From Geosiphon pyriformis uo1 (Eukaryota; Fungi; Glomeromycota): a DNA stretch of 64,000 bases. Location: contig JAAOMT010000129.1 in the NCBI GenBank assembly GCA_016748015.1, forward strand, positions 62,001 through 126,000. Reading direction: 5' to 3'. Of this stretch, positions 1-64,000 are shown piece by piece; position 1 is the stretch's first letter; each line of letters opens with the position of its first letter. Both the position numbers and the translations under genes were made by a program. The notes beneath the pieces were generated by a model. The model saw only the letters and a program-made list of their open reading frames with translations, was not told the DNA's origin and searched no databases.

Positions 1-3000
1 ACTTAAATACTTGAAGCATTATTATTGTTCAAAGACATTTAATAGCTTATTAAAAAATTGAACTTATTATTAGTCTCATTATGTAAAAATTTGGCAATTT
101 TTAATATTAACAATTCCAATTTATAAAACTTAAAAGATTTTTTGGTGAAAATACCATCAAAACTCTTAAACTATTTTTTTTTAAACACCTTATTGGCTGA
201 TAAACTTACTATTTTATGAATAATATTTCATATTATATTTATATTTAAAAAATTTTTAGATGCAGCAAACTCATTAAAAAACATAGCAGCATTGGTCATT
301 ATAGTATTCTTAAATTTGTTTTATTTTATATTATTAGTATTTTTAAAATTAAACTTTTAATAGTTTCTATTTGTCAGCTTATAAAAAAAATTCAAATATA
401 TATTCAACAAATTACCCAAACTTACAAAAACAAAGACTGCTTAATAATTAGTGTTAAAGTGTTCTTTAATATTCAAAACATTATAATTTACTATTATTAA
501 TCAAATTTGAAAAGACAAATATAAAATCAATTGTTTTTTCAGCATTCCTAAAATTATTTTATGTTAAGATTAACACAACCAAACTTCTTGTCAAAGAATT
601 AACCAGTTCCAAATTAAGGCACTTTTTGAAGCTAGCACATTTACAAAAACCATTTTTATTGAAATTACCTTTCAAAATCACAAATAAAATTTTGTTTATA
701 GCTTTAGCAATTAGTAAATTGACTTCTTCAGTTTAATCCAAGCATGTTATCAGAATGGTATCAGTATACAGTTCCAAAATCAATACAGAAAGTTTATTCT
801 TGAAAAGCAGCTTAATAAACAAAAGCTTATTAGCAACTTCTAAAATCTTGTACATATGTCTTATTAAATTAATATTTATAATAATTATGACATCAAAACC
901 CAAGTAATCAAACTTCAAACCAAATGTAAACACTTAAATACTATTAAACTTGTTTATAATTTATAGACAAACTTTATTTTTTAATTTTGTCTCAGTAATA
1001 ATAAGAATTAAATTGTTTATTTTTTTATGTTAACAAATAATATTTTTTTACTTAGCAAAGTTGTTTATACTTCTAATAATACACATGGCAATTTTCCAAA
1101 TTAAATCAGTTATTGTTGAAAAATAATGTCCAAACTCAAACTTTTGTTATCTATTTTGGCCAACAGATCTATAACTATATTTGATAAATTGTCTATTTTT
1201 TCTTTGGATTTTTTGATGACTGATGAATCCAAAATTTCTGTCTAAGTAATAGTCTTATCATTAGTGGCTACATCCAAATTTTTACTTATTACTATATTTG
1301 CTCCTTGATTCTGTAATAAAAAGGTCATCAATGATTAATATCCAGAATTAAACTAAGAAACTATTAGTTTGAGTACATTCAACTTTTTAGCCAGCTTACT
1401 AACTTGCTTTGCAAGGCTGTCAAAATTGCATTCAAGAACAGCAAACCTATTACTTACTTCCAAAAAAACCAGTGAGAAAATTTTAATATTTAAAAATGAA
1501 CCAGTATTAAAAGAAACCAAAAATATCATGTAAAAAGTGGAATCAACAAAAATTTAAATCCAAGTTTTTTTTATTGAATAAAACTAAACAAACAATTAAT
1601 GCTTGTTTTTTTTTATATATATTTGCCAAACAAATTTGATCCTAAAAAATGATCACTTATCTATTACAATTACCTAAATTTTTACTTATTAAATACATAT
1701 TAGAAACATAATTAAATTGTTTATACTAAGTATAACAGACCAAAAAAAGACCAGCTCAATGTAAATTCACACTCTTAAAAACTGAAGTAGAACTAACAGC
1801 AGTCTTTTTAGAAGCTTTGTTAGTAAAATAAACAACAGCATATTTGTTATGTTCATATATGCTCAGATTATAACCAATAAAACAAGTCTTTTTATCATAT
1901 GACACTAATACTTCAGAAAAATTATGAGCAATAGTGTCAATTAGCAAAATATACAATAAAACTTAATAAAGATTTTTGAATACCCACAACTGTTTATTAT
2001 TAACTACCAAAGTCATATGCACAAAATTTTTTTTCATGAAAACTAACCAATTAGAAACAACCAAACTAACAATATCTAATGATTTAAATTCTACTAATGT
2101 CTTTTGTTAAAAACTAATGAATTGTATTTTAATAGATACAATCTTGTCAAATTTAAAGAACACCAATTTCACAATTGATTTGGGAAGATTTACTGAGATT
2201 TTTTTAACAATTATTTTTCAATCTGTATGATTGTTTGTTTTTTTATATTATTATTCACTATAATTTTTTTACAAATTACCAATTTTTTTGCTTTATTTAA
2301 ACTTAATTTTAATGTAAAAGATAATCTGATAATTCTTGAAAATTTTAAAAAAGTAGATGCTTTTCTAAAACCATTAATATAATAAAAAATATTTTTTACT
2401 ACAATTAATTTATTACCATTAATTTTGTTAGATACAATAAACAACTCAATATTTAATGTAAACAACCTTGTTAAATTAAAACTCCATTTTTCCGAAACAC
2501 ATAATCTAACTAATAAAAGTTGTTTAAAGCCATTAAACTTAGATAATAGAAGCATTAAAATGTTTTTGTTATCACTTAAATTCACAAATAAAAAAGTTTT
2601 TGGTAATTAATCTAACATATATGTTTAAATACAAGTTTTTTGTAATATAATATTATTCATATTATTATAAACCACCAAATTATTTGAATCTGCATAATTA
2701 GTTTTTTTGGTGACCATAATTTTTATATTTTTTACATTTAATAAACTACTAATACTACTGGTTTTATTATCAATTTTGCTTTTTCAAAATATTATAGACT
2801 TTTTACTAAAGACACTAATATCTTTAAGATTTAAAAAACCAGCAGATAAGTTAATCATACTAATATTCACATTAAATTTTTTTGGTTTTTTATAAGATAT
2901 ACTATGGAAGTAAATACTCTTTGTGTATTTTTTTTAGCATTTAAATAAGTCTCCAAACCAGTTAAATCTGAATTAGAACTATTAACAGAAAAAATTACTA

Positions 3001-3140
3001 GTTTTATTATAATAAAAAAAGATAAGTTGAAAGAAATAACCAAAAAAACACAAAAAAAAAAGAAGAAAAAACAAATTAATTCTTTGATAATTTTTTATTC
3101 TTATTATAATTAAAAAATTAACAAGAAAAAAAATTTAATT
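1..3140 (-). mobile_element. LINE copy A, heavily decayed (ORF1 and APE endonuclease part of ORF2; continues off the left edge)
   Basis: Fragments such as HMYKILEVANKLLFIKLLFKNKLSVLIL (733-933) match the APE domain of copies B/C/F. The decayed ORF2 start (ATA ACT GAT TTA ATT TGG AAA) is at ~1113. ORF1 remnants lie at 1756-2585. The 5' boundary is approximate. Confidence 0.8.
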
Positions 3141-3305
3141 ATTTTTTTTCCAAAATTTGTAATTTTTTTATTTTTTTTTATTCTGCATTTATTAAGTGAA
3201 GCCCAACTGTTATCTAGTACATAGAGCCAAACTAAGTGACCCAAACTAAATGCAATTTATGCACTTACTACATATGGCTAGCCACTCAGGCCAGTTAAGG
3301 CAACA

Positions 3306-6300
3306 CTACACACCTATATTAACACTAATAACACCACCTAGACCAGAAAAAAAACTGCACAGCAAATGATGACCAAAGCTAACAGTGAATAATTCAACCA
3401 CACCAAGCATTCTAACCACTCTATTCAACAATATAAAAGAAACATCACGAGACAGACCAGAAACAACCCCACCATCAGCAACCAAACCAGCCTTCTCTAT
3501 CTGCACTCTGTGCTTAGATCTCACTAACCATGCCTTTACATGATATAAATCAGCTACAAATCTAACAAAACTGACAACCTTACCAATAGCCTGCTTCTTA
3601 TCCTCAAATACACCCTGAGCTTCCTTGCACTATTCATTCAGCATGAAGCTTTTACACACAATAGAATACAAATCTACATCCAGAGAACAGGTAGACAACA
3701 TCTGCAAAACAGCTGAAGATAATGAGCCACAAAGACCTGTTACCAAAACCCAATGAGTAGAAGCCTCAACCAGAACCTCATTACAAATAACAACATCCCG
3801 AGGGCACATAAAAGCATGGTCAGAAAATTCCACTCCACCCCACAGCAGGCACAATACACCAGGATAACCCCTATCATACAGTTTTTTCCGAACAGCTACC
3901 AGAAGGCATTTGTGCACAGCTTTTATTAAATATAAGTGCAAATTCGAAGTTTTCCAACCAGTGAACTCAGCAAGCATATGAGAGTCTGGATGCCAAACCT
4001 TCGTAGTAGAAATCCAGTCTACACACTCAACAAGGTCAACAGGTATTACACCCACACCAGGCCCAGCCTCCCAGTAAACACAATTAATAGATTGAAAAAT
4101 GTCCCTTACAAAGTGGCGGGCATTGCCAGAGATTGCTGTGTTTTCAGCCACCAAATAATGTTTATGAACCCCAGCCAACAAAGAGAAGGGAGATTGAACA
4201 GCATCTCCAGCCGCCAAATCAGCCTTGACATTACCCGAAATGCCAGAATAACTCTTAACCTTAACCCAGACCACCTTGAGATCCTTTTCTCTAACCAAAT
4301 TAAAAATATGGTGTCTCTCCAACCAGCACCAATTATGAAAATCAGGCATGGCACAAAACAACTCCGACAAGCAGGTATTAATAGCAGCTTGGCTATCAGT
4401 ATGCAAAATTACTTGACAAGAAGAAGGTACACACTCAAGAGCCAACACAACAGCCTGCAACTCAGCCAGAGTAGAGAACAGTAAACCACCAACCACAACA
4501 CCAACACTTCTATCCAAAACCAGAAAATATGCAGCAGCACAAGCAGCATCAATTGAGCCAGCATTTCTCAAAGATCCATCAGTATATACTTCAAAGCAAC
4601 TAGACCAGATATCATGCAACTCATTTTTTACCAAAGAAAACACTTCAGAATCTAAAACATTCATATCAACAGACTGAACAAAACCAGCAGAACTGGAAGC
4701 AGAAAAGCCCTGAACCAACATAAACTCAAATACGACTGAGAACCAGTAAGACATGGGGCCCTGTGAGTCCAACCTCTTCCAACAACGAAAGGTCTTCCAA
4801 TCTAGCACATGGCCTCTCTTATCCAAAATCTGATCACCAAAAGCAACCCCAAAACATTTCAGAGAGCGAACAGAATTAAAATACTCAGAACTACCTAGAA
4901 TTAACAAAAGTGGAAAATGACCTGGACTGCAAAAGACATTGGGAAAGTTGTTAGCCAAAGAAAGTTCATTACTCAAAAAAATCTTCACAATCTCAGCCAA
5001 AAAGTTGTTGACTGGACTAACACACAACTTGATAGGAAACTGCAAAGGATCCAGAGGAGCTCAGCCAAGAACCTGCAAGTTTAAAAACCTATGATCAAAC
5101 AAATGCCCAAGGACCTCAGAGACATTAGAAAAAGATACCAAAACAGCAATCTTCTCTTCAGATTGCACTTGTTCAAAAGTCTTCAAGCCATACAAAAAAA
5201 GATGATGTAAGACAGCATCCAGAAAATCACAAGACAAACCAGCTTTGAACTTAAGACTCTTCCTAACCATGACATCCCATTTGCGACAAACACCAGATAA
5301 AACAAAACTAAACTGAGTCCAGTAACTAACAATAGGCTGCAAGACAGCTGAGACCAAATACAAGAACTGCTTATCTGTGATAGCCTTCCTGAGCATGACG
5401 TTGACAAAAAAATGAACATCAGAATGAGCTTTGGATACACTAGATTTAGACAAGCCCTCTGTTGACAAGAAGATACTCAGATAACAATGAGCTTTGCCCT
5501 TTTTAGCAATCAAAATTGGCTGACCACAAATACTCAGAGAGACAACTCTAACACCTTAGTTAATAGAAATAGCCACCATCTTATTATTATTAATAGAAAT
5601 ATCATTGATTTTGAGGAACTTACTGGCAATGTTCAGAGCATACTAAGTGAAGACCTGACAATTTCCAATCCAAATCATATCATCGATGAATGCACCAGCT
5701 GCCAAGTAAGATGTCATCCCATCCACACCTTCAACTCTGTCCATCTTCGCAACAAACTTAGAATCAACACAGTATCCACACAAATGCTCGTGTTGTTTCA
5801 CTTCGCATAAGAGTAGATCATAGAAAATTCTCCACAAGAGAGGCGAAAAAACTTTACCCTGGTCCAATCCATCATGTACACTATAGTCATCTGACAAGCC
5901 AAAATCAGTCATCACTCTGTTAACCCTATCCTTGTGAATGTTTCCAAAAAACCCAATAAACCTCTCACATATTTTGATGCACCACAGACTAGCTTTCAAG
6001 TAAAGCCAACCAACAGAATCATATGCCTTCCACATATTCTGCAAAACCAACCAAATTTTCCTATTCTTTTCAAAAGCATTCTCCACAACTAAACCAACCG
6101 CAAACACTGAAGATTGCATAGAAGTACCACAGAGCACTGAAAAATTATCACCCCAAAGAACACCAAACTTACTACAAGCCAAAGAGATGTAATCAGACAA
6201 AATCTTAGACAAAATCTTTCTGGCAGTCTCAATCAAAGCAATAGATTGAGTATTAGTAAGAACTCCATTCCAATCATAAGGCTTAAGGATCATTGAGACT

Positions 6301-7993
6301 CATGCCCTCTTCCACAAAGCAGGCACCATGCCAACAGATAGACACACATTCAGCAACACCAAAAAGCATTCCAACACCTCACCACAATCATGTTTCCAAA
6401 GTTTATTGGGAATGCCAAACAAGCCAGCAGCTTTGTTATCAGACAGGCTATTAGTAACTGAAAGCAATTCACCCATGCTAATTACATTCATTACATTAGA
6501 AAAGACATCATCTCTAATATAGTTTAAAGATACATACTGACAAGCCCAAAGATTAAGCAGTACCATAAGCATCACATGCTTCTGTGTCCAACCCTCCATA
6601 ATCTTGTCAACACTTAACTTAACCTCTTTCGGCTCCAATATCAACTCATCATTAACCACCAAGTAATCCAACACCATCTTTCGAAATGGCTGATCCAGAA
6701 CACTCCTAATTATACTCCCCTTGTCCAAGCAAAATTGTTCTATATGCCTCTCAATAGCCTTTTTGATAGTAGCCTCTTGCAACAACTTTGACTTAGACAT
6801 CTTGAATTTTCTGTACTCCTTTCTGACGAGTGACAAATAACTAAGAAGGTTCTCCACTTTTTGGCCACCACAAACCATGTCCTCCAAAATGAGAGCTTTA
6901 CCAGCATCCAGAGCTGACCATTTTTTCACAAATTAATCAAAACCAGAAGTATCAGTAGAGGTCAGGTATTTGACTATCTTGGCAACCAGCAACTTTAAAT
7001 CCAGGAACCTAGAAGAATGTTTATTTTTTGAGCACTGAAAATCACAGAACCAATGTCTGGAAAATATTTCATCTGCAGAATCCACCACCATTTTTTCCAG
7101 CAAAAACCACATAGCATCCAATCAAGACTAGTAGCAGTGCCAAGAAACCTCCGCTTTACCTCCAATATCTTAGCAGAAGAACATTTCTTAAAATGAGACC
7201 ATCCAGCACCATCAGCATCCTTGATCTTAAACTTCCAATGGTTCTTGTTGGCTTGCTTACGCAAACCATTCAGCCAAACATCTAAGAGCCCATCCAGACC
7301 AACTGATATCATGACAGATTTGTGATCTGTATTAAAGAAATCAGAAACAGAATTGACACAATACTTCACAACAGCAGAAGATAGAGTCCCACTAACAAGA
7401 ATAAAATCAATTGTTTTCTCCACCCCCCTAGAATTGCTCCATGTAGCCGTTTTGACCAAAGAGTGTCCAGCAAAAGAATTGACTAAACCCAAACCCAAAC
7501 AGAACTTAAAACTCACATTCCTCTCAGAATTATTCTTGTTGAAATCACCACTCAGAATGACAAAAGTGCTGGAGTTAACAGTCTTAGCAATAAGAGAATT
7601 CATTACAAGAGTCTGAGCAAACCTAGTCTTAAGAGAAGCACCAGCATACAAATCCAGAATTGTAACCGAAAGCTTGCCTTTAAATAAAAGCCAAATCGAA
7701 ATCAAACAACCAAAAACCTCCTCAATTTTAGAAACATGGTGAACCAAAAAGTTGTTCATGATCACAGCAACGCCAACACCGAAATAATCAATATCCAACC
7801 CAGAAGTAAAAATCCAAACCCCATCAAATTTGTCTCTGATTCATGATCCAGAAAAAGATCTTAATTTTATCTTAGCAACAAAGGAAACCATATTTCCAGA
7901 ACTCACATGCCAATGGACTATATCTGCTTGTTTTGCAGGGACATTTATACCCCGAACGTTGCACGTAGCTAATTTTCAGACTAGATCACTCAT
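3306..7993 (-). pseudogene. LINE B ORF2: APE endonuclease - reverse transcriptase - RNase H - C-terminal Zn finger
   Basis: APE motifs ATCNVRG, SGDFN, IDFI and TDH. RT motifs SIALIETARKILSKIL, GLDQGKVFSPLLW and AFIDD. RNase H motifs YTDGS, AELQA, TDSQ and SGISGNVKAD. C-terminal CLLW..DHAFMC. Many premature stops. Confidence 0.9.
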
Positions 7994-9831
7994 TGGGATG
8001 AAGGAGGTAAGGACGAGTCTAAACCAGAACACAAAAGATTCAATCTCACCAGGATTGAACCGAATGAAGCTTCTAGAGCAGACAATTTGGATTCCAAACT
8101 GCCTATCTTGGAGGTAAAAACTTTAGAACCACTCAAACTAAGACCAGCAGCAGACTTATTACTACCAGAAAGAGGAGAAATAGATGGAGCCAACATATCA
8201 TCCAGAGCCATATCTAAATCCACAACCAGAGCTAAAGGCACTGAACCAGCCATAAAAGAAGCACAAAAAGTGGATGCCAAAGGCACCAGATCAACAAAAC
8301 TCAATTTCTTAAGAATAACAAAAACCTGATCCAAAAGAATTTCCAAAGAACGCTTCAAAACTGCCAAACAATCACCCAAACCATCGACCTGAGGACCAGA
8401 AGAACCAAAAGAGAGAGGTGTACCACCAGAAAGCGAACCAGAATCAAAAGGGAAGCAAGAGACACCACTTGAGCCCACAATTTTCCGCCAAAAGCAGCAG
8501 AACAAGAGATAGGAATATTTTTTTTTGCATACAACCTGGCTAACTAAAGACAATCAAAACCAGAAGCAGACTTTTTAAACGAATTTGGGAGGCCAGAAAA
8601 TGACTCAACCAATGCATCACACTCCAGAGTAGAATGGCCAAAATGCTCACACTTCTCACACCAAACCAAATCCAACCTAGCTCATGAGAGACGCATCCCA
8701 CCGAAAATAGGCTCAGTGAGAAAAGCAGATTCCAACTTCTTATTAGATTTAAAGCCAACTACAGCACAACAAAATTTATTGCCAGTTTCCAATGAATGAT
8801 TGATGATGCAAGTTTTTCCGTCAGTCTTTTTCAAAAGAGTACCAAGATCATATGCAGTCATTTCTACTGGCAAAATAAACAACAGTGCCCTGAACTAATC
8901 TCTTAATGCCCAGATATTGCAATCTCCTGCTGCTTTGGCAACATGTACTGAATCTTTCTCGATCAGAAATGACCATTTTGAAACCAACAGATTGGCTTGA
9001 CTCGATTTGGCAAACTCCATCACAGTCTTTTACCACATTCCAATTAATTGAATTTTGATCGACTTAATTTGCCCAAACTCAGAGACTGCGACAATGATCA
9101 TATTCCTAGGTGTGTCCATGGGAATTTTCTTAATTACTATGGCCCAATCTAAATGAAATCCTTGTTTCCTAAGATCATTGTTTATGCTGATTCCATTTTT
9201 GCCAACCAATAAAACAGTCTTTTTTATGCTTTCCTCTGATGTAAACATTGATCTGATAATCCCTTCAAATTTTGAGGGGGTAGTGGTCCTCCCAAAACCA
9301 TTGATTTTTGAAAAAATTTTTCTGACAAACTGAGTTTTTTGCATAGCCAATTTCCTTTCCACAGCCAAAAAATTGATGTCTAAAGCAAATAATTTCTTAA
9401 CCAACATTTCTACAGGAGTTTTGATGATCTTGGAATCAATCCAAATCTTCTCCAAAGGAATCTTTTTCCTAAGAGAGGGGTGGAAGAGACTTCACCTCTT
9501 CATCCATTTCAAAGTCAGGAGAACTAAAATTCACACCAGTATTCATTTGTTTAGCCTTGAGAGTATTAACAGCCGAGTTCAAGAGAAAACCATTAAAACC
9601 ACCAGACATACTAATATTTTTATCATCACCAGATAGGCTCTCCATATCAGAACATACACTAGCACCAGAACCAGACTTTAAAGAGATATCTTTTTCATCA
9701 CCAGAGTGTTTAACATTTTCAAGAGAAGCTTTCTTTTTTTGTGAAAAGGAACCACCAGCAGAACCGTGAAACATGCCTTTAGGAGCCTTCTTACTAGACA
9801 TGCTGCCACTAGAGATAGTCTCCAAATCCAC
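7990..9831 (-). pseudogene. LINE B ORF1 (gag-like: RRM-like region, CCHC knuckle, C-terminal coiled coils)
   Basis: Colinear fragments at 9469-9831, 9030-9455, 8682-8882 and 7990-8553. A CEKCEHFGHSTLEC knuckle lies near 8615-8660. Homologous to ORF1 of copy D. Confidence 0.85.
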
Positions 9832-10827
9832 GACAAAAGGGTTGTTAGTTAAAGAAATGTTGATATATTATTAACAAGAAAAACAAAAAACTTTTTTTCT
9901 CAGAAAAGTGCTTGTTGGGGTTTTTTGGAGGTAAAAGAGAAAAAAAGTCATATGTATCTTCACTCCAAAATTTGTAATTATTATATTAAACAATAAATTA
10001 TTAAAAATAAGTAACAAAAATTAGAATTATAAAAGATGATATAATTAATTATTTATATAAACTTGGTTTTTTTTAGATAAACTTAATTTGTAATAAAAAA
10101 ATATAAATAAACAAAAGTAATTTTTTTTAAAGAAATATATATTTATATCATACTTTAAAATATAACTTGATCAAAAAAATACCAAATATTTTAAATTTTA
10201 AACCAAGTAGTAAAATACATAAAAATTTTTAAGATTATTAATCTTATTTGTATATTAATTAAAAATCTAATTTTTGTTATTTAATTAAATATATAATATT
10301 TAATTAATAATAATTAGATTATAATAATTAAATAAAATCGAAAAAATATATTATTTTAAACAAAATATGTTTATTTTTTAAATAAACTGCCAATTTTTAA
10401 TATTTAACAATGCTTTTTTTTGGTCATTATATATTATTATTTTTTTATAGTTATAATAAAACAAAGAATTAATTTTATTAATAAAAATATAAACTTGATT
10501 ATTTGTAATTATAAACATTAATTAATATAAATTTACTTAATAATTTTATAGTTTTAAATAATTTTTTTATTTCTTTTATTATTAAAGGCTTATATATACT
10601 ATTTGTAAAAAAATAACAATGGCAAAAATAAAAAATGTTAATATTTTAGATATTTGTTTTATTAAATACTCTAATAATAACAAAAATAATTTTTTTAATT
10701 AAAAATTCATATATATATTTTTTTTAATTAATAATTATTTACATAATAATATTATCTATTTACTCAAAACTTAAATTTTAAGAATTTATAATTATAATAT
10801 CTATATGATTAATAATACTTTTTATAG

Positions 10828-11576
10828 TATTATTTATATAAAAAAACAAAAAATAATAATAATATAAATAACTAATAGCAAAATAAAAAATTATTAAAGC
10901 ATATTATATTAAAAATTCCAAAAATACCAGTAAAAATTTTAAAAATACCAAGAATTTTAATAATAATTTAAAAAATTTCAAGAATATTATATTATAAAAA
11001 TTTATGTATATATAATAAAAACAATAAAAATCAAAAAAACAGAATATTTTAAAACCAAACAAGTTTACTTAGAGATTAATTTAGTTTTTTACAATTATTT
11101 TAATCAAACTATAATTATTTTAATAAATATATTAATTAATTATATCCAAATTTATTAATTTATAAATTTAAACTTAATTTATTAAAATTTAATTTTACTT
11201 ATATTAATATTATTAGTATTAATAAAATTAATTTAACAATATTAAAATAATAACTTTTAATTATGATTATTAATAAAATATTAATTTATTACTTTTTTTG
11301 TTTGTTTGTTTGTTTTATTTTATTAATTGATTAAAAAAAGCATTAAAATTATAATATCAAGAATTATTTAATAATAAATACCAAAAAAAGTGTAAATATA
11401 ATCATAAAAATTAAAATTACTTATTAAAAGAATATAAACATTAAAAAAATTATATTAAATTTTTATAAAAAACTCTCAAACCAAAACTTTTAAAAACTTT
11501 TAAATTATAACAGTAACTAATCTAAATATTAAATTACAAAACAACTAATTTACCAAAAAATTCACTTATAATAACA
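10828..11576 (+). mobile_element. Very decayed solo LTR, related to the 15518-16380 LTR family
   Basis: Colinear similarity to the reverse complement of 15518-16380: TTATGTATATA box, AAAAAACAGA, a T-rich tract followed by AATTGATTAAA, CCAAAAC..AAAC, and a terminal TCAC.TATA..ACA. No convincing TSD. Confidence 0.55.
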
Positions 11577-11608
11577 AGTAAAAAAAGTTATTAATAGTAA
11601 AAATAAAA

Positions 11609-14600
11609 TAAAAAACATTAAAAACTTATTTCTTTTGTTTATCTCAAATTCTCAAAAAAAAGTCTAATAGTTTTTAAAAGAAGTCTTTTTTACTATTTAG
11701 TATGATAAAACCAAACTGTTTTTTGATTTTGAAACCACTATTGGCTTTAGCATTGCTGTTATGAAGAAGGTTATTAAAAATTCTGGCTCTGGTAAGGGTT
11801 TTAAACCTGTCTTATTGAGGAAAAAAAAGAAAGATGTTGTTTTGAAGAAGGGTATTAGAGATGAAGAAAAGTTTATTAAGGTGCCAAATGGTTGTTTATG
11901 AGGTTCTGAGACTGGTGATACTACTGAGTCTAATAGCATTGATATGAAGAAAAAGTGTCTGATAGAAAAGACCAGTTTTGACTATGATGAAAGTGATATT
12001 CTTGCTAATGGAAATCTTGAACAAATGTCTAAAGGACCAGATATTAAAACCAAGAAAACATTGAACAAGCATTAAGGAAGATTGATTTTTTAGGTCATAA
12101 TGTTGATAATGATATTCTCTCAAATGCCCCTTTGAAACTTCTTCCTTTCTTAAAGAATTTGGTTAAAGTTTCTGTTAGAAAATTTTTTACTTTAAATATT
12201 AGATTAAATAAAATGGTTAGCAAAACATCTTAAGAAAAATGTGTCATTGTTAGGAAGTTATTTTCAAAAATCAATAGTTTTAGGGGAGTGTCTACCCTCT
12301 CAAAATTCTCAGAAATTATCAGAGTGATATTTAACTCCAAATTGGGTCTAATAAATGCTACCAAAAAGGCTATCAGTGCAAATATCATAGTAAATACCAA
12401 TCTCAAAAAATCTATTAAGTGTTTAAATCGGGCTGTAGTGTTAAAAAAAATTTTTGTTGGTACATTAGCTGAAGCTGTACATGCTGTGCTGTTTGAATTT
12501 GGTTCAATTAGGTCAATCAAAATGTAGTTGGTAAGATTATGGCAGAAGGCTGTAGTTGAGTTTGACCAATCAGATCAAGCTGATTTGATTGCAACTAGAT
12601 GGTTCATCCTGATTGAAAAAGATGTGATGCATGTGACTAGATCAGATTTAGACAAAAAGACATAAAACATAAGAGATTATCATAAAGCACTGCTCTATAT
12701 TCTACCAATAAGAACAAATGCTTATAACATCTGAGATTTTATTGGTTTTGTGAATGAGAAAACTTATGTAATCAATTGTCATTCTGTTACTTATACTTGG
12801 ACCAGGTGTACTATTGTTTGTTTTGACTTAACTGATTTATTGAATGCTGCCATAAATATCACTCTAGTGTTAAGGAATGCTTGTTTTCATTGGTTTTGTC
12901 TAGTTTTAGCTAAGTGCACCAAGTATGAGAATTTAGGTCACACATCATTGAACTGTGCCACTGGTGAGAAACTTCCCTTCAATAACCTCCCACACAAAGT
13001 TTTCTCTAATGCTAATAAAAGCAGACTGGCTGCTATTTATGTTAAATGTTCAGCTTCTATTGTTCATCCAGTCTTTTTTGATGGTATCTTTTGGGCAAAG
13101 ATTGTTAGTAGATCTTTCACTCTTTTTCTCTGTACACAATGGTCTTTTGGACTCTAGCTCTTCTTCGGAGATGAAGCCTGTCCTTCTGGCTACAAATAAC
13201 ATTGAAGTAAGATTTATGATTTTGGAATGCAGTCTTGTCAGCCTTATGGAACAAATTAGTAAGTTGGCTAAGAGATTAAAATCACTTGTGTTGGCAGTTT
13301 TCCAGCCTAGTCTTGGATGTCAGCTACCAGTAACCCCCTCATTGCAGAATTATGTAAGTAATATAGTGATAAAAAAGAGCTTGGGTGAGGCCATTAGTGG
13401 CAAAACTGCTGAAATTTTAGGTTCATCAGCCTTTTTTAAAGCTGTTAAGTTTGAAGCTATGCTGGAAGGTCTCTCTGTTTTAGTGCTAAGTTTGTTGATT
13501 TGTCTTGATAATTTGGTTTTGGCTGGTGGCATGTTCTCTTGACCCACTTCTTAATGAGTAATCTAATTTGGAAAATTGCTACTTGTAATATCAGAGGAAT
13601 GAACAATCCTACAAAACAGGATGATGTCATTTATTGGCACAAAAACATGGACAATCTAATTTCTATTTTTATAGAATCAAAGCTAAAGAAGAAGATTTGT
13701 CTCTGAATTGTTAACAAATTTAATGGCATGTGAGTATTTACTTCTGGTTTGGAATCTGGTTATCTGGGTGCTAGTGTTGTAATTGTCATGAACTCTTCTT
13801 TAGCAAAACACATGTGCAAAGTTTCTGAGGTACCTGGTCAGCTCCTATCTATTAAATTGCTTTTTAAGAACAAACTTTCTGTGTTAATTTTGGGGCTTTA
13901 TGTTGGGGTGTCCCTGATTGTTCATTTTTCTCAGGCTAATGATATTAATTCTATGATTGTGAAGGCAATTAATAAATTCTCTTTTGTCATCTTGGGTGAT
14001 AATTTCAATAAAAATGATTTCACCAAGTGTGTTAGTTTCAGAAGGTGTTTTGATTTGGGTTTGGTTGACTTATTGAGTAGGAGCTTGTTTGCGAAGATGC
14101 TAACTTGAAACAATTCTTAGGGTGTGGCTAAAACAATTAACTATGTGTTTGTTTCTTCAAATTTGGTCAATACAGTGATAGATCATAGTGTGGCCAATGT
14201 TAGAGGCTATTTTAATATTGATCACAAAGCTGTTTCTGTATCTTTGGGTGTAGATAAATTACTAAACATGAGATTGAATTTTTTTTACAAACAAGCAAAC
14301 AAAAATCATTGAAAATTCAACTTTAAGGGTGCAAGTGTTAACAAATAGGTTAAATTCAGAGAAGATTTGGTGACTAATACTGTTATGTTCTTTGGAGATT
14401 TTATAGAGTCTAAGAGGCTTATAGACTTGAATGCAATGTGGGATACTATCCATAAGGTGATATGCCTATCAGCTAAAGAGGTCTTTAAAAAAAGTGTTTC
14501 AAAAATTATGATTGTGTTTTTACTAGGGAGTTGTTTAGGTTTTATAGACTTGAACTTTTGGTTTTTAAAATTGTTAAAGCTTCTTAACTGGCTTTTTATG

Positions 14601-17600
14601 ATGAGTTTGATTCTCTGTTGGTTAAGTGAAAAAGTGTTGATGCTACTAATGCAGCTGTTGTGAAGTTGCTTATTGGTTCTGGATCTTGTTTTGATAATAT
14701 TAGATCAATTTTGGCTAAAGTTAAAAAATTTTATTACTTTTCTAAACTGTTGAAATCTAAGCACACTGAGAAATCTCGGATCAAGTTGGTTATAGATAAA
14801 AAAATAGAGAGTTTTGAGACTGATAAGGGTTATACCATCAGAAGTGTGTTGGAATGTTCTTTCCAAAAAGTTGTATTAGACCATCTTATAGTGGGAAAGA
14901 AGCTGGTTTTAAAGCCCAATATAGTTAAATCTAAGGTTGATGAGATTATAGAATGCTAGACTCATAAGTGTAAAATAGTTCCTGATGTCTTTGATGAATG
15001 GTCTTACCAATACTGACTACTGGGTTACATTTTCAATGATGTTTTTTCAGAAGTGATAAGTTTAATTGGTTTTGAGAAAATGTTCAGAGTTATTTTAAAT
15101 CTGCCTGATAGAAAAGCTGTTAGTCTTTTTGGTATATTCAATGAATTGTGGAAACATTGCAATAAGTCTGTTCTAAACATATTGCTAGTGCTTTTGAACT
15201 TTTGTTTGACATGTAAATCAGTTTTTTTCTCTTGAAAAGAGACTTGGGTCTCAATTATTCCAAAGTCATATGAATGGAAGGGTATTCTTACAAATACCTA
15301 TTCTATTGTCTTAATTAAGACAGCTCACAAAATTTTTTCTAAAACTTTTTCAGACAGGATTTCTTTGGCTTGCAATAAGTTTGATGTTCTTAAGGGTAAC
15401 AATTTTTCTGTATTAAAAAATATAACTACACAGTCTTCTATTTTTGCTATTGGTTCAGTGGTTGAAAATGTTTTAAAAAAGAATCAAAAATTATGACTGG
15501 TTTTGTAAAACATGTATTGTTATAGGTGATTATTTAGGTTTGAAAACAAATAACAAACTCGTAACTTAGTACTCAATTGATTTAATGATGTTGGTTTCTG
15601 AAGGTTTTGGTTATCTAAAAATTTGATTGTCTGAAAGTTTTTGTTGAGTTTTTTGTATAATAGACAGAGATTTAATTGTGGTTTCAGTAGTCTTTTGGAA
15701 TCACAATTTTATCAAATTTTTTTCAGTGTAATAGCCAGTAATTTTTCTGGTAAGCTATTTTCAAATCTATGAGTTCTTTACCCTTGTTTTATGGGTCTTT
15801 TACCAGTCTTTATAATGTTTGTAACTCAGTGTTTTAATCTTTAATCAATTAGTTAACAACAAAAAATAACAAAATAAAAGAAAATAAAAGAAAAAAAAAG
15901 AAAAAAAAGAAATAAGCCAAGGCAATAAAATTAGTATCCTATTAATAGCTGTGATTAAGAGCTATTGTTCCAGCATGGTTAAGTATTTAATACTATCAAC
16001 ATGAAGTGTTGATAGTGGAGAGTAGATTGAAATAGCAAATAATTATTTATTTATATTTGTAAATTGGAAAGTTGCTTAGATTAAATCTAAACTGAGAGGT
16101 CTGTTTTTTCTACTTCTAACACTACTGCTATATATACATAATTGAGATTCCTCAATTCCTCAATTTTTTACACCAGGAATTCTGGAATTCTTGAAATTCT
16201 GCAATTTCTTTGAGAGAAATTCTGGAATTCTGGAATTCTGCAATTTTTTGTATAAGAATTCTGAAATTTCTGGAATCCTGCAATTCTTCTAAGAGGAATC
16301 CTGAAATTTCACATTTACTATGACTACTTCTAATTGGTTAATTTATATGCTAATATACTTCCTATATTCTATGAATAACAGCATAAAGCTTATAATTTTG
16401 TTAGGTAAAAGCATCTTAAAAAGAGTCTGGCTTGGATCAAAATGTGTGACAAGTTTGTTAAATTTTTTGGTAGCATTCACAATGATTAGGTTAACTGGAT
16501 TATGACTGATTTTGGTCTGACTAATGAGTATCAAGTTCATGATGGATTGGATTAAAGGGAGGTCTTTTCACCTCTTCTCTAATACATATTTTATGATTTG
16601 CTTTTGTGTAAAGTCAAGAAATAGAAAAGTTTGTGTAACTACAAATTGAATTCTCTTTTTATTTCAAAGACTGGATATATGGAGTCTCAAGCTAGACTTA
16701 CTTTATTTTTAGCTGTTGGTGTCTTCATTAATAACACAATTTGAGTTAATAATAGTTAGGCTATTATGCAACATATTCTTAATATTGCCAATAGGTTTTT
16801 CAGAATTAATGACATTTCTATAAATAATAATAAGACTGTAACAATTTTTATCAACTGCAGAGTTATAAATCCTTCTTTGTTAGTTAGTAGAGCACCCATT
16901 TCTATTGCCAAGTGAAAGGAATCTCATCACTATATGAATATCTTTTTGTTCTCTAAGAGCTTGTCAAAGCCTAATTTGGCCAAAGTTCATTCAGATATCC
17001 AGTTTTTTGCCAATTTGGTTTTGAGAAAAGCAATCTCTAACAAACAGTTTTCTTATTTAGTTTCAGTGGTTTTTTATTCTATTATTAATTATAGAACTCA
17101 ATTCAATTACATTCCTGTCAGTTTATGTAATAAGTGGGATATTATAGTTTACAGAGATTTGAAGTCCAAATCTGGTCTTCCTAATGATTTTTCCAATGAT
17201 ACACTTTACCATCCTCTTTTTTATGGTTTGAAATCTTTTAAACAGATTTAGGCTAAGAGCAAATCAGCTTTTGTTGTTTGCTTTGTTAATTTTATTAAGA
17301 TTCTAGGCCATTTGTTTGCACATAGGTCACATGATCTTCAAGTCCTTAGCTGGTTTCCATGTTACTCTTTGTTTCTTCCAGTTAATGTAAATGTTAATCC
17401 TTTGAACAATTTTTTGGCTAACATAGTCTGTATTTTTTTGGGGTGTAATTTGTTTTTGAGTGGTTTTATGACTAATGCTTTTTATTTTCGAAATAGAACT
17501 TCTATGTTTTTTGTTCTCAGTATATTAAAATTTTATAAATGTGCTTTTTTGCTTTAGTGGTATGGGATTACCTTTATAAAACAGCTTTATGACCAGTATG

Positions 17601-19236
17601 ATGTGATTTTTGATTGGAAAACATTCAAGTAATGAAAGAGATTGGATCTGTATGATCCTGTTTCTGAATGGTTTGACCTCTCTGTTCATTTTTTCAGTGG
17701 TTTGGCTTGTTTTTTTACTGGTACATCTTTACTAAAAAGGATGAGTTTGTTAAACATTCTTAAGTTTTGTGATTTTGGGATCATTTGTAATCATTTGTTG
17801 GATGTTAGTAATGGTCTCTTTTCTGTTTACATGGATGGATCTCTTTGCAGTTTGGGAACTGTTAATATAAAGACTGACATGGCTGTGTTTTTTGAAGATA
17901 TTGGTTTGGGCTTGGGTGTTAGGGTTTTTGGTTTGGCATTATCAATTATAATAGAATTGCAAGCTATTGCTTTAGCACTTGAATGTGTTCTGCCTTCTAG
18001 CTTAGTTCACTTTTTTTCAGACAGCCAGGCTGCTTTGGATGCTTGCAAGTTTGAGCTAGCTTTGTTATGTCCAAATTTTTAGAAATAATACTGGGTTGAG
18101 CATCACCATATTGTGGGTGTCATTTATGATAAAAATTTGAAGGTCAGCTGGTACAAAGTAAAGGAGCATTCAGGTATTTCAGAAAATGAAGTCACTAATG
18201 CTTTGGCAGGATCTGCTTTTCTCTCTGGTCTGTATCTATCTTATCAAATTAAGGAGCATTTTATCAGAACTGGTGGTGGTATTGTTTCTGGTAATTCTAG
18301 GCACTTTATCCATGATGTTTTTCAATCTGTTTGTCAGATGTGCTGGGAAGTTGGCTCTAATTTTAGGGTTGTGGTGAGTAATTTGCATACAAACATTGAT
18401 TGGTTTAGGTTATTTTTGGTGTGACATTCTGTCTTACATATGGCCACTGGCTTTATTAGTAGAGGTACTGCTAACACTCACATGTATTTTATAAAAGCTT
18501 TGCACTACCAGCTCCCTGTTGTTGTTCATAAATATTTGTATATTAATAGTTATCTGAGTGTATTGTACTTGTTTTGTAAGGATATCAAGATTTCCGACCA
18601 CACTTTTTCTTACTCATCTAATTTTGGCACTTGTGTGCAGTTGCTAAATGCCTATGTAGATGAGTAGAGTGTGCTTTTTAGTCTGTTTTGTTTGTCTTTT
18701 TGTGTTTTATAGTGTTTAAGTTTTTGCTCTTCTAATATTGCTGTGTATGTGGCTCTGTGTAAGAGTTTTGTTTTCAATAATTGGTATTAAGAGTCCTTAT
18801 CTGTTTTTAAAGATTCCAAATTTGCAGATCAGAAGATTGCAGACTTTATACACAAGTTTTGTCTTATATTTAGAGAGAAATTTTGGTTGGTCTGTGCTAA
18901 GCATCAGGTTTTTATGAAAAAAAATGGTCTAATTCCACATGATGGATCTGTTTCAGTTTTGGTATTTGGGTTTTTTTTGGTTCTTTTTACTGGCATGATT
19001 AAATTGTTGGGTATTGCTGATGCTTTAGGAGTTAGTTTTGGTTTTCGTAAATTTTATAAGTTTTTTTCAGGTTTGAATCAGGTAGTTTCAGTTTATATAG
19101 ACAATTAGTGTTGTTCTGATTAGTTTGAGTGGTTGGTTATATGTAGAAAATGCATGATTCACTTCTAGTTTAGATTACTTAATTGATGTATTATATTAGG
19201 TTGCATTTGGATCTTACTTGTTAAGCAATAAAAAAA
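11609..19236 (+). mobile_element. LINE copy C, full length, decayed, interrupted in RT by a solo LTR
   Basis: ORF1 spans ~11725-13557. ORF2 spans 13554-19108 (MSNLIWKIATCN, GDNFN, RT, YMDGS RNase H). The conserved 3'UTR is followed by an A-run at ~19230. Possible imperfect TSD AATAGTAAAA(A)TAAAA at 11593 and 19237. Confidence 0.88.
15518..16380 (-). mobile_element. Solo LTR (family 2, 863 bp) inserted in LINE C RT domain
   Basis: TGTTA...TAACA termini and a 4-bp TSD with one mismatch (GTAT 15514-15517, GCAT 16381-16384). Removing it restores LINE ...NM[H]KAY.... Orientation is inferred from the TATA-like box and motif-array position. Confidence 0.88.
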
Positions 19237-19394
19237 AATAGTAAAATAAAACTTTAAAATAGCCAAGTATTTAATATTTATTAATAATAAACATAAAACT
19301 TATTTTTATTTATTATGATTTATAATTTTTTTATAAATTAAAAATTATTTTTTTTATTAGTTAAAAATTCAATAAAATTTTTATACATGATTAA

Positions 19395-19506
19395 TAATGA
19401 GTTAAGTCAAATTATAAACTATTAAATTTAATTTAATTTTTTTAAAATAAAAGTTTTCCAAGTTAAATCTAAGTTAAATTAAGATTTAACTTGACTTGAC
19501 TTATTA
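19395..19506. repeat. Degenerate inverted repeat, possible MITE remnant
   Basis: TAATGAGTTAAGTCAA (19395-19410) matches the reverse complement of 19491-19506 (TAATAAGTCAAGTCAA) at 14/16 positions. Both differences are transitions. Confidence 0.35.
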
Positions 19507-20157
19507 AAAGTTCTAAAATATATATTAAAACATAATTTTTTTTGTTTTTATAATAAATAATAAAAAAATAATATTAAATATAATTAAATTTAAATTAATT
19601 GTTTTAATTTAAATTAATAAAACAAACTGGTAAAAAAATTAATAATAAATAAAAAACCAAAGTTTTATTTATTAAAAAAATTTTGTAATATTTTGTTTAA
19701 TTGTTTTTATTTTTTAAAAAAAACTTTTTTGTTGTAAATATAAAATTTATAAAATTAAAAAGTAAAAAAATATTATTTTAAAATTTTTAATATAAAATAA
19801 TAATATAAACAACTTTAATAATTTGAAAGTTTTTTTTAAATCATTAAAATTTTTTTATTATTTATTTGAACTATAACAAAAATATTTATAAATATAAATT
19901 ATATAATTTTAACAATTCAGATTATTAATTAAAAATTGGGTTTAAAAATAATTTAAAAATAATTTAATTAAAAATATGCATATATTTAAGTTTTAAAATT
20001 TTATAATAAGTTGCTATAAATAAAAATTGTTGTTAAAAAAACATAAATTTAATTTAATCAATTTTAAATTTCATTTATTGACTATTATTAAGCAATTAAT
20101 TAATTATTTTAAACTGATAAAATAGATTTGAGGTGATTAACCTATCAAATAAATTGC

Positions 20158-20165
20158 TGACGTCA
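20158..20165. promoter_or_regulatory. CRE/ATF-type palindrome TGACGTCA upstream of NOT1
   Basis: Perfect 8-bp palindrome ~130 bp upstream of the NOT1 ATG, at the edge of the AT desert. Motif match only. Confidence 0.3.
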
Positions 20166-20292
20166 TACATCTTTGTTAGTTAGGAAAAATTTATATTTAC
20201 TTAAGAACGCCCTTTCTTGACTTATGGTGTATCAGTTTCCTCAGTAAGACACAAAGATCACTTAGAGGGACGATCATGTTCTCTTTCCCATT

Positions 20293-23200
20293 ATGAACAG
20301 TGAGGAACCTAATTTCACGTCCTTTTCCCCACCACCTGTAAACAAAATCTCTTCCACAACTGCAAAGACGTCGCCCAACACGCCCCATCAGAGACCTTCG
20401 TCTCGAACGGGCTTAAGCACAATTGTCAGAGCTCAAATTTCCTTCTTATTGTCCACCCTTACTGCTGAAAATTACACTAAGACCGTTGCAGAGATAGATT
20501 CGGTAAGCCTAGTCGTCCCGATTAGTCTGCATCTACTACATAAGATCAAAAAAAAAAGAGTTGTGACTTTGAAGACTATATGCGCTATAAATGACCTTCC
20601 TATTTTATAGAAAGAACTTGATCTATATTTCCTCCGTATAATTTGAAGGCGAGGTGTTACACATATGTTATGATCTAACTAAATATTTGATTCTTATATA
20701 GCTAATTGAACAGCACGGCCACGACATATATTTCCATTTATTGCGACGGCTGTTAATCGAAAATCAATCGAAAATCCTCAGTACCGGGAATCGGAATACA
20801 GAAGTGATAATTCACAGCTCTCTCAATTATCGTCTCCTAATTGAGAAAGTTAAACAGTCTGCTAGCAATCCAACCCTTTCGGGAGTTTTCTGTGACGCTT
20901 TAAATTCTATTGATAACAACGAATCTTTTCGGAATTTTGATCTCAACCGATTCTTGGATCAAGTTGGCTTAAATCCAGTTGAGAAAGTCGCGATCTGCAT
21001 TTCTTTACTGTCAGCAACTAGAAAAGAAACAGAGGAGAAAGGTAAAAAGCTTTATTTAACTGCTTAGTTTTGATTCTTAATTAAATGAATTTCACCTTTG
21101 AAAATCTTAACCTAATATCTCGTTTAGCCGGAGAGATTATCACAAATAATTTCGATTCGTTAGTTGAAGCTCTCCAAGATAATTCAATTTTAAGCAATAC
21201 GTCTGGGCAACTTTTGCACCATCTGCTCGTCTTCTTCAGATCATACCACGCTGATAGTCTTGCTCTTTCTTCTCAGCAAATTGACGCGCCAATCGACGCA
21301 GCCCGATCAAAGTTTGCTTCGAAGCCGGTGCCGCCTGTATTACTTCCTCTCCTGAATTCAAATCAACCAATTACTGATAGGTAACTTTTCAACTTCATTT
21401 AATTACTTTAATATTTGCAATATGATAACGTATTGCAATAAAAATCTCCAATTAGTGATTTTGCTCGGGTGAAAATGGATGATCAAAGTGAACAATCCAA
21501 TGTATCATTGGCGAGAATGATGATGGACATCGGTTATAGCAGCTGCAATTCCTCCACAGCTGTTCGCAGTATTCTTGCTCAACTGGGAGTGACTTCACCT
21601 GATTCGGGGAATATAATCAAAGAAGAACATGTGGCTCACGTTCTGGGAATTATGTCAAAAACGCAGAGTGAAAATGATGATGAAAAAGCTTCATGGAATC
21701 AAACAACACCGACTACAGATAGTGAAAGAAAAGAATCATGGGAAATAGAAACATTCATAAACACCTTGATTGAACTGGTAAATAAATCAAAATTCTGCAC
21801 CCGAAAAAATTCATAACTCTACAAAAATTTATTCCATTCAAAATTTTTTTAGCAACCAGCAATAGACTGGGTCAAGGTCTTTCAAAAACTTGACTATTCC
21901 GAGTTCTCCGTAACCGATTTTAAGGGATTCGAAATTCTTTTAAAAGCCTTTAAGACAGCAGTCAAGGTAAAAAATAGTTGTTTGGTTTTCATTTTTATTG
22001 GTTATAAATTTCTGACTAAATCGCTTCAATATTTAGGATCAAGAAAAATTTCCTATTCATGTGTTCTGGGGTCGTTGGGAAAATATTTTAGGACAATTTA
22101 GCGTTTTGCGGTGCATCGCTCAAGCCCCTGTAGAAGTATTTAGTATCAACGATGTTCGAACACGTAGAGTTCTGACTGTGGATAGCTTTGCAACTTCTGG
22201 CGCTAATGTCAAATCTTTAGCCCCTATGCTAACATCGCAGCCTTGGAATTCCTTGGATTTTATTGAAACTTTGATCAAACTGGCGGATACCGAGCTATAT
22301 GAAAAGGTCCGGGATCTCTTTGATGGAGCTTCAAAACAGACACCAGAATTAATAGTGTTAGGTCTTGCACGGGTTCAGGTAAAATAAATTCTATTCATGA
22401 TAATAAATATTTTCAATGCTCACAGAATTTACGATAATCAAGTTGATCTCATTTATTTCTTATAGAAACCCTGGAGCCAAATGCATCAAGAATTTGTAAA
22501 CAAATTATTGGCCATGTTTTTGATTAGTCATTCGAGTTCCACTCTTGTTCTGACTAATCTCTGGGAAGTCAACCCTAAGTTGTTTATTGAAGGATGCCTC
22601 GATTTGTACCAGAAGGATGCCATGCAAATCTCTCGTATACTTGACATTGCTCAAGATTTGAAGGTATACCATAAGCATATTCCCATCGTTTATCTTTCTA
22701 AAAAATTACCATTTATTAGACGCAATTATCCCCACAAAATGACCTACCCTAGATTCTGCCCCCTCTGCTTAAAGTTCAACAATTCGTCTTTACCATAGAA
22801 CTTGCTGCTTTGGCTTCTCGACGAGAATATCTGAATCTGGAGAAATGGCTCCAAGAAAATATAGTTGAATATGCCGATCCATTTGTTCATGATTGTCTTC
22901 AATTTTTAATGCGTAAAGTTGAAATGGAAGTTACGGGAGAAACTGGCAACTTCCCTTCTGTAAGGCTACATTTTGATGTCGTAGCCATTTTTTTAAAAAT
23001 CTTGATCAATAGGTACGAGAACATTTCAGAGGATACATTTTTTTCCCTTATACACCGGCTTACATCATCCCTTCCGCAATTTTTAACAATAAAGCCCCAT
23101 GTCGGTTGAGAATGCCGAATTATTAAAGGAGGTACATAGCACTGCTCTACAGGTGTATCCCCTTCTCATGAACCTTGGCTCTTCACCTGAGGCTAATGTT

Positions 23201-26200
23201 ACTGGTACAGAAACCTCATTTTCGCCGGACGTGGAAGAAGAAGCGAATTCATATTACGAAAGAGTATATAGACAAGAAATCAGTATTGAAGAAATGATCC
23301 AACTTCTTCAAAGATTTAAAAACTCCCAGGATTCGAGGGAAAAAGACATTTTCAATTGTATGGTGCACAATTTATTCGATGAATACCAATTCTTTCCAAA
23401 ATATCCTCAAAGAGAGCTTACCATAACGAGCATCATTTTTGGGTCTTTGATTCAATCTCAACTTGTTGGATATATGGCTCTTGTCGCTCTGCGGTATGTA
23501 TTGAGTGCGCTCAGAAATCCTGCCGAATCTAAAATGTTCAATTTCGGAGTACAAGCTTTGTCCCAATTTCAATCTCGTCTTCCCGAATGGCCACAATACT
23601 GTTCACATCTACTGCAGCTTCCTCAGCTCCAGCAATCTCACCCTGAAATCATCGAGTATGTAAGATCTGCTCTTGCAAAAAACACTAATCCCATTAACAA
23701 TGGAGAACAGGTTTCTGTTAGACCTGTCATTTCCAGCTCGGCAATAGATGTTCCTATAAATGATACTACTGAAATTAACAACAACAATCAAAATGATAAT
23801 AGCGAAACTATTAATAACATTAATAACAATATTACACCGTCAGAACTGTCCTCTCAACCGGTGGAAGCCTCAAGGCCTGCTTTTACCGCTCTGAATCTGG
23901 ATACTTTGATTGCTGCCGATAAAGTGGATTATGAAGTACCTGGTGAAGCTATCCAAGATAAGATATTGTTTATAGTGAATAACGTCGCTCAAAGTAATTT
24001 GGATACTAAAGTCGCGGAAATGAAAGACATACTGAAAGAGTCACATTATCGATGGTTTGCTAATTATTTGGTCGTTAAAAGAGCGAGTATTGAACCAAAT
24101 TATCATCAACTCTATCTGCAATTCTTGGAAGCGTTAGAAAGTCAACTACTTGTTCGACATGTTCTACACGAGACTTTTGTCAATATTAAGGTTCTTTTGA
24201 ACTCGGAAAAAACAGTTCAATCTGCCTCGGAAAGGTCATTACTTAAAAATTTGGGTTCATGGCTTGGTGGAATGGCTTTAGCGAGAAATAAACCAATAAA
24301 ACACAAAAATATTGCTTTTAAGGTTGGTTGATTATTTGTCAAGTGGTAAATGGTAAATTTATTTTCATATTTTTGCTAATACGATTTTAATTGTTTACCA
24401 AATTTTTAGGAACTTCTGATTGAAGGTTACGATAGTAACAGGTTGATTGTGGCAATCCCATTTGTGTGTAAGGTCCTTGAACAAGCAAGCAAAAGTAAAA
24501 TTTTTAAGCCTCCAAATCCATGGCTTATGGCAATCCTTAAACTTCTGGTTGAACTGTATCAGTTTGCGGATCTGAAGCTCAATCTCAAATTTGAAATTGA
24601 AGTTCTCTGCAAAAGTTTAAGTATTGAATTGAAAGACATCGAACCCACCACTTTTCTTAAGGATAGGCCACCAAAAGAATCAATTCCTCTGACCACTGAA
24701 GGACTCCCACAACCATCTGAAAATTGGTCCGCTCAACTGCCAACAACTGGACAAGTGCCCCCACCGCCTAACTTGCCAGGGACCCAAGTTGGTGGCACTA
24801 CCTCTGCTCCTATTGCAGGTACCAGTGATATCAAGATTTCATTGAAGCTGTGTAGAGTGGATGATGGTTTAATTTTTTATTGCCTTATCTAGACGAAAAC
24901 CTATTGAACACACTTTCAAATCTTGGCCCATACATAAAACTTAACCATAATGTAACAATGTTCGTTAATCATCCTGGGCTTCGAAAAATTGTACATATGG
25001 CGATTGACAGGGCCATCCAAGAGGTTTGTGAAGATAATTTCTTCTACAGACACCTTATATCATAACCAATTCATCTTAATAATTTGAAATGAATTCTCAG
25101 ATCATTGCACCTGTGGTAGAAAGGTCTGTCGGGATTGCTTGCATTTCCACCAGAGAATTGATACTCAAAGACTTTGCTATGGAACCCAACGAAGAGAAAA
25201 TGCGCAATGCAGCTCACTTGATGGTGCAAAACTTGGCCGGTAGCTTAGCCCTTGTTACATGTAAGGAACCTCTCCGCATGAGTATGGTAACCCATTTGCG
25301 CAATCTTTTCCTTCAACAGGGATTCGCTGAGGTGAGAGAAAGTGTTTTACTTCATATATAATTATATTTGTTACTAAAAGCTTAATCTTTCGAATTCAAA
25401 AGAATATCTCGGAACAAGCTATCTTAATAGTAGTTGCAGATAACCTTGATCTAGCGTGCTCTATTGTGGAAAAATCCGCAATGGAGAAAGCGATCCCCGA
25501 AATTGAGGATAATCTATCAATTTCATTTTCAAATCGGAAGAAACATCGAGAGGTATTGTCTCAATCCAGTTTATTCTTGTTTTTACAAGCGAAAACCATT
25601 CCAAACATTACTCAATTTTTGGTTCAATAGCGTACAGGACAACCCTATTATGACATGGCTGTTTATCCCGGCATTTCACGTTACATGAACAATCTACCCG
25701 AACCCTTGCGTCTGAAACCCAATGGGCTTCAACCGCAACAACTAAGAGTATACGAAGATTTCTCAAGGATTTCACGGTTGAACAATCAATCTACAAATTA
25801 TGGTAAACATTCGAAAACTTTGATATTTATTAAACTTTCCAAAAATAATTACAAATTCCCTTTTCTTTAGAAGAGCGATTACGAGCTGGGATGTATCGTG
25901 GACAAGAAGTCCCTCTTCCTCACCAATACACTTCCACCGAGATTTCTTACGAGAATCCTCAAGTTATAACAGCTCATCAGAGTCTTGAAAGATTTGCGGT
26001 AAGCTCGTCACATATATCTGGCTCTTGACCTTTCCTTAACTATCTTATAATCTCTTAAATTACTATGTATGACTCCATAGCAATATCTTTCTGAGCTTGA
26101 TAAATTGATTAGCAAAAACCCCCAAGCTTCATGGACTTCTTTACCTCAAAATCATGATATACGTTTACTTGTGAACCAAATCCCTATGATTGCGGCTCAA

Positions 26201-28861
26201 TCAATTCATCGAGACGAAACCGCTTTGAACTTCTCACAGAAAGTCGTTCAGCTATTGTATAAGAACGATTCCAACCTGTCTCGTGAGATATATGTTATTC
26301 TCCTTGAAAAGCTATGTGAAATTTCGCAGAAAGTAGCAAAAGAAGTAACTGCATGGTTGATATATGCAGATGATGAGGTAAGCCTCCTTTATTCAACATT
26401 TTTATTTCATTTATTTAATTCGATACCCCTCTTATTCCGATAATATTATATCAGCGTAAATTCATAGTGCCCGTGGTAGTAGCTTTAATTAAGGCAGGCC
26501 TTGTAAATATCGCTGACCAAGATATTCAGCTTGCTAAGCTCATTGATAACGGGCGACCTACGGTCATCGATTTTACCGCCAAATTAATACGTGAATGTGT
26601 CTTTAAGGATCCTCCGATCGCCGCGCGAAATGATTTTCTACTTTCAATTGAAGCTCTTGATAGACTCATCCGACGTGGAAAAGCTCCCGAAAGGTACACT
26701 GCTTACCAAAGTTATTGAACTTGTTTTTCAGCTACATGCTTTAGCCTTGTTTAAAATGCCTTGTTAAAACGTAGCGTAGTTCAGCTAATTGACGAAATAC
26801 GTCGACCACGGGATGGATTGCGTGAGAAATTATCATACGTTTTTACCGAATGGGTAAAACTTTATCAACATCCTTCATCAAATGAAAAAGCTTTTACAAA
26901 CTTCATTATGCAGGTATGTATTCGCCTGACTGCTTTAAATTAATGAAAGCCGTTAGCGAAGAGAAACCTTCTAACTTTACCCATTTTCCTTTTCATTTAC
27001 AATAGTTGCAAAATCCGGGGGTTTTACAAGGAGATGAAACTTCAACAATGTTTTTTAGGCTCTGCACCGAGATTAGCGTGGACAGCTATTTGAAACAAAA
27101 AGCTGTTATGCAAACTGCCCCTGCTGTAGCCTTTCAGGCAATCGATGCCTTTTCAAAGTTAATTGTATTGTTGGTCAAATATCATTCTGACCCTGAAGGG
27201 GTAAACAACAATGTTGCCAAAGTCACCTATCTCACCAGAATAATATCATTGATTGTTCTTGTGTTGGCGCAAGCCCACGAACAGCGTCGGCAACAGTTCA
27301 ACCAAAAGCCTTTCTTTCGTTTATTCACAAGCTTGCTTAATGACATCAACTCTTATGAACAACAACTACAGCCTATATACTTTCAAATCATCACCAATTT
27401 GAGGTAAAGGCTATACTACTTGATCTTAATTCGTTTGAAATAATCAATAATCAATAATCAATAATCAATTAAACTAAAACGCATTATCTAATTCCATATC
27501 AGTAACACCTTTCATACACTTCAACCGGCATTCTTCCCAGGGTTTACCTTTGCTTGGTTATCGTTGATTTCACATCGTCTCTTCATGCCCAAATTACTAT
27601 TAGCTGAGAATCAAAAGGTTTTTTCATGCCTCATCATTTAATCTTAGATCATCACAAGGTGTTTGCGAAACTGATTCACCTAATATTTGTCTACAATTTT
27701 TTTAGGGTTGGCCAGCGTTTCATCGATTGCTTATTTGTCTCTTCAAGTTTTTGGATCCTTTCCTCCGCAATGTTGAAATGAGGGATACCACGCGTGTTTT
27801 GTATAAGGGCACTCTGCGTGTACTTTTAGTCCTTCTTCATGACTTCCCTGAGTTCTTATGCGAATATCACTTCAGCTTTTGTGATGTGATTCCCCATTCT
27901 TGTATTCAGCTACGAAATCTTATTCTGAGCGCTTTTCCGCGGAATATGAGGCTACCTGATCCTTTCACGCCTAATTTGAAGGTTGATTTGCTCCCGGAAA
28001 TTAGTGATCCGCCTCGCGTTCTCTCAGATTACACCTCTGCTCTATTACCAAATAACCTCAAACAAGAAATCGACACTTATCTCAAGACGCGGCAGCCAGC
28101 CTCGTTCGCGATGGAACTACCTAAACGGCTTTTGCTGGATAACACCAATCCATCCGAAATTGCTTCCGCAGGGTCCAAATATAACACGCCAGTTATTAAC
28201 TCCCTCGTTTTATACGTTGGCATTCAAGCTATTAACCAACATCAGAATAAGCAATCTTCAACACCTTTAACCCATACTGCCCATATGGAGATCTTTCGAC
28301 AGCTTCTTACTAGTTTGGACGCCGAAGGTGAATCAATCGAATCATTCTTACAAGTGGATTATTAACTTTTTATTGCTAACTAAATATTTGACCTATTTCC
28401 AGGTCGATACCTCTTCTTAAGCGCAATAGCTAATCAACTGAGGTTCCCTAATAGCCACACCCATTACTTCAGCTGTGCATTGTTGATTTTATTTGGGGAA
28501 GGCAATCAAGAAATTATCAAAGAGCAAGTGACGAGGTAAGACGAGACAGGCAAGACAACACGAGAATTCAAGGCAATTTAAACTATAACATAATTTATTT
28601 TAGAGTACTTTTGGAAAGGTTAATAGTAAATCGACCGCACCCTTGGGGCCTCTTGATAACCTTCATTGAGTTGATCAAAAATCCTCGATATGATTTCTGG
28701 AGTCATTCCTTTACTCGATGTGCCACTGATATTGAGCGCTTGTTTGAAAGCGTAAGCCGGTATGCATTGGTTTCTTTATTTAATTATTGTTTGTTGACTG
28801 TTAGAAACTTTTTTAACTTGATTTTTCAATTTACCCTTACAGATCAATTAATCAAAATTAG
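20293..28861 (+). CDS. NOT1: CCR4-NOT complex scaffold subunit NOT1 (CNOT1/CDC39), ~24 exons
   Basis: Hallmark motifs [110 protein letters not shown] and [27 protein letters not shown] introns can be traced, the first at 20503-20701 and the last at 28760-28842. The final exon ends SINQN* at 28861. Confidence 0.96.
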
Positions 28862-29145
28862 AAATATAATATTCTACTCATAATTAATTTCCACTAGATA
28901 GCAACTAGAAAAACTTAAGTTTAAATCCAATTATTGACATTTTTTTCACAACAATACAATCACTCCACTTTGTACAGCAGTTTTTAATTTTACTTAGAAT
29001 TTAATCATGGCCAAAATTTCAAATAAATATAAACATTATGGGATTCGGTTTCAAGCTGTATCACTTTTTTTTGCCTTTTGAGTCACTCTCTTGCTCTTAA
29101 TGTTTCTGGCTTTTTTCCACTGTTCCCGTTTTCGCTTTTTAGCCT

Positions 29146-29814
29146 CTACTTCAACTGCCGCTCCTCATGAAAAGCCCACTCCATTTGCTGCTTCATTTTT
29201 TTGTGCCAATCGTTAATATGAGGTCTTTCATGACAGTTGGGATATTTTTGCTCTCTAACCACCTGTTGAAAAAGACCTTGAAATTTCCAAGCTCCATGAA
29301 GTTTGTCATGGAGGTCCTCAGAAAAGGTTCCCATTTTTGTCTTTCCTTCTCTGTTGTTCTGCGTATTGTTTGTCTCAATTTAGTCTGCATCTGCACGTAT
29401 TTGTCCACGATTTGCTCAATATCCAAGGCTTTATGCAAAGTCAGAGGCCTTGCGATTGGATAGAACCAATCGTGGGCTGTCACCGTCAATTAACTGTTCG
29501 TCAACTGGTTCCTCTAAATTACTAGCGTTAAATTTAACCTCGTTTTGAATAGAGATATAGCCATCAATTGTAGAAGCAGAGTGGGTTTGGGAATTGGCCA
29601 GGATAATATCAACAGGTTCTGCACCAAGAGAATCTTTCAAAGGACTTGAGGTTAAAGGTCGCCGTTTGTAAGTGTTGTGAAGAGTATTGTGACGGGTCAA
29701 GCTGTCAGCATGCTCATAGCATAGCCTCGGCCGTTTTTCTAGTGACCTCCGTTGAATAAACGGAAGCTCCTCATGAGCTTCCACAAATTGGAAAAAAGTT
29801 CGCTTTTCAAACAT
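29146..29814 (-). CDS. Hypothetical protein, exon structure unresolved
   Basis: CpG-retaining, gene-like composition with an ATG at 29814. The 29431-29814 and 29146-29334 ORFs share a frame and are separated by a stop-containing segment that may be an intron. No domain recognised. Confidence 0.45.
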
Positions 29815-30488
29815 TTACACTCGGCGGAAAAAAGTCATAGGACACTTTATTATTTCTTTAATAACTTTTTATTTTATTTAATACTTAATAACTAGTTGGT
29901 CCACCCTCCTTTCTAATACATTCTTCAATACGTCTAGATACACTAGTAACCAAATTTATATAGATATTTCGTGGAATTGCTTGCCATTCTTCTTGTAACG
30001 CGAGGAATAATTTGTGATTATTTTCGGGGCGCGGATTCCATTTTTTGAGTTGTTTTTTGTAAATAATCCCATAAATGCTCTATTGAGATGTTTTTGAGCC
30101 ATTCAAGTCTTAACATCTTTAGCTGTTTGAACTTTGGATTTTTGAATATTCATGTTTATCAAAAAAAAATCCCGAAAAATTTTATGTTGATAAAAAAAAC
30201 GCGAATTAAATATTGTTAATTATATCTTTGTTTTGATTAATAATTGTTATTTTAATACATTCCTTACTATTTATAGATAGCTAATATAGTTATAAATAAA
30301 AATGTAGGAAAACTGTTCTTTATAAATGACTCATAACTAATAAGGTTCAGAGCTTAAACTATAAAATTATTAAGGGCCAATTGTATATTTCTACGTTTTA
30401 TGATATAATTCGACTTGCAATGACAATGAATAAAAGACTTAAAATTTTCTAATGCATGTTATTTAAATTTAACCCAGAAACATCAAAT

Positions 30489-31856
30489 ATGAAGCTACGT
30501 CGACGGCACCAAGGCTTTACCTCCTCGTTTTATTATATTCCAAAATCCAGCAATTCTCGACATAGTCCGATATTTATTTTTTCATTTTTAGTGTTCTTAT
30601 TGGCGATTTTTGTTCAGGTGTCAAGTGTAGGAGGAGCGAGTGATTCATTACTTGACATTGAAGAAGGTGCGTGATTAATTAGAGGGTGAAGGTATTCTTC
30701 GTTTTTCTTGACTTATTATTGACCTTTGAAGTCGACCTGCTTAAATTTTGGTTTCTTGCTCTGGATCCAGAGTTTCTGGGTGTTACTTGTGGATCAGCAA
30801 TCAGATTGACACATGAAGTGTCAAAGTACAAGCTACATTCACATGTTGTGTCTTATGGTGAGTTTTCCTGAGTGGGTTGGGTTTTTTTCTTGAACTAATA
30901 TGGATTCGATTTATTCAACAATTCTATCAATAAAGGTAAGGCTAAATATGTGCTCGTTTTGTTTTCCTTTTTATTTAAGCAATTATATGTATAAAATCTT
31001 TCTCTTCTTTCTAGCTTATCATTCATTGGTTCCGTGTTTAATTATAATTCATTTATCACAATATTTTATGGAGGATTTATGCAGGAAATAGAAAGATTAA
31101 AACTTTTAAAACTCTTTTGAAGTCAAAAAAAAAGCTATGGATCAATATATATATATATATAGGCGTCAGTTTAATGCTATATGTTTCTTTGGGGCTTTAT
31201 TTGTATAAGGAACGGGCTCTGGTCAACAAAGTGTCACTGGCTTGGCAAACCCTGATGATCCTGACTCGTTCTGGCAAGTAAAAGCTGCACTTGGAGAACA
31301 ATGTTTGCGAGGGTATTCACCATTCCGTCTTCAATTTATTTGGCCTTATTCCGAAACTTTTCTCTAATCAAATGTTTATAAATTGGACATAACAGACAGC
31401 TTATCCCTTGTGGTTCAGCTATTCGATTGCTCCATAGTGGTACGGGAAAATTCTTACATAGTCATCATCACACGGCCCCGATCTCAGGACAGCAAGAGGT
31501 TAGCGCGTATGATGGTCAAGATAACGGTGAATAAAATTTCTTTAGAAGTTACCATATATCTGGCATAAGTTAGTCCTTGTGTAGTATTTTTATTCCCTTT
31601 CCATTTTTAACCCAATCCTCTAGGTGATAATTGGAAATTGATATGCGATAACAAATCAAGCAAATCTTGGGAAAGAGAAGAAAAAGTTCAGTTGGTTCAC
31701 GCCGAGACAGATACTTACCTTAGCGCTAATAAGGAACACATGTATAGTAATCCGATTCCGGGACAAATTGAAGTGGCAACGTCAAAGTCTGGGGGCAAGG
31801 GAACATATTGGTGTGCACAGGAAGGTATTTATTTTCCTATTAGAAATCTATCATAA
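30489..31856 (+). CDS. SDF2: SDF2/SDF2L1-like MIR-domain ER protein, 5 exons
   Basis: Hydrophobic signal segment, then VTCGSAIRLTH..KLHSH..SYG|TGSGQQSVTG, CGSAIRLLH..LHSHH..PISGQQEVSAY and PIPGQIEV..W.AQEGIYF. Exons at ~30489-30667, 30771-30858, 31210-31312, 31396-31526 and 31624-31856. Confidence 0.9.
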
Positions 31857-32346
31857 TTTATTCATCTTTATTTAGTAAATTTTCAAAGAATTAATTATGG
31901 AAGGATTTAAAGTTGTTATTATACCACGAATGCTTAAACGCCCAAATCAAATAAATCTTGATTTTTTGAGATCTGAATTCTTACATTTTAGTCCTAAATT
32001 TTGAATAATGCCACATGAAAATTCTCAAGCGATAAGCATATGAACTACATTAATCAAATTTTAGTTTTCGTCTTGTACAGGTACCTTTATTATATACGTT
32101 AGCTTTTAACATAAACTGAAAATAGTTTCAACATTTTCAAGTATAAGAATTATTAATTAGTGTTTAGATTTAAATGATACCTTAGTCATTTGAATATACA
32201 CTCACGTCACGATTGTAATTTAAGATGCACTAACTCTACAAAATGCGGCTATATTTAGCTGAATTACGCTCGCATTTAGAATATTAGCTTTTCTCATTCC
32301 CGTAAATAGTCTCATCATCACCGTTTTAGGCCGGAATGAGTTCAGA

Positions 32347-33627
32347 TTAACTTCTATTAGAATACTTGCGACTCTCATCGTTGTATCTGAAGGGGATTCT
32401 CGTGTAATGCAGAGTCTCATATCTCCTATGATAATCTCTGTAGCTTTGGGTATAATCTTCATTGACGCGTCTTTCAAATGGCTCGCACTGATATCTATCC
32501 CAATTCTTATGTTGATATTGACGGCCAGAATATCTACGCTCAGTGTGATATCTACGAACTGCAGGATTAGCCGAATGTTTATTTTGGCGGAATTCGATGG
32601 AATTTCTAGGTGATAAAACCCTAGCTGTTGCGGGATTGGAGCTTAAGTCGTGAGATTGCCTTTGAGATTCAGGAATTCTGCTTTCATTATGTAGTCGCCA
32701 GGATGCCAAATACTTCTTATAAGGATTTGATTTTATATATGAGCTAACATTACTTTCATATCGTAGGCGACCTAGATAAGGAAGAATGTCTTTCAATTCT
32801 CTATCGTGCCCCGATTCTTGAAGTATTTCTCCATATTCGGAAAGATGTATAGCATTATACGGCTGTAATTGTGCTTTAAGATCAGAATCATCGATGAGAA
32901 GAGTGTTAGTCTGATCCCAGCATCGTGGTCTTTTGTTTCTACCGTGTTCACTTTTATTCAAGCCTCCCCAGACCTTTCTCAAGTCTTTAAGGGTTAAAGA
33001 TTTCTGATTATATTCCTTCTCACTTAATCCAAAATCATCGCGCGTCCAAACGTCTATCAACTTCTTAATATATTGAGGAGAAAAAACATATTCGACCATA
33101 ATCCGGACATTTCGAGGTTGTGCTGAAGACCAGACCATTACTTCAAAATGCGCAAAGATGTAATCCAAGAATTCATGTAAGTGTGGTCTCGCGAATATTC
33201 GATTTGGATATTTTCGATAAAGCAATGTCCCATTAAGATCTAAGATAATCAATTTACGATCCGAGCTTTCCTTTTTTTCAGAAAGTTGGGAAGCGATAGC
33301 AAGATAAGATTGGGTTGGTGCCTCAGGAGGTTTTTCTGTATAGAGGGTTTTTATATCTGGTATAATTGAAGAATAAAGTTAGTTGTCAATTATCTGGGAT
33401 ACTGGATAACAAAAATGGTAGGAAAAATGAGCTAACCCTTAATCGGGTTAGTTGAGGTGCTTATCCCTCGTGAAAATTGAGGTATTGAAATATTTTCGCC
33501 TAAGAAAATATTATTTGTATTTTGAATACTCAAATGAGAATGATTGCATCGAGCCCCTACCTAATCTAGCTTGGTTGAAGAATTTTAATCCATCACGAGA
33601 TGGAGATATGTTGCGTGGTGTAGACAT
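32347..33627 (-). CDS. FCP1/NIF-homology (CTD small phosphatase-like) HAD-family protein
   Basis: Motifs LIILDLNGTL, RPHLHEFL, VMVWSSA, KDLRKVW and NTLLIDDS..KAQLQPYNAI. The main exon is 33356-32347. The 5' exon and start codon are uncertain. Confidence 0.85.
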
Positions 33628-34159
33628 CCTATCAATGAACCTTTGATCTGGCAATCCTGCGTTGATTTGTGGTGCTCCTCTCGTTTTTTCCAATATATTC
33701 GCATGTGTCACAACAGGGGCTAAGTGAGTAGAAAACCGATATTGACTATAACGCCTATCATGAGGTTCCAGCCGTTTTTGAACAGATCGAGAACGTTGCC
33801 AAGGGAAGCCTTTATATCAACACAGTCAAAATTAAGGGTTTTTGGTGAGAAAAAAACTGCTAGAATACTCGCTCTCTATTTTTCTACTTCCTGCAGATTG
33901 CAGCGCCATTAGTCGATCAAGAAACCTTCTTAAACTGTTAATTCTCGTGTTTCCCAGTTTTGATTTTAGTGCCCACTACTTGAAAGCGTTGATGGTGGTA
34001 CCAAATCAAACAATCATTAGGATTTAATAAGACTGCTAAAGTATTTTTGTTTATGAATTAGGTTTAAGTCAAAATTTCCAGATCGAAGATCAACCCAAAA
34101 AGGCAATTTAAGTGGGAGCTGATAATTTTTCCCAATGGAAATATAAAAATATGCAAATT

Positions 34160-37100
34160 TTATTCCTCTTTAGAAATATTTAGCGTAGATTTCCTTTTCC
34201 GACTTCCATCTATGGAAGCCATACTTTTTCGCCGTGTTGTTGTCTCGTAACCACCTCGGGAATTTTCACTACTTTTAAAGTCGAGAATCATTTTTTCAAC
34301 GTATTCTTTCATTTTGCCGGCCATTTTATGAACATCTGTTGACTCACGGTTATATACCAAGGCATTCATGAACATTAACATGATATCGCGTTGGAATTTA
34401 TCCGTATCATCAACTTTCTGGAAAGTGGGGATCATGAAATATAATTATTATTAATTATGCCGATTTAAAATTCTTTCCATTGGGCCAAATAGTCGACTTA
34501 CCCCTTCTCGGACATTTTTCTTGATCGTTTTCAAATCCATTGGATGCTTGACAATGTTATAATAGCCGGGAGCATCCACTTCCCGAATGGGTGTTTGAAA
34601 AAGTCCTGCAAATCGATGATTATTAAATTCCTGAAGAAGCATATTTACTAGCCGTTGCCACGTCTTGTGTCGTTTGTCTACGTAAGACGCATTTTCTTTT
34701 GAATGCGGAGATATTGTTATTTTTAATTTACGGTTGCGAAGATATTAAATAACAATATTCTGTTAAAATTTTCAAATACCAGATGCTTCTGCACTTGGAG
34801 TTTGTGCTACTTCACTGAACGAATGTGGGGAAATTGTAACTGTTTCAAAATAAATTTCAATTAACTTCAGAAAGAAAAACAAAAGATATCCATATAATTT
34901 TCCATACCATCTGCTGAGGGAGTTGAAGCAATCGCACTGACACCAGCCGGAGTTATAGGTTCTTTAAATGATGAAACAGGGCTCGACGGTTCTTTGGATT
35001 CCACGGGGCTGATTATCCCTTTGGATTCGCAGGGACTAGTTCCTGGATCTTTTAGTTCAATGGGAGTAGTGGGTTCTTTGGATTCAAAGTGATTAAATTG
35101 TTCAGTAGATTCCGAAGAAAGAATTTTTTTCTTAAACTCCATAGGATTGGCAGAATCATTTTTGATCATTAACGAGTCCTTGCGTTCGTATGGACTTTCA
35201 ATGACTATAGGTTCATCCAGTATTACTTGTTCTGTAGATACCATAGATCTTGATTCAATCCTTTCAAGTGCGAGTTCATTTGATTCAAAAGAGGGACTTT
35301 TTCTAGATTCTAAAGGAGCTATATTTAATGTATTGAGCTGAAAGGGAGTCTTAAATTCCTTAATCTCATAGGAAAGTTCAGGTCCTTGACCTGAAACAGA
35401 GTTTTCTGGAATAGTTATCAACAGCCTATCATTTTCAATGGTTTGTGAATCTAATCCTTGCTGCTGTTTTGAGGTATCGTCTACATCAACCATATTCACA
35501 TCATTGTCAGAGAATTCCTCTTTAACTAAAAGTTCTTGTTGGGATTTCTCATTAGCTAATTGAGTTACAATGGGAGGTGAGGTAGCATTGATATTTTTAT
35601 GCAACTTAAGATAAGATTTATCTTCAGCTGTTTGAAAACTTTCCTTTGGATAAATGGGTTTTTCAGTATTAGAAAAATTATTATATGTGATTGGTGAGAT
35701 TTCGCTTTCGCCAATATCCGTTCCATTTTCTTTTTTTACCATCTGTTGATCTTTCCCAACCTTCGCTGGATCTTTTTGGAAGCTCTCATTAAAAGGTGTC
35801 TGTTGTGGTTTTTCTTGGACTTCACGGATTATTAGTTCAACCTCATTCACGGTTTGGTCAATTTGCATTACATCATCTTCGCCCTCACCAGCTTCGCCTC
35901 CAATGGTCTGTGGTGTATCAAGGTCAGAGATTGTGATTGGACTGAGTAATCTTTTGACGAATTCATGTTTCAGTGGTTCCCTTTCTATAGATATTTCGTT
36001 CTGGATAGTCTGATTGTTAGAGTTTTGGGAATCTTTTATTTCCTCGCAAGTTTTAACATTATCATCGGCTTTATTCAACTCGTTGATTTGAGATACTGTA
36101 TGTGGGATAGCTTTTAACCTTTCATTTGGCCATTTCATTTTAAGGTCTGGTATTTCATCCCTTGCTCGTATTGCTGATGTGATTGATTCATTACCAATTC
36201 CTTTTAAACTGAGAGGCTCTTCTTGAAAATATTGTTTCAGAGATTCTAAAGTAAGTTTTGGCATATTTGAGGCCTGCAAGAATAGATTCTTCTCCAGCGA
36301 GAATAGATTCTCCTCCAGCGACATGTGATCTTTTTGATTCGATTCTTTGGAAATTTCAGGCTTATCCATTGGGTCAATTACAATGGTTACCACTGGCTGA
36401 ATTTTCTCTCTGTTATCCACAATAGGTTGATGCTCTGTTGGGTAGGAAGGGATTGGTGATGTGATTTCAGAATCTGTTGTTGCAGTGACTATTGATTCAG
36501 CATTTTTGTCTTTTTCAACTTCCTCTATCAATACTTCTTTGATTTTTTCAACAATATCTCGGTCTATTTCGGAAATATCAGTTGTTGGTAACACAGCCGC
36601 AGACCTTTTAACGAAATCATCAGTCTGAGATAATGCATGGGCTAAAGAAGCATCAGCTTCGGAAGCCTCTTCAATAGTTGTACAATTTTCATTAGGAGAT
36701 GTCAAGGTTACATTAATCAACGGAGTAGTAGCAAACGTGAGTTCTATGGCGTTTTGCGACGAACTGATTCCATTATTTGAGCTGGTAACTTCAATATTTG
36801 ATGTGCCAACGTCTTCTTCCTCGTCTGATGTATAAGGAACCAAAGGATAAACAGGAAGAAGTCTAGCGGAGCGATTATCAACTACTTTTGTAGGGGTAAG
36901 CATAGTTATTTCCTCTGAAATCTGAGTTTCATCATAGAGACTCTCGGAATCGTCTTTGGGTTCATTTTTAACCTTGAAAGTTTCCACATCAAGATTTCTA
37001 GATTCAGCATTTTTAGAAACTGGAAGAATATCTCGAATATTGTTGGTAAAGGTATCATCTGCAGCAATAGAAATAGATCCATCATCTAAAGTCTCTGATC

Positions 37101-38593
37101 CAGAAATTGGCATAACATTATCTGGTTCATTCTTAATGTGATCGACCACATGATCGGGAACGATGATTTCCGAGAATACTTCGATACTTGGGAATTTTGT
37201 GGACGAAGATTCTAATCCCTTTTTTTCCTCTTGATTATTGGTCAAAGGTTCAACATTCATAATAGTGTCTTTGGGCTCTGCTGAAAGTATAGGAGATAAA
37301 GATCCGGACACTTGAGATCCTTCCTCGTTGTCGATTGTCGATGTCGAAGCTTTGAGCTGAATAGTTGAATCAAAGACCGAGAATTGGGCCTCAATCCTAT
37401 TTTTATTTTCTTCGGATAACTTTTCATCCTTAAAGGGTACAGTTTTCAATGTTCCTTCCTCTTGTTCTTTAATCATTGGTAAAATGCCTACACCATTCGA
37501 AGTTCCACCTTTTTGTGATTCTTCCTCTTTCAATTGCTGATTTTCTTTTAAAATTTCCTTCAACTTATCGTCAAGTTTCCCGGATCGAATCTCGTCGATC
37601 TCAGTAACAACTACTCTAATCACAATAATAATTAATTTGATGTAAGATCAAAATCAGGAATAATCAATCTTAAAGTTTTCCATTAGACATCCTGAGAACA
37701 GAAATTACCGGAAATTTTGCTCCTCAACTTTGATCAAAGCTTTTAGCTCTTGTATCCGCTCTTGATAAAGTTGTCGTGCCAATTTAGCGGCAACAGGCAT
37801 ACGAGGAGTGTCTTTGCGAGAAAAAAAAATCATGTAATATATTGTCAATAGATGTATGAATATGGGATGAGTGATGATTAAAGATTGCGATAAGAAGGGT
37901 CGAAAGACAAATAAAACGAATGTCCCAACCGTTCAGATCTCTGTCACTGCAAATGCCGTATTTCAATAAAGAATGATTAAAATAAAGGAAATCTGGCTTT
38001 GCATTTTGCACTCTAAATATTGAATCAATATCACATCCTTGCTTGTGGCTAGTATATAGGTATCAATAAGAACCATCATCTTAGAGATTAATGGGGTTAT
38101 TGCGCTCACGGCCTCTTACCCGTACACGAAAATGTCAATTTCTCATTCTTTCCTGTTATCCACCAAACAAGAAAATTCCTTGTTTTCTATACTAGCACAA
38201 GACAAGGACGAGATAGTGAAACCCAATTGTCAAAGGTGAAGGTGACATACTTTTCCGCTTCAGCCTCAAGTTCCAGTGGTTCAATCAAGAGTCTGTACTT
38301 ATTGGAACAAGTCTGTGAGATCAATAATGATTTTTGATGAGTTTTCATCATTGAATGTGGCTTTCAGACTAAAAGACTTTTGGGTAGTGAAGGGAACTAA
38401 ATAAACTTGAAGTGGTTTGTATTCAGACCTTTTGGGAAAAGAAATCAGAAGGCCGTTCAATCATTGGGTGCTGCTTCATGGTGCGAGAAACTGCAAGCCA
38501 ATTGTCGTCCCCGAACTTGTACACAGCTTGGGCTAATAATAACTTTTCGAAAGCTGTCCAGGTTTCGCTATCGACTATTGTAGATTGTACCAT
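34160..38593 (-). CDS. BRD8: BRD8-like bromodomain protein (N-terminal SANT-like region, long acidic linker, C-terminal bromodomain)
   Basis: WTAFEKLLLAQAVYKFGDDNWLAVSR and LARQLYQERIQELK at the N-terminus. Bromodomain HRFAGLFQTPI..APGYYNIVKHPMDLKTIK...FQRDIMLMFMNALVYN. Multi-exon, including the 37615-34907 exon and a 17-nt microexon. Confidence 0.85.
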
Positions 38594-41500
38594 CTTGAAC
38601 TTGTTCAAATCTTGGGGTGTAAAGTTAAATAAAATCGGCAAATAATTGAACCTGAAAGATAATAAGCTGAAAATACCCTATTTATTTTTTACCTAATTAA
38701 TTCGATTATTTATTTTTGTCAGTAAATAAATATATATTTAAATTTTACTTTAAATTTAGTTAATTTCAAAAATTGCAATCAAAATATTAAATCAGTATTT
38801 TTTTTACAAAATAATATTTTATTGGATTTGTTTTATAACCAATAAATAAATCCAAAAAACAAGAAAAACATAAATTTATAAGTGTAATCCAACCACCCAC
38901 TATTTTTGTACAATACAGTTATTATACATTAAACATAAATCGTGTTACAAATAATATATAATTAATTAGCAAATTAATTTCTTTTATTTTAAAATATTGA
39001 ATTCAAATTAAGTATTATTGTAATTGTTTAAAAAAAATTTTTTTAAGAATTTTAAAATCTGAACATTTTATTGTTAGGTTTTATGTTTTAAAAAAAAGCT
39101 TTAAGAATTAACAGTTAAATTAAAAAACTTAAATTTAAAATTTAGATTATTATATTTGAAAATCTTTTACAGCTAAAATCAAATAGCAATTATTTAAAAT
39201 ATTTAGATTTAAATATAAATTTATAATGTTTTTTAAAAACACTAAAAATAGTATTGCAATAATAAAATTAGATCAAAAATTTATTAATAATATAGATGTA
39301 TTAAATTTAAATAAAATAAATATTATTAAAAAAAACAAAAATTTTTAATATTGTTATTTTTTGGTATTTTTTTATTATTTTTCAATAAAATGTAAACTAA
39401 TTATTATTTAACATATTATAATAATAGATGTTTTAAATTAGACATATATTATATATTTTTTACATGTAATTAACTATTTAAATTAATTAAAATCAAATTA
39501 TATTAAATTTAGAAAAGTAAATTTAACTAAATAATTATTTTTTATATAATTATAATTAAATTATTGCTATTATAAATTAAACCAGCTAACTATAAAACAG
39601 TTTTATTTATATTATATTTAATATTAATAATTTGAAATTATGAAAAAATTATTATTTTTATTAATAAAAAAATCTGAATTATTATTAAAAATATTATTAT
39701 TAAATAAATTAAATAAATTAAATAAATTATATTTTACTTTAAAATAAATTACTTTTCTGTTTAAATTATTAAAAATTTTTCCAAAATATCAATATTTTTT
39801 TTAATTATAAAACTTTTTTTATTTTAATATTTAAAAAAAATTATTATTAATTTTATAACTAAATTAATAAGTTTAATAATATAAAAAAAACTTTTTGTTT
39901 TCTTAATTTTATGATCACAATCAGAGCAAAGAATAAAAAAATTGCACTTAATATTTTTTCTAAGATATTTAATAAGATTTCAACCAGAGGAGTTTTTTCT
40001 GTTATTTTTTTTTTTATTTTGGTTTAATGAATGTAACCTAATTGCTATCTAGAAAACATGTGATATATATACATTACAAAGCTAAATGCAATTCATGCAT
40101 TTATGACATGTAACCAGCAACTCGGGCCAGTCCAGGCTACACTACAAATTAGCTACCACTGATATCATACCTCCCATATCCAAAAAAATCTGGCAACTAG
40201 TATGCAAACCAGAATATACTCCTCTGGTCTCATCTACACTAAGCAATCTAACAACTCCAACACTTAATTTATCTCTAACAATATCCACTAAATGTGACAT
40301 ACTGCCATCAGTGACTATTTTTTCTGCCTTTTTCATGAACAATTGGTGGTTAGATCTTTTGTATCATATCACAGATCTGTACGATAAAGCCAGATTCCTG
40401 ATAAAATCAATCACTATTGCACCAGCCACAACAAAGCAACCAAGAGCATCCAAAGCTTTACAGTACTAACCACTTAACACAAAGTTTTTAGCCAACATGG
40501 AATAAAATCTAGCATCACCTGCACCAAAAGATAGGTCCTGTACTATCATAGAAAAAGAGACAATAACATTAGACAGTAACAACCACCTTACACAAAACCC
40601 AGACAAGATTTCATTACAAGTCAATGTATCAGAGAAGCACATAAAAGAATGTTCAGATGTGTCAACCTTATCACAAAACAGATACCTGACATTAAGATAA
40701 GAAATGCAGTACACACGCTTATTGGCTGCTACAAGCAAACAGTCATGCAAAGATTTCATAAAATATAACCTCAAAGCTGCTAACTGATGACTTGTGTAAC
40801 CAGAAGTCATGTGACCATCAGGATGTCAGACTGTGAAAGTTCTCTTCTAATCTACTGAATTGACATTACAAGTATTGCTGATTTTGGAACCAAACTCATT
40901 TTCCCAATTTGTTCAATATAATGTTCGAAAGAAGTCCTTAATATAGTGTCAAATATTGCAAGATAGCACCAGATCACCCAATTTTAAAAAAAACTCATCA
41001 ACATATGTAGAAAATGAGACATCATACCAGCAGGCATCTGAGGTAATCTCATTAGCACACTTGTTTCCCAAGATACCAGAATGGCCTTTGACTTTGAGCC
41101 ATGCTACAGCAAGTGACTTCCTTCTAATAAAGTTAACTATCTGCCTATGCTCCATCCATAGATTCTTTCTGAAATCAGGATAAGCCAAAAGCAATTCATC
41201 CATATAAGTAGAAAGAACAGCCTGGCTATCAGAATGGATAAAAACACTGCTATCCAAAGGAACACAGGCAAGTACAAGAGCAATGGCTTTAAGTTCTACT
41301 AAAATAGATGACATGACCCCCAGAACTTTCATACCAACACCAAGGCCAAACTTTGGAAAGAATGCAGCAGCCCTGACTACAATAGAACAAGAGCCAAAAT
41401 GTTTTAGAGAATCATCTGTAAACACATCAAATAAGACCAGACCAGAATCTAAAAAAATAGTTTGAGCTTCACTAATTGCACTGGTAACAACCGGATTCAC

Positions 41501-42927
41501 TAAACAGTTAATAAACATATATGGCCTGACATTAACAGCTAGCAAACAAGTACCCAAAAAGCGAATGGCTGAGTTAAACCAAACCGGAACAGGGCCATGC
41601 AGATTCAATCACTTTCAATGCTTAAAGCACTTCCAGTCGAGGCACTCACTCTTTTTGTTTAACAGTTAATCTATGAAAGCAATTTTATAATGCATTAGCA
41701 AATGGGCCACTCTGAAGAATACACTATTACCGAGAACTTCAGAGATTGGCATTCCAACAGAGTGATGAAAAGCTGTTAACAGAGTAGAAAAGAACAGTCC
41801 ACAGAATGAAAAAATTTTTACCATCCTGGCTAAAAAATTATTCTTAGAATTGATCTGCAACCTGATAAGATGGCACAATAGATAAACAGGTGACCAGCTG
41901 GCTACTTGTAAATCCAAACTCTAATGAATAAAAAGTTGTCCCAAAATACCCGGAGCATTTACAAAATTAATGACAGATGACAATTTATCCTCAGACTGCA
42001 TCTGGGCAAATGTTTTTATGCCATAAAATGAAGAATGTGACAATGCAGTCATAGAAAAATCATAAGGGAGATGCATCTTAAATTTTAAGTCCTTCCTAAT
42101 AATAGCATCTCATCTAGAGCAAATGGCATTAGGAATAAAACTAAACTGGATCCTGTAGCTAATAATAAGTTGCAGGATAGACGACACCAGATAGCAGAAT
42201 TGTTTATCAGATATAGCTTTGTGCAAAACCACATTTGAGAAGAATTGCATATCTGAATACACTTTTAGCAAACTCAGCTTTGAAAGCTTTTCCATTGATA
42301 AAAATGGCAACAGTTTTTTCTATATTGATAGAAATATCATTGAGAGCAAAAAACTTGCTTGCAATGTCCAAAATACATTGGGTGGCAGCTTGACTACTGT
42401 CCACCCAAATTGTATCATTCATAAAAGCCCCAGCAGCAAAAAAAGATGTCATCTCTGCTTGCAATTCTACTTTGTCTGACTTAGCAACAAATCTCAAGTC
42501 AATCCTGTATCCACACAAGTGTTTCTGACTTTTGATTTTGCACAAGAAAGGATCATAAAAGATTCTCCAAAAAAGTGGAAAAAACACTTTACCTTGGTCA
42601 AGCCCATCCAACACCTTATAACTATTAGAGAAGCCAAAATCTGTTATAACCCTGTTGGTTCTGTTCAAATGGATATTTTCAAAAAATTTAATAAATCTAC
42701 TGCACATTTTAATGTATTTCAAACTAGATTTCAGATGAAACTATTCCACAGAGTTATAAGTCTTTTGCATGTCTTGCAATACCATCCAAAGTTCCCTACC
42801 CTTTTCCAAGATGTTCTCTATAATTGATCCAATAACAAATACAGATGACTGAGTTGAAGTACCTTTCAAGACTGAAAAATTGTCACCTCTGAGAACATCA
42901 AATGTATTGCAAGCCAAAGATATACAG

Positions 42928-43914
42928 TGTTACCAGACGAAATTAGAGATATCATTTAGCATAAAACTATCTCATAATTCCTATCATTAATTAGCATATA
43001 TTATCATTTCAAATTATCACTTATTATATTAGCAAAAAATGTCCGAAATTATCATTTAATTAATAACCCAAATTGTACACAACACAAATGTAACCTAATT
43101 GCAATGATTAATTATGCAATACCCCGAACTATGTAACATTCAAAAGTTCGCCAAAATTTATAGAAATTTGCTGAAATAATTGATAGTTCACTGAAATACC
43201 TAATAGTTCGCAGAAATAACTTGTAGTTCACTGAAATGTATCTTTAGTTCAGCGAAATTATAGAAAATAGCAAAGTTCAAGTTCATAGAATAGTGTTACG
43301 ACAAGTTGTATAAAAGAAGAGCTTCTCTCTTCGAGAAAATATATCTTATTTTAGATTTATCTCTTAAAAACTGTTCCTATATACACAAAAAGAAATAAAT
43401 ATCAAATAATTCGAAAAACCAAATTCTTTAATTATTGTACTTGGAAAATCCCCAAAACCCAACTAACATTTCGAAATTGATTAGTTACCAATTTCAGTAA
43501 ACTGTTAATGACTCCAGGCCTGGATAGAAAATGTTTTCCTTGATAAAATTCCTATTTTTTTTTACATTTCTTTTATATTCTTTTTTTTCTTTTATTATTA
43601 TAATCATTAGGGTAGCCTACAGACAAGATTTCTGTAGAAGAGTTGACTTTCACAGCAAAGTAACTACACATTTTTTAGTGAGCTTCCAGACGAGCAATTT
43701 CTGAGAAAGAGTTGACGTTTACTACAACATAACTACATAAAGTAACTGGCAAGGAATTGGTCATTCCACTTATAAGCCCAGCAGTTCAAATTATAAGAAA
43801 TAATTTGAAGATAAATTCAGTTACTGGAGGTTCAACCACATCCAGAAAACGTGAATTCACAGCAAATAAGTATCAACAACATTACAGAAAAGAGACCAAA
43901 AACCTCCGGTAACA
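42928..43914 (+). repeat. 5' LTR (family 1)
   Basis: TGTTA...TAACA termini, TATAAAA at 43309 and AATAAA at 43394. About 95.6% identical to 51821-52807 by manual alignment. Confidence 0.96.
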
Positions 43915-43916
43915 TT

Positions 43917-43930
43917 TGGTGCTCTCCCAC
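43917..43930 (+). promoter_or_regulatory. Primer-binding site TGGTGCTCTCCCAC (non-Met tRNA; Ile/Thr-type candidate)
   Basis: TGG lies 2 nt after the LTR end. The tRNA identity cannot be confirmed without the host tRNA set. Confidence 0.75.
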
Positions 43931-43959
43931 AGAAACAACACAGCAAAAACAACTTCAAA

Positions 43960-46900
43960 GTGGCGACCACACCAGACACAACAACTCTAGAGTATTACCA
44001 ATCAATTTACACCCACTGCAAGCAAAGATTCAACATTCCAGATGGAATTGAAGTTGTCAAGAAATCAGTATACCAATACATTGAAAACCGCATCAACAAT
44101 TATCTTTTTGGAAATTACAATATCTCAGAAGTTAGAAGCAACCTTTACAATAATTTAGCACACTATTCACAGTTGGGAACTGAAGACCTTAATAGTAAAA
44201 CACTTGCCACTTACTTTCACGAACTTAATTTTAACATTATCAAATACTGTGAAGAAACATATCCAAGTGCAGTCTCAATACACTATTGATTTTGAATTGG
44301 AAACAAAAACAAGCAACAAAGGCAAAAACAAATTAAAGCAATATTCAAGAACCACCCCAAATACTCCAACACTACTGAAAACAACTGCCAAACATTTACA
44401 AACACCTGAACAGGGAACCAGTTCAAAACTTCCACTTACTATCCCATCTTTTTTAGCTTCACTTGCACAAGCACAAACACCTAATTCACCCTTGAATCGA
44501 TTTGCAAGACCAGAAGATTTTACATCACTCAGAAGTCCTACCAGACAACAAGAACCCCTTCAAACTAGTTCCAATCTCCTTGATTTTCTAGCTGAAAATC
44601 AAAGTGAACACTCTGAGACAGCAGCAAACGAAGAAAACAACTCTGAAATAACTGAAGAAGAATCAATAGACAGTGAAAACAAAGAAGGTGAAATGACAAC
44701 ATACATCACAAAAATCCCTAAATTCAATGGAGAAGATATTGAGACCAGTCCCCAAGAATGGCTCGACCAAGTTACTAAAGCTGGAGATGCAAATGGATGG
44801 AACGCTGCCAGAATATTAAGAACAATTCCCTACTTTCTCAAAGGAACAGCAGGAGAATGGTTTGAAAACCTTGCCGCCCCATTCAATGATTGGAATGCTT
44901 TCAAAGCAGCCTTTCTTGAACAGTTCACCAACAATAATACCTCCATCACTCTTCGCAATCGTTTTCGAAATATCAAACAAGAACCCTCCGAATCTGTTAT
45001 GACTTATATTGGGAAATTCAACAAACTTCTCAGACGGATTCGCCAACTCGAGACAAACAATTATTATTCTGATGCTCAAATCTTGAATCAATTTATCGCT
45101 GGTCTAAAAAATAAACTAATTAAAAAAGTTCACCCACACGCACCAGAAGATTTAAACTCTGCCATACAGCATGCAAAAAGATACGAAATGGCCATAGAAG
45201 AAGCCAATCGCACAAAACTTGTAAATTTGGCAATTGGAGAAACCAGCTCAGCAGCTGAGGAAAAAATTGACCAACTCACAAAGAAGGTCAAAAACTATTT
45301 TACCAACCAACAACAACAACAACCCCAAAGATATCAACCACCCCAAAGACAAAATCAAAATAACTTTGCACCACTTTCCAATAACCAGCCCCAGAATTGC
45401 CATTACTGTGGAATCTCTGGCCATTGGAAAAGAGATTGCAGAAAGCTGCAATGAGACCAACAAAATAGGGGTAATCAACGTTACTCTCCACCACAGCAAT
45501 CTTATTATCAATCATCACCACCAGCTTACTATCTACCAAGACCCCAATACCAGAATAACTATTATCAGCCCGCCCCACAACCAATCCAACAGCAATACCA
45601 ACAACCACCCACCCAATATTATCAAGTACCTGCTCGAAGACTGATTACACAAAATCAATTTACACCACAAAACCGATACCAAGTAAACAACAGTAGAATC
45701 AGTTCGAACAACCAATTGGTTCTCCAAAATACCACTCAAACAAGACCCAACTATTACTATACTCAACCCAGTTATTTAACAATGCTGGAAGAACAGGATT
45801 TTCACCATACTGCACTCTCGGAAAGTAGAGCTGCAGCACAACAACAACAAAACCCTTCTCATAATCACACCACTATTCCACCAGCCCGAATTGCTGAAAA
45901 TGCCAATCTTTCTGATATCTTTCTTTTTGAATTTGAAGCAAATGAATCACCATTCTTGCTTAGCAATGCAGCGGCTAATGAGCAAAAAGCCATTACTGCA
46001 ATGTACACAGAAGCTGAAGTAAAAGGAAAGCCAATTCGCTTAATCCTAGACAGTGAATCTGCTAGAAGCGTTATTACCTACCAGTCAATGCAACAGTTAA
46101 AAAGAAATGTCGACTGACCAGCTCAAACAGTAATTGTCACTGCCGATGGCATGAAAAAGACCCCAGTAGGAGAAATTGACAATTTTCCATTCACTCTTGA
46201 TGGAATCACCATTCCAGTCAAAGTTCTTGTAATGGACGCACCCCAGTACCAAGCTCTTGTCGGAAATGATTGGCTTCAAAAAGCCAATGCTAATCTGAAT
46301 TGGGAAACACAAGAGTTAACAATCTCCTACCAAGGACAACACGCCCGGGTACCTGCCATTTGTGGTACATTCAACAAACGCTCTGAAAAAGCCCCAGCTT
46401 TTGAATTTGAACCAGAGGAAGAAAAACCAATAATTGAAACATTTATGGCTCTTGGATCAACGTCCAACTGGGCCGATGAAACAGAACAAGAACATTTTAC
46501 CTCACACACTAAACCCAAAACCTCTGGATGGAATATACCTTACTCAAAACCCGAACCAAGGAAACAACGCCCCTATATTCCTCTTAAATGTAAGGACTGT
46601 CACAAGAAACTATCATCAATGAGAGCCTGTATTTTGCCTGAAGAAGAATATGAAAATCATACTTGTTATTACTGCAAGGCTTGGCACAGAGAGCGATGGG
46701 GCCATCTAATAAAAAAGAGCAGAAAATGGGACAACACCCTTTGTTTGACTTGTGGAGATATGCTACCAGAAGAATGCAATTGGATTGATGTAGCAATAAA
46801 AGGAGGCATCTGCGATCAGACCTGCCAATATGCTTTATCAATTTCAGAAAAAGTAAAAAGAGGAACACCCTTTAATGCAGCATACAATAGTGCTCTCAAC

Positions 46901-49581
46901 AAACTTTATCACTACCCTCATGATGCCGAGATGATTTTCGACTTAGCAATGGCATTAATTAATGGAGCTACCAAAGAAGATGTTCGTCAAATGAAAGAAG
47001 CAGAATACATTGAATACACCATGGAATTAGCTGGATTCGATTATGAAAATAAAGTAGAAGTCTACCACCAAATTGCAAGTCACACCTACTCGATCCAAGA
47101 AGCTCAAATTTAACAATTAGAGCAAATGAACATTAGGCTATGTGAAGAATGCATTATGCCTTACAATGAACAATAGTGTTCTGAATGCTATGCTCTTAGT
47201 ATCCCCTTGCCCAGCAAAAATGATGAAAATGAAATTGAATTCAGAAAACCTGAAGAAACGGAAGAAATTGAAACAACACCTATCTACCTTATTGAAAATC
47301 AGCCTGCCTTACAACTTAAATACTTTAACAACAATGGACAAGGAATAAAATCCGAAAAAACACACGAAATGGATGCTGAATATGACCTAAGATATTCAGG
47401 CAAGGATACTCTTGTTCTCAAACCCAAATCTCTCACAAAAATTAACCTCAAAATTGCACTCGAAATCCCGCCAGGAGCAATGGTTCAAATCGCCTTCTGG
47501 TCCTTTCTGGCAAGCAAGAAAATTAATGTCAGAGAAAGAATAATCGATGCTGGATATACTGAAGACATAACAGTGATGCTTCAAAATGAAACTGACAAAC
47601 CATTCAAGATTAAACATGCTGAAAAAATTGCCCAAGCTATTTACCTACCCTTAATTAACATTTCGGGTTTGCAACTAGTCAATCAAAGAGAACAATTAGG
47701 AAAAAGCGATAAAGGAACCCAAAGTTTTGGTTCAACTAGATGATTCACAGTTCCAGTTAATATAGCTCTTAACACACAGAATGAATCCCACCAGATTCTC
47801 AGACTTCTACAACCGATTACTATCTCACCCTTTGGAAAACATCTAGAAATCTACACCTGCCCAAAGTCAACAACCACACAACAAATTTTTGAGTTCAATG
47901 AACAAGTCTGCTTGGAACATAATATTTCGATCCCAAACATTTATATTCCAGAAGGAACAAAGAAAGTCTGAGTTACTTTTTACAATCCCAATAATTACCC
48001 CATAATTTTATTAAATAATTTAGAAATTGGAGTTATTCACAGTAATATATTTCAACAAGAATTACCCCAAATAGTTCCCGATTTCTCTGAAATTATTGGA
48101 CATTTAATACCAAAAATCAACCCAAACTCTAGCTCTGAAAACTACCATGTTGTCATGGAAAAACTATCTCGAATCAACATAGGACAACTTGAACCACAAC
48201 AACAGACCCAGCTCAAAGAGCTAATTGCAGAATTTGCTGACATCTTTGCCAAAAACAACAATGACTTAGGAAGAACTAATTTGGTTCAACACCAAATCTA
48301 TACAGAAGATGCCAAACCAAGGCGACAACAAGCCTACTGAGTTGCCCCAGAAAGTCACCAATTTATCCGAGAAGAAGTACAATGAATGCTTAACAATAGG
48401 CTTATTCAACCATCAATGAGCCCATGGGCTTTATCTGTGGTCCTAGTTAAAAAAAAAATGGAAAAATACGATTTTGTGTTGATTACCGACAACTCAACAG
48501 TGTTACCATTAGGGATGCCTACCCTCTTCCCCAAATTGATGACATGTTGGATGCCCTTGGAAAGTCCAAATACTTTTCAACATTAGATTTAGAGAGTGGA
48601 TACTGACAAGTTGCTATAAATCCCAAAGACCACCCCAAAACAGCATTCACCATTCAAGGAGGAAATTCCGAGTTCAATGTAATGCCTTTCGGATTATGCA
48701 ATGCACCAGCAACATTCCAAAGACTCATGGATGTTGTTTACAAAGGCCTTCTTTGGAAATCAGTAGTAGTTTATCTTGATGACACTGATGTTTATTCACC
48801 ATCTTTCGAGCTACATTTAATTCACCTGTGAGAAGTTTTTCAATGATTACAGAAAGCAGAATTGAAATTGAACATTGAAAAATGCTACTTCAGAAAAACA
48901 AGTTTAGCTTTTCTTGGTCACATTGTTAGCAAAAATGGAATTAAACCAGACCCTGGAAAAATCAGTACTGTCAAAAACTTCAAGACTCCACAAAATATCA
49001 CAGAATTAAAAGGATTTATTGGATTAGCATCCTATTACCAAAAATTCATCAAAGAATTCTCAGAAATTGCAAAACCCCTCAACCAGCTCACTACTAAAAA
49101 TGTCGAATACAAATGGACAGAAGAACACCAAAATGCCTTCAAAATACTTAAGGAAAAACTTACAACAGCTCCAATCCTCGCCTACCTAGACTTCAATAAC
49201 CAATTCCAGTTAGCAACTGACACCTCTTATACTGCCTTTGGTGCCATCCTATCACAGTTAGATGACAATGGAAATAAGCGAGTAATTGCTTATGCTAATA
49301 GAACATTAAAGCCAGCCAAAAAGAACTACCCCACAACAGAATTAGAAACTGCAGCAGTAATCTGGGCCCTACATCACTTCAACCTTTACCTCAGACCCAA
49401 AGAATTTGATATTATCATTGATAATATTGGACTTAAATGGCTTCAAAACAAAAACACCCAGCTGAACGCAAAACAAACCCAATGGACAGGATTTTTAGCT
49501 AATTACCGATACATCATATACCACAAACCAGGAAAACTCCACACCAACATTGATTGTCTTTCAAGAATAAGACAAGATTAG
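43960..49581 (+). pseudogene. Gypsy gag-pol: N-terminal extension, capsid-like Gag, CCHC, Q/P/Y-rich tract, aspartic protease, Cys-rich domain, dUTPase, RT, RNase H
   Basis: IPKFNGE..PQEWL and IKQEPSESV..Y (first ATG at 44693), CHYCGISGHWKRDC, LILDSES (decayed DSG) and LVGNDWL. RT motifs FCVDYRQLN, VMPFGLCNAPATFQ and YLDD. RNase H motifs LATDTS and YPTTELE. One frame apart from indels near 44265 and 48455. Confidence 0.92.
47315..47740 (+). pseudogene. dut: dUTPase domain within Gypsy Pol, between protease and RT
   Basis: All five trimeric dUTPase motifs are recognisable though decayed: DAEYDL, (R)SFLA, IDAGYTEDI, KIAQAI and KGTQSFGST. Confidence 0.9.
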
Positions 49582-49630
49582 AAAACAAAACCAACACCCA
49601 TTTGAATTAACAGCATCAAAACAACAAACA

Positions 49631-51016
49631 ATGAACCCCGAAAACTACAACAATCTCAAACAATATTTGGAGACATTAACAATCCCAACAGATTAGTCCC
49701 CAGATGAAAAATATCAGTTACAACAACAAGCCAAACAATATTTTCTACACAACAACATTATCTATTATCGAAATTTCAAAAACCCAACCAAACCACTCAG
49801 ATTAATACAAGAACAGGAAAAAGAGACCATTTTATACAATATGCACTCAGATCCTTCATCAGCACACTTCGGAAAAGATAACACCACTCAAAGAACACTA
49901 GAATACTATTTTTGGCCTTGAATGAGAAAAGACATTCACAAATATGTCGAATCTTGTGATAGTTGTCAAAAAAGAGGAGAAACTTGCCCTACAGAACCTT
50001 TAAATCCAATCAAAGTTGGACAGCCTTTTGACAGAGTTAGTATCGATTTAGTTGGACCACTATCTATTACCACTCAAGGAAACCATTATATTGCAGTAGC
50101 TGTAGACTATCTTACTAAATGGCCTGAAGCCAGAGCCATTCAACGAGCAGATGCAAAATCAGTAGCAAATTTCATCTATGAAGACATCATTTGTAGACAT
50201 AGATGTCTAATTGAACTTTTATCCGATCAGGGAACACACTTTGTGAACAACCTGATACAAGAAATTTGTGAATGATTCAGTGTCAAAAGACCTCTGTTTT
50301 TGCCCTACCATCCACAAACAAATGGACTTATGGAATGTTTTAACAGAACATTGTGTGAATCATTAGCCAAAGTCTCAACCAATTTTGAGCAAGAATGGGA
50401 TCTCTTTATTCCATCAGTGTTACTAGCATATAGGACATTAAAACAAGATACCACGAAACACACACCATTTGATTTAACTTATGGAAGGATGGCAACATTA
50501 CCAATTAGTTTCACAGTAGAAACATACCCAGCACAACTGATTGATGAAAACAATTTACAAGAAACGCTTCAGCGAAGAGCCTACACTCTGCTTAGCACAT
50601 TGGAAGGAAAACGACGAATAGTAGCCACCCATATTAAACACTCCCAAGCTCAACAAAAAAAATGGCATGATGACAAATTGCCTTCAGTCACCAATAAATT
50701 CAAAATTGGAAACAAAGTTCTCTTACACAGAACTAAAGCTGAAAAACAATGAAGTGGAAAATTTGAAAATAAATGGGATGGACCATTCTTTATCTATGAA
50801 GTTTTAGGCAATGGATCATACAAGCTAAGACTTGATGACAAAATCCTAGCAAAAGTTGCACATAGAGATTGTTTGAAACACTATTATTCCAGAAACAATC
50901 CTGAATCATTAATTCCACAAATTGGTACACATTCCCCTTTGATCAGTCTTGAAGATATTCCCCGAAACGTAGAACCAATAGTTGTCATTGAACAACCTTC
51001 TAATCTGAACACTTAA
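49631..51016 (+). pseudogene. Gypsy integrase (HHCC, DDE core, GPF module, no chromodomain)
   Basis: H..AHFG...CDSC, SIDLVGP, SDQGTHF, PYHPQTNGLME and WDGPF. It has its own ATG at 49631. Confidence 0.92.
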
Positions 51017-51132
51017 TTTAATTTTACTAGTTATTCTCTTATAATTTAGAACAATTTCACAAAAACAAAACAAAAATAACATAAAAATCCATACACCAAA
51101 AATAAATTTTTATTTTTTTTCAAGTGCTTATA

Positions 51133-51852
51133 ATGACTATTCCTCAAAACATTTAACAATTATCCCAAAAACTAATGTTAGCTTTAAAAACAATACCCGA
51201 ATTATCCATTACTGTTATTGGAAACCACATAAATTATACCCAAACAGAAGTAGTTACAAATTTAGCCCCAAATTCATGAAAATATCATCCATATAAAAAG
51301 AACACAAGAAGTTATACTGGAATTTACCTGCTAGAACTGTTAAAGCTTGCTTTAAGAGAAAACCTAATGCTCACTCCGATTAGTATCCCACCAAATGCTA
51401 CAATTCAACAAAAACTTCAACTGTGTTTCAATGAAGAAAACACTGAATATTCTCCAATCTATAGATATTTTCACATTGGAAAAACACTCTACAAATGGAA
51501 ACTGGAACTTACAACAGCAAACCTCACAAAAGAAGCTATTCAGAAACAACTTCACAACGAATTCAAGACAACAGCTGGATCAACAAACAGTCGCTATAGG
51601 CTTAGAGCTGCTCTTAGACTTTATAACCTATTCCACACCTGTGAAAACATACTACAAAACCCAATTTTTCAACCTTTGAAGATTTAATACATTGGAAAGC
51701 TCACAGAACTGAAATTTCAACAATTTTCAAACCAAATTTCTTCAATAATTTTGGATTATTATCTGAAAATAATAGACAGTACTTGGACTTCGACAGAGCT
51801 CAGTCTTGAGGAGGAGGTTATGTTACCAGACAAAATTAGAGATATCATTTAG
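51133..51852 (+). pseudogene. Gypsy ORF3, ~240 codons, unknown function, in env position
   Basis: A single frame runs from ATG 51133 through the PPT to TAG 51850-51852 inside the 3' LTR. It is broken by three stops (TAA/TGA/TAA) consistent with C>T or G>A decay. Confidence 0.75.
51808..51817 (+). promoter_or_regulatory. Polypurine tract GAGGAGGAGG
   Basis: Lies 3 nt upstream of the 3' LTR TGTTA at 51821. Confidence 0.85.
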
Positions 51853-52807
51853 CATAAAACTATCTTATAATTCCTATCATTAATTAGCATATATTATCAT
51901 TTCAAATTATCACTTATTATATTAGCAAAAAATGTCCGAAATTATCATTTAATTAATAACCCAAATTGTATACAACACAAATGTAATCTAATTGTGATGA
52001 TCAATCATGCAATACCCCAAACTATGTAACATTCAAAAGTTCGCCAAAATTTATAGAAATTCACCGAAATAATTGATAGTTCACCAAAATACCTAATAGT
52101 TTGCAGAAATAACTTGTAGTTTGCCGAAATGTATCTTTAGTTCAGCAAAATTATAGAAAATAGCAAAGTTCAAGTTCATAGAATAGTGTTACGACAAGTT
52201 GTATAAAAGAAGAACTTCTCTTTTCGAGAAAATGTATCTTACTTTAGATTTATCTCTTAAAAACTGTTTCTATATACACAAAAAGAAATAAATATCAAAT
52301 AATTCGAAAAACCAAATTCTTTAATTATTGTACTTGGAAAATCCCCAAAACCCAACTAACATTTCGAAATTGATTAGCTACCAATTTCAGTAAACTGTTA
52401 GTGACTCCAGGCTTGAATAGAAAACGTTTTCCTTGATAAAATTCCTATTTTTTTTTACATTTCTTTTATATTCTTTTTTTTCTTTTATTATTATAATTAT
52501 TAGGGTAGCCTACAGACGAGATTCCTGTAGAAGAGTTGACTTTCACAGCAAAGTAACTACACATTTTTTAGTGAGCTTCCAGATGAGCAATTTCTGGGAA
52601 AGAGTTGACATTTACTACAACGTAACTACATAAAGTAACTGGCAAGGAATTGGCCATTTCACTTATAAGCCCAGCAGTTCAAATTATAGGAGATAATTTG
52701 AAGATAAATTCAGTTACTAGAAGTTCAACCACATCCAGAAAACGTGAATTCACAGCAAATAAGTATCAACAACATTACAGAAAAGAGACCAAAAACCTCC
52801 AGTAACA
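51821..52807 (+). repeat. 3' LTR (family 1)
   Basis: 987-bp direct repeat of 42928-43914. Confidence 0.96.
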
Positions 52808-55800
52808 ACAGTTAGGCAAAATTTTTGACAAAATTTTACAAGCAGTTTCTATTAAAGCAATTGACTGCGTATTAGTGAGACATTCTTTCCATTCATATGG
52901 TTTAGAAATCATAGAGATTCAGGCACATTTCTACAAAGCCAGAACATCTCTATGCATAAGACAAGAATTCAGTAAGTTCAGAAGACAACTCAACACCAAA
53001 TTATCACAATGTTTCCAAAGTTCATTTGAGACATCTGAAAGGCCAGCAGCTTTGCCATCTGGCAAATTCTTTACAACTGCACATAAATCACCCAACCAGA
53101 TTTCATTTATCACACCAGAAAAAGCATTGTCAACTATATAGTCCAAAGAGGCATACTGACAGGACCACAGATCAGACACAGAATCAAGTACTTTGTGTTT
53201 CTTAGTTCAATCAACCATAATATTATCAACTTTGGCCTTTACTTCAGCCAGTTTCAGAATTAATTCCCCATTTAATACCAAGTGATCAAGAACAATCTTG
53301 TGAAAGGGGTGCTTTAGAATACTACTGATCATATTACTCTTTTCTAAAACAAAGTCATTCATACATTTACCAATTGCTCTGTTAATAGAAGCACTCTTAG
53401 CCAGCTCAGATTCAATATACTTAGTCTTATAGTAATGTTTTTTAACAACTGACAATTGTTTGAAAACCTCTACAGAATTGCTATATGTATCGAGCAAACC
53501 AGAAATTTTGGAGAATTTTACATCATCTAAAACTGACCAAATTTTAACAAAACGGACAAATTTCAAAGAATTACCCACATTCAGAGTCTTAACTATCTTA
53601 ACAATTAACAATTCAAGTCTGTAAAACCTAGACAAATGTTTGTTCCTGGAACAGTCAAAAGTACTGTATCAATGTTTAGAAAAAATAAAGTCTGCTGACT
53701 TTGTTAACATCTTTTCCAAAAGTTCTCACATAGCATTCAAGTCACCAAAATCCTTAGCAGCAGCAAAGTCATCTCTCAAAAACAACATACCAGCAGTGGC
53801 ATGATCATCAAAACATTTCCATTTAGCAGCATCTGAGTCCTTAAAATCAAACTTCCAACAGTCTGTGTTTGCAAGCTTGTGCAATGTATTTAACTGCTTG
53901 TCTAAAAGACCACCCAGTCCCACTGAGATCAACACAGCCAAGTGATCAGTATCAAAATGATCAAAAACTCCACCAATACATCCATCAAACACAGCTGATG
54001 AGAGATGATTACTCACAAAAATGAAATCAATAGTCTTTTTCACTCCTCTGAAATTGTACCACATAGAAGACTTGGATATGGAACCTGCTAAAAGTACATT
54101 GTGTAAACCCAAATCTGAGCATTTTTTGAAACTTATACTATGCCCAGCCCCATTCTTATTAAAATCACCACTGAGAAGAATGTAAGAGCTAGAGCTAATT
54201 GTCAATGCAATAAGAGCATTGACAGCAGAAGCCTGCTTGAATCTTACACCAGCTGAAGCACCAGCATACAGACCCAAAATCATAACAAAAGCCTTGCTGG
54301 CAAAAAGAAAACGAACAAAAATAAGGCATCCAGGGACTTCTGAAATTTTACACATATGATAAGCAAGATCATCATTCAAAATGATTGCAATCTCTGCTCC
54401 ACAATGTTCAGAATCCATCCCAAAACTAAAAACTTTTAAACCAGAAAACCTATTTTTAATCCATGGCCCAGTGCAACCTTTGAGCTTAGTCTCAATAAAA
54501 ATAGAAACTGAATTGCAAAAATCTTTATGCCATCTAATAGTATCTTCCTGTTTAGCTAAATTGTTCAAACTCTTAACATTATACGTGGCAAATTTCCAGA
54601 CCAAATCACTCATTAAAAGTTTATAGGAGCTGGCAAACCCAAACCAGAACACAATTGATCCAACTTTACCAAAACTGACTCAACTAACACTTTCAAAGCC
54701 ACCAACTTAGATTCCAATTCACCCACCTTGGTGGTTAAAATCTTTGAGCTACTTGAGCTAAGATTAGCAACTGTGTCTGCAACAACTAAAGGAGAAAGAA
54801 TGGAAGACACCAGTATACCATTTAGAGCCATATCTGAATCCACAACAGAGTCCAAAAATGCCGGAACAACCAGAAGTGAGACAAATGACTTGGATGCCAA
54901 AGGCACTAATTCCACAAAACTCAGCTTCTTCATAATGTCAAACACCTGATCTGCCAAAAGCTCCAAAGACCTTTTCAAGACCACTAAACAATTACTTAAG
55001 CCAGAGAAGACTGTAGACACAAGAGGAAAGATACCACCAAGACTTGAGAGTCCATGAAGAAAAAGACTAGAACCAGACCCAAAGTAAGTACTGTCAGAAG
55101 ACTTAGAGAGTGAGACCACTTGGGTCCAAAATTTGCTACCAAAAGCAGCAGGGTGAGATATCAGAACACATTTTTTTTCATACAATTTAGCAAGCTGAAA
55201 ATGAAGTTCCTCTGAAGCACTCTTTTTGTATGATCCCTTAGATGATGACAGCATGATTGCATCTGGTGTATTACATTTAAGAGCCAAATGTCCAAAATGC
55301 CCACACTTTTCACAATGAACCAAATCCATTCTAGCCCAAGAGAGTCTTATTTCATTAAAGATAGGCTCCATGTAAAAGGCAGATTCTAGATTATTATCAG
55401 AGACAAAACCGACTACTGCACAGTAAATCCTATTACCAGTTTTCATGGATCTAATTATGATGCATGTTTTCCCACCAGCACTTTTCAAAAGATTGCCCAA
55501 ATCATGAACAGTTGTTCCTACAGATAAAGTAAACAGAAGTGCTCTGAACCAATCCCTAAATGCCCAAGTCTCACAATCTCTTACTGCTTTGGCTACACAC
55601 ACAGAATCTTTACCAATCAGAAATGACCACTTTGAAGCCAATGAATCAGCTTGGTTCAATTCAGCAAACTCCACCATAGTCTTTTGTCACATTCCAATTA
55701 ATTGAATTTTGATCGACTTAATTTCCCCAAATTCGGATACTGTGGTGACAATCATATTTTTAAATGTATTTATGGGAATTTTCTTGATTATCACAGCCTG

Positions 55801-56639
55801 ATCTGACCTCATTTCTTGTCTCTTAAGATCACTATTTACATTGATCTCTTTTTCTCTGGCCAATGATATAGCCATATTCATGCTTTTTTTGGAAGTGAAG
55901 GTAGATCAAATGATCCCTTCAAATTTTGAGAGAGTAATGGCCCCCCCAAAACCATTGATTGATAAAAAAAATTTTCTAATTAACTGAGTTTTTGCTGTTG
56001 CTGATTTCCCTTCTATAGCACTAAGATTGATATCAAGAGCAAAAAATTTTTTGGCAGACACCTCAACTTGAGTCTTAATAATTTTTGGATCAATCCATTT
56101 CTTTTCCAAAAAGATTGAAAGGCAAAGAAAAAGAAAGACATCTTCATCATTATCCATGACAAAATTAGGAAATCCAAGAGATGAACTGAAAATAGTATCA
56201 GTATTAATATGCTTGGCTTTAAGAGTGTTGGCAGCTGAATCCAGAAGAGACCCAACATTAATGCCAGTCATGTTAGCACTTTTCTTGTCACCAAACACAT
56301 TATCCACATCAGAGAACATATTGTTACCAAGTTCAGACTTGCTTAGAGAGATATTTTTTTTGTCATCTGAGTGTTTGACATTCTCAAGCACAACTTTCTT
56401 CTTCTGCAAGAAGGAACCACCAGCAGGACCATGAAAAGCACCCTTTGGTGCCTTCTTTTTAGACATGTTGCTACTAGAAGCAGTCTTCAAGTCCACGAAA
56501 AAAGGATTATTAGAAAGAGAAATTGTGAAATACTAACAAGAAAAAATAAAAAAAACTTTTTTTTCAGAAAAACACTTTTTGAGAATTTATGAATGTAAGG
56601 GAGAAAGAAGTTTTTTTCTGTTATAGAAACTACTAAATA

Positions 56640-58496
56640 AAATATTTTAGAAATTTTTTTCTTATTTAATAATTATAAAAAACTGTCTTTGGTAATTACT
56701 AAAGTATTTTCTTTATTTTTGGCTGGTTTTTTATCAGTCAAAGTTTTCTTAAAGAGACACATATAAGTTAGTTTTAATGTTGCTTTTATCTTATCTAAAA
56801 GCCCAAAAATTTTTAATAATAGACTGTTTAACAAACTGGTTTTTTCTTTTATAGCTTTTATATTTGGTGCTGTTAACACTATCTCTTTAAAAAATATAGT
56901 TAAAAAGACTAAATATTTAAAAATATGGAAGCAATTACTTACTTCTGTTATTATTATATTAAACTCTTAATAAGATCTTTGTTGTATTATCCAATACATC
57001 ATTCAAAATAGGCCAAAATCAATTACTGATTGTGTTGCCAAATGTAATATTCTTTAACAAATTATTGCCAGTTTTATAAGCAAAACAACAATTTTTTGTT
57101 AAATCATTTGCTTTTAAAAACTAGACTAATCAAATAGAAACTGATTCAATTTCTTCTCTGGTTTCTGGTGCTGTTATTAATAATGCTTGGAAAACCATTA
57201 CTAGTTATTAAAGATTTACTAGATAAATAGTCTCTATTCTGGTACTTGATACTACTTTTAAAATCAAATTGGCTTATGTTAAGACTGTTTTCTAGTCTGT
57301 ACATAGTTTTTTAAATGTAAAATTGGTGTTAAAAGACAATATAAAGCTTTTTTATATGAAATTTGCTTCTTAAGAGTCTTTGAAAACTGTCTTTTTGGTT
57401 GAGCTTACAAGTTTTGTTCATTTAGCCATTCTTAAAATTGCCAAGTCTTTGGTAATTTCTGAGTCTAATTCTATTTTTGCTACTGTTATATTATATAATA
57501 TGCTTTTAGATGTATTTGCTGCTGATATTAAAACAGCTTTCAATGTGTTTGGTAAAGTTATTTGTGTTGTACTAAAGCCTATTGGCATTTGGCAATATGT
57601 GGTTGTTTATTTTAAAAAACTGGACTTTGTTGTATTTGTTTTAAATTATTAGTTGGTTTTAATAGATAAAAATAGTATTAAAATCTTTCTTTTAGTAAAT
57701 AAAAATGAAATTATTTTGTTTTATAATAGGTTTAAGACCAAGTTGGTTAATTTTTTTTCTGGTTGTACTGTATTTAAAATCAGTAATATAATTTTTTAAG
57801 TTGGTAGTTAGACATGTTTTATTCCTTACTTTTTTAATTTTGGTTATCATTTTCAGTTTGTTCTGATTATATTTGAATCTCAAGTCAATTTGAATACTAT
57901 TATTATTAAAACTAGTATACTAAAAAAGTGTTGTATTTAGTAGGAAATTTCTGGCTGCTGATATTGTTTTAGATGTTAAGAAATAGACTATTTAACTGTA
58001 AATTATAAGGTGTTTCCATTTTTCTTTTTCAAGATTCTTAAGGTATTTATATCCTGTTTTGTAAACTCCAAATTTTATGCCAAAACTTCTGCTCCTTTAA
58101 GCTTTTCTGAATTTCTTTTTTTGATAACTTTTGCTTTTTTTTTTGTTATTGTTAATAATTTTTTGATGTTATCTTGGTTGTATTTTTTGAAATCTGATTT
58201 AATCAAACTTTTTGTATTAATTGGATTAATTATTAAGTTTGTTAGCTCTTTGATTATTATATTTGAACAGTTTATTAATAATAATTTGGTTTCAAACAGT
58301 ATTTTTAATCTCAAGATTAATAAACTATGATTTATTTGGGTTTTTTAACAAAATTGTTAATAAATTAGGAAAAAAAATAGTTTTACTGAAAAAAAAGTAT
58401 TATATAAATAATATTAATATGTTTGGTAATTAAAATTTTCTGGTTGGCATTGATAATAATATATTTTTTAATTTAATATTTCTTTAGTTATATGAG
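56640..58496 (+). mobile_element. LINE copy E: heavily decayed ORF1 of a divergent subfamily, cut off by insertion of LINE F
   Basis: FGKVICVVLKPIGIWQYVVVYF..LIDKNSIKI..RFKTKL..TCFIP parallels ORF1 of B/D (FGEIKSIKIQLIGMWQKAVVEF..LIGKDSV..FRALL..TCII). A decayed CFRC knuckle lies at ~57960. The copy ends abruptly at the LINE F poly-T. Confidence 0.7.
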
Positions 58497-61400
58497 TTTT
58501 TTTTTTTTTTTATTTCATTTTATGAGTGAGGTCCAAACACTACCTAGAGCTACACATCAAGGAAATGATCTATACTAAGCGTGAATCATGTATTGTCTAC
58601 ATGTGACCAGTCATTCGGGCCAATCAGAACAACACTACTCAGATATACGAACTGAAACTAAACTGCCTACACCAGAAAAAAATAAACATGGTTTACAAAA
58701 ACCGAAACGAATGCTCACAGCCTTAGTGATGTCAAGCAGCTTAACAACACCAGTAGAAAACCCTGAAACCAGACCAGAGACTGAAACAGGTGTTGAACCA
58801 TCCAACAGAATCAACTTGGCCTTCTTCATGTAAGCATAATGCTTAGCATGAACCATCCAAACATCATTCCTAAAGGCAAGACCAAGAGAGCGCACAAACT
58901 TAACCACCTTTAGTCCTGCAATTTTGGGATCACGGAACACAGAAACAGCCTCGCGAAACCAATCATTAAACACAAAACCCTTGCATAGAGCCACAAACAC
59001 AGGGAAATCAGAAGCACAAGATAACAAAAGCTGTATTATAGCTGATGAAAAGAGTGACAAACCAGTAAAAGCCTTCCAAGAAGCCACATGAGAATCCAAT
59101 ATCTGACTATGAGTAGAATCGTTGACCTTACAAAAAAACACATGGTCCAAAGACTCCACATCACCACAATATAAACACAGCACACTAAGGTAATATTTAT
59201 TATAAAGACGCTTCCTCATAGCAACAGGTAACTGGTGATGCAGAGCCTTCATGAAATAGGTACGAGCATTAGCCGAGAGCCTGCTAATGAAGCCGGTGGC
59301 CATGTGCAAGTCAGGATGCCAGACCATAAAAGAGCAGAACCAGTCAATATCAAAAAGCATATTATCCTTCAAAAACCTAGTACCAGAACCAACTTCCCAG
59401 CATGCACAACAAATTGATTGGCAAATATCATGAACAAAATGTTTCGAATTGCCCAAAATCACACCACCATCAGCCACCAAAAAATGTTCATCCAAGCGAG
59501 AATGCAGACGCCAACTGGAAAGAGAGACAATGCCAACAATCTCATCAGCACGCTTATTACCAGAAACGCCAGAGTAACCTTTGACCTTGTGCCAACTAAC
59601 TCTCAAATTTTTACTACAAATAACATTAGCGATATGCTGACACTTGATCCAATACTAATTGCGAAAGTCAGAACACACAAGATCCATTTCTGATTCACAA
59701 GCACTCAAAGCAAACTGACTATCAGAAAACACGTGAATGGAACAGGACAAAGGGACACACTCTATGGCCAATGCAATAGCCTGCAATTCTACAAGGGTGG
59801 ATGACATCAAGCCTGATACACCAACTTCCAAACCCAAACCAATGTCCTCAAAAAAAGCAGCAGTACCCAAACTTCTCAAAGATCCGTTCGTGTAAACAGA
59901 CAAGCTACCAGAAATAACCTGAGAAAGACGACCACAAACAGAAGCATAATCAGTAGAACCAAGAATATCTTGATAAACAGCACCATCTGAGACAAACTGA
60001 TCATCAGAAAGGAGAGAAGCATCATTGAAAAATGCAGTAGCAAGCCTGAACCATTCCGAAATGGTGCCACGGGGGTCCAGCCTCTTCCACCACTTGAAGA
60101 TATACCAGTCAAAGATGGCATCATGACAATCACGAAGTTGATCAACAAAGGCAATGCCAAACTGACAGAAAGAAGAAAGAAACTTGGAAAACTTAGATTT
60201 GCCCAAAACAGTAGACATAGGTGCACTACTGCTAGACCAAAAAGAACTAACAAAAGATCCACCCAGAGACAAATTGCAGTCAAGAAGAATATGAACCAAG
60301 CCTGCCAAAAAGTTGTTGGAAGCACTGATATTAACTCGAACAGGGAAATTTAATGGATGAACAGGACACCAACACTGAACTTGTAAGTCATGAGACCTGT
60401 GAGAAAATAAGCAACCCAAGATTCCACCAGAGTTCACAAAACTGACGAGAGAGGCCACTTTACACTCAGACTGTATCTGCGAGAAAGATTTCAAACCATA
60501 AAATGAAGGGTGGTGCAGCATATCACTGGGAAAATCAAGTGGAAGGCCAGACTTAAGCTTCAAGCCCTTGCAGACCAGAGCATCTCACTTGGCACAAACA
60601 CCAACCGATATAAAACTAAATTGTGTCCAATAACTGATTATGGGCTGGAAAACTGCCAACACCAAGTATAGGAATTGTTTATCTGAAATAGCTTTTCTCA
60701 GAACCAAATTGACAAAAAAGCGAACGTCTGAATTTGCCTTAGCCAAGCTCGGCTTCAAAAGACCCTCAGTTAAAAGAAAAATACCCAGATACCAATGAGG
60801 TTCCCTCTTCTTAGCAACGGAAATGGGTGAGCCACTAATAGAAAGGGAGAGACTGCTGACTCTACTATTGATGGGAATGGCCACTGTTTTGTCATTGTTA
60901 ACAGAGATATTGTTGACCTGAAAAAATTCACTGGCAATATCGAGAATATGCTGAGTGGCAGCTTGACTGTTACCAACCCAAATTGTATCATCGACAAAAG
61001 CACCAGCGGCGAAAAATGAAGAAAGTCCAGCCCAAGTCTCAGCACGCCCATTTTTAGAGATAAAGTACGAATTCAGTCTATACCCACACACACTCTCCTG
61101 ACGTTTAACTTCACACAACAAAGAATCATAGAAAATGCGCCACAGAAGGAGGGAAAAAACTTCTCCCTGATCTAAGCCATCATACACATGATAACCACCA
61201 GTTAAACCAAAATCCGTCATCACTCAATTGGTGCAACTCCTGTATATACTACCAAAGAACCGAATAAACTTGCTGCACATCTTAATTCTGACCAGGCTTT
61301 TTTCAAGATGCTTCCAGCCAACTGAATCATAAGCCTTCCTCATATTCTGCAGCACCAGCCAGAGCTCACAATTTTTTTCCAGAGCATCCTTAATTACTGA

Positions 61401-64000
61401 ACCAATTGTAAAAATGGGAGACTGAGTAGTCGTACCCTTCAAAACCAAAAAATTGTCCTTACAAAGAACATTGAAAGTACTGCATGCAGCAGAAATCCTA
61501 TTAGAAAGAACCTTGGAAAGAATCTTGTGGGCTGTCTTGATCAAAGCAATAGGATGTGTGTTTGTCAGAACACCTTCCTACTCATAAGACTTGGGAATTA
61601 TCGAAACCCAGGCCTCTCTCCATGGGCCGGTGTTACTGGAGGTTTTTTTGGTCTCTTTTCTTAAATGTTGTTGATGCTTGTTTGCTGTGAATTCACGTTT
61701 TCTGGATGTGGTTGAACCTCCAGTAACTGAATTTATCTTCAAATTATCTCCTATAATTTGAACTGCTGGGCTTATAAGTGGAATGGCCAATTCCGTGCCA
61801 GTTATTTTATGTAGTTACGTTGTAGTAAACGTCAACTCTTTCCCAGGAATTGCTCGTCTGGAAGCTCACTAAAAAATGTGTAGTTACTTTGCTGTGAAAG
61901 TCAACTCTTCTACAGGAATCTCGTCTGTAGGCTACCCNNNNNNNNNNNNNNNNNNNNNNNNNNNNNNNNNNNNNNNNNNNNNNNNNNNNNNNNNNNNNNN
62001 CATTTCGGCGAACTACAAGTTATTTCGCTGAACTATGAATTATTTCGGCCAATTTCCATTAATTTCGGCGAATTTTTGCTATGTTATATGGTTCAGGGTA
62101 TTGTGTAAATTGATCATCTCAATTTCTATGGTCCAAATCGGGTTATTGATTAAATGATGATAATTGCTAATTTGATTAAATAATAAGTGAAATTCGAAAC
62201 GATAATAATATGTGCTAATTAATGATAGGAATTATAAGGGAAATTTCATGCTAATTAATAGCTAAAATTCTACTGGTAACACCGGGCACTGATTCACCAG
62301 CCAAGCAAGTGTTCAAAAGCACCAACAACATCTCCAAGACAGACCTATCACAATGTTTCCAAAGCTCATTTGAGATACCCAACAGACCAGCAGCTTTGCC
62401 ATCAGGAAGGATGGAAACCATCCCAAACAACTTGTCAAAACCAATCGGACACATCACCTTTGAAAAAGCCTCATCAAAAACATACTCCAAAGGCTGATAT
62501 TGGCGACACCATTTACTTGACATATTATCGACCACCCGACGCTTCCTAGTTCAACCCTTCATGATCACGTCCACCTTGCTCATAACCTGATCAGGCTCCA
62601 AAACCAGTTCACTATCAACAACCAAGTGATCAAGCACCACCTTACAAAATGGGTGCTCCAGCACACTCCTTATCGTATAATCTTTATTGACCTCAAAGCT
62701 TTCCATTCTCTTATCTATGGCTGATCTAATGTTAGCCTTCTTGGCGTTCTGAGACTCAATGAGCTTAAATGCACAATATGATTTTCGAGTGCTTGAGAGA
62801 GCAAAAAGGACATGACCAGAGTCCATACCAAAATCCATCAGATCCCAAATGATTAAAGCCTTAATACTGTCCAGAGAAGTCCAACAATCCATGAAAGAAG
62901 CAAAACCAACAACATCTTCCTTACGCGATGTCTTGATGATCTTAAAAACCAAAAGCTCCAATTTGTAAAACTTTGAGGATTCCTTAGAGAAAACTCTATC
63001 AAAGTTCTTGAATCATTTTTTTTTGAAAGTACTATTAGCTAAAAGCACTATGACCTCGCAAATGACGTCCCACATCACATCCAAATCTGAGAATCTTACA
63101 GAGGTGGCAAACTTATCTGAGAACATTGCTGCATTGGCCAAAGTGGCACACCTGAAATTGTCCCATTTACTCTCATCAATGCCCCTAATGTTAAACTTCC
63201 ATTGATCTCTATTCGCCTGCCTACGAAAAAAGTTCGAATGCATATCCAAAAGTCCACCCAAACCCACAGACACACAAACTGTTTGATGATCAGTATCAAA
63301 ATACTCACTAACATCCAAAACATCTTGGCTTACTATCGCATTGACCAAATTTGACGAAATGAACACATAATCAATAGTTCTTACAACACCCCTTGAATTT
63401 CTCCAGGTAGGACTTTTTGCCAATGAATTCCCTGCCAGAGAATTGACCATTCCCAAATCCAAACACTTCTTAAAACTAGCACACCTGCGAGAGCCATCTT
63501 CATTGAAATCACCACCCAAAATGACAAAAGAAGACTCATTCACAGCCCTAGCTATCAAGGAATTGACTTCACTAGCTTGAGAGAAACGGACTGCCAGAGA
63601 AGCACCAGCATAAAGCCCCAAAATTGATACCAAAAGTTTGTTCTTAAAAAGCAACTTAATTGAAAGAAGCCAACCAGGCACCTTAGAAACCTTATACACA
63701 TGGCGAGCCAGAGAATTGTCTACAACAATAGCAACACCCGAACTCAGATTACCAGAATCTTGACCTGAAGTAAAGACTCAAACACCATCAAACCTAGTTG
63801 CAATCCATGGACAGACCTTACTCTTTAGCTTGGTCTTAGTAACAATAGAAATCAAATTGTTCATATTCTTGTGCCAACAAATGACATCTTCCTGTTTTGC
63901 AGGATTGTTCATACCTCTAACATTACACGTGGCAATTTTCCAAATTAAGTGAGTCATTGAGAAGACAGGGGAACTGACAAACCCAAACCAGAGCACAGAA
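58497..64000 (-). mobile_element. LINE copy F (ORF2 63957-58635 and 3'UTR; ORF1 lies off the right edge), interrupted in RT by an LTR; least decayed copy
   Basis: MTHLIWKIATCNVRG, GGDFN, TDH, GLDQGEVFS, AFVDDT, YTNGS and CLYC..DHVFFC. Poly-T at 58497-58511. Confidence 0.93.
61631..62281 (-). mobile_element. Family-1 LTR (solo, or collapsed full element) spanning an assembly gap, inserted in LINE F RT
   Basis: TGTTA/TAACA termini and a perfect TSD CCGG (61627-61630 and 62282-62285). 61631-61937 is near-identical to the 3' part of the Gypsy LTR. An N-run occupies 61938-62000. Confidence 0.9.

Follow-up and report, generated by a model that had tools for sequence, protein, structure and literature searches.

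In the RIP of Pezizomycotina (Neurospora crassa; RID, DIM-2), both strands of repeats acquire C:G>T:A changes and no transversions, nonsense codons arise at Trp, Gln and Arg, and AT-rich relics remain; it typically favours CpA or some other fixed non-CpG dinucleotide, and it is scored by a high TpA/ApT together with a low (CpA+TpG)/(ApC+GpT). A near-pure C>T process in repeats that is independent of sex, the mitotic mutation by Dim2 of Zymoseptoria tritici, is reported in PMC8016269 to raise the mutation rate more than tenfold, with more than 95% of changes C>T, more than 98% at CpA and CG spared. In Pucciniomycotina, hypermutation of transposable elements (TEs) has a CpG-containing target, TpCpG (PMC3318451), and outside Dikarya a RIP-like signal has been claimed for Entomophthorales from CpA/TpA indices (PMC10515909). 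Plant LTRs, which carry CG, CHG and CHH methylation, decay by deamination of 5-methylcytosine (5mC) in all cytosine contexts, CHG ahead of CHH and repeats faster than genes, and the wheat (PMC2996936) and mangrove (10.1101/263830) reports give a raised transition/transversion ratio (Ts/Tv) of 2.8-5.2. The TEs of Phycomyces, a relative of the fungus studied here, are methylated in CG and CHH and not in CHG, according to PMC11258239. The genomes of AM fungi are large and rich in TEs, and the defences listed for them are methylation and RNAi, not mutation.

We analysed a stretch of 64,000 nucleotides (the window) from Geosiphon pyriformis, a member of Glomeromycota and thus outside Dikarya. It contains a Ty3/Gypsy LTR retrotransposon, recognised by TG...CA LTRs, a target duplication, gag, and RT-RNase H placed before integrase (Table 1). 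The two LTRs belong to one insertion, since TG...CA is found on both ends and the same four bases, ACAG, flank them. The TGG close to the end of the 5' LTR is presumably part of the primer-binding site. Premature TGA codons interrupt RT-RNase H at 48338, 48604, 48829 and 48844, where homologues have Arg or Trp, and the integrase region has stops at 49694, 49919, 50273 and 50750. Across the window, 57 stops have an alignable counterpart in another copy, and for 41 of them it is Trp (20), Gln (11) or Arg (10), as the initial annotation had proposed. Its view that the reading frames are mostly kept needs a small correction for the frame shift in pol. Judging by homologues that end at 49566-49575, the stop at 49579 probably marks where the RT-RNase H frame naturally closes and is not damage.

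Table 1. Features of the window used in the analysis (positions counted from its first nucleotide).
Feature	Position	Strand	Remarks
5' LTR	42928..43914	+	987 bp, TG...CA; T/A allele at 20 of 43 differing sites (11 C>T, 9 G>A)
3' LTR	51821..52807	+	987 bp; T/A allele at 23 of 43 differing sites (12 C>T, 11 G>A)
Left target-site duplication	42924..42927	+	ACAG
Right target-site duplication	52808..52811	+	ACAG
Putative primer-binding site	43915..43930	+	TGG 2 bases past LTR; sequence only, no tRNA matched
gag (Retrotrans_gag, Ty3_capsid, zinc knuckle) to protease region	44159..46354	+	In-frame TGA at 45452 and 46115
dUTPase domain of element	47177..47743	+	Pfam PF00692, E 8e-13
Reverse transcriptase and RNase H	48053..49581	+	A-run frame shift near 48450
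Integrase region	49604..51016	+	Other frame, behind stop at 49579; tblastn with integrase-bearing homologues
Polypurine tract	51808..51817	+	From the sequence only
Interrupted older LINE, left part	41940..42923	-	Colinear with LINE 5560-6188; joints 42924>52817 in other copies
Interrupted older LINE, right part	52814..56609	-	CpG o/e 0.08
Third (solo) LTR, outgroup for polarisation	61631..62281	-	CCGG on both flanks; 63-N gap 61938-62000
Small multi-copy repeat in gene island	29816..30267		Diverged copies elsewhere: 18 C:G>T:A, 2 transversions, 0 T:A>C:G
Single-copy gene island (CNOT1, NIF-phosphatase, others), control	20001..38500		CpG o/e 0.86; spliced transcripts present

Alignment of the 5' and 3' LTRs over 987 bp gave 43 mismatches and 0 gaps, every mismatch being C/T or G/A (23 C>T, 20 G>A), which agrees with the annotated count of about 43 transition-only differences, without indels and with about 20 at CpG. 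The probability of 0 transversions in 43 changes is 2.7e-8 under a Ts/Tv of 2, 2e-6 under the 2.8 of wheat TEs and 5e-4 under the 5.16 of mangrove LTR pairs. Ts/Tv itself has a lower bound (95%, one-sided) of 13.9 for all 43 changes and of 7.2 for the 23 non-CpG changes alone. By arithmetic from the LTR counts, the C>T rate per site exceeds the total transversion rate at least about 27-fold per CpH and at least about 130-fold per CpG. The third LTR, which overlaps the pair over 307 bp (95%), retains C or G at 12 of the 13 variable sites, confirming the earlier polarisation of the changes as C:G>T:A; the sole exception, LTR position 981, is a CpG, and so all 8 non-CpG sites in the overlap polarise as C>T.

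That this pattern is an artefact (chimeric LTRs of different copies, or damage to the sample DNA) or the result of APOBEC-type editing of cDNA during retrotransposition seems extremely unlikely, even though the family is of very high copy number, the third LTR contains an assembly gap and no contig among those listed spans the whole element. The target-site duplications match, the host LINE is colinear across the insertion, and the genes are undamaged and agree base for base with independent contigs; a chimera should, moreover, bring transversions and indels of the kind seen when the third LTR is set against the pair (3 transversions and a 2-bp indel within 307 bp). Editing of cDNA would affect one strand only, whereas C>T and G>A are mixed within each LTR; APOBEC editing was rejected on this strand mix, and the TpCpG and CpA types on the context counts of the LTR pair.

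The context and strand tests rest on one LTR pair (n = 1). The C>T rate per site per LTR was 0.217 in CG (20 of 46 sites), 0.050 in CHH (21 of 210) and 0.020 in CHG (2 of 49); CG differed from the other contexts (p=3e-7), CpG changing about five times faster than CpH, while CHH and CHG did not differ significantly (p=0.28). The 20 CpG events fall on 16 dinucleotides, 4 of which changed in both LTRs on opposite strands. The other 23 events comprise 9 at CpT (of 106 sites), 7 at CpA (of 101) and 7 at CpC (of 52), with no significant heterogeneity (p=0.42) and rates between 0.035 and 0.067, CpA being lowest at 0.035. Within the LTR pair, therefore, neither the CpA (or other fixed non-CpG) preference of RIP nor a TpCpG preference was found: 9 of 21 TpCpG sites had changed, compared with 4 of 12, 4 of 7 and 3 of 6 (11 of 25) in the other NpCpG contexts, giving a rate of 0.214 against 0.167-0.286. 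The locus thus departs from the Pucciniomycotina type, both in lacking a 5'-T preference and in having more than half of its changes outside CpG, and from Z. tritici, where CpA is the target and CG is spared, in having only 7 of 43 changes at CpA. With 20 and 23 events, and hence low power, neither runs of one strand (p 0.89 and 0.33) nor clustering (p 0.21 and 0.065) could be detected within the LTRs. The load is split almost evenly, 20 against 23 changes, or about 2% per LTR.

Canonical RIP, that is, a RID-dependent, homology-triggered, premeiotic process, here with a relaxed target and implying a hidden sexual cycle in an AM fungus, would account for the outcome, C:G>T:A only, on both strands and in each of two linked direct repeats; AM fungi are reported to have RID, and the gene island is bordered by AT-rich wastelands with a GC content of 7-11%. 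We nevertheless consider it very unlikely. CpG is the main target and CpA the slowest, the light and even load is unclustered and free of strand runs, and the family has reached a very high copy number. The composition of the element is not RIP-like either: TpA/ApT is 0.69 in gag-pol and 0.95-0.97 in the LTRs (genes, 0.75), and (CpA+TpG)/(ApC+GpT) is 1.45 in gag-pol and 1.12 in the LTRs (genes, 1.33). The Entomophthorales claim was built on such dinucleotide indices, whereas the pattern described here comes from direct comparison of copies; that claim also means that a RIP-like signal outside the established fungi is not wholly without precedent, although the host does lie outside Dikarya, as the initial annotation emphasised. 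Furthermore, the S14 Table of PMC12543289 scores five Glomeromycetes genomes as no_rip, and PMC11414155 describes sex as unproven in the model AM fungus.

The same bias extends to other copies. In contigs of the same isolate the element family is transition-dominated (2568:380 places, transitions to transversions), with 33% of C and 40% of G variable by transition and each transversion type at 0.3-2.9%; the summed depth of about 115,000-836,000, against about 84 for genes, is a rough sign only of a very high copy number. Decay confined to CpG was rejected, as 23 of 43 LTR changes are non-CpG and, of the 1639 places that vary by C>T/G>A across the family, at least 1385 lie off the CpGs of the window. 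In the small repeat of the gene island, 18 of 20 changes are C:G>T:A (16 CHH, 2 CG and 0 CHG, the counted stretch having no CHG site), so that the changes beyond CpG noted earlier occur in two repeat families. The idea that the genic copy of this repeat is 'protected' was dropped, because it matches a contig of depth 634 exactly and may simply be young. Pairs of LINEs in the window were likewise set aside as a test of the spectrum, being 63-69% identical and too old, with a Ts/Tv of 1.4-1.8 mixed with protein-level divergence.

A scan of soil metagenomes for related elements retained 80 of 310 loci. Their LTR-like terminal pairs, too short or too young, gave transition:transversion counts of 3:0 (L037), 1:0 (L052), 0:0 (L059) and 3:2 (L062). 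Close pairs, chosen post hoc, coding and often rich in third-position changes, gave 33:3, 24:2 and 27:2 compared with 70:46 for L062/L077 (p 7e-8); others gave 34:12 (L012/L060, same clade), 278:63 (L005/L009) and 112:13 inside an ORF (the GC-rich L075/L078). Such comparisons between loci may lend weak support at most, and the related elements are less one-sided, with C>T against T>C at 19:9 and 16:7. In a quick tree the row of the window is long and falls in no well-supported set, and L016, L020 and L024 fall outside a 97% clade with a Rhizophagus protein. Among viral contigs, 16 pattern matches included 0 relatives of the element.

CpG o/e is 0.86 in genes, 0.37 in the Gypsy interior and 0.08 in the interrupted LINE, the older sequence being more deeply depleted than the element inside it, and the depletion ends abruptly at the adjoining gene island. 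Non-coding DNA follows the same division: CpG o/e is 1.15-1.29 in four of five stretches of the island (0.65 in the remaining one, part of which is coding) and 0.00-0.08 in three stretches of the repeat compartment. For CpG, repeat-directedness is thus argued from composition; for the non-CpG loss we infer that it is likewise repeat-specific. An alternative is that only the CpG part is specific to repeats, the non-CpG part reflecting a genome-wide, C>T-dominated spectrum with very few transversions. The genome is AT-rich, and fourfold-site GC in host genes (0.30-0.43) is little above that in element ORFs (0.26-0.31); the three sequencing runs come from one sample (DNA, spliced RNA and one without matches), and the DNA run shows 0 differences from the window's genes along three contigs (2278, 3497 and 4863 aligned bases), and so yields no single-copy polymorphism. 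This alternative is nonetheless quite unlikely, because a C>T rate of 0.044 per C, opposed by no more than about 0.003 per A/T, would, by arithmetic, drive neutral GC to about 5%, whereas introns keep 28.5% (14 introns, 1265 bp) and the intergenic DNA of the island 29-34% (3 stretches), compared with 7-24% in non-coding DNA of the repeat compartment.

We lean, at slightly better than even confidence, towards methylation-coupled decay as the source of the LTR divergence: repeats densely methylated in CG and CHH contexts would lose C to T while the fungus grows vegetatively. Several steps would be involved: (i) silenced repeats would be densely methylated at CG and CHH cytosines, the CG marks presumably being maintained by DNMT1/DNMT5-type enzymes and the CHH marks laid by a DIM-2-type enzyme; (ii) 5mC would turn steadily into thymine throughout vegetative growth, requiring no sexual cycle, by deamination that leaves poorly repaired T:G mismatches; (iii) a low background of replication errors may let transversions lag far behind. 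The even load and the lack of strand runs and clusters favour such decay, being what a slow clock gives. The rank order of the LTR rates (CG > CHH > CHG) is that of 5mC in Phycomyces, and differs from plants, in that CHG is, if anything, lowest. In Rhizophagus irregularis, LC-MS found 32.5-49.5% of all cytosines methylated (PMC8298701), and PMC8647823 gives CG sites as 13.8% of cytosines, with 30.8% of them highly methylated; together these figures imply much non-CG 5mC. AM fungi are said, at second hand in PMC8298701, to hold DNMT1, DNMT2, DNMT5, DIM-2 and RID. The initial annotation had left the choice between a repeat-directed mutating defence and strong non-CG methylation; the latter fits better than RIP proper, given that CpG is hottest, CpA is coldest among CpN, the strands are mixed and the RIP indices are not RIP-like.

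Passive decay has to face the 43:0 ratio, far above plant values (Ts/Tv at least 13.9 against 2.8-5.2), an excess that could point to an active enzyme. A sex-independent mutator, in which a DIM-2-/RID-type enzyme or a recruited deaminase causes mitotic C>T changes of loose context in heterochromatic repeats on top of CpG decay, is the main rival, though rather unlikely in our judgement: Dim2 provides a precedent and both enzyme classes are reported in AM fungi, but the precedent has the opposite context preference, and the LTR rates are in line with those expected from a methylation map. A wider proposal is that AM fungi possess an enzymatic C>T mutator aimed at repeats and indifferent to dinucleotide context apart from CpG, and that it represents an early-diverging forerunner of RIP based on RID/DIM-2. 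This is conceivable, though we doubt it; if true, such a forerunner would escape composition screens.

Our searches of the literature found no report of this C>T spectrum in AM fungi, and none of an SNP Ts/Tv or a non-CG methylome for them. Dating TEs by LTR or Kimura distance probably makes them too old here: the K2P distance of the LTR pair is 0.046, whereas the absence of transversions over 987 bp limits the ordinary background to about 0.009 at a Ts/Tv of 2, an inflation of at least fivefold by arithmetic, which upholds the earlier warning against dating by LTR divergence. Near-pure C>T erosion in all contexts amounts to silencing made permanent through nonsense mutations, and it goes unseen by index and k-mer screens built around CpA. 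The locus offers a direct test of the role of the reported RID and DIM-2 in AM fungi and of whether sex is required for a RIP-like process; a mutator, if RID-dependent and premeiotic, would also mean that the genomes of these fungi record hidden sex.

The two LTRs of the Ty3/Gypsy element (987 bp) differ in the self-comparison of the window at 43 positions, without gaps, and all 43 differences are C/T or G/A, 20 of them at CpG, 9 at CpT, 7 at CpA and 7 at CpC, which reproduces the approximately 43 transitions, no indels and some 20 CpG sites of the initial annotation. The element has TG...CA termini, ACAG on each flank and a polypurine tract, and it interrupts a LINE of which both parts run colinear with a further LINE copy in the window and of which other genomic copies bridge the insertion site; the matching flanks, the element ends and the interrupted and joined LINE copies together indicate that the LTRs were identical at insertion. 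The probability of observing no transversion among 43 differences is 2.7e-8 at a Ts/Tv of 2 and 5e-4 at 5.16, and an artefact is a very improbable source of the pattern. Identity of the solo LTR to the pair differs across its N gap (95% on one side, 74% on the other), which points either to a subfamily formed by recombination or to a join made in scaffolding. Its 95% part carries C/G at 12 of the 13 variable sites of the pair, the exception being a CpG, as had been claimed; the 15 sites in the 74% part comprise 10 C/G, 2 T/A and 3 with another letter or a gap. Both insertions have 4-bp target duplications; CCGG has a CpG at its centre, and ACAG could be a decayed CpG-centred sequence.

Features of the window, with positions
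Feature	Position	Strand	Remarks
5' LTR	42928-43914		
3' LTR	51821-52807		
Target duplication, Gypsy element	42924-42927/52808-52811		ACAG
dUTPase domain	47177-47743		after protease, before RT; Pfam E 8e-13
Solo LTR	61631-62281	minus	CCGG on each flank; 63 N inside
Target duplication, solo LTR	61627-61630/62282-62285		CCGG
LINEs	3630-9945, 40949-41608		RNase H domain behind RT (Pfam)
Gene island	20001-38500		
Small non-coding repeat	29816-30267		between CNOT1 and next gene; several copies elsewhere identical to the window's
Acidic low-complexity exon, 926 aa	34867-37647	minus	no Pfam match; transcribed
Stretches of 7-11% GC	10001-11500, 19501-20000, 39001-40000		almost without CpG; two exactly bracket the gene island

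Per cytosine and per LTR, the rate was 0.217 at CpG, 0.067 at CpC, 0.042 at CpT and 0.035 at CpA, with no rate difference among the non-CpG contexts of the pair (P = 0.42); CHH stood at 0.050 versus 0.020 for CHG (P = 0.28). The 20 and 23 events per LTR showed no significant clustering within either LTR. Several candidates are ruled out: (i) CpG-only decay, by the context spectrum of the pair; (ii) cDNA editing, since C>T and G>A occur mixed, in random order, in each LTR; (iii) the rust TpCpG pattern, since no TpCpG excess was found in the pair; and (iv) CpA-type RIP and Zymoseptoria tritici Dim2 as such, by the spectrum and its CpA rate. In its outcome the decay of the window repeats resembles RIP, but the RIP tests on context, indices and clustering gave negative results, and we consider true premeiotic RIP quite unlikely; RIP indices of gag-pol were similar to those of genes.

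The element interior codes for gag, dUTPase, RT, RNase H and integrase of the Ty3/Gypsy type. Trp, Gln and Arg codons become stops through C>T or G>A, and 41 of the 57 alignable stops across the window lie opposite one of these residues, bearing out the earlier claim that element ORFs gain stops there; within RT/RNase H, four TGA stops have Arg or Trp as the commonest homologue residue opposite. Pol carries a single frame shift, in an A run near 48450. Homologues end where the stop at 49579 lies, and this stop is probably natural rather than damage. It follows RNase H, after which several top homologues likewise terminate, and the integrase frame behind it has an ATG at 49631; integrase is probably a separate gene of the element (49579-49631 junction). 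An RNA run placed on 45300-51900 gave few Gypsy-family pieces, at low depth, in contigs that carry no expression level; as these are only 80-96% alike, any Gypsy-family transcripts would come from other copies.

CpG per 500 bp is 7-27 within the gene island and 0-11 outside, with sharp edges, and non-coding CpG o/e is 1.15-1.29 in four of five island stretches versus 0.00-0.08 on the repeat side. CpG o/e also declines with nesting age (Gypsy interior 0.37, interrupted LINE 0.08). Composition points to repeat-specific loss of CpG. The non-CpG cytosines can be judged only indirectly: GC of introns (28.5%, versus 7-24% in non-coding DNA on the repeat side) speaks in favour, and fourfold sites, at which genes and element ORFs are much alike, speak against; a genome-wide mutation spectrum behind the pattern appears improbable. 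The stretches of 7-11% GC may represent the end stage of C>T decay or DNA at the boundary of chromatin compartments. At least five divergent LINE copies (63-69% identity) are stacked on the two sides of the island. Its CNOT1 has its best named matches in proteins of Cetraspora pellucida (71% identity) and Diversispora eburnea (69%), which suggest an arbuscular mycorrhizal (AM) fungus, probably of Diversisporales, as the host.

For a family comparison, contigs of one DNA run, whose gene sequences match the window exactly, were placed on 41500-54500 (68,797 pieces, down to 80% identity, other subfamilies included). Variable places of the Gypsy family comprised 2568 transitions versus 380 transversions, with C>T at 907 of 2711 C and G>A at 732 of 1847 G; as the stretch has only 127 CpG, at least 1385 of these places lie outside present CpGs. 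In ten of 40 listed rows of 2988, a non-random selection, the majority of the depth had the other letter: nine with T/A in the window and C/G in the family (eight non-CpG), the tenth being a CpG at 52%. Diverged copies of the small non-coding repeat, possibly a MITE-like element, show 13 C>T and 5 G>A changes, 16 of these 18 being non-CpG, along with 2 transversions; changes in the reverse direction are absent. Pairs of Gypsy relatives from soil metagenomes gave Ts:Tv of 33:3, 24:2 and 83:10, others 34:12 and 278:63; they are less one-sided in direction, some share a clade with a Rhizophagus protein, and they hint weakly at the same decay outside this genome. The closest look-alike, again a weak one, is L007:765-3129 versus L017:1-2365, two metagenome loci of 98.9% identity with 24 transitions (only 3 differences at CpG), 2 transversions and stop-creating differences in 5 of 25 changed codons.

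Transition-only decay is thus real and well above chance, in two repeat families of a lineage scored RIP-free. RIP signatures went undetected in Gigaspora margarita and Mucoromycotina (PMC8647823, citing other work). A k-mer screen across the fungal kingdom (PMC12543289) finds RIP-like signals in Ascomycota only, with all five Glomeromycetes genomes looked up scored no_rip (its S14 Table); a preprint on 1,348 genomes (10.1101/2025.06.16.659975) is in accord for fungi as a whole, and RIP is claimed by indices for Entomophthorales (PMC10515909). Literature searches, in which subscription journals were thinly covered, found no account of LTR pairs diverging by transitions alone in AM fungi, and the consulted passages of PMC12344493, PMC13062716, PMC10386755 and PMC11414155 hold nothing on mutation spectrum.

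The initial annotation had proposed a repeat-directed mutating defence or strong non-CG methylation; the methylation part is retained, as vegetative C>T decay coupled to methylation, which we prefer at slightly better than even probability, and the defence part stands well behind it. Of Rhizophagus irregularis cytosines, 32.5-49.5% are methylated (PMC8298701) and 13.8% are CG sites, 30.8% of these sites being highly methylated, mostly in TEs (PMC8647823); if both hold, non-CG 5mC would be abundant. Phycomyces TEs are methylated at CG and CHH and not at CHG (PMC11258239), DIM-2 mainly targets non-CG sites (PMC13297926), and AM fungi are said, second-hand, to have each of the five methyltransferase types of fungi, DIM-2 and RID among them (PMC8298701). 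Two figures count against purely passive decay: the Ts/Tv of the LTR pair has a lower bound of 13.9, versus 2.8-5.2 for plant LTRs, and the CpH C>T rate is at least 27 times the total transversion rate from the same counts. Either background errors are unusually rare for the time that has passed, or part of the load comes from an enzyme; an active mitotic mutator of repeats, for which Z. tritici Dim2 offers a mitotic precedent (PMC8016269), is a possible but clearly less probable account. Under the preferred methylation-coupled decay, the rank CG > CHH > CHG, the even spread and the age gradient resemble a deaminated methylation map: the repeats would carry 5mC in CG and, less, in CHH, and deamination would read that map out as C>T.
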